A stretch of 64,000 nt of DNA from Prorocentrum cordatum (Eukaryota), in assembly GCA_963575745.1 (NCBI GenBank), contig CAUYUJ010000237.1, forward strand, positions 372,001 to 436,000. Direction: 5' to 3'. Positions 1 through 64,000 of this stretch are shown one piece after another; the stretch's first letter is position 1, and the number at the start of each line of letters is the position of its first letter. The position numbers and the translations under genes were made by a program. Under the pieces are notes generated by a model. The model did not search any database, was not told the origin of the DNA, and worked only from the letters and a program-made list of their open reading frames with translations.

Positions 1-1299
1 CAACATATTGACATTATCGACGTACGGGGCCATGGCAGGGGCCAAGGGATGCAAAGTCGCTGGCCGCTGACGGTCCCCAACCAAGGTCGTCGGCAGCTGG
101 TGGTGCTCAAGCGCCTGCCGCATCACGTCGCTGATCGTCTCGTTGCAGAAGTAGAGCGCCCAGCTCCAGCCCATGGCCATGCCCAGGAAGCAGGCCTCGA
201 GACGTTCGTGAGCGTCCACCTGGGAGCGGCCACCGGCCCGCTCGTCATACACCTCGGTGAGAGTCGTTCCGAAGTCGGTGGCGATCTCGGCCGCCGTGCT
301 GATGAAGCCCAGGCCGAAGTAGCTGGCCATGGTCTCGCACTTGAACTGGTAGAACCCGTCGGTCAGGTCCACACTGAACCCGCACAGCTCGGTGTCGCCG
401 CCGCCCGCGGCCGGCGTCACCGAGACGCCGGCTGCCCTCAGCTCAGCCCCCTCGATCGCCACGGCCTCCGGCGAAGTCGAAAGCCGGGCGAGGGCGCTGG
501 GCGCGGCCAGCCGCGAGAGCGGCGGCCGCTTGCAGAGCTTGTTGGTCCACCGCGCGTCGAGCACCAGCCGGAGCATGTTGTTCTTCTTCTTGACGAAGAA
601 GCACCCAACCCGACTGTGGACCCGACGCCGCCAGGTGAGCAGACCGCTGCCCGACAAGGCCGACAAAAACACAATCATGTTGTGCCGTGACCCTTTGAGA
701 ACCGGGTCCCAGTACGGCTTGCCTCTAAGGGCTCCGCTGTCCACGTCGGCGGCGAGCTCGGCGTCCGACTTCAAAATGTGGGTGGCTGGGTCGAGGATGA
801 ACTCGGCAGCCGTCGCTGAAGTAATGGATGATACTTCCTTCGGCTGCAGGTCGCCCCGAGCCACACGGAGTCGAGAGATATCATAGGTGCCCAGCGCGGC
901 ACCGCCAGTCAAGGTGCACAAGTCATCTGAGTGGAGGATGTCGGACAGCGCGGCCGACTCGCTCTCCAGCGGCAGATCCTGAAGCACGGGATCCAGGGCC
1001 GCGGAGGCGCGCTGCAAGGCCCGGCGCTGCCAGGCCGAGCACGCATCGAAATCGAGTTCACTGCCACGAAGCCCATGAAGAAGTGGACGTCGAGGCTGCG
1101 CCCGAGACAGGCTGGAGAGGGCCACGGCGTAGTCGCCGAGGAGCCGCTCCCGCAAGGGCGTGCCCTGCACCAGCCTCGAGATCGGCTGCCGAGGCAGCGG
1201 AGACTCCGCCCCCGCCAAACGGACAGGGAACGGTAGCGTGTCCCGAAGAGAAAGGGCCGCCGGACGTTGGGACCACACGCCGGCGGGACCGCAGCACGG
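1..1299 (-). CDS. Reverse transcriptase (pol), partial, running off the window
   Basis: Not in the ORF track because there is no stop in the window. Manual translation of the minus frame gives RDTLPFP (~1245), KPYWDPVL, FFVKKKNNMLRLVLDARWTN (541-600), GFSVDLTDGFYQF (~345-380), GMAMGWSWALYFC (~145-185) and APYVDNVNML (1-30). The frame stays open upstream into the gag 3' end, so the start is undefined. Confidence 0.92.
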
Positions 1300-1301
1300 C
1301 G

Positions 1302-2453
1302 TTAGCCGTCGCCGTCCTTGCCGTGCTTCTTCTTGTCCTTTTCCTTCCGCTTGGCCTCGAGCTCCTCCCGGAGCAGCCTGTTCTGCTTGAGGATGCGGGC
1401 CTCGACCTCGGCCTGCTGCGCGAAGTAGGTCGTGAACTGCTGCGTCGCCACTCCCCCCTTCTCGTCCTGGTTGTGCTCGATCATCTTGTGCAGGCCGTCG
1501 AAGCACGGGGACTTCGGATTGACCTTCACCGCCCGCTCGATCATCACGATCCGTCGGGCCGCCAGCTCCAGCGAGCCGCAGTTGGTTGGATCGAGCCCGT
1601 CGTACCCGACCGCCAGCCCCAGGATCTGCAGCAGCATCCGGTGCTCCCAGGCGACGGCGCTCTCCGCGTGCACCCCGGACTCGCGGACCCAGTGCACGTG
1701 GCACGTCGCCGTCGAGAGCCCAAGCGCGTGGATGCCCTGGAGCAGCTCGACGACCGCGCGTGGCCCCGGGTGGGGCCACGACGGCATCTTGGTGAGCTCG
1801 GCGGGCCTGAAGTTCTGCATGGCCAGGCCGAGCGGCTGGGCACCAGCAGCAGCGTCGTGCGACGCCGAGGACGCCAGCCGAGGGTCCCGGCCTGCGCCTG
1901 AGTGCTTGTCCACCAGCCACGCGCCCACCTCGCTGTTCGGCACGAGCTCGACGGCCAGCCAGCGCCCCGGCTGGCCAACCAGCGCCAGCCCGACTGAACC
2001 TCGCTTCACCCCCGTCGCCGCACCCTCGACGACGTCGGCCGCCACCTCCTCGCCGAACTCGACCGCTGAGGTGTCGGCCACGCGCCAGCTGGTCTGGGGC
2101 ATGGTGCCCCCAGTCGGTGCCGCACCTCCAGTCAGCACGGCCGCCAACCGCGCCGCCTGTGCGTGCAGCGACGCCAGGCGCTCGGGCAACGTAGGGTCGC
2201 ACATCCTGACGTCGCCCGCCTGGGCGTCCCCGACGCGGGCACCCGGAGCCAGCGTCACCAGCGTCCGCCCGGCCAAGTCGACGCTCTCGATCCCCTCGTC
2301 CGGGAAGCACGCGACCCACACGGCCTCGCGCAGCCGCCGCAGCAGCACCAGGTGGTGCCACGTGTGCGTCGCGTGCGCGTCGTCCCGCAGCAGGATCTGC
2401 GGCTCCTCGACCGCGAGCGCCCGCTCTGCACCGCCGAAGCCTGCCATGGCCAT
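1302..2453 (-). CDS. gag-like ORF of element 1 (383 aa)
   Basis: Intact ORF with GC-rich third positions, directly upstream of RT, ending in a charged basic tail (REELEAKRKEKDKKKHGK). The gag assignment is positional. Confidence 0.8.
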   Translation of the reverse strand: MAMAGFGGAERALAVEEPQILLRDDAHATHTWHHLVLLRRLREAVWVACFPDEGIESVDLAGRTLVTLAPGARVGDAQAGDVRMCDPTLPERLASLHAQAARLAAVLTGGAAPTGGTMPQTSWRVADTSAVEFGEEVAADVVEGAATGVKRGSVGLALVGQPGRWLAVELVPNSEVGAWLVDKHSGAGRDPRLASSASHDAAAGAQPLGLAMQNFRPAELTKMPSWPHPGPRAVVELLQGIHALGLSTATCHVHWVRESGVHAESAVAWEHRMLLQILGLAVGYDGLDPTNCGSLELAARRIVMIERAVKVNPKSPCFDGLHKMIEHNQDEKGGVATQQFTTYFAQQAEVEARILKQNRLLREELEAKRKEKDKKKHGKDGDG

Positions 2454-2455
2454 CC

Positions 2456-2860
2456 TCAGCGCCGAACCTCACTAGCGGCGAGCGCTGCCAGCACGGCGGG
2501 CGTTGCCGCCGCCGCCGGGGCGTCCCGCCGGGCCGGCGGAGAGGACGGCTTCGCAGCCGCGCGGCCGCCCCCGGCTCCACAGCACCCGGCCGCCAGCAGC
2601 GCGAGGCAGCTGGACGCAACGCCCAGCACCAGGCACGCGCAGGCGAGCGCGACGCAGGCGAGGCGGTACCACTCCAGGTCCCCGCGCGCCTGCAGGAGCT
2701 CGCGAAGCTCCTCGTCGCACGAGCAGGCCAGCTCGTGCGACGGCGCCGGTGGTTCCACCGGCGGCGCCACAGGCGCGATGGGCCAGACCGATTGCAGCAA
2801 CCACGCGGTCGCGGCCACAAAGGCGGTGGCCCAGGGGAGCTGGTCGGAGTGCATTGGCAT
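2456..2860 (-). CDS. Small predicted membrane protein (~134 aa) at the 5' end of element 1
   Basis: ATG at 2860. Hydrophobic segments WATAFVAATAWLLQSVW and LACVALACACLVLGVASSCLALLAAG. Its TGA lies 2 nt before the gag ATG (TGA-GG-ATG). Confidence 0.6.
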   Translation of the reverse strand: MPMHSDQLPWATAFVAATAWLLQSVWPIAPVAPPVEPPAPSHELACSCDEELRELLQARGDLEWYRLACVALACACLVLGVASSCLALLAAGCCGAGGGRAAAKPSSPPARRDAPAAAATPAVLAALAASEVRR

Positions 2861-2924
2861 GAACCACAACGCCTTCGGAACCAACCCCTCCCACTGCAGA
2901 TAAGACGCGTACAACTGGCAATAC

Positions 2925-3302
2925 ACACATACCTGTATGCACAACATTACATTGGATTACAGTAAAGTACACTACATGACATTACATGACATTGCATTAC
3001 GTTACGTTACGCTACCTTACACTACATTGCACTACAACACATCGCATCACATTCCATTACATGTACATATACATGTACATGTACATGTACATGTACATCC
3101 ACCTCACATTACATTACATTGCATACATACACATGCATACAAACGTGCATGCATACATACATACATACATACATGCGTACATATCAACAGACAGACAGGC
3201 AGACAGACATACACATATACATGCATGCATACATACCTACATACATACATACATACCTACATACATACATACATACTTACGTACATACGTACGTACATAC
3301 AT
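2925..3302. repeat. (TACAT)n/(CATA)n degenerate microsatellite
   Basis: Directly visible. Confidence 0.95.
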
Positions 3303-4190
3303 GCCACCAGGCTGTAGGCCGAAGGTTCGCAGTTTCCCGTACCAGTTGCAGCTTCCAGTTTCCACTGTTACAAATCTGCTTATTGCTGCTTACTGTTCCT
3401 TGTTGATGGACCGCGCGAACGGGGGGAGGCCCAAACGGGCAGGTTTAGCACGCCCTGAGCGTGTTGTCTGAATGGCTGTGGTGGGTAAAAATTGACACCC
3501 CTCACGCAGATCGGCGGGGTCAGGAACCAAAAACACATGGGATTTGCCACATTTCTGAAATTCGGTAGCACCCCTCACGCAGATCGGCGGGGTCAGTGTC
3601 CAAAAACATACCGGATTTGCCACATTTCTCAAATTTGATGGCACCCCTCATGCAGATCGGCGGGGTCAGGGTCCAAAAACACAAGGGATTTGCCACATTT
3701 CTGAAATTTGGTGGCACCCCTCCCTATGATCGGCGGGGTCAGGGTCCGAAAACACATGGGATTTGCCACATTTCTGAAATTCGGTGGCACCCCTCAAGCG
3801 GATCGACAGGGTCAGGGTCCAAAAACATACAGGATTTGCCACATTTCTGAAATTCGGTGGCACCCCTCATGCCGATCGGCGGGGTCAGGGTCCAAAAACA
3901 CATGGGATTTGCCACATTTCTGAAATTTGGTAGCACCCCTCCCTATGACCGGCGGGTCAGGGTCCGAAAACCTAAGGGATTCTCAACATTTCTGAAATTC
4001 GGTGGCACCCCTCAAGCGGATCGACAGGGTCAGGGTCCAAAAAAACACAAGAGATTTGCCACATTTCTGAAATTCGGCGGCACCCCTCACACAGATCCGT
4101 AGGGTCCGGGTCCAAAAACACATGGAATTTGCCACATTTCTGAAATCCGGCGACACCCCTCACGCAGATCCGCAGGGTCAGGGTCGAAAA
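3303..4190 (+). repeat. Dispersed repeat head (gccaccaggctgtaggccg...) followed by a 73-bp minisatellite
   Basis: Unit gatttgccacatttctgaaattcggtggcacccctcacgcagatcggcggggtcagggtccaaaaacacatgg, about 9 copies from ~3495. The same head plus array recurs at 11041-11490. Confidence 0.93.
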
Positions 4191-7100
4191 ACAAACAGGT
4201 CGGGACACTGCTTCACGGCGGCGCCCAGACCTCTTGATTTGAAGGGGCCCCAGGACACACAAATAAATACACACAAATAAAAACATTCCCCATATTTTCC
4301 TATATTTTCTGGGTTTCTGTCTTCCCCCCACTTCCCATATTTTCCCATATTTTCTGAGGAATCGACGATTGATTGTGTCTGTGTGTTTTTTTCCATCCTG
4401 ATGATTTGACTTTCGTATCTCCCATCATCCGAGACAGGGGGCCGACGGCATTGGGCGAAGCCCTCACGGATACACAGATGTTATGGGCTCTTGCGCGTGT
4501 GTGCGTTGGAATGACCAGGCCCTGGCGCCGGTCCGACCGGGTCGTGACCGCCCGTCGCCGCCGTCGCCCATGGGCCCCGGTGTCGGTCGGCTCGCCCGTC
4601 GCCGCCCGTCGCCGCGCTGCTTTGCATTGCATTGCTTTGCATCGCACTGCATCGCTTTGCATTTATCTGCGTTGCTGTGCGTTGCTTTGCATTGCGTTGC
4701 ATTGCTTTGCATTGCTTCGCAGCGCTCTGCATCGCACCGCATCGAACTGCATTGCTTTGCATTGCTTTGCACTGCTTCGCGTTGCGCTGCACTGCTTCGA
4801 ATTGCTTCGCATTGCTTTACATCGCACTGTATCGCACTAAATCGTTTCACATTGACTGCCATTGCTTTTGCATTGCTTTGCATTGCTGTGTATTGCTTGG
4901 CATTGCTTGGCAGTGCTCGGCATTGCTTTGCATTGTTGTGTACTGCGTTTCATTGCTTTGCGCCACATTGATTGCACAACATCAAACGGATTGCACAAAC
5001 TAAATCGCACATCTTTGATTGCACCACCGAGATTGCATCGCACATGTTGCAATGAATCACTGTTTGAGGCATCCGCGCTTGCTCTCATGTGTACATTACA
5101 TACATACACATACATGCATGCATGCATACATACATGCATGCATGTATGCATACATACATACAACATACACACATACATACATACATGCGTATTAGCTTCA
5201 TCTCGCGCTTCGCGCGCGCTCAAGTTCTAGCAAGGCTGGATGGTCGAACTTTTTGGGATGTCTAATTTATGATACGTCTTCTCTGGGGCTTCCAGGAAAC
5301 ACGAAGACGGCCCAAGTGGCTTCTAAGACTTCCTATGGCCCACCCACGGCGGCCTAAGAGACGCCCAAGAGGCACTTCGGGTGCCCGTCTATTCGCCGCG
5401 GCTGCACGCGGCCCGAGCCAGGAGAGGAAAAAGGGAGGTGAGGGGGTTCCCTGGGGAAGGAGGAGGAGGAGGAGGAGGAGGAGTTGGAGAAGGTGGAGGA
5501 GGCCGCAGAGGAGGAGCAGGAGGAGGAGGAAGAGGAGGAGGAGGAACAAATATATTTCCTTTTTTTCCAAGCGTGGCCAGGCTGCCAAACTTGAAAAAAG
5601 GGAATGTTGAAATGTATGTTTTTTCAAATGCCTTCGGGGCCTCTTTTGGGAGGGCGCGCCGCTGGATCTCCCCAAGGGGGGGGGGGGGTTGGGAACCCCT
5701 CCCCCCCCCGCCCCGTTTCCTCGATCCGTCGTCGGGGACCCCCCCCTCCCCCCCTTCCCCGATCCGTCGTCGGACCCCCCCCCCCTCTCCCGCCCTTGCC
5801 TGGTCCGTCGTCGGGAACCCCCACCTCCCCTCTCCCCCCTTTTAAAAAAAAGGGGGGGGGTCCGGACCCCCCCCCCCCCTCGGCCCCTTTGGCCGCACCC
5901 CCCCCTTTCGCCACGCCGCCCCTTGACTCCGGAACCCGACCCTCGCCACCCCCAACCCTAGTCCTCACCCTAACCCAAAACCCGAACCCGAACCCCAACC
6001 CCTAACCCCAGACCCAAAGAGTACTCACTACTCATTACTCACTACTCACTACCCGCTACTGACTACTCGCTACTCACTACTCACTTCTCACTACCCCCTA
6101 TTCACTACTCACGACTCACTACTCACTATCCACTACTCACCACCCACTACCCACTATTGCTACTCACTACTCCCTACTCACTACTCCCTCCTCCCTACTC
6201 ACTACTCACTACTCACTCCTCACTACCCACTGCTCAATACTCACTACTCACTAATCGAAAACATACAGGATTTGCCACATTTCTCAAATTTGGTGGCACC
6301 CCTCATGCAGATCGGCGGGGTCAGGGTCCAAAAACACAAGGGATTTGCCACATTTCTGAAATTTGGTGGCACCCCTCCCTATGATCGGCGGGGTCAGGGT
6401 CCGAAAACACATGGGATTTGCCACATTTCTGAAATTCGGTGGCACCCCTCAAGCGGATCGACAGGGTCAGGGTCCAAAAACATACAGGATTTGCCACATT
6501 TCTGAAATTCGGTGGCACCCCTCATGCCGATCGGCGGGGTCAGGGTCCAAAAACACATGGGATTTGCCACATTTCTGAAATTTGGTAGCACCCCTCCCTA
6601 TGACCGGCGGGTCAGGGTCCGAAAACTTAAGGGATTCTCAACATTTCTGAAATTCGGTGGCACCCCTCAAGCGGATCGACAGGGTCAGGGTCCAAAAAAA
6701 CACAAGAGATTTGCCACATTTCTGAAATTCGGCGGCACCCCTCACACAGATCCGTAGGGTCCGGGTCCAAAAACACATGGAATTTGCCACATTTCTGAAA
6801 TCCGGCGACACCCCTCACGCAGATCCGCAGGGTCAGGGTCGAAAAACAAACAGGTCGGGACACTGCTTCACGGCGGCGCCCAGACCTCTTGATTTGAAGG
6901 GGCCCCAGGACACACAAATAAATACACACAAATAAAAACATTCCCCATATTTTCCTATATTTTCTGGGTTTCTGTCTTCCCCCCCACTTCCCATATTTTC
7001 CCATATTTTCTGAGGAATCGACGATTAATTGTGTCTGTGTGTTTTTTGTCCATCCTGATGATTTGACTTTCGTATCTCCCATCATCCGAGACAGGGGGCC

Positions 7101-8907
7101 GACGGCATTGGGCGAAGCCCTCACGGATACACAGATGTTATGGGCTCTTGCGCGTGTGTGCGTTGGAATGACCAGGCCCTGGCGCCGGTCCGACCGGGTC
7201 GTGACCGCCCGTCGCCGCCGTCGCCCATGGGCCCCGGTGTCGGTCGGCTCGCCCGTCGCCGCCCGTCGCCGCGCTGCTTTGCATTGCATTGCTTTGCATC
7301 GCACTGCATCGCTTTGAATTTATCTGCATTGCTGTGCGTTGCTTTGCATTGCGTTGCATTGCTTTGCATTGCTTCGCAGCGCTCTGCATCGCACCGCATC
7401 GAACTGCATTGCTTTGCATTGCTTTGCACTGCTTCGCGTTGCGCTGCACTGCTTCGAATTGCTTCGCATTGCTTTACATCGCACTGTATCGCACTAAATC
7501 GTTTCACATTGACTGCCATTGCTTTTGCATTGCTTTGCATTGCTGTGTATTGCTTGGCATTGCTTGGCAGTGCTCGGCATTGCTTTGCATTGTTGTGTAC
7601 TGCGTTTCATTGCTTTGCGCCACCTTGATTGCACAACATCAAACGGATTGCACAAACTAAATCGCACATCTTTGATTGCACCACCGAGATTGCATCGCAC
7701 ATGTTGCAATGAATCACTGTTTGAGGCATCCGCGCTTGCTCTCATGTGTACACTACATACATACACATACATGCATGCATGCATACATACATGCATGCAT
7801 GTATGCATACATACATACAACATACACACATACATACATACATGCGTATTAGCTTCATCTCGCGCTTCGCGCGCGCTCAAGTTCTAGCAAGGCTGGATGG
7901 TCGAACTCTTTGGGATGTCTAATTTATGATACGTCTTCTCTGGGGCTTCCAGGAAACACGAAGACGGCCCAAGTGGCTTCTAAGACTTCCTATGGCCCAC
8001 CCACGGCGGCCTAAGAGACGCCCAAGAGGCACTTCGGGTGCCCGTCTATTCGCCGCGGCTGCACGCGGCCCGAGCCAGGAGAGGAAAAAGGGAGGTGAGG
8101 GGGTTCCCTGGGGAAGGAGGAGGAGGAGGAGGAGGAGGAGGAGTTGGAGAAGGTGGAGGAGGCCGCAGAGGAGGAGCAGGAGGAGGAGGAAGAGGAGGAG
8201 GAGGAACAAATATATTTCCTTTTTTTCCAAGCGTGGCCAGGCTGCCAAACTTGAAAAAAGGGAATGTTGAAATGTATGTTTTTTCAAATGCCTTCGGGGC
8301 CTCTTTTGGGAGGGCGCGCCGCTGGATCTCCCCAAGGGGGGGGGCGGGGTTGGGAAACCCTCCCCCCCCCGCCCCGTTTCCTCGATCCGTCGTCGGGGAC
8401 CCCCCCTCCCCCCCTTCCGATCCGTCGTCGGACCCCCCCCCTCCCGCCCTTGCCTGGTCCGTCGTCGGGAACCCCCATCTCCCCTCTCCCCCTTTTAAAA
8501 AAAGGGGGGGGTCTGGACCCCCCCCCCCTCGGCCCCTTTGGCCGCACCCCCCCCCTTTCGCCACGCCGCCCCTTGACTCCGGAACCCGACCCTCGCCACC
8601 CCCAACCCTAGTCCTCACCCTAACCCAAAACCCGAACCCGAACCCCAACCCCTAACCCCAGACCCAAAGAGTACTCACTACTCATTACTCACTACTCACT
8701 ACCCGCTACTGACTACTCGCTACTCACTACTCACTTCTCACTACCCCCTATTCACTATTCACGACTCACTACTCACTATCCACTACTCACTACCCACTAC
8801 CCACTATTCGCTACTCACTACTCCTTACTCACTACTCCCTCCTCCCCAATCACTACTCACTACTCACTCCTCACTACCCACTGCTCAATACTCACTACTC
8901 ACTAATC
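3603..8907 (+). repeat. Tandem duplication of a ~2.65-kb block (3603-6257 and 6258-8907)
   Basis: Near-identical copies at offset ~2655. The junction ctaatcg|aaaacatac at 6257/6258 joins the CTACTCA satellite to the 73-mer. Confidence 0.95.
4618..5190. repeat. (GCATT/GCTTT)n pentamer repeat then (CATA)n; second copy at 7275-7845
   Basis: Directly visible. Confidence 0.92.
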
Positions 8908-9650
8908 GCTACTCACTACTCCCTACTGACTACTCACAAAACACTACTCATTACCCACTAACCACAATCAGCTACGCACTACTCACTACTCACTACTCAC
9001 TCTCATTGCCTACAATTCACTACTCACTACCCACTACTCGCTACTCGCTACTCCCTACTCGCTGCGCAATACGCACTACTCACTCACCACTACTCACTAC
9101 TCACTACTCACTACTCACTACTCACTACTCCGTACTCACTAGTCACTAGTCTCTCACTAGTCACTAGTCACTACTCACTAGTCACTAGCCACTACCCACT
9201 ACTCATTACTCACTAATCGCTACTCACTACCCAACACTCGCCACCCACTTCCTACTACTCACTGATCACGACTCACTACTCCATACTCCCTACTCCCTAC
9301 TCACTACTCACTACTCACTACGCACTACCCACTACTCACTACTCACTAATCACTACTCGCCACCCTCTACTCACTACCCACTACTCACTACCCACCACTC
9401 ATTACTCCCTACTCCCTACTCAGTACTCACTACTCGCTACTCGATACTCACTATTCACTACTCACTACTCGCTACTCACTACTCACTTATCAGTACACAC
9501 AACTCACTATTCACTACTCACTACTCCTCACTCTCTACTCCCGCTTCCCTACTCGCCACGCACTACCCCCTACTCGCTACCCAATACTCACTACTCATTA
9601 CGCACCAACTCACTACTCACTACTCCCGACCCCCAACTCCGTACTCCCTA
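8672..9650. repeat. (CTACTCA)n heptamer satellite; shorter copy at 6022-6257
   Basis: Directly visible, with strong strand asymmetry (almost no G). Confidence 0.95.
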
Positions 9651-9939
9651 CACACCTTCTCCGGCGCAGAAAGGAAAAGCGAGAGAGGCCCCCTCCCCGG
9701 CTCCCTTTCCGGCCCAGAGGGGAGGGGGGGTCCGAACCCCGTCCCCTTTCCAGCGCCAAGGGGGGGATGGGGAGGGGGGGTCCGGAACCCCCCCCCCCTT
9801 TTCAACGGAGGGGGGGAGGGGGGAGGGGGGGGGGTCGAAAATCTCCCCCCCCACCCCCCTTTGAAGGGGGGGAGCGGGGGGGGGTTCTGCGAGCACACCC
9901 CTCCTTTTCAATTACAGGGTAATCCAGTGGCGCGCTTTC

Positions 9940-11020
9940 CTCTTTTGGGGCTCGTTGTAGTTTTTGGGGGGCTTTTTGGGGGCCTCTTGAAGCCTCCTGG
10001 GGGTCTCCTGGAGCGAAGACCTTAGGTTCTCGGCTCACATTCCCGATCCTGGGCCGCGGTTGGGGCCCTCTCGGGCCGTCTTGGACGCCACTTCGGCCGT
10101 TTTGGGGTCGTCCTGGGGCCGTCTCAAGGCGCTTTTCAAGCCTATTGCCCGTCTCGGGGCTATCCTCGGGACCTCTTGAGGCGTCTTGTAGCCTCGGTAA
10201 GAGGAACAGACGGAAACGCCAAAATTTGTTGAAAACCAATGTGAAATGCATGTTGTTGAGCCTCTTCGAGCTCTCTTGGGAGACCTCTTGGAAGCCTCTT
10301 AGGTATATTGAAGGGCCTCTTGGGCCGTCTGGAAGCCGTCTTGAGAGTCTTGGACCGTGTAGTGTGGCCTTCGGCCCATCCCGCCACCGTGCCTGGCTTG
10401 TAGGTTAGAGGCCTCTTGGAACTTCGTTTGGATATCGTGGGAGGTCTCTCGGGGGCCTCCTGGAGGCAAGTTTGGAGACCTCTTGGGAAACGTCTGGGAG
10501 CCTCTGGGGCATCTTTTTGGGTACCTTTTTGAGCCTCGTGGGGCCTCTAGGGGACGTTTTGGGCTCTCTTGGGGGCCTCTTGGGGCCTCCAGGGGGCTTC
10601 CTGGGGTGAAGGGCTCGAATTGTCCGTTCGTGTCCCCCCTCTTGGGCCCCTCTTGGGGCCGTCTGGAGGCCCTCTTGGGTGATATTAGGCGCCTCTTGGG
10701 CCGTTTTGTGGCCCTCTTGGACCGTCTTGGGGTCCTCTTTGGGGTCTCTTGGGCCGTCTTGGGGCGGTCTTGGGGGCCTCTGGGGCCATCTTGGAGCGTC
10801 GGAAGCCAATAACGCGAGAACGCGAACAACATTGAAAACACACAATGGAAATCATTGATGTGTGCCTCTTTGGGCCTTTTTGGGGGTCCTCTTCGAACGC
10901 TCTTGGAGCTTTTCGGGGGCCTCTTGGGCCGACTTGAGGGCCGAAGAGGCCCCCAAGGGGTCTCCAAGACGGCCCAGGAGGCATACAAGAAGGCCTCCAG
11001 ACGGCCCTAAGATACCAAAA
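9940..11020. repeat. Degenerate ~11-bp periodic repeat (GGGCCTCTTGG / CCAAGAGGCCC)
   Basis: CTTG/CAAG cores recur every ~10-11 nt. Also at 12910-13435, 16350-16800, 22610-23050, 40600-40720, 48330-48470 and 59020-59380. Confidence 0.85.
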
Positions 11021-11040
11021 TCCGCTGGCCCACTTATAGC

Positions 11041-11490
11041 GCCACCAGGCTGTAGGCCGGAGGTTCGCAGTTTCCTGTACCAATTGCAGCTTCCAGTTTC
11101 CACTGTTACAGTTCTGCTTCTTGCTGCTTACTGTTCCTTGTTGACTTCTTGCTGCTTACTGTTCCTTGTTGATGGACCGCGCGAGGGGGGGAGGCCCAAA
11201 ACGGGCATTTTCAACACGCCCAAATCGTGTTGTCTGACTTGCTGGGGTGGATAAAAATTTACACCCCTCACGCAGATCGGCGGGGTCAGGGTCCAAAAGC
11301 ACAGGGGATGTGCCACATTTCTAAAATTCGGCAGCAACCCTCACGCAAATCGGCGGGGTCAGGCTCCAAAAACACACGGGATTCGCCACATTTCTGAAAT
11401 TCGGCATGTGCAACTGTTCTGAAATCCGGTGGCAGCCCTCGCGCAGATCACCGGGGTCAGGGTCCAAAAACACAAGGGATTTGCCACACT
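11041..11490 (+). repeat. Second copy of the head plus 73-bp minisatellite repeat
   Basis: Homologous to 3303-3700. Confidence 0.9.
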
Positions 11491-11524
11491 CATATACATA
11501 TATATATATATATATGTTTATATA

Positions 11525-11563
<39 letters not shown>

Positions 11564-12340
11564 TACATATATATACATATATTTTACATTTAATACATTA
11601 TATATATTATATATATATATATGATATTGATATGAAATGTATATGTATATATATATATATATATATATAGTAATAATTCGCCGGCCCAGCGGACCAGGGC
11701 GTGCTAAGATCTCCGGTAACAGGTAAACAGTATTTCTAGTTCGCGCGCGCAGGGCGGCCCCTGGGGGTCCCCGAGCGAAAAGTACCCCGGGCGATCCCCG
11801 GCAAATCCCCGGCAGACTAGGGGTCAGAGATGCCGGAATTCTGTTTCGGAGCCCAAGAGGGCTCCAGATCGCCCCAAGAGGGGCCCGCTGGGCTCGCTTA
11901 GGCAGTCTTGAAGCCCCGTCGTGGCTCTCCTGGAACCGTCTGGGGCGGTCCTGGGCCATCCTTTGGGCTCTCCTGGGGCCGTCTTGGGACGATTTTTGGG
12001 CGGTCTTTGGGGCCCTCTTGGGGGCGAGTCTTGGGCCTCTTCGGCAGTATTTGGGAGCGGTTTGGGAGACTTCTTTGGCGGCCTTTATATATATATATAA
12101 ATTACATACACATACATATATTATATATATATATATATATAATATATATATAATATATATATATAGGAGGAAATTGAAAATTCGTGGAAGGATAGTGGCG
12201 CGACTCGTGAGAGGCTCGGGGGAGGGGTTTGTTAATAAATATATATATTTTTATATATAGATATATATATATATATATATATTAATATATATATTATTAC
12301 AGATATATATATTATTTTCATTTATATTATATATTATATG
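11491..12340. repeat. (TA)n tracts (11491-11670, 12085-12340) flanking GC-rich repeat fragments
   Basis: Directly visible. A ~240-bp segment just downstream is duplicated (12361-12590 vs 12744-12971). Confidence 0.9.
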
Positions 12341-12671
12341 GAAAAAATTTACGTAAGACATGTAGGATTGTGTACACCGGAGAAGGACAATCTATAGAAA
12401 CATACGTACGTCGTCCAATGCGCCTCGGAAGGCGCCTCGGAAAGCGCAGAATACTCCTCCAAGGCGCGGAATCATGTTCCCGGACCGCCTTCCGGGAACA
12501 TGATGGGGACGACCTCCTGAAGGTCTCCGGTGGGCCTCTTGGGGGCCTCTCGGAGGCCTGTTGGGCTCTCCTGGAGGCGTCTTGGGGCGCGTGTGTGTAT
12601 ATATAGGGAAGAAATTGAAATACGTGGAAGGAAGTGGCACGACTCGGGAGGGCTTGGGGGAGGTATATATC

Positions 12672-12702
<31 letters not shown>

Positions 12703-13464
12703 CTATACAGAAACATACGTAAGAGTCTATACAGGTATATATATGTAGGATTGTGTACACAGGAGAAGGACAATCTATAGAAACGTAGTACGTCGTCCAA
12801 GGCGCCTCGGAAGGCGCCTCGGAAAGCGCAGAATACTCCTCCAAGGCGCGGAATCATGTTCCCGGACCGCCTTCCGGGAACATGACGGGGACGACCTTCT
12901 GAGGGCCTCCAGTGGGCCTCTTGGGGGCCTCTCGGAGGCCTGTGGGGCTCTCCTGGAGGCGTCTTGGGGCGCGCTGAGGGCCATTTTTGGGCCTCTTGGG
13001 GCCTCGCGGGGCCCTCTTGGGGCTCGCTGGGCTCGCTTAGGCAGTCTTGAAGCCCTGTCGGGGCACTCCTGGAACCGTCTTGGGCGGCTCCTGGGCCATC
13101 TTGGGGCTCTCCTGGGCCGTCTTGGGACGATTTTGGGGGTCTCTTGGGCCGTCGTGGGGCGGTCTTGGGGGCCTCTTCGGCCGTCTTGGAGCGGTTTAGG
13201 GAGACTCTTGGACGGTCTTGGAGCGTCGGAACCCTGAAAAAGCGAGAAGGTCCAAAGCCTCGAACAAAAACAATAAAAATCAACGATTTGGGCTTGTCGC
13301 GGCTCTCTTGGGAGGCCTCTTGGGAGGCCTTCGGGGCCTCATGGAGCTCTCTTGGAACGTCTTCGGGCCTTCCTGGCCATTCCTGAGGCTATCTATGCGC
13401 GTCTTGGAGCGCTCGCGGGCCGTCTTGGGCGGTCTCGAACTGCGGCAACGGCTTCCGGAAATCC

Positions 13465-13695
13465 ATCCGACCGATAAACCGATAAACCGATAAAAACTAA
13501 TCGGTTGAACGGTTTGCAAACCGATCAACCGAAAAAACGATATAATTTGATCGGTTTATCGGCGGATCGGTCGCTCAACCGAAAAACCGATAAACTTCGT
13601 ATGCGAACATAGAGGCGATTGCTGGCGCGCCCCCCTCTCTTCGTCGGTTTATCGGTTGATCGGTTTATCGGTTGATCGGTTTATCGGTTGATTGG
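13465..13695. repeat. Foldback-like repeat of 8-bp units (AACCGATA left, TATCGGTT right)
   Basis: Inverted arms of the same octamer. Related copies at 18112-18441 and 24520-24975. Confidence 0.8.
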
Positions 13696-16600
13696 CTGGT
13701 CTGAGACCGCCGGGGGGGCTGGTCACCTGAGGAGGGCGATCCCGAATGCCCGCATTCGGTTTATCGTTTATAGGGTTTATCGGTGGTTGTCAGTTCCCGC
13801 CACGACCGACGACGCGTCGGCGACGGCGAAAGTGGCCGGACCGCCATGGGGTAGGGCATCTCCGAAGTTAGAGGTGCGAGGGCGACTCAGGCGAAAGTGG
13901 CCTGAACAACGACAATCTCTCCTACCACTGTCGCCCAGACTACGGAAGGCAGGGGTGACATGCAGGTCAACGCTGCGAGTTTTTGTGTAGGCGGAACTGG
14001 CCAGGACAATTTGGAGCAGGGAAGAATATCAGAGGTCAGCGTTGCGAGGATGTCTCAGGATGAGGACGAGGAAGGTCATGCTGATGATAATGATGGCGAT
14101 GGCGGCAGCCGCGCGGGAGGCAAAATCTGGCGGGGCAAATTTCGGCGGGAAGCAAGTGCGAGGATGGCTCAGGCGATGGTGGCCGGATTACTTCAACTCA
14201 AAGAATATCGGATCCCAGAATGCTGCGGATGCTTTAAGCGGGATGCGCCGGTGTGGTGAAGATGTCCCAGGCGAGAGCGCTAATAATCACTTGTCGTGGC
14301 GCGTTGGAGCCCAGACTTCCGAGGATGTCTCACGAGGAACGGGCCTCCTCCTCCTCCTCCTCCTCCTCTGCGTCGTTGTCGTCGTCTTCCTCCTCCTCCT
14401 CCGTGTCCTCCTCCACCTCCTCCTCTTTTCAGAGTCAAGGGCGCGCGATTGCGGTAAGCCGCCGTGAGGCGCTCTAATTGGACGGATTGCCACGGTGAGG
14501 CAAGGATATGAGGGAGTAGCCAGGAGTCGGAGGACACCCCAGCGTCCTCATCCCATTCGCCCCCTCAATGATGCGCTGTCCCTTCTCGGGACTGGGGGGG
14601 CAAGGGACACCTTCGTAGTGGGTCTGATATGCCGGGCCATCGAACATTCATTTGCGTGGCAATCGAATCGGTCACCCAGGATGCCGGTTCCCCGGACTCT
14701 TCCCAGGATCAAAACGCACCAGCCTCTGTCACCTTATTCGGGTTTCCCGCGGCTCAATACGCGCCAAGAGGGCTCCAACATGGCACTGCGACGGTTGAAC
14801 ATGGCAGCGAACATGCTGAACATGCAAAGAAGGCCTTGGGACAGCCCGAGTAAATCCCACCAGCTCTTTAGGGCGTGAGTGGTCTAACGAGCTCGTTCTG
14901 CTAAACCCTCTCCTTCCCCTTCGGGGAGGGGGCCCCCCCTCCCCCCACCCCCTACCCTGGACCTGGAGGGAGGGTTTCGCGAGGAATTGGAGCGCCCAAG
15001 ATGGCCCAATATGGCTGCAAGAGGGCCTCCAAGAGCCCCAGATGGTCTCCAATATCTTGCAAGATAGCCCAAGATGGTTCAAGATAGCTTTCAACATGCA
15101 TCCAAGAGCTCTCGAGACCGCCCCAGGACGGCTCCAAGTGCCTGTCGAGCCCTCCAAGGAGCCCATCAAGAGGCCAAAATCTTTGAAATCCCTTGTGTTT
15201 TTTCCACAGTTTTCTGCATCATCGCCTTTTCGCGTTCGATGGGGTAGTCCTCAGTGCTCATGCTCAAGGATTCCCAAAGGGCTCGGACCCCATATCCTCG
15301 AATCTCCCAGGCGAGTCTCCGCTGCGGGTGCACCAAGGGGAAAAACGTGGGACCCGAAGTGACATTGGGAACTCTCGGCGCCAAACAGCTCCCATGAGGT
15401 TTCGCGGAGCCCCCAACACGTCCCCAGAGATTGCCCAAAAAGGGGCTCGGGCAGCTCCAGGAGGTGCCCCAAGAAGCGCTCAAGTGGCCCCAAGAATGCG
15501 CCCTTGTGGATTGTGACCCAAACCCAGGCACTGCGGCGGCATGTGCCGAAGGCTGTAAATACTCGCGGATCGCGCAACTTGAATTCTCCATGAAGAAGAA
15601 CTTACCCGCCATTGCGCGTCTTGGCATTTTGAGGCGTGCTCGAATGCCTTGTGCTGTCTGGATGAGCTTATGTGATCTTCCAAGAACCCCCCCTCTCTAT
15701 GAGCGCCCTTGCGCGTGCACGGCCTCCCTTTCTCCGAGGCTCTGTCCCCATGACGGCCCCGGGGGCCCCCCAGGGAACCTCAATGCCCGATCAGGAAAAC
15801 AGCATGCACGCTCCGAAGATTTCAGCCATTGCAACTTATTCGGGTTTCCCGCGGCTCAATACGCGACAAGAGGGCTCCAACATGGTCACTGCGACGGTAT
15901 TTGAACATGCCAGCGAACATGATGAACATGCAAAGAAGGCCTTGGGACAGCCCGAGTAAATCCCACCAGCTCTTTAGGGCGTGAGTGGTCTAACGAGCTC
16001 GTTCTGCTAAACCCTCTCCGTCCCCTTCGGGGAGGGGGCTTCCCCTCCCCCTACCCCCTACCCTGGACCTGGAGGGAGGGTTTCGCGAGGAATTGGAGCG
16101 CCCAAGATGGCCCAATATGGCTGCAAGAGGGCCTCCAAGAGCCCCAGATGGTGTCCAATATCTTGCAAGATAGCCCAAGATGGTTCAAGATAGCTTTCAA
16201 CCATCCCAAGTGCTCTCGAGTCGCCCAGGACTGCTCCATTCTTTTAGTGCCTGTCGAGCCCTCCAAGGAACCCATCAAGAGGCCAAAATCTTTGAAATCC
16301 CTTGTGTTTTTTTCACAGTTTTCTGCATCATCGCCATTTCGCGTTCGATGGGCCCCTGAGGCCTCAAGATGGCTCCATGATGGCCCAAGAGGGCCCCAAG
16401 AGGGGCCCAGGAGGGCCCCAATACCGCCCCAAGAGCGCTCAAGACCGCCCAAAGAGCGGCCCAAGAGGACACCAAGAGGCACATTTTCGGGCCCCGACGG
16501 GGGGGGGGGGGCTTCAGGACCCCCCTCCTTATATGATCGATTGCCCCAAGAAGACCTTCAACGCATCAAATATGGCCTCAAGAGGGCCCCAAGAGCGCCC

Positions 16601-16835
16601 AAAGAGGGCCCCAAGAGAGCACCAGGAGGGCCCCAGAGGCCTCCAGGATAGCCCAAAGAGGGCACCCAAGGCTTCCAAGAGGGCCCCAAGAGCGCCCCAA
16701 GAGCCCAAGAGGGACCCCAAGAGCGCATCATGAGGGCTCCAGAGGCTTGCAACAAGGGCCTCAGAGTGCCCCGCGATGGCCCCAAGAGGCTTCCAATACG
16801 CGACGCTCTCAGAGCGAAGGATGTTGGTGGTTGAC

Positions 16836-16892
<57 letters not shown>

Positions 16893-18974
16893 GGTCGTGG
16901 TCGTCGTCGTATTGCTCGTCATCGTCGTCGTGCCTTTCTTCGCCACCTATATAATTGCATACGCATGCTACTTGTTTATGCCTCCGCCTCCGGCTTCCCC
17001 CTCCTTTCTTACATCCTCCTCCCCTTCCTGCTCATCATGGCCACGCCTTCCGCCCTTTTGACTTCCTTTCTCACCCTCCTTTTCCGCATGCCTCCTCTTC
17101 TCTCAACTCCGATTGCTCCACCTCAACAGCGGATGTGGATCACTGCTGGGCCAGATGATGCTACACATCCCTGATCGGGTCAACTCGCCTGGCGACTGTT
17201 TTTGGATGGGCTGGTGGGGATACGCGCAGCGAGAACAATTTTGGAGAGAGTGCATCACGGGCACAAGAGGGCCTCAAGCTGGCCGTCAAGGACCTCCGAG
17301 AGCCTAAGATGGTTTTCACAGGGCACGTGGACGGCCGAAGGTGGCTTCTTCACGTCTCCAAACGACGCCCCCAAAGACGGCAAACACGGCCCCAAGGAGC
17401 CTTATTAATCTTGTTTTCTTTATCAGCATTATCCTCACCACCGCCCACTTCACACACCCACCGCCTATCATCACCTTTCTTACTAAGCCTAACAATCAAT
17501 AATCTTCATCAAACAGCATCATCTTCCATCGTCATCATCATCATCATCATCAATCATCATCAGCTATATCATCGATCATCATTCGCAGCTGCCAGCAGCT
17601 TCAGCATCATTATCATCTCTCATAATCATCATTCCACTCAATTCTTCATCTTCATCAATTCATTCATCATCATCATCATCGTCATCATCTATCATCATCA
17701 TCATCATACGCATCTGGCTTTATAATTGTGTGGTGTGGGAACGAGGAGGAGGGACGAGGAGGAGGAGGAGGTGGAGAGGAGGAGTGGAGGGGAGGAGGAG
17801 AGAGGAGGAGGCGCAGGCGGAGGAGGACTAGGAGGAAGAGGAAGGGGAGGCGGAGGAGTCTAGGAGGAAGAGGGGGAGGGAGGACTAGGAGAACCATGGG
17901 CGTCGGGGCCAGTGAGGGAGGGAGGGAGGAGAGGGAGGGAGGGAGGGAGGATCGGAACGGAGGAGGGAGGAGGAGGAAGAGGGAGGAGGAGGAGGAGGAG
18001 GAGGAGGCGGAGGCGGAGGAGGACTAGGAGGAAGAGGAAGGGGAGGGCTAGGAGGAAGAGGAGAGAGAATTTCGAAGGATTACCCATTGGACAACCACGA
18101 CAACGCCGGGCCGATGAACCGATCAACCAATAAACCGATAAACCGAAGCATCCGATATACCGATAAACTGATAAACCGATAAACTATTTCGGATAAACCG
18201 ATAAACTGATAAACCGATAAACCGATAAACCGATAAACTGATAAACTGATAAACCGATAAACTGATAATCTGTGCTGAGATTCGGGCACGCATGCAATGA
18301 GTCGGTTTAGTGGTTGATCAGTTTATCGGCAGATCGACCGATAAACCGATATAACCATATCGGTTTATCGGTCGATCTGCCGATAAACCGATCAACCGAA
18401 ATAGTTTATCGGTTTATCGGTTTATCGGTTTATCGGTTTTATGTTCGTGTCCTGCGGCTGCAATCGATATCGGATCCAGAATGTCGGCGGATGCTTTAAG
18501 CGGGATGCGCGGTGTGGTGAAGATGTCCCGGGCGAAAGCGTTAATAATCACTTGGTCGTGGCGCGTTGGATCCCAGACTTTCCGAGGCTTGTCTCAACGA
18601 GGAAAACGGGCTCTCCTCCTCCTCCTCCTCCTCTGCGTCGTTGTCGTCGTCCTCCTCCTCCTCCGTGTCCTCCTCCACCTCCTCCTCTTTTCAGAATCAA
18701 GGGCGCGCGATTGCGGTAAGCCGCCGTGAGGCGCTCGAATTGGACGGATTGCCACGGTGAGGCAAGGATATGAGGGGGTAGCCAGGAGTCGGAAGACACC
18801 CCAGCGTCCTCATCCCATTCGTCCCCTCAATGATGCGCTGTCCCTTCTCGGGACTGGGGGGGCAAGGAACACCTTCGTAGTGGGTCTGATTTGCCGGGCC
18901 ATCGTACATTCATTTGCGTGGCAATCGAATCGGTCACCCAGGATGCCGGTTCTGTTTCCCGGACTCTTCCAAGG

Positions 18975-20260
<1,286 letters not shown>

Positions 20261-23097
20261 GGTTTCTGGCTTCGCTGCTAAAGCGGCGATGATCTGGAGC
20301 ACGCGCTTGCACTCCTGCTCCTTCTGTGGGCAGGCGTAGCGCTCTACCAACACGGCCCAACTCACGCTTGGCAAGAGTTGCTTGCGGCCGTCGTTTCGAA
20401 CCGCCACCGTGCCCCGAGGCACGATGTAGTTCTCAGTATTCAGTCCCATGAAGTCTCCATGTAGTCCTCAGCGCTCATGCTCAAGGATTCCCAAAGGGCT
20501 CGGACCCCATATCCTCGAATCTCCCAGGCGAGTCTCCGCTGCGGGTGCAACAAGGGGAAAAACGTGGGACCCGAAGTGACATTGGGAACTCTCGGCGCCA
20601 AACAGCTCCCATGAGGTTTTTTTTTTTCGTGTGGAGCCCCATCACGTCCTGAGATTGCCATAAAGGGGCTCGGGCAGCTCCAGGAGGTGCCCAGAAGCGC
20701 TCATCTGTGGCCCCAGAATGCGCCCTTGTGGATTGTGACCCAAACCCAGGCACTGCGGCGGCATGTGCCGAAGGCTGTAAATACTTGCGGATCGCGCAAC
20801 TTGAATTCTCCACGAAGAAGAACTTACCCGCCATTGCGCGTCTTGGCATTTTGAGGCGTGCTCGAATGCCTTGTGCTGTCTGGATGAGCTTATGTGATCT
20901 TCCAAGAACCCCCCCCTCTCTATCAGCGCCCCGGCGCGTGCACGGCCTCCCTTTCTCCGAGGCTCTGTCCCCATGACGCTCCGAAGATTTCAGCCATTGC
21001 AACTTATTCGGGTTTCCCGCGGCTCAATACGCGCCAAGAGGGCTCCAACATGGCACTGCGACGGCTGAACATGACAGCGAACATGCTGAACATGCAAAGA
21101 AGGCCTTGGGACAGCCCGAGTAAATCCCACCAGCTCTTTAGGGCGTGAGTGGTCTAACGAGCTCGTTCTGCTAAACCCTCTCCTTCCCCTTCGGGGAGGG
21201 GGCTCCCCCTCCCCCCACCCCCTACCCTGGACCTGGAGGGAGGGTTTCGCGAGGAATTGGAGCGCCCAAGATGGCCCAATATGGCTGCAAGAGGGCCCCC
21301 AAGAGCCCCAGATGGTCTCCAATATCTTGCAAGATAGCCCAAGATGTTCAAGATAGCTTTTCAAATGCATTCAAGAGCTCTCAAGACCGGCCCAGGACGC
21401 TCCAAGTGCTGTCGAGCCCTCCAAGGAGCCCTCAGCAAGAGGCCAAAATCTTTGAAATCACTGGTGTTTGTCCACCAGTTTTTCTGCTTCATCGCCTTTT
21501 CGTTCGTTTGGGGGATGGTCCTCAGTGCTCATGCTCAAGGATTCCCAAAGGGCTCGGACCCCATATCCTCGAATCTCCCAGGCGAGTCTCCGCTGCGGGT
21601 GCAACAAGAAAAACGTGGGACCCGAAGTGACATTGGGAACTCTCGGCGCCAAACAGCTCCCATGAGGTTTCGCGGAGCCCCCAACACGTCCCCAGAGATT
21701 GCCCAAAAGGGGCTCGGGCAGCTCCAGGAGGTGCCCCAAGAAGCGCTCAAGTGGCCCCAAGAATGCGCCCTTGTGGATTGTGACCCAAACCCAGGCACTG
21801 CGGCGGCATGTGCCGAAGGCTGTAAATACTTGCGGATCGCGCAACTTGAATTCTCCATGAAGAAGAACTTACCCGCCATTGCGCGTCTTGGCATTTTGAG
21901 GCGTGCTCGAATGCCTTGTGCTGTCTGGATGAGCTTATGTGATCTTCCAAGAACCCCCCCCTCTCTATCAGCGTCCCGGCGAGTGCACGGCCTCCCTTTC
22001 TCCGAGGCTCTGTCCCCATGACGGCCCCGGGGGCCCCCCCAGGGAACCTCAATGCCCGATCAGGAAAACAGCATGCACGCTCCGAAGATTACAGCCATTG
22101 CAACTTATTCGGGTTTCCCGCGGCTCAATACGCGCCAAGAGGGCTCCAACATGGCACTGCGACGGTTGAACATGGCAGCGAACATGCTGAACATGCAAAG
22201 AAGGCCTTGGGACAGCCCGAGTAAGTCCCACCAGCTCTTTAGGGCGTGAGTGGTCTAACGAGCTCGTTCTGCTAAACCCTCTCCTTCCCCTTCGGGGAGG
22301 GGGCTTCCCCTCCCCCTACCCCCTACCCTGGACCTGGAGGGAGGGTTTCGCGAGGAATTGGAGCGCCCAAGATGGCCCAATATGGCTGCAAGAGGGCCTC
22401 CAAGAGCCCCAGATGGTCTCAAATATCTTGCAAGATAGCCCAAGATGGTTCAAGATAGCTTCCAACATGCATCCAAGAGCTCTCGAGACCGCCCCAGGAC
22501 GGCTCCAAGTGCCTGTCGAGCCCTCCAAGGAACCCATCAAGAGGCCAAACTCTTTGAAATCCCTTGTGTTTTTTTCACAGTTTTCTGCATCATCGCCTTT
22601 TCGCGTTCGATGGGCCCCTGAGGCCTCAAGATGGCTCCATGATGGCCCAAGAGGGCCCCAAGAGGGGCCCAGGAGGGCCCCAATACCGCCCCAAGAGCGC
22701 TCAAGACCGCCCCAAGAGCGGCCCAAGAGGACCCCAAGAGGCACATTTTCGGGTCCCGACGGGGGGGGGGGTGACTTCAGGACCCCCCTCCTTATATGAT
22801 CGATTGCCCCAAGAAGGCCTTCAACGCATCAAATATGGCCTCAAGAGGGCCCCAAGAGCGCCCAAAGAGGGCCCCAAGAGAGCACCAGGAGGCCCCAGAG
22901 GCCTCCAGGATAGCCCAAAGAGGGCACCCAAGGCTTCCAAGAGGGCCCCAAGAGCGCCCCAAGAGCCCAAGAGGGACCCCAAGAGCGCATCATGAGGGCT
23001 CCAGAGGCTTGCAACATGGGCCTCAGAGTGCCCCGCGATGGCCCCAAGAGGCTTCCACTACGCGACGCTCTCAGAGCGAAGGATGTTGGTGGTTGAC

Positions 23098-23157
<60 letters not shown>

Positions 23158-23754
23158 GGTCGTGGTCGTCGTCGTATTGCTCGTCATCGTCGTCGTGCCT
23201 TTCTTCGCCATCTATACATTTGCATACGCATGCTACTTGTTATCCTCCTCCTCCGGCTCCCCCTCCTCCTCATCCTCCTCCCCCTCCTGCTCATCATTGC
23301 CCGCCTTCCTCCCTTTTGCTCCTTCCACCCTCCTTTTCCGCATGCCACCTCTTCTCTCAACTCCGATTGCTCCACCTCAACAGCGGATGTGGATCACTGC
23401 TGGGCCAGATGATGCTACACATCCCTGATCGGGTCAACTCGCCTGGCGACTGTTTTTGGATGGGCTGGTGGGGATACGCGAAGCGAGAACAATTTTGGAG
23501 AGAGTGCATCACGGGCACAAGAGGGCCTCAAGCTGGCCGTCAAGGACCTCCGAGAGCCTAAGATGGTTTTCACAGGGCACGTGGACGGCCGAAGGTGGCT
23601 TCTTCACGTCTCCCAACGACGCCCCCAAAGACGGCAAACACGGCCCCAAGACGCCTTATAATCCTCCGACTTTTCAGCATCATCCTCACCACCGCCCACA
23701 TCACCACCACCACCGCCATCATCACCTTCTTACTAAGCATAATCATCATCTTCA

Positions 23755-24125
<371 letters not shown>

Positions 24126-25994
24126 CCATCCTGATTATAATCCGAGGAGGAACGAGGAGGAGGAACGAGGAGGAGGAGGAGGAGGAGGAGGAGGAGGGAG
24201 GAGGAGGAGGAGGAGGCGGAGGCGGAGGAGGACTAGGAGGAAGAGGAAGGGGAGGCGGAGGAGACTAGGAGCAAGAGGTGGACGGAGGACTAGGAGAACC
24301 ATGGGCGTCGGGGCCAGTGAGGGAGGGAGGGAGGAGAGGGAGGAGAGGGAGGGAGGGAGGATCGGAACGGAGGAGGGGGGAGGAGGAAGAGGGAGGAGGA
24401 GGAGGAGGAGGAGGAGGCGGAGGCGGAGGAGGACTAGGAGGAAGAGGAAGGGGAGGACTAGGAGGAAGAGGAGAGAGAATTTCGAAGGATTACCCATTGG
24501 ACAACCACGACAACGCCGGGCCGATAAACCGATCAACCAATAAACCGATAAACCGAAACATCCGATATACCGATAAACTGATAAACCGATAAACTATTTC
24601 GGATAAACCGATAAACTGATAAACCGATAAACCGAGTGCAGCGGCAACGGCTTCCGGAAATCCATCCGACCGATAAACCGATAAACCGATAAAAACTAAT
24701 CGGTTGAACGGTTTGCAAACCGATCAACCGAAAAACCGATATAATTTGATCGGTTTATCGGCGGATCGGTCGCTCAACCGAAAAACCGATAAACTTCGTA
24801 TGCGAACATAGAGGCGATTGCTGGCGCGCCCCCCTCTCTTCGTCGGTTTATCGGTTGATCGGTTTATCGGTTGATCGGTTTATCGGTTGATTGGCTGGTC
24901 TGAGACCGCCGGGGGGGAACCTGTGGAGGCGATCCTTGTGCCGCATATCGGTTTATCGGTTTATCGGGTTATCGGTTGGTTGTCAGTTCCCCGCCACGAC
25001 GACGACGGCGACGGCGACAGTGGCCGGACCGCCATGGGGCAGGGCACCTCCGAAGTCAGAGAGAGGCGCGAGGGCGTCTCAGGCGCAAGTGGCCTGAACA
25101 CCGCATCTCGGGGAAGATCGGGGGTCAGACTACGTGAAGGCAGGGCGCATCCCAGGTCAACGCTGCGAGTTTTTGTGTAGGCGGAACTGGCCAGGACAAT
25201 TTGGAGCAGGGAAGAATATCAGAGGTCAGCGTTGCGAGGATGTCTCAGGATGAGGATGAGGAAGGTCATGCTGATGATAATGATGGCGATGGCGGCAGCC
25301 GCGCGGGAGGCAAAATCTGGCGGGGCAAATTTCGGCGGGAAGCAAGTGCGAGGATGGCTCAGGCGATGGTGGCCAGATTACTTCAACTCAAAGAATATCG
25401 GATCCCAGAATGCTGCGGATGCTTTAAGCGGGATGCGCCGGTGTGGTGAAGATGTCCCAGGCGAAAGCGCTAATAATCACTTGTCGTGGCGCGTTGGATC
25501 CCAGACTTCCGAGGATGTCTCACGAGGAACGGGCCTCCTCCTCCTCCTCCTCCTCTGCGTCGTTGTCGTCGTCCTCCTCCTCCTCCTCCGTGTCCTCCTC
25601 CACCTCCTCCTCTTTTCAGAGTCAAGGGCGCGCGATTGCGGTAAGCCGCCGTGAGGCGCTCTAGTTGGACGGATTGCCACGGTGAGGCAAGGATATGAGG
25701 GAGTAGCCAGGAGTCGGAGGACACCCCAGCGTCCTCATCCCATTCGTCCCCTCAATGATGCGCTGTCCCTTCTCGGGACTGGGGGGGCAAGGGACACCTT
25801 CGTAGTGGGTCTGATATGCCGGGCCATCGAACATTCATTTGCGTGGCAATCGAATCGGTCACCCAGGATGCCGGTTCCCCGGACTCTTCCCAGGATCAAA
25901 ACGCACCAGCCTCTGTCGCCGCGTCCGGCCGTGGCGACGAGGGGGGCCCCGAAGGCCACAAAGCCTCGGTGCTCGAGGGGTCGGGGGGTGCACC

Positions 25995-26025
<31 letters not shown>

Positions 26026-26029
26026 CGAT

Positions 26030-26088
<59 letters not shown>

Positions 26089-26266
26089 CGGCGTCGTCGC
26101 CGTCGTCGTCGTGCGCCCACCCGACCCAGAATCCGTCCCAATCGGGCCCCAGGACTCTTCTCAAGGTCAAAAAGCACCAGCCTCTGTCACCGCGTCCGGC
26201 CGCGGCGACGAGGGGGGCCCAGGAAGGCCAGAAGCCTCGGTGCTCGAAGGGTCGGAGGTGTGTACC

Positions 26267-26367
<101 letters not shown>

Positions 26368-26579
26368 GGCGGCGGCGACGGCGGCGGCGGCGGCTGCGAC
26401 GGCGTCGTCGCCGTCGTCGTCGTCGTGCACCCCCCGACCCAAGATCCGTCCCGAACAAGGCTCCGGACCCTTCCCAGGGTCAAAAGGCACCAGTTTCTGT
26501 CGCCGCGTCCGGCCGCGGCGACGAGGGGGGCCCCCGAAGGCTACAAAGCCTCGGTGCTCGAGGGGTCGGGGGGTGCGCC

Positions 26580-26679
<100 letters not shown>

Positions 26680-27483
26680 CGGCGTCGTTGCCGTCGTCGT
26701 CGTCGTTCCCTCCCGACCCAAAAATCGCCCCAAACGGCCGTGGCCGGCTCTCCAGGGCCATGCAGCCCAAGATCTGTCACGCGGTCGGGCCCGCGGCGAC
26801 GGGGGGCCCACGAAGGCCAGATTAGCCTCGGTGGTCGAAGGTTCGGAGGGGCGCGCCACATACGACGGCGGCGAAGACGACGGACGACCGGGACACGGGG
26901 GGGGGGGGTGGGGGGGGGGGAGGGGGACGACTGCGGCGGCGGCTGGCGACGGCGTCCTCGCCTGCGTCGTCGTGCACCCCCGACCCAGAAACGTCAAAAG
27001 GGGTCCGGATTGTTCCCAGAGTCAAAAAGACTCCCGTCTCTGTTCGGCCGCGTCCTGGCCGCGGCCGACGAGGGGGGCCCCGAAGGCCAGGAAGCCTTGG
27101 TGCTCGAGGGGTCGGGGGGTGCACCACGACGACGGTGACGATGACGACGACGATGGCGATGGGGATGGTGCTGATGATGACGACTACGGTTTCTGGCTTC
27201 GCTGCTAAAGCGGCGATGATCTGGAGCACGCGCTTGCACTCCTGCTCCTTCTGTGGGCAGGCGTAGCGCTCTACCAACACGGCCCAACTCACGCTTGGCA
27301 AGAGTTGCTTGCGGCCGTCGTTTCGAACCGCCACCGTGCCCCGAGGCACGATGTAGTTCTCAGTATTCAGTCCCATGAAGTCTCCATGTAGTCCTCAGTG
27401 CTCATGCTCAAGGATTCCCAAAGGGCTCGGACCCCATATCCTCGAATCTCCCAGGCGAGTCTCCGCTGCGGGTGCAACAAGGG

Positions 27484-27649
27484 CACAAATCCTGGCGCTT
27501 GCACTCGCCTCGCACGGCCCTGGGGGGGGGGAGGAGGAAGCCTCCCCCAGGAGCGGAGGGTGCGGACCCGACCCATCTGCCCCGCAGCGCGCGGCCTCTC
27601 CGAGGCCAAGCGGGCAGACGCCGGTCGGGCCCGTGGGGGAGCACCACCC
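27484..27649 (-). repeat. Split direct repeat B2 (3' terminus)
   Basis: Matches 28046-28213 except around the G-run. Confidence 0.95.
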
Positions 27650-27681
27650 CCCCCCCACACCCCCAGGGCGGGTAGGGCGGG

Positions 27682-28045
27682 CCAACGACAGCTCGTGGTC
27701 ACTATGGACCAGAAGAGAGGGCCCCATTGGGCACGTGAACGCAGCAGGCCGCTATGGGCCGCAACGAAGCCACTATGGGCCGCAAGGACGCCACTATGGG
27801 CCGAGCGAAGCCCCCAGAGGGCGGAGGGCCGAAACCCGACACACGGCACGGTATTTATATCCCGCCCCAGTGCCAGGCGGAGGAAGCACGGCACGGCACT
27901 GCACCACACGACGCGTGCGGGAGGCGGAAGAGGGTCGACCAGCGCGCGGCCGACCAGCCGAGCGAGGGCGCCCCCGCGGCCAGCCGCGGGGTCGTTCACA
28001 GCGCGGGCGGATTTGTGCCAAGCAATAACTTCGTTATTCCGACCC
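27682..28045 (-). repeat. Split direct repeat A2 (364 bp)
   Basis: Matches 34205-34568 with 4 substitutions by eye. Contains three copies of a 21-bp subrepeat (gccactatgggccgcaa...). Confidence 0.96.
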
Positions 28046-28213
28046 CACAAATCCTGGCGCTTGCACTCGCCTCGCACGGCCCGGGGGGGGGGGGGAGGAG
28101 GAAGCCTCCCCCAGGAGCGGAGGGTGCGGACCCGACCCATCTGCCCCGCAGCGCGCGGCCTCTCCGAGGCCAAGCGGGCAGACGCCGGTCGGGCCCGTGG
28201 GGGAGCACCACCC
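28046..28213 (-). repeat. Split direct repeat B1
   Basis: Directly abuts A2, forming the B|A junction; matches B2. Confidence 0.95.
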
Positions 28214-28328
28214 ACTGCAACGGCGCTCCCGCGGGCCACGCCCGGCGCTGCCACCCACTGCCCCCGCGTGCCGGGGGTGCGCCCACGTGTGTGCCGTGCA
28301 GACGCGACCACCAGACTGCGCGGGGTGC

Positions 28329-29953
28329 TCAGCCATCGCCATCGTCGCTGGACGACTCTGCCAAATGGGCTTCCGCGACCGACTGCCGCTCGAGCCGGGA
28401 GACGTTAAGGTATTTCATCCACGCGGGCTGATGCCAGCCGCCCGCGCGAAGAAGGTCGGTGACCGGTCCGCCCCTGGCAGCGATGTCCTGCGCGTGCCCG
28501 CGCCTGAACGCGTGAGTGCCGAATGATTCCGCGTCGTGGCGCCCCATTTCGCCCAGCGCGCGGCGCAGCCGAGCACGTGCCGCGCCTGGGGACCACGCAG
28601 CCCAGATGGGCTGATGAGCTGGCTCGCCAACTAGCCAGGCCCCAAGAACGTGTACGGGTCAGGTGACCGCGCACTCGTCGCACCAGCACTGCCGTGCCAT
28701 CACCGAGCGGCTCTCGCGGTTCTTTCTCCTGGAGAGGTGCAGCTCGATCTTCTGATCGCCGACGACGAACGCGGAGGCCACGCAAGCTGCGGCCGCGCCA
28801 TCTTCAACCCGCACCGCGGGCAGGGCCTCCGAGGGTAGCCGAAGGAGGAATGCGTAGGCCGCCAGGCACAACATGGCGAAACGGCGACCCTCGTCACTGA
28901 CGCGCAGGTGCGACACCAGACGGGCGACGTCGCGGCCCTGAAGGGCCATGCGCGCCTTCGCCTGCCAGCCTGAACGCTTCTCGATGGCGTTCTTAGCGGC
29001 GCGAACCGCCGGGTGCCTGAAGACTTCCACGGGCCTTGCGCGCCAACTGCCGCCGCGGGCGGACGCGCGCGTTGCCGGAAGATGAGAGGCGGGCGCGCGC
29101 CGGCAAGCCACGAGGCACGCCTTCTTCACGTAAGTCACATAATTGCTGAAGGTCCCGGCGCACCTGAAGGTCGTGGACCACAGAAGCAGCCCCTCCAGGG
29201 TGGGCGGCAGTTCCTTCCCCCGTCGCTTTAAGACGCCCCTTGCGAATGTAACCCAGCACTCGAAACCGCTGCTGAGCGCGGGCAATGAGCGCGGGCATGC
29301 GCCCAGGAGAGCGCTCACCCGGGCCCTGCGCGCCCACGCTTTACCGGCCGCCGAGGAGGTGATGAGGGCTCTGGCCCGAGCAGCTTCGGCCCGCGGCCCG
29401 CGCATGTCACGCCGACCCTCGCGCCCAGCGACTGAGAGCGCCCACCGGACCGCGGACACGGGGTCCTCCGGGGGAGCTGCATGCGCCCTGCCGCTGTCCT
29501 GGCGCCCGCGTTTAGCGCTGCGAGCGACAAGCCGCATTTCGCGCGCGCACCGTGGAGGATGACGAGACGGATTCGCTCGAGGGCGACCGCGTCGCGATGT
29601 CGGTCCTGCGACGGCCGACAAGGGGGGGGCCCGCGACGAACGCGGAACGCGCAAGCAGACCTGGGGGCAATCCCGGGCGACGGGGCGGGCGCAGGAGACG
29701 CGCCCGCGCTGCCCCTGCCCAGCGCGGCTGGCGCGCCGCCGCGCTGGGCTGCCGCGATAGCCGCGCGGACCACCTCGCGGGCGTCGCAAGATAATGCCGC
29801 GGCGCCCCTGAAGTCTGCCAGGGTGACGCCAACCAAATCGCTCACGGCGTCGGCGCCGGTATCGGCAAGCAGCTCGGCAGCGGCGAACACAGGAAGAGGG
29901 CGTGCCTCAGGGCAAACCGCGCGAAGCTGAGCGAGCAATCCAGCCAGCGCCAT
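28329..29953 (-). CDS. Tyrosine recombinase, 4 predicted exons (29953-29661, 29605-29551, 29498-29101, 29034-28329), one internal TGA at 28659-28661
   Basis: Catalytic motifs LLRLPSE (R), RRKN (K), THAFRRG (HxxR), GGW and KYL (Y), plus CWCDECAVT*PVH. The spliced length of 1452 nt is a multiple of 3. Start codon and introns are predictions. Confidence 0.9.
29035..29100 (-). other. Predicted intron (66 nt, GC-AG) in YR
   Basis: CG|gcgcgc...gcaag|G. In-frame; removal gives KKACLVACRPVEVFRHP. Weaker support because no frame change is needed. Confidence 0.6.
29499..29550 (-). other. Predicted intron (52 nt, GT-AG) in YR
   Basis: ACG|gtgcgc...ctaaac...gccag|GAC. Removes an in-frame TAA and switches into the recombinase frame. 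Confidence 0.8.
29606..29660 (-). other. Predicted intron (55 nt, GT-AG) in YR
   Basis: AG|gtctgc...tcgcag|G. Together with the next intron it links the MALAGLL frame to the catalytic frame. Confidence 0.75.
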
Positions 29954-30204
29954 CGCGCGAACACCGATGACATTCTCCAGGTGCGCCGACAAACCAGAGA
30001 AGCCCTCGCGCGCCCACAGGCGAAGCGCGACCGCGACGTGCGCGAGGGAGGACGCCAACCCCTGCCCGACCTGGCGGGCGCACCCTGACCGATGAGTGAA
30101 GGCCAGCTCCATTGCACGCACGCCCAGCGCCCGAGCCGGTCATGGCCGGCGATGAGGAAGCCACGCGCTCGGATCGAACCAGGCATCGTCCAGCACCGGA
30201 GGAA

Positions 30205-32727
30205 TCACTCCGCCCCCAAGCGATACAGCAGGGAATATGACTCGCGCGACGGCAGGTCGGCGATGTTGTCCACCGACGCCACACGCTGAACGTGCAGATT
30301 GCAATTCGCATCCAGCGCCATGCGCCAGATTGAGTGGACCAGGCAATTGTGGTCAAACTGCTTCGCCGCACCGGACCGGACGGCCACTCGCTGCCTGAAT
30401 TATCCGAAAAGATGTTCACGCATCGGCCCGACAGGAGCGGCTCAAAGGTGGCCAGGCCCAGCGCGATGCTGAGCACCTCCAGACCGCCGATTTGATTGTC
30501 GCGCCTTTCCCTGAAGAGCCGAAGCAGAGGCACAGGCGGGGCGACATCGGTGAAGACAATGCGCCCGTCAATGAAAGGAACCGCGGCCACTCTAGCTGGA
30601 TTCCCCCGCGCGTCGGAGAGCAATTGGACAGACCTGGTGTCTGGCGCCTGCCACTCCCGCGTCGTGGTGAAATTTCTGGCGAGCGCTTCGTGCCACCATT
30701 GCAGGCAGACTCGCAGGTGCGCCGGGATACTAGGATGGCGCGCCCTTGCGTGCTCAATCAACGGCGGGAGCAGCGCGCGCCCGAACCGCCCGAAGGTGTG
30801 GGAGGCAGCCCAACAGAAGCGGCCTGCCAACTTGGACGCGCGCCCGCGCTCGAGCGCGCCCTCTTGAAGAGCAGCAGCGATCTCGGCGCGCCACCGGGCG
30901 CGCTTTTCCGGCAGCGGCCAGCACACGAGGCCACGCTCGTCAATCGCCACAGACAAGCCCAGGACCCCGAGCGGATTGCCGAACAGCAGCTTACCGTCGG
31001 CCACAGCGCTCGGGCCCAGAATGATTCTTACCAGTTCGGCGAACTGTCGCATTGCGTCGCGCAGCCCTTTCTTACGTTCGTCGCAGAAGAAGTCGTCCAC
31101 ATATCTGAGGACGGGGACGAAAATGAGCCTGCGGCCCAGCGCTGACAGCATCGCGCCGATGCGCTCCCAGCTGTGAACGGAGGAAGTCGCTCCGAATGGG
31201 GCGGCGAAGTGCTGAGCCACGTAGACGCATGTGCCCACGAGGACGCGACCCATGCGAGGGCGCGATGTTCCGGCAACAGCGGCACGCGCCGGAACGCGGC
31301 GTCTATGTCCGCCTTCCAGAGCCCGGGCGCTTCGCCCACGCGCGTCACAAATGCCTTGCAAGTGCCAAACAGAGCGTCGATGTCTTCATGGCCGAGACGC
31401 TCCGTCGGCTGCGACGCCGCGTTGATACGAGAGCGCGACATATCATCTACGAGCCGCAGCTTCTCGGACCCGTCCTCTCTCGACTGCCGGACGCCGACCC
31501 GCGGCGACAAAACCGCACCGTCGAGCTCGACCGCGCTGAGCGGCGCGGGATGGCTCATTCGGCCGAGCTCCGCTTCGGCGATAGTTTTGGTGAGAATCAC
31601 GGCGGAGTCGCTAGACTCCTTGAGCGTGCCGATCAGCGCGGCGTTGCCTCGCTCCGCGCCCGCGGCCAAGTCCGGCAGGCTGAGCGGTACAGGGAAAGAT
31701 TCCGGACGCCCGTTCCCCGTGCACGGGAGAGGGCCCACGAGAGGCGCGCCGCGCCGAAAGACTTCCACGCAGGCCGCGTCCTCGTAACCGATTTCGTCGA
31801 GCAGTTCGACGTGAAGAGGGCCGTTGATCGACCCTGCGATTGTGCGCACATGGGCATCGCAGCCCGCGAACCAGGCCGCCGTCGCTCCAGAGGCGCGTAG
31901 CTCGGCGTCCCTGGCCCGAATTCGCTCGAGAGTCGCTCGCCGCTCACGGCACACCTGCCGCTCCGAGCGCGCAGCAATCCAATCGATCGCCGCCAAAACA
32001 TCGCCGGGCACCACCACGGCCTTTTCAATGGCCTCTTTGTCCTCGAAGGAGTGAGAACGGGAGAGGACCTCTTCAAGAAAGGCGAGCTTAGGCGCTTCCT
32101 CAGCAGACGCAGGCGACGGCAGGTGACAGCAGCCGGCAGTGGCCAGCGCGCAACCGCGTGCATTGCAACTCGAGGCAGCATTCTGCCGGGCGCGCGAGCC
32201 CGCGAGCGTCGCGCACCACATCGCGCAGGCGCCTGATATAGTCCCATGTGGCAGCGTATTACTGGGACCCCATCGCTCCTTTTGGCGCTTTGCTGTGCGC
32301 GACGAGGAATCGCCTGCGGGGGAGTTCGACGAGCCTCCTGGCCCACAGACGGGTGGGCTGGCCCTCGCCGCGTCGCGCGTCCGAACGGACGCCGAGTAGG
32401 TTGATGTCACCAAGGCCCTGGACGCGCGGGCCAACAACGCGGCGCCCGTCTATTATTTTTTTTTTTTTTTTTTTTATTTTTTTAGTTTACGTTTTTTTTG
32501 TTTTTTATTTTTATATTTTTTTTTTTCTTTTTTTTTTATTTTTAAGTTTGTTATTTGTTTTTTTATTTTTTTTTCTGTATTTATATTTTTTCTTTTCCTG
32601 CCCAGGCCGCGGCCGCGCGCGCCTGCGGGTCCCACGGGACGGTGGCTGAGGTTGGCGCCCATGCGTTGTTATTCAAATGCCAACGTGGCGCGCGATGCAC
32701 GTCCTCATCGGCGCGCGTCCCGCACAT
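30205..32727 (-). CDS. pol (reverse transcriptase + RNase H) of element 2, with single-base frameshifts near 31242 and 30384; N-terminal structure unresolved
   Basis: KLRLVDDMSRS, LWKADIDAAFRRVP, APFGATSSVHSW and LRYVDDFF (31092-31103). RNase H motifs LLSDARG, NQIGGLE, IFSDN and RVASVDNIADLPSR. The segment 32727-32110 has a TAA at 32259-32261 and an unexplained frame change. Confidence 0.92.
32418..32622 (-). other. Predicted intron (205 nt, GC-AG) containing a 146-nt A-rich tract (32451-32596)
   Basis: CAG|gcgcgc...gtccag|GGC joins WDPQ to GLGDINLLGVR. Without the tract it is 59 nt, like the other introns. Confidence 0.65.
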
Positions 32728-32765
32728 CGCCGCGCGCCGCGGGCTGCGCGTGCCTCCGGCGGGCG

Positions 32766-34123
32766 TCAGGCGCGCGGCTTCTTCTGAGGAGAATACACCT
32801 TTCGCGAATCCCAGGAGCGCTTGTTGTAATCCCCGCGATAGGATCGGGACTGCCACCCGTCGGCTCTGGAATCGCGGTCGTTCTTCCAGGAAGTGACGGC
32901 GGCGCCCCCCGCGGCTCCCACGGCGCCCGCGGCGCTCGCGGCGCTCGCACTCTGCCCGCGCGCTGCCGCGGCGCTTTTCACTGCACCCTTGCCGGCCGGC
33001 GCGGCAACCTGCGCGACAGCGGTGGCGCAACGCGAACAAGGGATTCGGCGACGCGGCCTTAAGAGCCCGATCATATTCCGCTTCCGCCGCGCGGAGCAGC
33101 CCGACGTCAAGCGACAGCGCCGCAACGTTCACCTGCGCGCCGACGCGCGCCCGAGAATAACGCGCCGAAGCATGGTGCGGAGCTGCGGCCTGGAAGCCTG
33201 CCGCGCCGGCGGCGGCACGCTCGGCCCACGTCCTCCGCACAAGGCGGTCGTAGACCAAGGCAACCTGGGCCTTCCGTCCCTGCAGGGGGGCATCCAGTGC
33301 AACCTGGGCAAGCGCGCCCACTTCGGCGACCAGCGGACGGGCGCAAATGTCGACTCGCCTGGAGAACAACGTGTTTGTGAGCCATGGCGCTCGTGTACGA
33401 AATCTGATCAGTGACCGCGGCCGCCACGCTCCACGCGTCGTAAGCTTGGTGCCATGGCGTCCACGCCAGAAGCGGCTGGCTCTACGCCGCGGTTCCCCGT
33501 CCGAACGCTCTGGCCAACGCGGCCGCCTCTTTCGACTCGGGCTCGTCATCGTCGGGAGAGCCACCCGCGCCGCGCGCGCAAAGCGGCTGGAACTTCGCGA
33601 GCTCAGTATAAATGAACGGGCGCGCGATTCCCCTGGATTTCGCGCGCTGCACCTCGGTGGCCAGCGCATCGGTCTTCGCTGACCTGAGCGAACGATGGAA
33701 ACGCGCCAGCGCGCCGGGGCGAAGCCGCGCGGCCGCCTCGGCCACAGGGACTCCGGAAGGTCCCTCAAGCAGATCTGGGCCAGGCCAGCGCCGATGTCGA
33801 CATGCTCTCCCTTCGGCGGGAGCCCAGGATTCTGCAGCAACCGAACCGAAACGACCCGCCGAAGCCGGCGCGGGCCCCGCGGCACCCGGCGAACTCGCCT
33901 TGGCTGCCGCCACCGTCGCGCGATCCAGAGCGCGCCGCAGGACGCCCTTCGTCAGCGCCGTCGCGCCATCGGCATCCTTCAAATCGCCGAATTGAAGATT
34001 GGCCAATTCTTCTGGCATCGTCAGCCCAGTGGCTGCCAGGCAATCAATGGCGCCCTTGAACTGGATATCAGTCCACTTCGCGCCCACAACAGGGTCAGAC
34101 TGCAAGAAGGCAAGCATCGCCAT
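32766..34123 (-). CDS. gag-like ORF of element 2, 6 predicted exons (34123-33899, 33831-33737, 33683-33359, 33303-33190, 33132-33058, 33008-32766), one internal TAG at 33482-33484
   Basis: The spliced length of 1077 nt (359 codons) gives ...LPESLWPRSAKTDALATEVQRAKSRGIARPFIYTELAKFQP...AHKHVVLQVALDAPLQGRKAQVALVYDRLVRRTWAER... with a basic C-terminus. The gag label is positional. Confidence 0.82.
33009..33057 (-). other. Predicted intron (49 nt, GC-AG) in gag
   Basis: AAG|gccgcg...cgcgcag|GTT; frame-changing. Confidence 0.78.
33133..33189 (-). other. Predicted intron (57 nt, GC-AG) in gag
   Basis: CAG|gccgca...cgcgcag|GTG; in-frame. Confidence 0.65.
33304..33358 (-). other. Predicted intron (55 nt, GC-AG) in gag
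   Basis: CAG|gcgagt...gcccag|GTT; frame-changing, joins HVVLQ to VALDAP. Confidence 0.85.
33684..33736 (-). other. Predicted intron (53 nt, GC-AG) in gag
   Basis: AG|gcggcc...gctcag|G; frame-changing. Confidence 0.82.
33832..33898 (-). other. Predicted intron (67 nt, GC-AG) in gag
   Basis: AAG|gcgagt...ctgcag|AAT; frame-changing. Confidence 0.78.
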
Positions 34124-34204
34124 CGCAATCACAGCGCCACGGGGCACGAGCGAGAACCACGCCAGCTGAAGCCCGCTCGCTTGCATGCCAGCGCGCCATA
34201 GTGA

Positions 34205-34568
34205 CCAACGACAGCTCGTGGTCACTATGGACCAGAAGAGAGGGCCCCATTGGGCACGTGAACGCAGCAGGCCGCTATGGGCCGCAACGAAGCCACTATG
34301 GGCCGCAAGGAAGCCACTATGGGCCGAGCGAAGCCCCCAGAGGGCGGAGGGCCGAAACCCGACACACGGCTCGGTATTTATATCCCGCCCCAGTGCCAGG
34401 CGGAGGAAGCACGGCACGGCACTGCACCACACGACGCGAGCGGGAGGCGGAAGAGGGTCGACCAGCGCGCGGCCGACCAGCCGTGCGAGGGCGCCCCCGC
34501 GGCCAGCCGCGGGGTCGTTCACAGCGCGGGCGGATTTGTGCCAAGCAATAACTTCGTTATTCCGACCC
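34205..34568 (-). repeat. Split direct repeat A1 (5' terminus, 364 bp)
   Basis: Matches A2. Confidence 0.96.
34375..34382 (-). promoter_or_regulatory. TATA-like box (TATAAATA) in repeat A1
   Basis: AT-rich island in a GC-rich repeat, in sense orientation, ~250 nt upstream of the gag ATG. Function is inferred. Confidence 0.4.
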
Positions 34569-35479
34569 TAATAAAATGAAAAGAAAAAAAAATTTGTCTT
34601 TCTTGTTCAAATGTAATCAAATTTCAAGAATCCCTTGCAAAAAATTAGGTAAAGTGGACATTCGCGCGCGCAAGACGAAATCCTTCCAAAAGCTTAGTGT
34701 TCGGAGCGATTTTAACATAAAAACATCAAAAAACCAATGGTTTTTCAACAAAATAATGTCAAAATCTCATCCCGCGCGCTCTTGCGGATTCGTAGGAAAC
34801 CCAACTCTTTTTCAACATTTCTGTCAAACGGGCTTTTGCGAGCAACTTTTTCGAACTTCTGCGACAACGGTTGCGCACCTGCCAGGGCCATCATCCCTGT
34901 CAAATAATACATGCGGGACAGATTCGTTTTTTCTTCGCGCGCGCACGCCGAAATCTCCAAAAACCATTGGGTTCTTAAGAATTTTACCACCGCGCATCAT
35001 AAAATCACACGAATGCACCGTAGGTATGAATGCTGGAGCCACGCACGTGATACCAGTCAAAATAAGGGTCTTGGCTTGTGTGGTACAGAAACGTTAAAAC
35101 GTCGGAAAACGGTACACGTGCCCATTGTTGGAACAGGGGTATAAGTCGTATACGAAGCTAGTTTCCACAAGATGTTACCACAAGAAGTCATTGTAACCAT
35201 GCGCCAGTGTAGTAGCCAAGGTCGTCCGCAGGCCACGAAGTGAAGTGTCCGAACGTCATGGGGCGGGAAGCTGGGTGTGGGTGGTGGCGAAGAGTCGTTT
35301 GGAAATTTGGTAGAGCTTGAACCGGCCACCCCACAAAGTGGGGGTATTGCCCGCCTCCTATGAAAACCCTTTTTACTAATTTCTATTGCTTTTTGTTTTT
35401 ATTTTTGTTTTGCTGCTTGTTGTCTCTGTTTTTTCTTTGGCACTGGTGAGACCGGCGTGTCCCCTGTCTTAGAAATGAT

Positions 35480-35511
<32 letters not shown>

Positions 35512-37260
35512 GAATTCTCACTTATGAAAAATAATTTTTGTTGATCCCCCCCCCCACTGGTGCATACTATTCTTTCTCAATCAAACTGTGCCCCTCGACG
35601 CTCGCACCTTGTTTTTTGGACAGGGAAAGTCTTCATGCTCAAACTTGGTTCCTGGCCCCCGGGTTATAACAACAACGGCTCCCGCCTGAGACTTCCTTAC
35701 AATTTAGCCAGGACCCCCGCTCCCGCCCGAGACTTCCTCGCATTTTATTCAGGAATCGCGCTCTCGCCTGGGACTTCCTTACAATTTATTCAGGAATCGC
35801 TCTCCCGGCGCTCTGGAGTCGTGCTCTCGCTGGAGACTTGCTTGCAACTTGTTGAAGAATGGCCTTGCGTTGGAATTTCCTGCAATTTGCCCAAGCGCCG
35901 CGCTCCCGAAACCTGTCGCTGTCGCCGTTTGTGGCCTTGCCACTGTCCTACGTGGCCCAGTTGCTACCCTCAGTGGCCCCATAGTTGCCTTTTGTGGCCC
36001 CGCATTATCTGCACTTCGTGGCCCCCGCTCGTTCGCGCTCTTCGTGGCCCCATACGCATTCCCTTCGTGTCCCCGCTGTCGCCCTTCGTGGCCTACTTCG
36101 TGCCCTTCGTGGCCCTGCTGTCGTTCTCTCTCGCTCTCGCTTTCGCTCGTCGTCGCCGTCGTCGCCGTCGTCTTCGACGTCGTCGTCGTCGTCGTCGTGG
36201 TCGGTCCCGTGTCCGTCCCTCTTGGGGTCGGGTCGACGGTACGCGGCCGCCCCGCCGATCAGCGCTGCCGCTGGCCAGGCCGACGGTCCGCGGCCGCCCC
36301 GCCGCTTGCCGGGGCCCGGCCTGCAGGGAAGAAAGGTATACCCGCCAAAAGTTCGATCGAAGACGAAGAGGGCGGGTATCGAGGGTTTGGGAAATACGCG
36401 TTATTTGACACTCGGGCATATAAGGGCGAACGGGCTTAAAATCATTGTTGTTCTTCTTGTTGTTGATCCCTCCTCACCGGTGCATGTTTTTTTTCTCAGT
36501 CTAAGTGTGCCCCATCGACGCTCGCACCCCGTTTTTTGTCAGGGAAAGTTTCGGTGCTCAAACTGGGCCCCTGGCCCCCCAGATGACAACATCTTCCAAA
36601 TTTACTCAAGACCCCCGCTTTTGAGACTTCCTCACAATTTACTCAGGATCGGTGCTCCCGCCTGTGACTTCTCGCAATTTAGTCAGGACCCCCGCTCCCA
36701 TCTGAGACTTCTTCACAATTTACTCAGGAACGGCGCTCCCGCTTGAGACTTCTTCGCAATTGAATCAAGATTCCCTTGCAATTTAATGAAGACCCCGCTC
36801 CCGCCAGAGAGCCCTTCACATGTTATTCAAGAGTTGCGTTTTCGCTTGTGATTTCTATGCAATTTATTCACAAAATCGCGCTTCCAACGCTCAGGAAACA
36901 CGCTGCACCAAAGACGCCGATACAATTTACTAATTAGTAATCGCGCTCTCGCCATACTCAGGCATCCCGCTTGAATGTCCCACCCGCCCGACCCGCCCGT
37001 CAGGGGATCGCCAGGCTCCCGCCCGAGACTTCCTTTAGGTTCCGCGCTTTCGCTTAGGATTTCCTCGAACGTTCACGCTCTTACCTTCCTGCTCCTCCTC
37101 CCTGCCCCTCCTCCCTCCTCAGTGCTCTCCTCCCTTCTCTCTCCCTCCCCTCTTCCCTCATCCTTATGCCTCTCTGCCCTATCCCCTCTCCCTCCTTTCC
37201 CTCCTCCCTTCTTCCTCCTCTCTCCTGCCTCCTCCTTCCCTCTTTCTTTCTCTATCTCCC

Positions 37261-37291
<31 letters not shown>

Positions 37292-37334
37292 CCTACCTCT
37301 CGTATATGTTTTCCTTTTCTTTGCTTATCTCTCT

Positions 37335-37404
<70 letters not shown>

Positions 37405-37789
37405 TGCTCTGCCTCTAATCAAGTGCCCCCCTCTTCGCTCCTTCTCTCCTGGCGTTTTCCCTCTTCCTTCGTCCCTCCCCCTCCCTTCCTCCCATTCTCC
37501 CTCGTTCTCCCCCTCCTTTTTGCAGGGCCCACACGAATTCCAATGGCGGACACATGTACGCCCACGAAGGGTCGTCCTCCGCCCGTTCAGGTTTCCCCGC
37601 CTTTCTAAGCCCGCCGCCCCCCGCAAAGAGAACAAAACAAAAAACAATAGTGGTGTGACCGAAGACGAAAAGTGCGGGTATCGAGTGTATGGGGAATTCG
37701 TTTTGAATTGCACGCGGGCAAGTACAAGCGAACAGTCTTAGAATGCTTGTTGTTGTCGTTGTTGGTGTTGTTGTTGGTGTTGGTGATGG

Positions 37790-37832
<43 letters not shown>

Positions 37833-37846
37833 ACTGCTGTTGTTGC

Positions 37847-37889
<43 letters not shown>

Positions 37890-39623
37890 GAACTCTCATT
37901 CTTGAAGAATAATTATTGTTGATCCCCCCCCACCGGTGCACACTGCTTTGTTTCGATTGAAGTGCCACCCCCGGGGCTCGCACCTTGTTTTTCTCAAGGA
38001 AAGTCTTCCTGCTCAAATTGTGCCCCTGCCCCCCGGGCTACAACAACAACGGCTCCCGCCTGAGATTTCTTCGATTTTTACTCAGGACCCCCGCTCCCGC
38101 CTGAGACTTCCGCGCAATTTACTCAGGAAAGGCGCTCCCGTCGGAGACTTCCTCGCAATGTAATCAAGACCCCCGCTCCCGCCTGAGACTTCCGTGCAAT
38201 TTACGTGGGAACGGCGCTCCCGCTTGAGACTTCTTTTAATTTTATTCAGGACCCCCGCTCCTGCATGACATTTGCGCGCAATTGACTCAGGAACGGCGCT
38301 CCCGCCTGAGAGTTCTTCGCAATTTAGTGAGGACCCCCGCTGCCGCCTGAGACTTCCGTGCAATTTGCTCAGGAACGGCGCTCCCGCTTGAGACCTCCTC
38401 GCAACTTAGTCAGGGCCCCCGCTCCCGCCTGAGATTTCCTCACAATGTACTCAGGATTGCGCTCTCGCGTGCGACGTCCTCGCAAATTATTATGGAATTG
38501 CGTTTCGGCGCTCAGGAACCACGCGCGCGCCAAGGACGCCTTCACAACGTGGTATCTTCCCTCTTCCTTCGTCCTTCCCCCTCCCCTTCCTCCAACTCTC
38601 CCTCGTTCTTCCCCTCCTCCTCTTGCAGGGCCCGCGCCAATTCCAATGGCGGGCAGAGAGATGTACGCCCCCGAAGGATTGTCCGCCCGTTCCGGCTTGC
38701 CCGTACGTCTAAGCCCGCCGGCCCCAGCAAAGAGAAAGAATCCCCACGAAAGGGGTGTGATCGAAGACGAAGAGGGCGGGTATCGAGGGTGTAGGGTATA
38801 CGTGTTGAATGACTCGCGGGCCAGTAAAAGCGTACAGCCTTAAAATGGTTGTTGTTGTTGAACAGTATTACTTCTAAAGAATAATTATTGTTGGGACCCC
38901 TGGTGCACGACCCCCCCGCCGCGCCTAGGCCGCAGCCACGTTTTTATCATTTTCGTGAGGAAGCCTCAGGCAAAACGATGTGGTCCAGATCCGGTTGTTT
39001 TGTTGTCCCCCGTTTTCCCTTGCAACAAACACTATAAAATGACATTTCTTGTTCTAACATAACCAAACTTCAGGAATCCATTGCAAAAAATGACACAACG
39101 TGCACATTCGCGCGCGCAAGACGAAATCTTTCCAAAACCTTAGTTTTCGTAGCGATTTTAACATAAAAACATCAAAAACCAAATGTTTTTTCCAAAAAAA
39201 AAAATGTGAAAGTTCTATCCCGCGCGCTCTTGCGGATTCGTAGGAAACCCAACACTTTTTTAACATTTCTGTCAAAAGGGCTTTTGCGAGCAACTTTGTC
39301 GAACTTCTGCAACAACGGTTGCGCACCTGCCAGGGCCATCATCCCTGTCAAATACTACCATGCGGGACACATTTGTTTTTTCTTCGCGCGCGCACGCCGT
39401 CGTCGTCGGCCGCGGGGCCCTGAATAGTAGCCACGGTCGTCCGCGTGCCACGAAGTGAAGTGTCCGAACGTCATAGAGCGGGAAGCTGGGTGTGGGTGGT
39501 GGCGAAGAGTCGTTTTGAAATTTGGTAGAGCTTGAACCGGCCCCCCCACAAAGGGGGGGTATTGCCCGCCTCCTATGAAAACCCTAGCACTGGTGAGAAC
39601 GGAGTGTCCCCACGTGCTAGTAC

Positions 39624-39661
<38 letters not shown>

Positions 39662-41960
39662 GCTGTTGTTGTTGTTGTTGAAGATTATTACTTCTAAAGA
39701 ATAATTATTGTGGGGGCCCCTGGTGCATGGCCCCCCCGCCGCGCCTAGGCCGCAGCCACGTTTTCATCATTTTCGTGAGGAAGTCTCAGGTAAAACGATG
39801 TGTACCAGATCCGGTTGTGTTGTTACGATCGGTTTTCCCTTGCAAAAAATAAGCTAAAGTGGACATTTCTTGTTCTAACATAACCAAACTTCAAGAATCC
39901 CTTGCAAAAAATAAGGTAAAGTGGACATTCGCGCGCGCAAGACGAAATCCTTCCAAAACCTTAGTTTTCGTAGCGATTTTAACATAAAAACATCAAAAAA
40001 CCAATGGTTTTTCAAAAAAAATGTCAAAATTTCATCCCGCGCGCTCTTGCGGATTCGTAGGAAACCCAACACTTTTTAAACATTTCTGTCAAACGGGCTT
40101 TTGCGAGCAACTTTTTCGAACTTCTGCAACAACGGTTGCGCACCTGCCAGGGCCATCATCCCTGTCAAATAATACCATGCGGGACACATTCGTTTTTTCT
40201 TCGCGCGCGCACGCCGTCGTCGTCGGCCGCGGGGCCCTGAATAGTAGCCACGGTCGTCCGCATGCCACGAAGTGAAGTGTCCGAACGTCATAGGGCGGGA
40301 AGCTGGGTGTGGGTGGTGGCGAAGAGTCGTTTGGAAATTTGGTAGAGCTTGAACCGGCCCCCCCACAAAGTGGGGGCATTGCCCGCCTCCTATGAAAACC
40401 CTGGCACTGGTGAGAACGGAGTGTCCCCACGTGCTAGTAATTGTTGTTGTTGTTGTTGCTGTTGCTGTTGCTGTTGTTGTTGTTGTTGTTGTTGTTTTTG
40501 TTTTTGTTGTTGTGTTTGTTTTGTGTTTGTTTTTGTTGTTGAATTTTCATGTCTGAAGAAGTAATTGTTTAATCGCTTCGTTCATTCCTCTGGCCTTGGA
40601 GCGCTATTTGGAGCGTTTTGGGGCCGCCTTGGGGGCTTCTTGGGGGCGTCTTGGGGCTCCTTGGCGGCGTATTGGGCCCCCCTGGGGCCTCTTGGGGGGC
40701 TCTTGGGGGCCCCTTGGGGCGGGAGGGGGGGTAGTCGATTGCAGCCCCCCCCTCGGGGGCCACGATCCTCGTGAGTGGTGGCGAAAAATAGCCTCCCCCT
40801 TAGGGATCGCCCGGGACCCGGCCGGGACCCGGCCGGGGATCGGCCGAGGTATTTTTCGTCCGGGGCCCCCCAGGGGCCGCCCCGCGCGCGCGAACTAGAA
40901 ATATTGTTAAGCAGTCGCTGGGGATTTTAGCACGCCTCTGGCCCGTTGCGCAGGCGAATTGTTGATTGAATTTTCATGTATGAAGAATTCATTATTGTTG
41001 ATCCCCTCTCACCGGTGCAAATTGTTTTTTCTCAGTCAAAGTATGCCCCTCGACGCTCGCACCCTGTTTCGCTGTCTCGTGTCAGGGAAAGTCTTTCTGG
41101 TCAAACTATGCCGTTGGCCCCCCAGACTACAGCAACAACGGTTCCCGCTTGAAACTTCCTCCAAATTTTCTCTGGACCCCCCCTCCCGTTTTTGAGATTT
41201 CTTTCCAATTTAAGCAGGAACGGCGCTCCCGGTTGAGACTTCCTCAGAATTTAGTCTGGGTCAAGCTGCGTTGTTGCCCCCCCCCCGGATTACAACATTC
41301 CTCTTAGGTTTTCCTCCAACTTTACTCAGGACCCCCGCTCCCGCCTGAGACTTCCTCGCAATATACTCAGGATCGGCGCGCCCGCTTGTGACTTCCTCGC
41401 AATTTAGTGAGGGCCCCCCCTCCCGTTTCTGGGGCTTCCTTACAATTCACTCAAGAACGGCGCTCCCGCTTAAGATTTCTTTGCGCTTTAGTCTAGACCC
41501 CCGCTCCCGCCAGACATCCCCTTTTCAGGAATTGCGCTTTCGCTTGCGATTTTGTTCGCAGCCGAGGCCCCGCATTCGCTTCCAACGTGTCGCCGAGCAG
41601 CACCAGAGGTGTTACATGGCGCTGATTATGGCGCGACCCATGGCGAAACCTTTGTTAACCTGTATTGGAATGGCTGGCGTAAGCCATGGCGCAAGGTGAA
41701 TCGCAACTCGCGGCACAATTCATCGTCGTCCCTCCTTCTTGCCCCTGTAATCATTATTTTCCTCCGATCCCTTCGTCATCTCTTTTGTCTTTTCCCTTTT
41801 CGTTTCCCTGTTTAGAGGCTTCTCCAATTACACGTAGCCAGGAAGGAATATAACCCCCAAGAGGGGGCACGATTGAAGACGAAGAAGGCGGGTATCCAGG
41901 GTTTGGGATATGCATAGTGCATGACACGGGGGCCGGTAGGAATTATTGTTCTTGCTGTTG
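34569..41960 (+). repeat. Array of two module types (P ~730 bp; Q ~0.9-1.3 kb with a 41-bp subrepeat) separated by (TTG)n
   Basis: P: 34600-35470 (5'-truncated), 38890-39620, 39712-40438. Q: 35540-36440, 36465-37740, 37920-38845, 41000-41940. The 41-bp unit ctcccgcctgagacttcctcgcaatttactcaggacccccg is clear at 38053-38450. Confidence 0.88.
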
Positions 41961-42009
41961 GTTGACACGTGATTTTGTTGCCCGCCCCCCCCCCCCCCCC
42001 CGGCAACCA

Positions 42010-43220
42010 GCAACCGAAGGTTCATGTCGGCACACCCCTCTGGAGGGTCGTGGCCTTGGCTTCCCAGGGAGTTCCACCGAAGGTTCATGTCAGTACACCA
42101 CCGAATGTTCATTTCGGCACACCCCTGTCGAGGATCGTGGCCGTGGCCCGACAGGCTGCCCCACCGAGGGTTCATTTCGGCACGCCCCTGTCGAGGATCG
42201 TGGCCCTGGCCCTACAGGGAGCTCCGCCGTAGGTTCATTTCAGCACACCCCTCTCGAGGATCGTGGCCTTGGCCCCACAAGGAGCTCCACCGAAGGTTCA
42301 TTTCGGCACGCCCCTCCCGAGGATCGTGGCCCTGGCCTCACAGAGAGATCCTCCGAATTTGCATTTCGGCACAAACCTCAAAGAGGATCGTGGCCGTGGG
42401 CTCCACCGAATCGTCATTTCGGCACACCCCTCTCAAGGATCGTGGCCTTGGCCCTACCAGGGGCTCCGCCGAAGGTTCATTTCGGCACACCCCTCTCGAG
42501 GATCGCGGCCCTCGCCGCACAGGGAGCTCCACCAAAAGTTCATTTCGGCACACCCCTCCTGCGGATCGTGGCCCTGGTCCCACAGGGAGCTCCACACCCC
42601 TCTCGAGGATGCGTGCCCTGGCCCCGCAGGGAGCTCCACCAAAGTTTTATTTCAGCACACCCCTCTCGAAGATGGTGGCTCGGCTTCACAGGGGGCTCCA
42701 CCGAAACATCGTTTCGGCACACCCCTCTCACGGATCGTGGCCCTGGCCCCATTGGGAGCTCAATCGGAGGTTCATTTCGGCACGCACCTCTCGAGGATCG
42801 TGGCCTTGACCCTACAGGGAACTCCACCGAAGCTTTATTTCGGTGCACCTTTCTCGAGGACCGTGGCCCTGGCCCCGCAGGGAGCTCCACCAAAGTTTTA
42901 TTTCAGCACACCCCTCTCGAAGATGGTGGCTCGGCTTCACAGGGGGCTCCACCGAAACATCGTTTCGGCACACCCCTCTCACGGATCGTGGCCCTGGCCC
43001 CATTGGGAGCTCAATCGGAGGTTCATTTCGGCACGCACCTCTCGAGGATCGTGGCCTTGACCCTACAGGGAACTCCACCGAAGCTTTATTTCGGTGCACC
43101 TTTCTCGAGGACCGTGGCCCTGGCCCCACAGGGAGCTCCACCGAATATTCATTTCAGCACACCCCTCCTGCCGATCGTGGCCCTGGTCGCCACTGGGAGC
43201 TCCACACACCTCTCGAGGAT
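42010..43220 (+). repeat. ~63-bp minisatellite with a 251-bp higher-order duplication
   Basis: Unit gagctccaccgaaggttcatttcggcacacccctctcgaggatcgtggccctggccccacagg. 42621-42871 is repeated from 42872. Confidence 0.93.
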
Positions 43221-44215
43221 CGCATGGGATGCCGATGCAATCCTTATATGCTCCTATAGGATCGCATAGGATTCCTCGACCATCCCCATACGATTCCTAT
43301 AGGATCGCATGGGGTTCCTATACTATATGTTTACGATTCCCATTGGACCCTATAGGATCGCATGGCACTCCTATACGATCCTTATATTGTATACGATTCC
43401 GATTTGACCCTATAGGATCGCATGGGATCACTCTAAAATCCCCATACGATTCCTAACTGATCCCGTAGGACGCCTATAGGATCCTTTAAAGTCGCATGGG
43501 GACCCGATGCGCTCCCTATACTATTCATATAATGCCAAATCGGAACGCATGGGATTCCTATATACAATCCCTACACGATTCGTATACGATCCTTCATAAT
43601 CGCTTGGGAATCGTATATGATCATTATAGGATCCGAGAGGATCGCTTGGGATTCGCATGCAATCCCTCCAGGGTCCCTATAGGGTCCTAAAGGATCGCAT
43701 GGGATTCGTATACCATCCCTATACGATTCTTACAGGATCCGACAGGGTCCCATGGGATTCCTATACAATCCCTATACGATTCTTAATTGATTCTATAGGA
43801 TCGCATGGGATCCTTGCACAATCCCCAAAGGATCCCTATAGGATCCGTTCGGATCGCACAGGTTCCCTGTAGGACCCTATCGGATCGCATGGGATTCGTA
43901 AACAATCCCTACACGATTCGTATAGGACCCCATAGGATCGCAAGGGATTCCTATACAATCCCTAAACGACCCTCATCGTATCCGACACGGCCACATGGGA
44001 TTCCTATACAATCCCTGTACGATTCCTATTGGATCCTACAGGATCGCATGGGATCCGTACATAAACCCCACAGGATCCCTGAGGTTCCCTACAGGATCCT
44101 ATATGATCGAATCGGACCCCTATAGGATCCTTATAGGATCCCTGTAGGATCCTTCCAGGATCCTTGGAGGTTCCCTATAGGATCCTTGAAGGCTCCCTAT
44201 AGGATTTTACAGGAT
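43217..44215. repeat. Degenerate ATAGGATCGC/ATGGGATTCC/CCTATAGG repeat
   Basis: Recurring ~10-11-bp motifs rich in short palindromes. Confidence 0.88.
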
Positions 44216-44449
44216 CATGTGGGAGCCGATGGATTCCCGAGCTTCGCTGGTGCAGACATGGACACATTGCATCAAAGAAGAGTTCACACCCTTGGCAAGC
44301 GAAGTTACAGCGGAGCGAGAAATGGAGCCCAAGATTGTTGGCTGCTGGTTGCCAGGGGGGGCATACCCCCGGGCAGCAAAATCACGGGTCGTCCTTTAAG
44401 GGCAAGCGTTGACAAAGTTTCTGGGTGAACGGGCCAGAAGAGCACGTGT

Positions 44450-47389
44450 CAACCTTGTTGATGTTGTTGTTGCTGTTGTTGTTGTTGGTGGTGGTGGTGT
44501 TGTTGTTGTAGTAGTAGTTGTTGTTTTGTTGTTGCTTATGCTTATGTTGTTGTACTCTCATGTCTGAAGCATCATTATTGTTGATCCCCCCGTCCGGTGC
44601 ATATTTTTTTTCGATTGAAATGCTTTTCCTGGGGCTCGCACCTTGTTTTTTCATCAGAGAAAGTCTTGAGGGTCAGACTGTGTCGTTGGCCCCCGGGTTA
44701 TAACAACAACGGTTCCCGCCTGAGACTTTTTCATAGTTTGGCCAGGACCCCCGCTCCCGCTGGAGACTTCCTCGCATTTTATTTAGGAATCGCGCTCTCG
44801 CTTGGCACTTCCTTACAATGTATTCAGGAATCGCTCTCCCGGCGCTCTGGAGTCGCACTCTCGCTGGAGAATTGCTTGCGTTCTATTGAAGAATAGCGCC
44901 CCTGCGTTGTTCTTTTTCTTTCCCAATTTGCTCCAACGCCGCGCTCCCGACACCCAGACACCCAGGAGTCGCGCCCGTTGTGGCCCCGGTGCCCTTCGTG
45001 ACCCCGCTGTCGCCGTTTGTGGCCCCCTCACTGTCCTACGTGGCCCAGTTGCTACCCTCAGTAGCCCCATCTTTGCTTTTTGTGGCCCCGCATTATCTGC
45101 CCTTTGTGGTCGCTGCTCGCTCGCGCTCTTCGTGGCCCCATACGCATTCCCTCCGTGTCCCCGCAGTCGCCCATCGTGGCCTACTTCGTGTCCTTCGTGG
45201 CTCTGCTGTCGTTCTCTGTCGCTCTCGCTTTCGCTCATCGTCGTCTCCGTCTTCGTCGACGTCGTCGTCGTCGTCGTTGTCGTCGGTCCCCTGTTCGTCC
45301 CTTTTAGGGTCGGGTCGACGGTCCGCGGCCGCCCCGCCGATCAGCGCTGCCGCTGGCCAGGCCGACGGTCCGCGGCCGCCTCGGCGCTCGCCGGGACCCG
45401 GCCTGCAGGGAAAAAAATTACACCCCTCAAAGGGGGCTCGATAGACGACGAAGAGGGCGAGTATCTAAGATTTGGGAAATACGCGTTACTGGACACTCGA
45501 ACAGATAGGGGCGAACAGTTTGGAAATGATTGTTGTTGTTGATTTTTCATTTCTGACGAATCATTATTGTTGATCCCCCCCACCGGTGCATTCTGTTTTT
45601 TCTCAATCAAAGTGTGCCCCTCGACGCTCGCATCCTGTTTTTTGACGACAAGTCTTGATGTTCAAACGGTGTCGCTGGCCCCCGGGTTACAGCAACAACG
45701 GTTCCCGCTTGAGACGTCCTTATAATTTAGCCAGGACCCCCGCTCCCGCCCGAAAATCCCTCGCATGTTATTCAGGAGTCGCGCTCTCGCTTGGGACTTC
45801 CTTTAAATTTATTCAGGAATCGCTCTCCCGGCGCTCTGGAGTCGCGCTCTCGCTGGAGACTTGCTTGCAACTTACTGAAGAAACCCTGCGTTGGAATTTC
45901 CTGCAATTTGCCCAAGCGCCGCGCTCCCGACACCCAGGCACCCAGGAGTCGCGCCCGTTGTGGCCCCATGTGCATGCCCTTCGTGGCCCCGCTGTTGCCA
46001 TTTGTGGCCCCCTCACTGTCCTACGTGGCCCAGTTGCTACCCTCAGTGGCCCCATCGTTGCCTGCTGTGGCCCCGCATTATCTGCCCTTCGTGGCCACCG
46101 CTCGCTCGCGCTCTTCGTGGTCCCATGCGCATTCCCTTCGTGTCCCCGCTGTCGCCCTTCGTGGCCTACTTCGTGCCCTTCGTGGCCCTGCTGTCGTTCT
46201 CTCTCGCTCTCGCTTTCGCTCGTCGTCGCCGTCTTCGTCGTCGTCGTCGTCTTCGACGTCGTCGTCGTCGTCGTCGTTGTGGTCGGTCCCTTGTCCGTCC
46301 CCCTTGGGGTCGGGTCGACGGTCCGCGGCCGCCCCGCCGATCAGCGCTGTCGCTGGCCAGGCCGACGGTCCGCGGCCGCCCCACCGCTTGCCGGGGCCCG
46401 GCCTGCAGGGAAGAAAGGTATACCCCCCAAAAGGGGTTCGATCGAAGACGAAAAGGGCGGGTATCGAGGGTTTGGGCAATACGCGCTATTGGACACTCGA
46501 GCATTTAAGGGCGACCAGTCTCACCATTATGTTTGTTGTTGGTGGTGTTGCTGTTGTTGTTGTTGCTGTTGTTGCTGTTGCTGGTGCTGTTGATGTTGCT
46601 GTTGTTGGTGCTGTTGAACATTATTTCTTCTTAAGAATAAGTATTGTTGGGGCCCCTGGTGCACGACCCCCCTGCCGCGCCTAGGCCGCAGCCTCATTTT
46701 CATCATTTTCGTGAGGAAGTCTCAGGCAAAACGGGGGAGTCCGGATCCGGTTGTGTTGTTACGATCGGTTTCCCTTGCAAAAAAAAAGCTAAAGTGGACA
46801 TTTCTTGTTCTAACATAACCAAACTTCAAGAATCCCTTGCAAAAAATAAGGTAGAGTGGACATTCGCGCGCGCAAGACGAAATCCTTCCAAAACCTTAGT
46901 TTTCGTAGCGATTTTAACATAAAAACATTTTTTTTTTAAAAAAAGCAATTGTTTTTCAAAAACAAATTGTCAAAAATTCATCCCGCGCGCTCTTGCGGAT
47001 TTGTAGGAAACCCAACACTTTTTAATCATTTCTGTCAAAAGGGCTTTTGCGAGCAACTTTTTCGAACTTCTGCAACAACGGTTGCGCACCTGCCAGGGCC
47101 ATCATCCCTGTCAAATAATACCATGCGGGACACATTCGTTTTTTCTTCGCGCGCGCACGCCGTCGTCGTCGGCCGCGGGGCCCTGAATAGTAGCCACGGT
47201 CGTCCGCATGCCACGAAGTGAAGTGTCCGAACGTCATAGGGCGGGAAGCTGGGTGTGGGTGGTGGCGAAGAGTCGTTTGGAAATTTGGTAGAGCTTGAAC
47301 CGGCCCCCCCACAAAGTGGGGGTATTGCCCGCCTCCTATGAAAACCCTGGCACTGGTGAGAACGGTGTGTCCCCACGTGCTAGTAAGTG

Positions 47390-47421
<32 letters not shown>

Positions 47422-47465
47422 GGTGGTGGTGGTGGTGGTGTTGTTGCTGTTGCTGTTGCTGTTGG

Positions 47466-47549
<84 letters not shown>

Positions 47550-47585
47550 GGTTGTTGTTGTTGTTGTTATTGTTGTTGCTCGTTG
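44450..47585 (+). repeat. Further Q (44583-45530, 45572-46520) and P (46648-47384) modules with (TTG)n spacers
   Basis: Homologous to the modules in 34569-41960. Confidence 0.88.
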
Positions 47586-47593
47586 TCGTCGTC

Positions 47594-48046
47594 CCACCCG
47601 CGACCCACCCGTGACCCGCCGCGCGACCCACCCCGCGACGACCCCCGCGACGACCCACCCCGCGACCCACCACGCGACCTACCCCGCGACCCACCCGCGA
47701 CTCTTCCGCGACCCACCCCGCTACCCATCCGCGGCCCATCTGCGACCCACCCACGACTCACCCTGCGACCCACCCCGCGACCCACCCGCGACCCACCCCG
47801 CGGACCATCCGCGACCCATCCGCGACCCACCTGCGACCCACCCCGCGACCCACCCCGCGACCCACCCCGCGACCCACCCCGCGACCCAACCCGCGACCCA
47901 CCCGCGACCCGCGACCCACCCGCGACCCACCCTGCGACCCTTCCGCGGCCCACCTCGCGACCCATCCGCGACCCACCCGCGACCCCCCCTGCGACCCACC
48001 CTGCGACTCACTCTGCGACCCACCCGCGACCCACCCCACGACCCAC
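47594..48046. repeat. (CCCACCCGCGA)n 11/12-bp satellite
   Basis: Directly visible. Confidence 0.93.
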
Positions 48047-48825
48047 CTTCAAGGGAAGAAAAAAACACTTGGACCCGACAATTGACGTTTACTAAACGGC
48101 CCTGGGCGTTTACTAAACAACCCTGGCCTGTTCGGTCCATTCCTTGTGTGCGTTTACTAAATGGCTTCGCTTGTCGGGGTGATTATTATGGGTGGATTTT
48201 CTCCTTCTACACCCGCGACCCACCCGCGACCCAACAGCGATACACCCGGGTGCCATCTTGGAGAGTCGGGAAGCCGAAACCGCAGAAACGCTATACTATT
48301 TCAAACGCCAACAGACATTCAATACAATTTGCCTCTTGGGAGTGCTCTTGGAGGCCTCTTGTGGCGTCTTGGAGTCGTCTTGGGCCGTCTGGAGGCCACC
48401 TTAGGCGTCTTGGGCCCCTCTTGGGCACATCGTGGGCCCCTCGCAGGCCCCTCTTGGAGCACCTTGGACCTGACCTGCCGAAGGCGGATCAAATTTGCTC
48501 GAAGCTCAAAGGCGGCCCGAACAGGGAAGGGGGACTGCATTTTGACCCAAGACCCCCACCCCCAGGACCCCCCCCTGGTGGGGAAGGGATCAAATGGAAG
48601 GGGCTTTCCTTCGACTCAGTTACGATTTCGAGACCTTGATTGCGACCTGATTCGATTCACCTCGAGTTGACGAGCTTGGCGCGCCAAAGAGGGTATCGGG
48701 AGAGGTTCTTGGAATGGGACAGAACATTGAATGAAAGATCGTTCGCTACCTTGCACGTGTGTAGACCAAGTTATGCCGAGAGCTGGCGCAGACAGGCAGG
48801 GGGCCGGTGCACACGCCGGCCGCTG

Positions 48826-49035
48826 CGGGCGCGGTGGCGGATCATCGCGGACTCCACCTACTCCTTCTGGGCCGCCCTCCTGGCCCCAAACACCCCGATG
48901 GTGATCAGCCCCAACGTGGTCAAGCCAGAGCGCATCGCCAGGCGTGGCGACTACTCGTACCTGGAGTCGGAGCTCTACGGCTGGTGGCCCGTCAATGCCT
49001 CCATTGGCGACCACACCAGCATGGCCGTCCAGAAG
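48826..49035 (+). CDS. Probable host exon, glycosyltransferase family 11 (alpha-1,2-fucosyltransferase)-like
   Basis: RIIADSTYSFWAALL resembles the GT11 C-terminal motif IIANSTFSWWAAWL. Very high GC3. Ends AAG|gc at 49035 (phase 0). The 5' boundary is uncertain. Confidence 0.65.
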
Positions 49036-49044
49036 GCTACATCT

Positions 49045-51455
49045 CGTTTTTCCCCAACCATCCTGTGTTGGGTCCTCGTTTTGAAGCGACAGCGCCCCAC
49101 GTCTCCTCTCCTCCTCTCCTCTCCTTCCTGCTCCTCCTCCTCCTTCTCCTTCTCCTCCTCGTCCTCCTCGCCCACCGCATAGCCATTTCGGTACACCCCT
49201 CACACGCTTCGTGGGCCCATAGGGGGCTCCACCGAAGGCCCCAGTGGCACAGTTCACATGCGTCCACCCCGCCCACTGCATGCCCATTTCGGCACACCCC
49301 TCACACGGTTCGTGGCCCCATAGGGAGCTCCACCCAAGGCCCCAGTGGCACAGTTCACATGCGTCCACCCCGCCCACCGCATGCCCATTTCGGCACACAC
49401 CTCACACGGGTCGGGGCCCCAGAGGGAGCTCCACCCAAGGCCCCAGTGGCATAGTTCACATGCGTCCACCCCTCCCACCGCATGCCCATGTCGGCACACC
49501 CCTCACACGGTTCGTGACCCCATCGGGAGCTCCACCCAAGGCCCCATTGGCACAGTTCAGATGCGTCCACCCCGCCCACCGCATGCCCATTTCAATTTCG
49601 GCACACCTTTCAAACTGTTCGTAGGGAGCTCCACCCAAGGCCGCAGTGGCATGGTTCAAATACGTCCAACCCGCCCACCGCGTGTCCATTTCGGCACATC
49701 TCTCACACGGTTCGTGGCCCCATAGGGAGTTCCACCGAAGGCCCCAGTGGCACAGTTCACATGCTCCTCCCCGCCCACCGCATGTACAGTTCACATGCGT
49801 CCACCCCGCCCACCGCATGCCCACATCGGCACACCCCTCACACGGGTCGGGGCCCCAGAGGGAGCTCCACCCAAGGCCTCAGTGACACAGTTCACATGCG
49901 TCCACCCCGCCCACCGCATGCCCATGTCGGCACACCCCTCACACGGTTCGTGGCCCCATAGGGGGCTTCACCCAAGGCCCCAGTGGCACAGTTCACATGT
50001 TCTTCCTTTCCCACCGCATGCGAATTTCGGCACATCCGTCACACGAAGCTCCACCGATGGCTCCAGGCTTTTCCCCGCCCACCGCATGCCCATTTCGGCT
50101 GGCACACACCTCGCATGGTTCGTGGTCTCGTAGGGAGCTCCACCGAATGCCCCAGTGGCACAGTTCACAGGTTCTTTCCCGCCCACCGCATGCCTATTTC
50201 GGCACACCCCTCACACGTTCCGCGGCCCCACAGGGAGCCCCGCCGAAGGCCCAAATGCCAGCGTTCGCATGCGGCCACCGCACCCATTTCGGCACACTCT
50301 TCACACGTTTCGCGGCTCCATTGGGAGCCCCACCGAAGGCCTAAATGCCAGTGTTCGCATGCGGCCACCGCACCCCTTTTGGCACACCCTCACACGTTTC
50401 GTGGCCTCACAGGGAGCCCTACCGAAGGCCCAATTGGCAGCGCTCGCATGCGCCCACCGCACCCATTTTGGCACACCCCTCACACGTTTCGCGGCTCCAT
50501 TGGGAGCCCCACCGAAGGCCCACATGCCAGTGTTCGCATGCGGCCATCGCACCCCTCTTGGCACACCCTCACACGTTTCGCGGCCCACAGGGAGCCCCAC
50601 CGAAGGTCCACATGCCAGCGTTCGCATGCACCCACCGCACCCATTGTGGCACACCTCACAGGTTTGGTGGCCCCATAGGAAGCTCCACCGAATGCGGTGC
50701 ATACAACGACGGTACTCACAACTGCATATGGTTTGGTCCTTGGCCAGTCTAATTCCCAACCGTCCTGTGGTGTTGGGTCCTTGTTTTGAAGAGACAGCGC
50801 CCCGCGCTCCGTCCTTCCTCCTCATCCCCCTCTTCCCGCCTCCCATCCCTGCATCCTCTCTGTTTCGGCACACCCCTCACACGTTTCGTGGCCCCATAAG
50901 GAACTCCTCCGAAGGGCTCAGTGGTGCAGTTCGCATGTGGGCGTCGCGCCCGTTTCGGCAGACCCATTACACGTTTCGGTGCCCCGTAGGGAGCTCCACC
51001 GAAGGTCCCAGTGGTACAGTTCGCATGTGGGCGTCAGCCCGTTTCGGCACACCCTTCACACGATTCGTGGCCCCATAGGGAGTTCCACCAAAGGTCCCAG
51101 TGGTGCAGTTCGCATGTGGGCGTCGCGCCCATTTCGGCACACCCATCACGCGTTTCGTGGCCCCGTAGGGAGCTCCACCGAAGCTCTCAGTTGTACAGTT
51201 CGCATGTGGGCGTCACGCCCGTTTCGGCACACCCCTCACACGATTCGTGGCCCCGTGGGTAGCTCCACCGACGGTCCCATTGCTGCTGTCCGCATATAGG
51301 CGTCACGCCCGTTTCGGCAGACCCCTCGCACGCTTCTTGGCCCTATCGGGAGCCCCGCCGAAGGTCCCAGTGGGAGGGTTCACATGCACCCGCCCACCTC
51401 CCCAAATCGGCACGCCCCTCACACGTTTTGTGGCGCCATAGGGAGTTCCACCGAC
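49045..51455 (+). repeat. ~90-101-bp minisatellite arrays, each preceded by a conserved head (ttcccaaccRtcctgt..gttgggtcct.gttttgaag)
   Basis: Unit ccatttcggcacacccctcacacggttcgtggccccatagggagctccaccgaaggccccagtggcacagttcacatgcg... Heads at ~49048 and ~50752. Confidence 0.92.
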
Positions 51456-51751
51456 AACGATCTTCACAACTCACTCACAACAGCATCTGGTTGGGTCCTT
51501 CGCCAGGCTAATTGTTTTTTGGCCTCCGCAGGGAGGGGGGTGCTCGTCACCGCGGCTGGACGCAGCTCGAAGAACCGCTCAGGACGGGGCCCAGGATGGG
51601 ATCCTGGTCACGTGTCACCCGCAGGGATCGCGAAGGTAGCCGCGCTTCGCGCGCCACGGCCCGGGCCGGGGTGGCGGTGCGAGGGCGCGAAGATGTGCGC
51701 ATTGCAAGCCATGGTGCGAGCTCTTGGCCCAGAGAGGCCCTCGCGGACAAG

Positions 51752-51871
51752 GTGAGCTTCGGCGAGGAGCAGCCGAACGCCGTCCGCATGCTGACCGACG
51801 AGGTGCAGCAGTGGCTGGAGGAGGAGCAGGACTACCGCGCGCAGGTCCAGCAGAGCGAGTGGGCGGCCTGA
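51752..51871 (+). CDS. Probable terminal exon (VSFGEEQPNAVRMLTDEVQQWLEEEQDYRAQVQQSEWAA*)
   Basis: aag|G acceptor, phase 0 compatible with the exon ending at 49035, near-complete GC3, TGA stop. Confidence 0.65.
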   Translation: MSFGEEQPNAVRMLTDEVQQWLEEEQDYRAQVQQSEWAA

Positions 51872-52329
51872 GCGGCCCTGCTCCATTCGCCCTGCCTTCC
51901 GCCCTGCCCTCCCGCCTGCCCTTCCGCCGGCCCTCTCTCTCCCCTCCCTAGCAGTCCCTCGTCCCCTCCCCTCCCCCTCCCCCCTCGTCCCTCATGACGT
52001 TGCCTCCTCGCATTCGCCTTCCATTTCCCCCTCGCATTTCCAGTCCCTCATCATCGCTAACGCCAGTCTCTTTCTGCTCCCCCTCCTCCCCACCTCCCGC
52101 AATTCCGAATCCTTGCCAATGCCGCCGAGTTTCGGAAGCTCCTCGATCCCGCACACGCGTCGAGTCCCACGCTACTGCCAAGACGTTGGTTGACTCTCTG
52201 AGAAAACCCGAAATATTCAGATCAGGCGTGTGTATGTCTTCTGGAACAGGTTTGCCCGATCGATTGCACGCCGTGCTTCGGACGGACACCGTGGCCTCGC
52301 CACCCCTGAAGCTTGAAGGCTCCGTCCGA

Positions 52330-52550
52330 CAATCAGAGAGAGAGAGAGAGACATAACACACGCAAAGAGAGAGAGAGAGAGAGTGATACACAAATAGAGA
52401 TATTGGTATTTGCATACGATAGTTGTACACGTATATACATATACAGAGAGAGAGAGAGAGAAACAAAGAGAAAGAGAGAGGGAGAGGGAGAGAGAGAGGG
52501 AGTAGAGAGAGAGCGAACCAGAACAATGAGAGACATGGACAGAGAGATCA
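52330..52550. repeat. (GA)n-rich tract
   Basis: Directly visible. A (CT)n tract also lies at 37240-37410. Confidence 0.9.
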
Positions 52551-55500
52551 CGAATTGTGTTTCTGGGAGATCATATTCATGATCGTCATTGTTGTCATGG
52601 TCATGGTCAGCGGCTGGACCAGCAAGCCCAGCCCCGAGAAATTGTGGGGTGCGCCCACTGCCCACCACCGCACGGCCCGCGGGATGGAGGGTGGGCTGCT
52701 ATTTGACCCCGTTGATGTGTACCATATTGCCCACGTTTGTCAGGTAGCGCACCCACATGTATGTGTACATATTCGCTTTATCGTCAGGACTGCGTCAATG
52801 AGTTTTGCTGACGTCTTGGACTCGCATGTCTTGCTCGATTTCTGTCCACGTACTTGGCACGAGTCTTCACATCGATAGGCCTGACTGCACCTCATGTGCT
52901 GCTTCTTTCCACGGATTTCCGTTGGTTGCCCGCAGCGCACGGGCAGAGGCATGGTGTTCCTCGCAGAGTGTTTGTGTGCGTGTAACCTCTGCGAGCATTT
53001 CCCGCGTCGCCCCCGCAGTTGATCACATCCAAGGGTTTCGGCTCGAGCATAACCTCTGCGCTTCCTGGAGAAGCGTGTTTGTGTGTTGCTTGGTTATAGT
53101 CTGGATGGGTGTCTTTGGGATGGCTCTTCCAGGGCACCCTCGGGCTCTGTTTCGCAGCCTTGCTCCATCTCGGGGCATCCTTGGAGCACTCTCGCCACCG
53201 TCCATCTACGCCCTAGCAGGTCCGAGGCAGGCGTGCAGGAGACCTGGAGAGGCCCTGCGAGGCCCAGGCGGGCTCTGCGAGGCCTCGGATCGCGTCGCGG
53301 GGCTCTGCGGGGGGCTCTCGGTCGAGAGATCCACGGACACCTCGAGTGGCTCTGGGAGGGTACGTACACTGTCTTCATTGAGATCGTGGCCCTGGGAGCG
53401 CGGATCCATCAAACGACGGGAAGCGCGGAGGGAGTTCCTGTTTGTGTTCGAGGAGAGGGCGGATGCTGTCATTCTCATGTTTTGGCACTTGCGGCGTCCC
53501 TAGAGAAGGACTGTGCTGCGGAAGCTTGGGGATTGGCGCCACATGCCAGAACAGTCCTCGGTCCGACGGGTCTGGGCAGGAGCTTCCTGGAAAGTTCCCG
53601 CGGATGCCGCCTGCCCAACCCCACTACCCCTGGAGAGCGGATGCGGGTGGCAAGAGGGGGAGAGTCGGCTGCAACGCCTGGGAGGCGCAAGACGCCTCCC
53701 AGGCGTCCTCCTCCTCCTCCTCCTCCTCTCCTCCTCCTCCTCCTCCTCCTCCACCTCCTCCTCCTCCGCCTGAGTCGCCTGGAGATCGGCAGTTGTGGTC
53801 TTCTTTGATCAAATTTGGCGTGGCGCATAGTAACAAGTTCGATCTCGCCCACCACAACATCCTATGAGTTGCCTCCAGGGGGGAACTCAGGGGCGGCCCA
53901 GCGGCGCTGTATCAGTCTAGCGCGGGTGCACGGCGACGGCTACGCGCGAATCTCGTTGGGGTCCAGGGGAGAGAGGGATGAGTTGTGTCGATGCGCTCCG
54001 AACGGTTGTAAACCTGGCCAAGCGGCTGTTTCGCGGGACGCTTCGATCGGTATGGCCGAAACGGGTGAGGAACAAGTCGGGACGAAATTCAACAGCAGTT
54101 CCAGTCCGTTTAGACAGGACGCCCCTGCCGGAGTCTCCGCGGGCGTTGTCGACTTGGGACGGAAGTTGCTTGCCCAACCGTGTCGGCGGTCGGTGTTGGA
54201 CAGCATTTACTGGTGGGTATTGTTCATATCCTTGCCGTCCCAGCTCTGGGCGTCCAAGGAGTGACCCATTGCGGAGGAGACCCATATCTCCGACGCCGTG
54301 ATTGTCTCCGTCTGTGGCACCAGGGCCTCCTCGCTCCCGAGGACAGTTTATTCATCCTGGGCTGCTTTTTGACAGCCCCAGGGGCAAGAGACAGCCCCCA
54401 GAGGCCGAATGTGGAAAAACGAGTCCACAGCCTTGATTTTACCCAGTGCGGCACCGCGCTCTGAAGCTTCTGAGCAGCAGGGGCCTCGGCGACTGACGTG
54501 TGAAGTCCTCTGGCCGCAGGCTGGCTTCTGAAGCGGGCGCCTCCTGAGGAGGCGGAGCCAGTGACGCAGGATGCCATTGTTCCGATCCCATCCTGGGCAG
54601 CCCACTTCGACCGTGCACCGGGTGGAGCGGAAGCCGCTGCTTTCGGCGGGGCGGCGGGGCGCCCGGCGGCGCCCGCGCGAGGCACCTGCTTGTACGCGCC
54701 CGAGTCGGCGCGAGAGGCGAGGATGTCCGACAGCCAAGCCATGGACGAACAGCGGCTGCGAGGCGCCGCGCACCCGCGCGCCGCTCCGAGCCCACATGCT
54801 TCCAGACGTGCCGTTGGTACGATGGGATTCCCAGTTGCACGCCACGCCATGAACAGACGGAGCCTGACGTTGGATTTGTGCTCTTTGGGAGGCGTCTCCC
54901 AGCGGCTTCCCTGCGCAGCGGCTGGATCCGCTTCGAAATTAGGCACCAGGTCGCATCCCAGGACAGGTTCGGGGGGATTTCCTATATGCAGACATGGCGA
55001 AACATTGTCGTGGAGGAAAGAGTTCCTCAAGTTTTTGCTTGTTTTGTGTTCGAGGTCCCAGGGCCCTCTCACAGGCCACGTGGCCGTGAATATCGGTTCG
55101 GGGATGAGAAGCCGGTCTTGGATGAAGCCCTGGGGGTTAGGGGTCCGTTTCGTCAGGGTCATATTCTGTCTCGTGACAGATGTTGCCAGATGCGTGGTTG
55201 GAGACGCCTGGAGTCCACCGAGTGGTGTGGAGTATGGAGGGCTCCGTGCGGTCCGAATAGAGGTGTGTTAAATGGGGGGCTACGGAAACTGCTGCGTGCA
55301 GCCGATTTCGTATCCATCGCCAGTAACTTCTTCCTTCGATGCAAGGGCACGACGAGGCGCCCGAACTTTACGTGCAGCTGATTCGCCAGACCACCTTTGG
55401 CTACGCCCCCCTCCCCGTCCCCCGAGAGGAGGGCGAACGCAGCGGCTGTGGTGGTTCTTTATGTGCTGGGGGGAGGTTCTGCCTTAGGTCGGCCCATGCC

Positions 55501-56989
55501 CTACAGCTCCTGCGTTCCTGCCGTCATCGCTCCTCCTCCCCAACTCCCTCCCTGTCTCTCCACTGATTCATTATGTCATCTCCCACCTGCTCCTCCTCCT
55601 CCCCCTCCTCCTCCTCCTCCTCCTCCTCCTCCTCCTCTTCCATCTTCACCTCGTAAACCCTGTTCCCCTGGCCCTTTCCTCCTGCCCCCTGCTCCTTCAT
55701 TCCCATCCTCCCCCTTCCTCCGATTTTGGTTGCACCCCATCGGCGCTTCCGGGAAACCGCGTACGCAGCTCTTCGGGCCATGTCCCGACGTCCCGACCTT
55801 TGGGTGTTCGTGCGCGGGGTCTCGGGCGGCGTCGTCCCAATAAGAGAAAGTAGGACAAGGAGGAGAAGGAGGAGGACGTGGGGGCCCTCCCTCGACTCGC
55901 TTCCCCCCTCGAGCGGCTCCGCCCTGGTTGCCTCCGATGCGGTTCTGTGCTCTACTCGGTCTCGATATCGATGGGTGTGAGCGTCATCGGGCGGAGGGGA
56001 GTAGAGGAGGAGGAGGAGTAGGAGGAGGAGAGTGGTGGAGGAAGACGGGGTAGGGAATATAGGACGAACGTGAGAAGCAGGAGAAGAAGGAGGAGCAGGA
56101 GGAGGACTTGAGGTGATATAGCTTAGAGGCCTCTCAACCCCGTTGGTGGGCCCAGCTACCTGGTTTCACCACCCTATAGGGCACAGCGGCCCGTGTTGCC
56201 GCGCCTGGAACGGCTGTGGCCGACGTTCCCCCCTCTTGGGCCACCTAAGCAGACCAGATGGGGTGCCGCGCCTGCAACGGCTGCGTGACCGACTCGGGGC
56301 CACCTAAGCAGGCCAGAGGGGGGAAGAGGTATTTTGTGCTTGGGGGGGCACGATCTGTCCGCCCAGGCGGCCCATGGGGCTGAAGCCCCTATCTCAAGTC
56401 ACGGAATCGGTGCGCCATTCGGGGCTGGAGAAGACCACGATTCATAGTCGCGCGTCTCATTCTATTTCCCAGTATATGGCAGAGATATCATGATGGACGA
56501 TCTGATGTTTTCCATGAGAGAGACCCTGCATCAGCACAGAGCGGAGATAGGCACATATTCTTCCAGGCACATTGAAGGGCTTGCTTTTGCGTCCGGGTGC
56601 TGCGTTCGATGTTGGCAACGCACAACATTGTTTATCCCATTTGGTGTGATATAGGGTTTGTGAGCGCAGAGCTATCCTACTCACGTTTCGGAGAACCCTA
56701 CGGCCCAGAACTCCTGCCGGCTTTTGGGGTAGTTGGACATGCAAACCAACGATTGTCCCACTTAGTGGGGTCGATGGTTTTTGAGCACAGGGCTAACCTA
56801 CACATGTTTGAGGAAGCCTTTGGTCCAGACCTCCCGCCGTCGTCGGGGACCACTGTCGGCAACGCGCAGCATCGTTGATCCCACTAAGTGCGACGCCTGG
56901 CTTCTGCGGCCTGTAGACGAGTCGCTGGATCGGGCGCGCCCTGCGCGAGATCCGGGGCGATGGCCGCCGAGCGCCCGTGAGCACCAGCA

Positions 56990-57301
56990 CAATGTGCGCC
57001 GGAGGCAACGAATGGGGTAACAAGCTCAAGGAGGCCAGCGACAAAGACTTGGCCAAGGCCCAGAGCCAAGGCCCAGAGCAAGGCCAAGTCCAAGCCCTTC
57101 AAGGACCCCGCGGCGGTAGAGCCGAAGCACGCCACCTTCGAGGAGGCAAGCGCTGCCGCCCAGGACTGCGCCAAGTGCCTCCCGTGCAAGGGCGTCTCCA
57201 ACGGGCGCCCCGCCTGCATGGGCGAGTGGTTCGAGGTCGTGCGCAAGAGAGGTTTCTCGGCCAGGAGCGCCAAGGACCTTTCTTGCGCAGGCAAGCTGTA
57301 G
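56990..57301 (+). pseudogene. Frameshifted coding fragment, K/A-rich with a Cys motif
   Basis: KLKEASDKDLAKAQ, then in a shifted frame AKAQSKAKSKPFKDP...QDCAKCLPCKGVSNGRPACMGEWFEVVRKRGF...TAG. High GC3; family not recognised. Confidence 0.45.
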
Positions 57302-57719
57302 CCACGAGCCTCGAGATCTCTCGAGCCATTCTTCCGCCAAGATCTACAAGGTCAGGTTGCACGCGCGCCCAAGATCATCATCGTCATCGTATTCGTCATC
57401 GTCCTCATCGCGACCGTCATCACCAGCATCATCATCATCATCGCCATACCATCACCTTCGCCGGGGAAATCGTTGATTATCCCCGCCAGACCACCGAACT
57501 TGATTATCCCCATGGGATAATTATCTGGCGCGCATGGTTATCGAATTGCGTTGCCACGGGGAGGAGGGGGAGGAGGAAAAGGAGGAGAAGGAAGAGGATA
57601 ACGGAGAGGACGGGGATCGAAACGACAGAGGATGATGAGCTCGAGAAATCCAAAGCGGATGATGGTGATGCTTTTGCAGGCGGGGTGGAATGATGGTAAA
57701 GAGGAAGAGGAGGAGGAGG

Positions 57720-57757
<38 letters not shown>

Positions 57758-58124
57758 AAGCATAATCACGAATTGGAGGGGAAGGAGGAGGAGGAGGAGG
57801 AGGAGGAGGAGGAGGGAAGAGGAGGTGGAGGAGGACGGGAAGAAGGTGGGGGAAAGGCTTGAGGAGGAGGGGGGGGGAGGATAGCGGAGGAATATTGGGC
57901 TGGCCTCCGGCCAGTGCCGCCGATCCGGGGGGGGTGAGACTTGGGGACTTCTTGGAGGTTTCTGGAACTGTTATCGGGGCATCTTGGGCGGCTCGAGCGA
58001 TGTTTCGGCGATTCGGGGCCCTCTCATTGTCTAGGGGGCCTCTGGGGCCTCTCTTGGCTTCCTCTTGGGCTGTCTTGGGCGGTCGGGGCTCGGGAAGTGA
58101 AGTTTTCTATGCCCCCCTGTCCCC

Positions 58125-58226
58125 GGGTACCGAAAAACTTCGGAAATGGCGTCGGAAATATCCTGTGTACCGAACAACGTCGGAAATGACGTCGGAAATA
58201 ACGTACCCCCCCCCCCCCCTACACTG
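58125..58226. mobile_element. Possible DNA-transposon terminus with subterminal repeats
   Basis: Four tcggaaat repeats followed by ...ccctacactg (reverse CAGTGTAGGG, hAT-like). No partner end found. Confidence 0.35.
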
Positions 58227-61200
58227 CAGAGCGAAGCTTGAGCGAGCTCAAGTCCACGCTCTCACAAACTCGCACGCCGGATCGGCGGATTTGCGAGGCT
58301 GCGGCGGGGGAAATGAAACGGGAGGCAACGGACGAGAAGGGGATCGATGGCGACGTGGAGGAGAAGGATAATGACCGCTCGGGGAAGACAAGGAGGAGGA
58401 AGCGAAGGAGGAGGGGTAGGATGATTACCAGGAGTAGGGCGAGAGGTAATGAGGTCGGTGATGCGGAAAATGGATGGGGAGGGGGGAGGGATGGCGAAAC
58501 GAGCAGGAAGGAGGGGAAGGAGGACGAGGAGGATGGGGGCTGCGGAGGGGGATTGCCAAGGACCACCCTGCTTTGGCCGCATGGTTGCACGACTGCTCAC
58601 CGGCGCGGCTGGGAGCCAAGACGAGACCGCATGCTGGCAGCAGCGTGAGCTTCTCCCGAGCGGTGAGCAGGGCATCTTCACGTGCCCTCGCGTCTGCGCG
58701 GCAAGTTTCCGTCGTGTTGCCAATCGACTGCCCTTTCCCAGTCGTTGCGCGGCCGAGGCGATGTGTTCAGGGTGAATCCTGAGATCAGCAAGTTCTTGCA
58801 GGCCGATCGTTCGGACCCGCGTATGCTTCGCTGCTCTGCCTGCGAGGGAGGTGGAGCCCTCAAGAGCGTGTATACCGAATGATGCAGCCATCTTGCCACT
58901 TTTAGACCGTGCGGCCCCCGTCAACGATCTGGCGAGATAGGCGAAGGCGCGAGGGTCCTCAGGCCCTCAGACAGACACTAGGGCCCGAAGACCGAGGGCG
59001 CGAGTCTCGTGAGCTTCATCGAGGCCGTCTTGAGGATCTCTTGGGGCCGTTGTTGGCCCACCTTGGGGCCTTCCTGGGACCCATTCGCGCCGTCTTGGGA
59101 CTCTTGAATTCTTGAGCCTCTCTGGACGGGCTCTTGGGACGTATTGGGTTCCTCCATGCCAACGTGGCACTCTTGTGCAGTATTGGGGCCCTCGTGTCGC
59201 GGGGCTCTTTTAGGACACCTTTGAGTCGTCTCGGGGCTTCTGGAGGCCATCGTGGGCAATATTCGCCTGGTCGTGGTGCACTGTTGAGTCATCATGGGCA
59301 GGTAATATTGGCGGCGTCTTTGGTGGCCATTTTAGGGCCACCTCGTGTCCGTCTTGGACCGTGCGCCCTCCTGGCCGTCTGGTGGCGTCCGAGAGTGAAT
59401 CTTGAGGCAACTACAGCGGTCAGAGGGGCTGAGCCCCACCTCGGCCGGCTTTCTCGTTATTGCAGCTCCCCCCCAAGTGGACAGCAGGGATGGGACAGGA
59501 CTGGACAGACAAGAGCGACGGCATATGGCGAGGGAGAAGATCGGATGGGAAGACAAGCAAGGCAGCAGTCCCGGCAGTGGGTGCCACGGCATAGCGCCCA
59601 AGGTGGTTGGCGGATTATTGTTGTTTGCATTTTTGTTTCGGTTGTTGGACGGCGCACCTCAGCCTGAAATGTGAATGCGCGGGCCACGGTCATCTTGACC
59701 CCCCCCCCGTGCGTGCTCAACAACGTTGGGCCAACGTCCATAGGGGGGCGTACGGGGGAGGGAGGGAGGCAGGGAGGTCTGAGTGAGGACAGCGCTTTCT
59801 CGCGGCGCCCACAGGCCATCGGCTCCATGCTGTTGACAGTGATGCTCGCATCTCCGCCCGTCGCTGGCACTTGCGAGTAACTGTGCGGTCCTGAGCAGTG
59901 GACAATTAATTTCCTCTGAGTGGTCGGAGGGTTGGACCAGTTTCTCCAGGAACCTTGTGTCCTCGGAGTACCCTGCCGCTTGCCTTTAACTGTGTGTTGA
60001 CTTGAACAACTAGGCTGTCGGTTCGACGCGTCGCTTGTTGTGACATTGCAGTTCGGCGTGTTTCCAGCTGATCCTTAGCTCGCCACTACCCTTTAGCTTG
60101 CTTGCAGCTCCGTTTGGCCAGGTCTGGTCATCTTTCCTTCAGCTGCAGTTTCATGCTTATTTTGCTCGGGCAGCCTCTCTGCAATGGTTTCGGCCTGCCC
60201 TCGACGGCCTGTATGTGACGTGTAGTTGACTTGTACTCTGTGGCTTTGAAGCAGTAAATGCGCCGCGTGCTCCCTCCCGGCTTGAGTACTGGTTTTAGCT
60301 AGGATATTCATTGCTGTTGTTGGACTAGCGTCACGTATGTAGCATATCCGCAAATTTGTCTTTGGCTTGCCGTTCGCTTACAACTAGCTTGTGCCTGAAT
60401 GTTGCGTACCTCGCGCTTACAAAGCTCAATTGTCATTCGGCGTGCCAAATTTCGCTTGTCTAGCGCAAGTGCTCGTTTGTTTGCTGTCTGCAACAGCCTT
60501 CGGCTGACATCTAACTGCTTGCATCTGTCTCGCTTGTCGATTGCCATTATGTTGCACTCATATGGTGGTTGCAGTGCCTTTCCCCCAGCAAGGATGATCT
60601 GCAACGTCAGCCTCCAAACTCACATGCCATTTGTTGTACATTTGATGCCCGAGGGCATCGCATCATTACCCACGTTCTCAGGACTTGGTCAGATTGCAGC
60701 TTGTCTTTCACGTGCGCTCCTTTGCCGTCCCTGCCTTTGGCCCGCTGCTGATATTCAGCTTGTTCGTCGGTTGCCTTTGAATTCGTATCAGGCTCGACGC
60801 TTGAATTTGAATTGCTCATCGTGTTGCACAGCATTGCTTCCACATAGGGTGGCCTCAGCTCTTCCAGCGAGGCCCAGATGGCCTCCCGAGCACCCCTCAC
60901 GAGGCCCAGCGGGTCCTAGGGTATGACAGGTGGCGCGAAAAGCTGGGGGGCACCTGGGGCCAGGACCACCCTCCGGCAGCCGCCAACCTGCTGCCTGAGC
61001 AACTGCGGGCGCAGGCCCTCTGCGTCGGCTTCGGCTATACTGACCAGTATGAGCAGTGCAAGGAGGCAGACCCCACGAGCTGCGAGGAGCCCACGGCGGT
61101 CGGCCGGGATTGCAGGAAGTTGGCTGGCGACGGACGGTACAGCACAAATTTGTCCCTCGTCGGGGGCGCCTGTCCCAGAGCCGGTTGGGCAATTTGTGTC

Positions 61201-64000
61201 CCCACCGCCGCACGCACCATGGCGGGGAGGGGGACAATTCCCAGCTTCTCTGGGACAGGCGCCCCCGGTGGCTCCTCGCCCGCTGAGGAACGGGGCCCTC
61301 GAGGAATGGAGTCCCGAAGTTGTGTTCGCCGTGTTCGGCCTCTGGGGCCCTCGCTGTGCCCAGGGGCCGTCCCGTGCATGGGATGACGACTTGGTCCCAG
61401 GGAGCACCCCTGGGATGACATCTCCGGGTGAGCCACGGGGTCCAGGGCCCGCTTCTTTCGCTCTCGCGCCATGCCAGGAGGGATCGATGGAGAAGGACGG
61501 AGGGCGGAGGGTGGAGCGCCATGAACGCCACGAACGGCGGGGTATCGGCCGATACTCAACGATCTGCGCTGGCGGATAGCCGCAATCAGTCAGTGAGGAA
61601 CCACCCAGACGGTGTCAGGAACCAATGCCGACGTCATCACGACAGGACGAGCCGAAGCCTCTTGCTCGTGGTTCTCGTGTTTATCATGCTGCTCCTCTGC
61701 TTCCTTTGTCTCCTGCCTCTCCTGCTTTTATCCCATGTGCATCCTCTGTCTCAGGCTTCTCTGCGTCCCGCCCCTCCTGCGTCCTCTGTTTCCCCTGCTG
61801 CCTCCCTGCAAGCAGGAGGGCGTTCTCGTCCTCCGCCGCCGTTCTGTCTCGGGAGCGGCTGGCAAGCAGTTTGGCTACAGCGCCAACTCGCAGCTGCCGT
61901 CGCCGTGACCGCTGGCCAGAACAGCAGCGGCTGCTGGTCGCTTCAGCTCGTGATCGACAATTCTGCGCTGGTCGCGTGAGCGCGCGTCGGCAGTTGTGCT
62001 CCGCTCGGTCGCAGTTCGCCTGGTCTTGACAGGCCCCCTGAGGGACCGCGAGGTCTGCGGCGGCCCCCCGACCTGAGGTCTGCCAAGGTCTCTGGATGCC
62101 CCCGAAGGTTCCTGCGAGACGCCTGGCGGCCCTATATGTCCCCAGAGGCATCCAGAAGCCCAGACAGGGCCCAAAGCGCTCGAACACCTCGATCCTCGAC
62201 CTGGCAACCTCGACGTTCTTCCCCCCTTCCTTCTCCGTGTCGGCTTCTGCAATGGAGAGAGAAGGAACCTTGCGAACGAAAGCAAGTGTGAGCGAGGGGT
62301 GCCCCACGCGAAGACGGAGGTGTGCGTCCTTCATCGCTTCAAGGAAGGGCCGCCTCGCCTCCCTGGAGGCATCGCTGTCCCGACCAGTTCGTCTTGGGGA
62401 AATCCGCCTCCTCGATCCTCGACCTTGCTCCTCCATCTTAGATCCAGTGTTTAGCATGCCCAGGCGCTCTGGCTTGTCCCAGGTTCCCTGGCGGGCACCG
62501 CCCCTGTGGATACTGCCGTGCCTGGTGCCAGGCTTCACGACTGTGCTCACCATCGGTTCAGCGTCGTTGAGTGAGGCCTCTCCGATAGGGCACGGGCGTC
62601 CGCGCTCATCCCACTGTCCCGCCACCACCTGTGTTCGGCGGTGGACGGCCTCGCCGCGCGACCCGATCCGCCAAGCCGCGCGACCCGATCCGACGGGCCG
62701 CGGGGGCGACGCCGGCGGGGTGGACGCCCGCGCCGCCCTCGCGCTGCCCCCCGCCTCTCTCCCTTGAGCATCGCGCGCGGGGTGCGGCGCCTCGGACGCC
62801 CTCGCCAGCGTCGACGCCGCGGCCCAAGGTCTCCCATGTCGATGCTTCTCGTTGGCGCTTCCCCAACGGGGCCTCTCGCCCCCGCGTGCGGGCGGGCGCC
62901 GTGCGCGAGGCGCGCCGCGCTCGCCGGCCTCTGCGCGGCTGGGGAGGAGGCGGCCCAAGGCTCTGAAAGCGAGCACACGCAATTTCTCCGCCCCAGGCGC
63001 CCTCGAACGTTACGGGCCCGATCACGGGCGCTCCGAGGGTGATGCACGGGCGGGGGTCCCCCCCCCCGCTGGCGCGGGTCTCTCGGCCCCGAGCCGGGGC
63101 CGAGCTGTTCCGGGCTGCTCCTCCCGAGTCGTCTCTCGACGGTCCTTGGGCGAGTCGCTCGATTCTGGTGGGGGGTCTCGGCTGAGCGCCCGCGCCGGCT
63201 CCTCGCCGCCGCGGGCCCTGCGCTGGCGGCGAGCGCAGGGTGGGGTGGATTGGGGGCAACGGTCAAGGGGGATGGGCCTCAGGGGGCACGCATCGACCCC
63301 CTGGCGCCCATTGATCGCCGAAATGGGGCCCGCCAGCCCCACCCCGCCCAGGAGCGTGCGGGCGCGCTGTCGGTGGCCCATCGCCGGTCTATCGGCGATG
63401 CATCGCGGATTCCAGCTCGTGTTTCGCTCGTGGTTCCTCTCCTGGGCCAGTCCCCCCAGACGTTGCCAATCCGTCGGCGATGTACTGCAGATTCGAACCC
63501 GATGTTCCCCCACCCCTGAGCTGGTCCCTCCCTCAAGGGTGCCCCTCGGGGGCGGCCTTCTCAGAGGGCGGGGGGGGCTTCTCTCCAGGAGGCGAGAGTC
63601 AATCTTCGGCGGCTGCCCTGCAGACCAGGCGGGGCCTCTGGGAAATCCCCTGGCCTTCTGATGGGCTGCTGAGAAGGCCGCCCCTCCCCCCCGAGCCACC
63701 CCCCTGTGCGCGCCGCTGGCTCTCGGTGGAGGTCTCCGGGGGCATGCTGGCCATCGTGTGCAACATAGGCGCCGCCCGCCCCTGCCACGGCATGTCGGTG
63801 CCCGAGGACGGAGGTCTTTGGGGGTGTTCCTTCCGTTCGTGGCCCTTCTGCGGAGGCTCCTCGTCGCAACGGCCGGACCCACCTCGAGATTATGAGCGGA
63901 GCGCTCTTCGGAACGGTCCGGGGGATCGAGATTCGACACCCACACCCAGAGCCCCTCGCCTCCTCCTCCCCCTCCTGCTCTGTCGTCTCAGTCTTTCTCG

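Follow-up and report, generated by a model that had tools for sequence, protein, structure and literature searches.

In the textbook view, retroelements are free of introns because it is mature RNA that is copied, with Penelope-like elements as the odd exception. In retroviruses and some LTR retrotransposons, the unspliced RNA is the template and spliced subgenomic RNA a messenger. A passage of Craig et al. 2021 (PMC8557442) describes Penelope-like elements as keeping introns through retrotransposition, a trait "highly unusual among retroelements". Among tyrosine-recombinase (YR) retrotransposons, introns in transcripts are reported for the PAT-like kangaroo-1 of Volvox, according to a statement in PMC1636488. 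Ngaro-like elements, of the DIRS order, are characterised in sections of PMC13465315 and PMC8547959 by the layout A1-[ORFs]-B1A2B2 and by gag, reverse transcriptase/RNase H (RT/RH) and YR, with no methyltransferase domain. The dinoflagellate SymbioDIRS elements of Symbiodinium carry a Dnmt3 domain and have intronless gene models, as far as the relevant section of de Mendoza et al. 2018 (PMC5890265) describes them.

The 64,000-nt stretch of Prorocentrum cordatum DNA analysed here (the window) contains at 27484-34568 a DIRS-order retrotransposon with Ngaro-type layout, which belongs to a multi-copy family in a Prorocentrum-like dinoflagellate host. The element and its repeats were delimited as follows.

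27484..34568, minus strand: whole element, a decayed split-direct-repeat YR retrotransposon, delimited by its repeats; the left end is exact and the right end is the end of the A repeat
34205..34568, minus strand: repeat A1, 5' end of the element, with 98.9% identity over 364 nt to 27682-28045
28046..28213, minus strand: repeat B1, with 98.2% identity over 168 nt to 27484-27649
27682..28045, minus strand: repeat A2, from the repeat comparison with A1
27484..27649, minus strand: repeat B2, 3' end of the element, from the repeat comparison with B1 and from flank paralogues

The layout is A1-gag-RT/RH-YR-B1A2B2, with the Ngaro-type split direct repeats (A1 ... B1 A2 B2) by which Ngaro-like retrotransposons of the DIRS order are recognised. 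Together with the RT/RH fold and the match to Cre recombinase described below, the repeats and gene order bear out the identification as a tyrosine-recombinase retrotransposon made in an earlier note on this sequence. When the flanks were inspected for a target-site duplication, the right one was found to be a different repeat and the left junction was exact against three paralogues of the flank, which run on differently past 27483. At 34204, beside A1, the family consensus is 14 nt longer than the window. The closest named proteins are from P. cordatum, whose database records label them merely "unnamed protein product". A dinoflagellate spliced-leader motif (a 21-mer) gave no matches at up to three mismatches, and a viral contig collection yielded 107 pattern matches, not one of them a relative.

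The element shares layout, gene order and methyltransferase absence with Ngaro-like elements; Pfam found no methyltransferase domain after RNase H, which is weak evidence for so divergent a family, and the pol model P0001 stops about 20 residues past the RNase H fold. It differs from them in having several introns in gag and YR (in relatives also in pol), an RT too divergent for the Pfam cut-off, a long N-terminal domain on the YR ORF and no zinc knuckle in Gag. With SymbioDIRS, as portrayed in that section of PMC5890265, it has in common the dinoflagellate host, A-coding-B-A-B repeats, a separate YR ORF and a poor Pfam RT fit, whereas here no DNMT was seen and introns are present. Penelope-like elements also retain introns, but they belong to an unrelated RT clade, possess a GIY-YIG endonuclease, employ target-primed copying and mostly have one conserved intron, compared with five to ten or more per element in the present YR group. 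Kangaroo-1, compared by its one reported feature, is likewise a YR retroelement with introns. In retroviruses, Gag is encoded by the unspliced RNA itself, whereas correct Gag from the present element would require splicing. A literature search with most subscription journals outside its coverage returned no description of intron-rich YR retroelements, in line with the suggestion of the earlier note that such intron density may be undescribed.

The family consensus was derived from contigs of four public runs, presumed to be DNA. Across gag, the contigs of all four runs were colinear with the window with no gaps, and no joint was present in the consensus contigs at any predicted intron site; as judged from these alignments, the introns supported below are part of the family master sequence. 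Four 1-nt deletions (at 29535, 30205, 30383 and 31242) were private to the window copy, as were two substitutions that create stops at 33482-33484 in gag and 28659-28661 in YR, both of which persist after removal of all nine introns predicted in the earlier note. Such deletions and stops mark the copy as dead or error-laden, and it cannot itself be active. The differences that set this copy apart are rich in transversions. The frame account of the earlier note was incomplete, having overlooked three frameshifts in pol and the two stops. Its proviso that the frame changes might be private indels applied in part: the gag frame structure recurred in all four runs, but the deletion at 29535 and a 177-nt insertion in pol were private.

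All nine segments proposed as introns exist with the GC/GT...AG ends ascribed to them. Excision restored frame and colinearity for four, loosely for two and not for three; accordingly graded, four introns are strongly supported by homology, two are probable and three are explained by private decay. Five of the segments lie in gag.

32766..34186, minus strand: gag gene, six exons (34186-33899, 33831-33737, 33683-33359, 33303-33190, 33132-33058, 33008-32766), from homology and a codon model
33482..33484, minus strand: in-frame gag stop, private; all four runs read C at 33484 and homologues have E
33832..33898, minus strand: probable gag intron 1, 67 nt; reading must shift from frame 0 to frame 1, and the acceptor is perhaps at 33811 instead
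33684..33736, minus strand: gag intron 2, 53 nt, GC-AG; only one better among 1755 excisions
33304..33358, minus strand: gag intron 3, 55 nt, GC-AG; ties the top of 1796 excisions as the sole GY..AG among the tied slides
33133..33189, minus strand: gag intron 4, 57 nt, in frame, GC-AG; ties the top of 1858 excisions as the sole GY..AG among the tied slides
33009..33057, minus strand: probable gag intron 5, 49 nt, GC-AG; a frame change is needed, and the ends are unfixed by homology

Every possible excision was scored against the uninterrupted gag genes of two related families, L024 and L005. Against L024, the gag model scored 414 spliced and 189 unspliced. The codon model, which chose correctly for 77 of 93 held-out windows of 54 nt, scored every gag exon best in its own frame, as assigned in the earlier note. 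Introns 2, 3 and 4 are strongly supported, as their exact removal gives gapless alignment to uninterrupted homologues; omission of introns 1 and 2 together, of intron 3 or of intron 4 from the model lowered the score in 24 of 24 uninterrupted gag homologues.

Introns 1 and 5 are probable. Exon 2, which follows intron 1, is homologous to L024 gag in frame 1 (codon score 7.3 versus -9.1), and intron 1 ranks 3 of 1648 by splice matrix, with its ends unfixed by homology (1218 of 1981 excisions score higher). For intron 5, 291 of 1701 excisions score higher, the frame-2 tail after it is similar to the tails of homologues devoid of knuckles, and its omission lowered the score in 15 of the 24 homologues and raised it in five. 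Among P. cordatum gene models, P0023 and P0031 also use the junction of intron 2, and P0031 shares that of intron 5 and retains intron 4 as a segment that is an alignment gap against L024 and L005. Records for several P. cordatum contigs require the same junctions as the element, and the gene models are mutually inconsistent at introns 1, 3 and 4. Reading in frame 0 is not interrupted in intron 1, in exon 2 or in intron 2, and without the private stop it would continue well beyond intron 3; an aberrant Gag could therefore be translated from unspliced RNA. A zinc knuckle is absent from Gag of the element family and present in L024 and L005, of which L024 alone passes the Pfam zf-CCHC cut-off.

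The YR gene holds three of the proposed introns.

28329..30112, minus strand: YR gene (N-terminal domain, linker and recombinase core), broken by the 1-nt deletion at 29535 and the stop at 28659-28661
29035..29100, minus strand: YR intron, 66 nt, in frame, GC-AG, from excision scores and a gap in homologues
29499..29660, minus strand: two upstream YR "introns" of the earlier note together with the intervening 55-nt "exon", all most likely ordinary linker-coding sequence

On the raw window ORFs, Pfam detected only Phage_integrase (E 0.017, last 109 aa). A YR profile (A2) matched Cre recombinase over its catalytic C-terminus (E 4e-4), and the catalytic R, K, HxxR, W and Y residues are the same in all 12 aligned YR sequences. 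The intron at 29035-29100 is strongly supported by sequence comparison: only 3 of 2470 excisions are better, excision raises the score from 614 to 789, its 22 codons are a gap in all 11 other YR homologues, and four other families share an intron position no more than 2 nt from it. In P0016, from an 83%-identical subfamily, the intron segment does not continue the frame of the exon upstream. This intron and gag intron 4 preserve the frame and contain no stop, so read-through products are possible. The upstream candidates, 29606-29660 and 29499-29550, were rejected, as both compensate for the single private deletion at 29535; the consensus contigs of all four runs have the extra base there, which gives one continuous 594-aa ORF (P0037, which includes the 66 nt of the YR intron). 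The "exon" between them scores as coding in frame 0 (8.4) and not in the frame 1 proposed in the earlier note (-0.9). Counter to this rejection, the two candidates have splice-matrix ranks of 0 and 29 of 1648.

The remaining proposed intron lies in the 5' region of pol.

30140..32662, minus strand: pol (RT/RNase H), a single exon in the family consensus, broken here by 1-nt deletions at 31242, 30383 and 30205
32445..32621, minus strand: private insertion of roughly 177 nt, AT-rich and of low complexity, with approximate ends

At each of the three deletion sites, one base is added in all four runs, and the models P0001 (782 aa) and P0002 are uninterrupted across the breaks. The candidate at 32418-32622 was rejected: it overlaps the private insertion, which the consensus lacks (contigs have 225 nt where the window has 402 nt), and P0001 reads across with 59 surplus codons in the subject. 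The earlier note had expected intron segments to fall in gaps of homologues, which held for gag introns 2-4 and for YR 29035-29100. An AlphaFold model of RT/RH (pLDDT 71) had CaMV RT as its top Foldseek match (3.7e-10), followed by MoMLV, Ty3, HERV-K and HIV-1 RT. Pfam RVT_1 matched pol below the cut-off only (E 0.009 and 8e-4), and a pol sequence profile gave no matches in the PDB. RT/RNase H identity among relatives is 36-84%.

Loose GY..AG pairs spaced by 45-70 nt number 1648 within the element, and a strict, frame-changing AG/GY..CAG/G candidate of that length (slash, splice site) was found near a random element point in 126 of 2000 trials. A splice matrix derived from relatives failed to discriminate between the confirmed and the unconfirmed introns of the window, and it ranked the homology-confirmed introns 2, 4 and 9 (YR 29035-29100) at only 113-269 of 1648.

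A gag profile gave 1355 cluster representatives at E ≤0.001. Of 55 related families in marine metagenomes, 36 have at least one short GT/GC-AG intron, distributed over gag, pol and YR. They total 124 non-redundant short introns with a median of 56 nt (119 within 45-70 nt) and with GT (87), GC (33) or GA (4) donors; as the finder is blind to lengths that are multiples of three (0 of 124), these counts are lower bounds and the positions are biased. The base after the acceptor is G in 85%, and interiors are T-rich (33% T versus 23% in exons). Among the top-scoring excisions at 186 junctions, GT..AG was the commonest end pair (62), with 23 GC..AG. Slides over the repeated AGG tie in score, which made it too strict to demand GY..AG at the exact top. 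The 124 introns and the nine window segments carry GT/GC...AG ends in splice-site context, as is typical of spliceosomal introns. Positions common to 2-11 families account for 17 of 48 in pol and 6 of 18 in YR, and in up to 11 families a single codon position and phase is taken by sequences that are unrelated and differ in length. Intron removal lengthens the pol ORF of L032 from 322 to 651 aa (six junctions) and yields 508 aa in L015 (four junctions) and 544 aa in L038 (three junctions). The excision tests and these relatives uphold the contention of the earlier note that short GC/GT-AG introns of dinoflagellate type split the genes, and the comparative data strengthen it. Contigs of near-identical relatives are colinear or circularly permuted, and the assemblies of several relatives consist of tandem or circularly permuted units.

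Decay or assembly error in one copy, with introns as rationalisations that GC-rich DNA always permits, is a true account in part, given the four private deletions, the stops at 28659 and 33484, the two proposed YR introns that merely offset one deletion, and the abundance of loose splice-site pairs. As an explanation of all frame breaks it is very improbable: the gag frame structure is identical and gapless in the family consensus, exact excisions yield gapless alignment in all 24 homologues, the strict motif is infrequent near random sites, and relatives have the same habit at common positions. For gag introns 2-4 and the YR intron it is already refuted, unless the homologue alignments are wrong. 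We give as little credence to the segments being small unspliced insertions in non-functional elements spread by tandem or segmental duplication. The AGG at both segment ends is what target duplication would give, and the tandem or circularly permuted assemblies of several relatives would suit it, but it is contradicted by the identical codon positions and phases of segments unrelated in sequence and length, by their GT/GC-AG ends and T-rich interiors, and by ORFs otherwise intact over 500-650 aa, which would not be kept in dead elements. Programmed frameshifting or translational bypass, carrying ribosomes past segments of about 50 nt with matching take-off and landing triplets (CAG...CAG), is extremely improbable, since excision is just as exact for the in-frame segments (57 and 66 nt) as for those that shift the frame, and the ends match the splice consensus down to the initial GT/GC dinucleotide. 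We know of no report of such bypass for nuclear genes.

The introns could also be real in an element that spreads as DNA via its recombinase, in a Crypton-like manner and with no special RNA handling. All consensus contigs retain the introns, YR DNA transposons with introns exist, and DNA transposons can tolerate introns (Glomhopper, in a section of PMC13465315). The earlier note had proposed either an unspliced template with spliced messengers or DNA-level movement, and both would fit intron retention in the consensus. We nevertheless regard DNA-level movement as unlikely: the consensus retains RT/RNase H as one continuous ORF of 782 aa, which is conserved among relatives, split direct repeats are presented as a hallmark of retro-YR elements in sections of PMC13465315 and PMC8547959, and the patchy intron loss from family to family agrees with spliced RNA being copied at times.

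The window probably holds a dead or error-laden copy of a DIRS-order element whose master sequence contains true spliceosomal introns. Its anatomy, the exact excisions, intron retention in the consensus and a like habit in many related families are direct results; the occurrence of splicing and the identity of the copied RNA are inferred. The master introns would measure 49-67 nt, start with GC or, rarely, GT and end at a CAG/G acceptor; five would lie in gag, at least one in YR and none in pol. Part of the full-length transcript would be left unspliced as the template for reverse transcription, through which new copies would inherit the introns, and the Gag and recombinase messengers would be spliced forms of the same transcript, so that the proteins must act in trans on unspliced RNA. 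The choice of the RNA to be copied might be set by an intron-borne signal or by slow splicing at weak GC donors, and related families that lack some or all introns would stem from spliced or partly spliced RNA copied now and then. We further lean towards the broader view that a whole marine, probably dinoflagellate, YR-retrotransposon clade has kept position-conserved introns, as many as ten or more per element, in all three genes over many cycles of retrotransposition, with unspliced template, spliced messengers and proteins acting in trans, and that copying of spliced RNA produced its patchwork of intron-free and intron-rich families.

This would add a second, unrelated and apparently large group of retroelements with many short, position-conserved introns. 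It raises the questions of how an unspliced RNA unable to encode its own Gag is chosen as template, at what rate introns are lost by reverse transcription, and whether introns aid element expression or escape from silencing in dinoflagellates. Intronless or prokaryote-style gene calling shreds such elements, so they are probably annotated too rarely in dinoflagellate genomes and taken for host genes.

The tyrosine-recombinase (YR) retrotransposon occupies window positions 27484-34568 on the minus strand, in a region with a G+C content of 64-70%. BLAST of this region against the window revealed two pairs of direct repeats within it, and the minus-strand order is A1, internal part, B1, A2, B2. 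Because such split direct repeats (A1-internal-B1-A2-B2) define Ngaro-like elements of the DIRS order, as set out in the relevant passages of PMC13465315 and PMC8547959, the layout was assigned to this type.

Features of the element (window coordinates)
34205-34568, minus strand: repeat A1 (98.9% identity with A2 over 364 nt, BLAST)
34186-32766, minus strand: gag, internal part
32662-30140, minus strand: pol, internal part
30112-28329, minus strand: recombinase gene (YR), internal part
28046-28213, minus strand: repeat B1 (98.2% identity with B2 over 168 nt, BLAST)
27682-28045, minus strand: repeat A2
27484-27649, minus strand: repeat B2

The left boundary is placed exactly by comparison with three paralogues of the flanking repeat at other sites in the window, all of which diverge past the base equivalent to 27483. 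This left flank (25900-27483; also at 18950-20556) is itself a repeat, with 97% identity between 26926-27483 and 20000-20556, and contains long arrays of GAC/GGC nine-base units. The right flank carries an AT-rich repeat (34599-34950) with further copies at 39045-39399, 39866-40216 and 46801-47162; its summed contig depth reaches 10^4 to 10^5 in four public runs, exceeding the element's own depth by a factor of hundreds, and it is a very high-copy repeat or satellite.

The open reading frames (ORFs) are separate, with ~100 nt between the gag stop and the pol start and 28 nt between the pol stop and the start of the recombinase ORF. Pfam barely detected the genes, a poor fit of dinoflagellate DIRS elements that was remarked on in De Mendoza et al. 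2018 (PMC5890265), and the closest named proteins are entered as 'unnamed protein product, partial [Prorocentrum cordatum]'. When the intact pol homologue P0001 was modelled with AlphaFold (pLDDT 71), the best structural matches, from E 3.7e-10, were the reverse transcriptases of CaMV, MoMLV, Ty3, HERV-K and HIV-1, and a profile of 12 recombinase homologues matched Cre across the catalytic end (E 4e-4). A candidate core site for recombinase action is the 13-nt palindrome ATAAC TTC GTTAT, present at 34549-34561 and 28026-28038 and separated from the repeat A end by ~8 nt, with the latter copy directly ahead of the point where A2 meets B1.

The earlier note had predicted nine introns, five of them in gag (33832-33898, 33684-33736, 33304-33358, 33133-33189 and 33009-33057, here introns 1-5). 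The locus was compared with contigs from four public runs (X1, X2, X6 and X8; from metagenomes in two cases and coded organisms in the other two, all presumed DNA), none of which joins over any predicted intron. Since these contigs are colinear with the window over gag, with record 3 of X1 spanning 32631-34213 without gaps, the gag frame breaks are not private to the window copy. Two related metagenome loci, L024 and L005, have uninterrupted gag ORFs with two CCHC knuckle motifs apiece, as identified by eye; with Pfam zf-CCHC, L024 scored above the cut-off (E 1.3e-5, two stretches) and L005 below it (E 0.006, one stretch). Against L024, the window gag scored 414 when spliced as predicted versus 189 in the unspliced frame, and the spliced protein aligned without gaps over junctions 2, 3 and 4.

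All possible excisions near each junction, with any ends, were then scored against the L024 and L005 gag proteins. Introns 3 and 4 ranked joint first among 1796 and 1858 excisions, respectively, each being the sole GY..AG solution within its tie, and intron 2 was surpassed by one excision among 1755. The ends of introns 1 and 5, which are located in poorly conserved stretches, were not fixed by homology (1218 of 1981 and 291 of 1701 excisions scored better, respectively). Searching 1.84 billion representatives with a profile yielded 1355 gag relatives at E <= 0.001, and 24 uninterrupted relatives were used for model comparison, over which the five-intron model attained a summed score of 7173. 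The score fell in all 24 when intron 4 was kept, when frame 0 was continued beyond intron 3, and when frame 0 was kept across introns 1-2. Keeping intron 5 lowered it in 15 and raised it in five, and the alternative intron 1 acceptor at 33811, used by P. cordatum gene models, lowered it in 11 and raised it in six. A codon model trained on the secure coding parts of the element, which assigned the correct frame to 77 of 93 held-out 54-nt windows, supported all gag exon frames (exon 2 scored 7.3 in frame 1 versus -9.1 in frame 0). Past intron 5, the frame-2 tail is similar to the W/S/Y/K/R-rich tails of knuckle-less homologues, and P. cordatum protein records from several contigs require the same junctions. 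On these sequence comparisons, the gag introns genuinely belong to the family, with introns 2, 3 and 4 firmly placed and introns 1 and 5 probable. The public P. cordatum models P0023, P0024, P0029 and P0031, filed as ordinary proteins, are mutually inconsistent, as one keeps intron 4 and two select other intron 3 sites; such elements are probably counted among the host genes.

The recombinase intron at 29035-29100 is also firmly supported. An alignment of 12 homologues revealed 22 additional residues past the conserved KKAC..VA motif in the window's family only, and the summed local score, 614 with the segment kept, rose to 789-806 upon exact excision of the 66 nt. The predicted ends are the sole GY..AG solution near the top, with three better among 2470. 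In the P0016 subfamily (83% identical, 24 cluster members), the segment length at this site is not a multiple of three, and the gene-finder ORF begins upstream in another frame and reaches the exon via the intron segment. Four other families have an intron at a common position no more than 2 nt away.

The remaining three predictions were not upheld. The 205-nt segment 32418-32622 in the pol 5' region is unsupported as an intron because an AT-rich tract of ~177 nt there is an insertion private to the window copy: the stretch 32229-32630 measures 402 nt in the window and 225 nt in the run contigs, and alignment with P0001 leaves 59 surplus codons on the window side. At the pol start directly downstream, 32229-32444 gave no alignment with the consensus contigs at 88% likeness and is far more divergent from P0001 than the remainder, which marks this stretch as variable or recombinant. 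The upstream recombinase segments 29606-29660 (55 nt) and 29499-29550 (52 nt) are likewise unsupported. Their combined frame shift has the exact effect of a missing base at 29535, the consensus ORF P0037 (594 aa, on four contigs) continues through both, and the 55-nt piece between them scored 8.4 in frame 0 versus -0.9 in frame 1, the frame previously proposed. Against this, a splice-site matrix built from relatives ranked 29606-29660 first and 29499-29550 thirtieth among 1648 candidate pairs. Thus, six of the nine segments were confirmed, four of them firmly, and the interpretation given in the earlier note was supported in part.

Further damage is private to the window copy. P0001 (uninterrupted, 782 aa, 90% identical) and the similarly uninterrupted homologue P0002 align to it as four pieces in three frames, and the contigs of all four runs carry one additional base at 31242, 30383, 30205 and 29535, as well as different letters at 28659, which frees the recombinase gene of its in-frame stop, and at 33484, which does so for gag. 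The window copy differs from the four-run consensus (27284-34768) by ~49 substitutions; the 39 listed comprise 29 transversions and 10 transitions, a spectrum odd for natural decay, and each of the four 1-nt deletions adjoins an identical letter. These substitutions and deletions may be assembly errors instead of mutations.

Metagenome contigs were scanned with a pol alignment, which yielded 79 related loci of 29-47% identity. Chained tblastn of uninterrupted proteins on these 79 loci detected many sites at which the protein alignment is continuous and the DNA is interrupted by 45-70 nt with a change of frame. Optimisation and duplicate removal left 124 introns with a median of 56 nt (119 within 45-70 nt), whose donors are GT (87), GC (33) and GA (4), with G preceding the donor in 84%, C at acceptor position -3 in 73% and G past the acceptor in 85%. 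Their T content is 33%, versus 23% in the flanking exons. Among top-score solutions, GT..AG was the most frequent end pair (62 of 186 junctions), GC..AG accounted for 23, and the pairs next in frequency were these sites shifted by one or two bases. Intron removal extended the pol ORF of L032 from 322 to 651 aa over six junctions, and gave 508 aa over four junctions plus a 425-aa recombinase ORF over three in L015, and 544 aa over three in L038. At least one intron was detected in 36 of 55 families (clusters at 88% nucleotide identity) and none in families L003 and L005; all such counts are lower bounds, as introns of 3n length are taken up by tblastn as gaps and thus missed (0 of 124). Of 48 pol intron positions, 17 are common to at least two families, one being common to 11, and six of 18 recombinase positions are likewise shared; introns at common positions have unlike sequences and lengths. 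Judged from these alignments, the intron habit is wider than the earlier note perceived. Some relatives' contigs (L050/L056, L070/L074, L005, L074) are mutual circular permutations or show pol-YR-gag-pol order, and the joint 34213>27677 in an X1 contig is evidence of the same kind; the alternatives are circular forms, tandem copies and an assembly that cycled through the terminal repeats.

PMC5890265 describes DIRS-like elements of dinoflagellates that have A-coding-B-A-B repeats, and annotates them as intronless. A passage in PMC8557442 calls intron retention 'highly unusual' among retroelements and links it to Penelope-like elements, and PMC1636488 mentions that transcripts of kangaroo-1, a YR element, contain introns. 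A term search did not find the word 'intron' in two DIRS/Ngaro overviews (PMC3266345, PMC3783388), and no paper on intron-rich YR retroelements was found in full-text searches that covered few of the subscription journals.

The contigs and alignments show the supported introns to be part of the family's master sequence and to be retained in its copies. As for the mode of spread, the main competing explanation is recombinase-mediated movement as DNA, which we rate as improbable because the RT/RNase H is conserved and intact. Under copying through RNA, unspliced RNA would be the template for new copies and spliced RNA the messenger for Gag and the recombinase. Whereas the template RNA of retroviruses encodes Gag, here it would lack correct Gag coding, so the proteins would have to act in trans on it. 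An intron-borne signal, weak GC donors or nuclear copying could favour the choice of unspliced RNA as template. Pol and the recombinase might, as a guess, be translated after spliced-leader trans-splicing; no spliced-leader relic was found in the window. Occasional reverse transcription of fully or partly spliced RNA would produce a patchy intron distribution, and the distribution is patchy, with the window's family devoid of pol introns, L024 of gag introns, and L003 and L005 of any detected.
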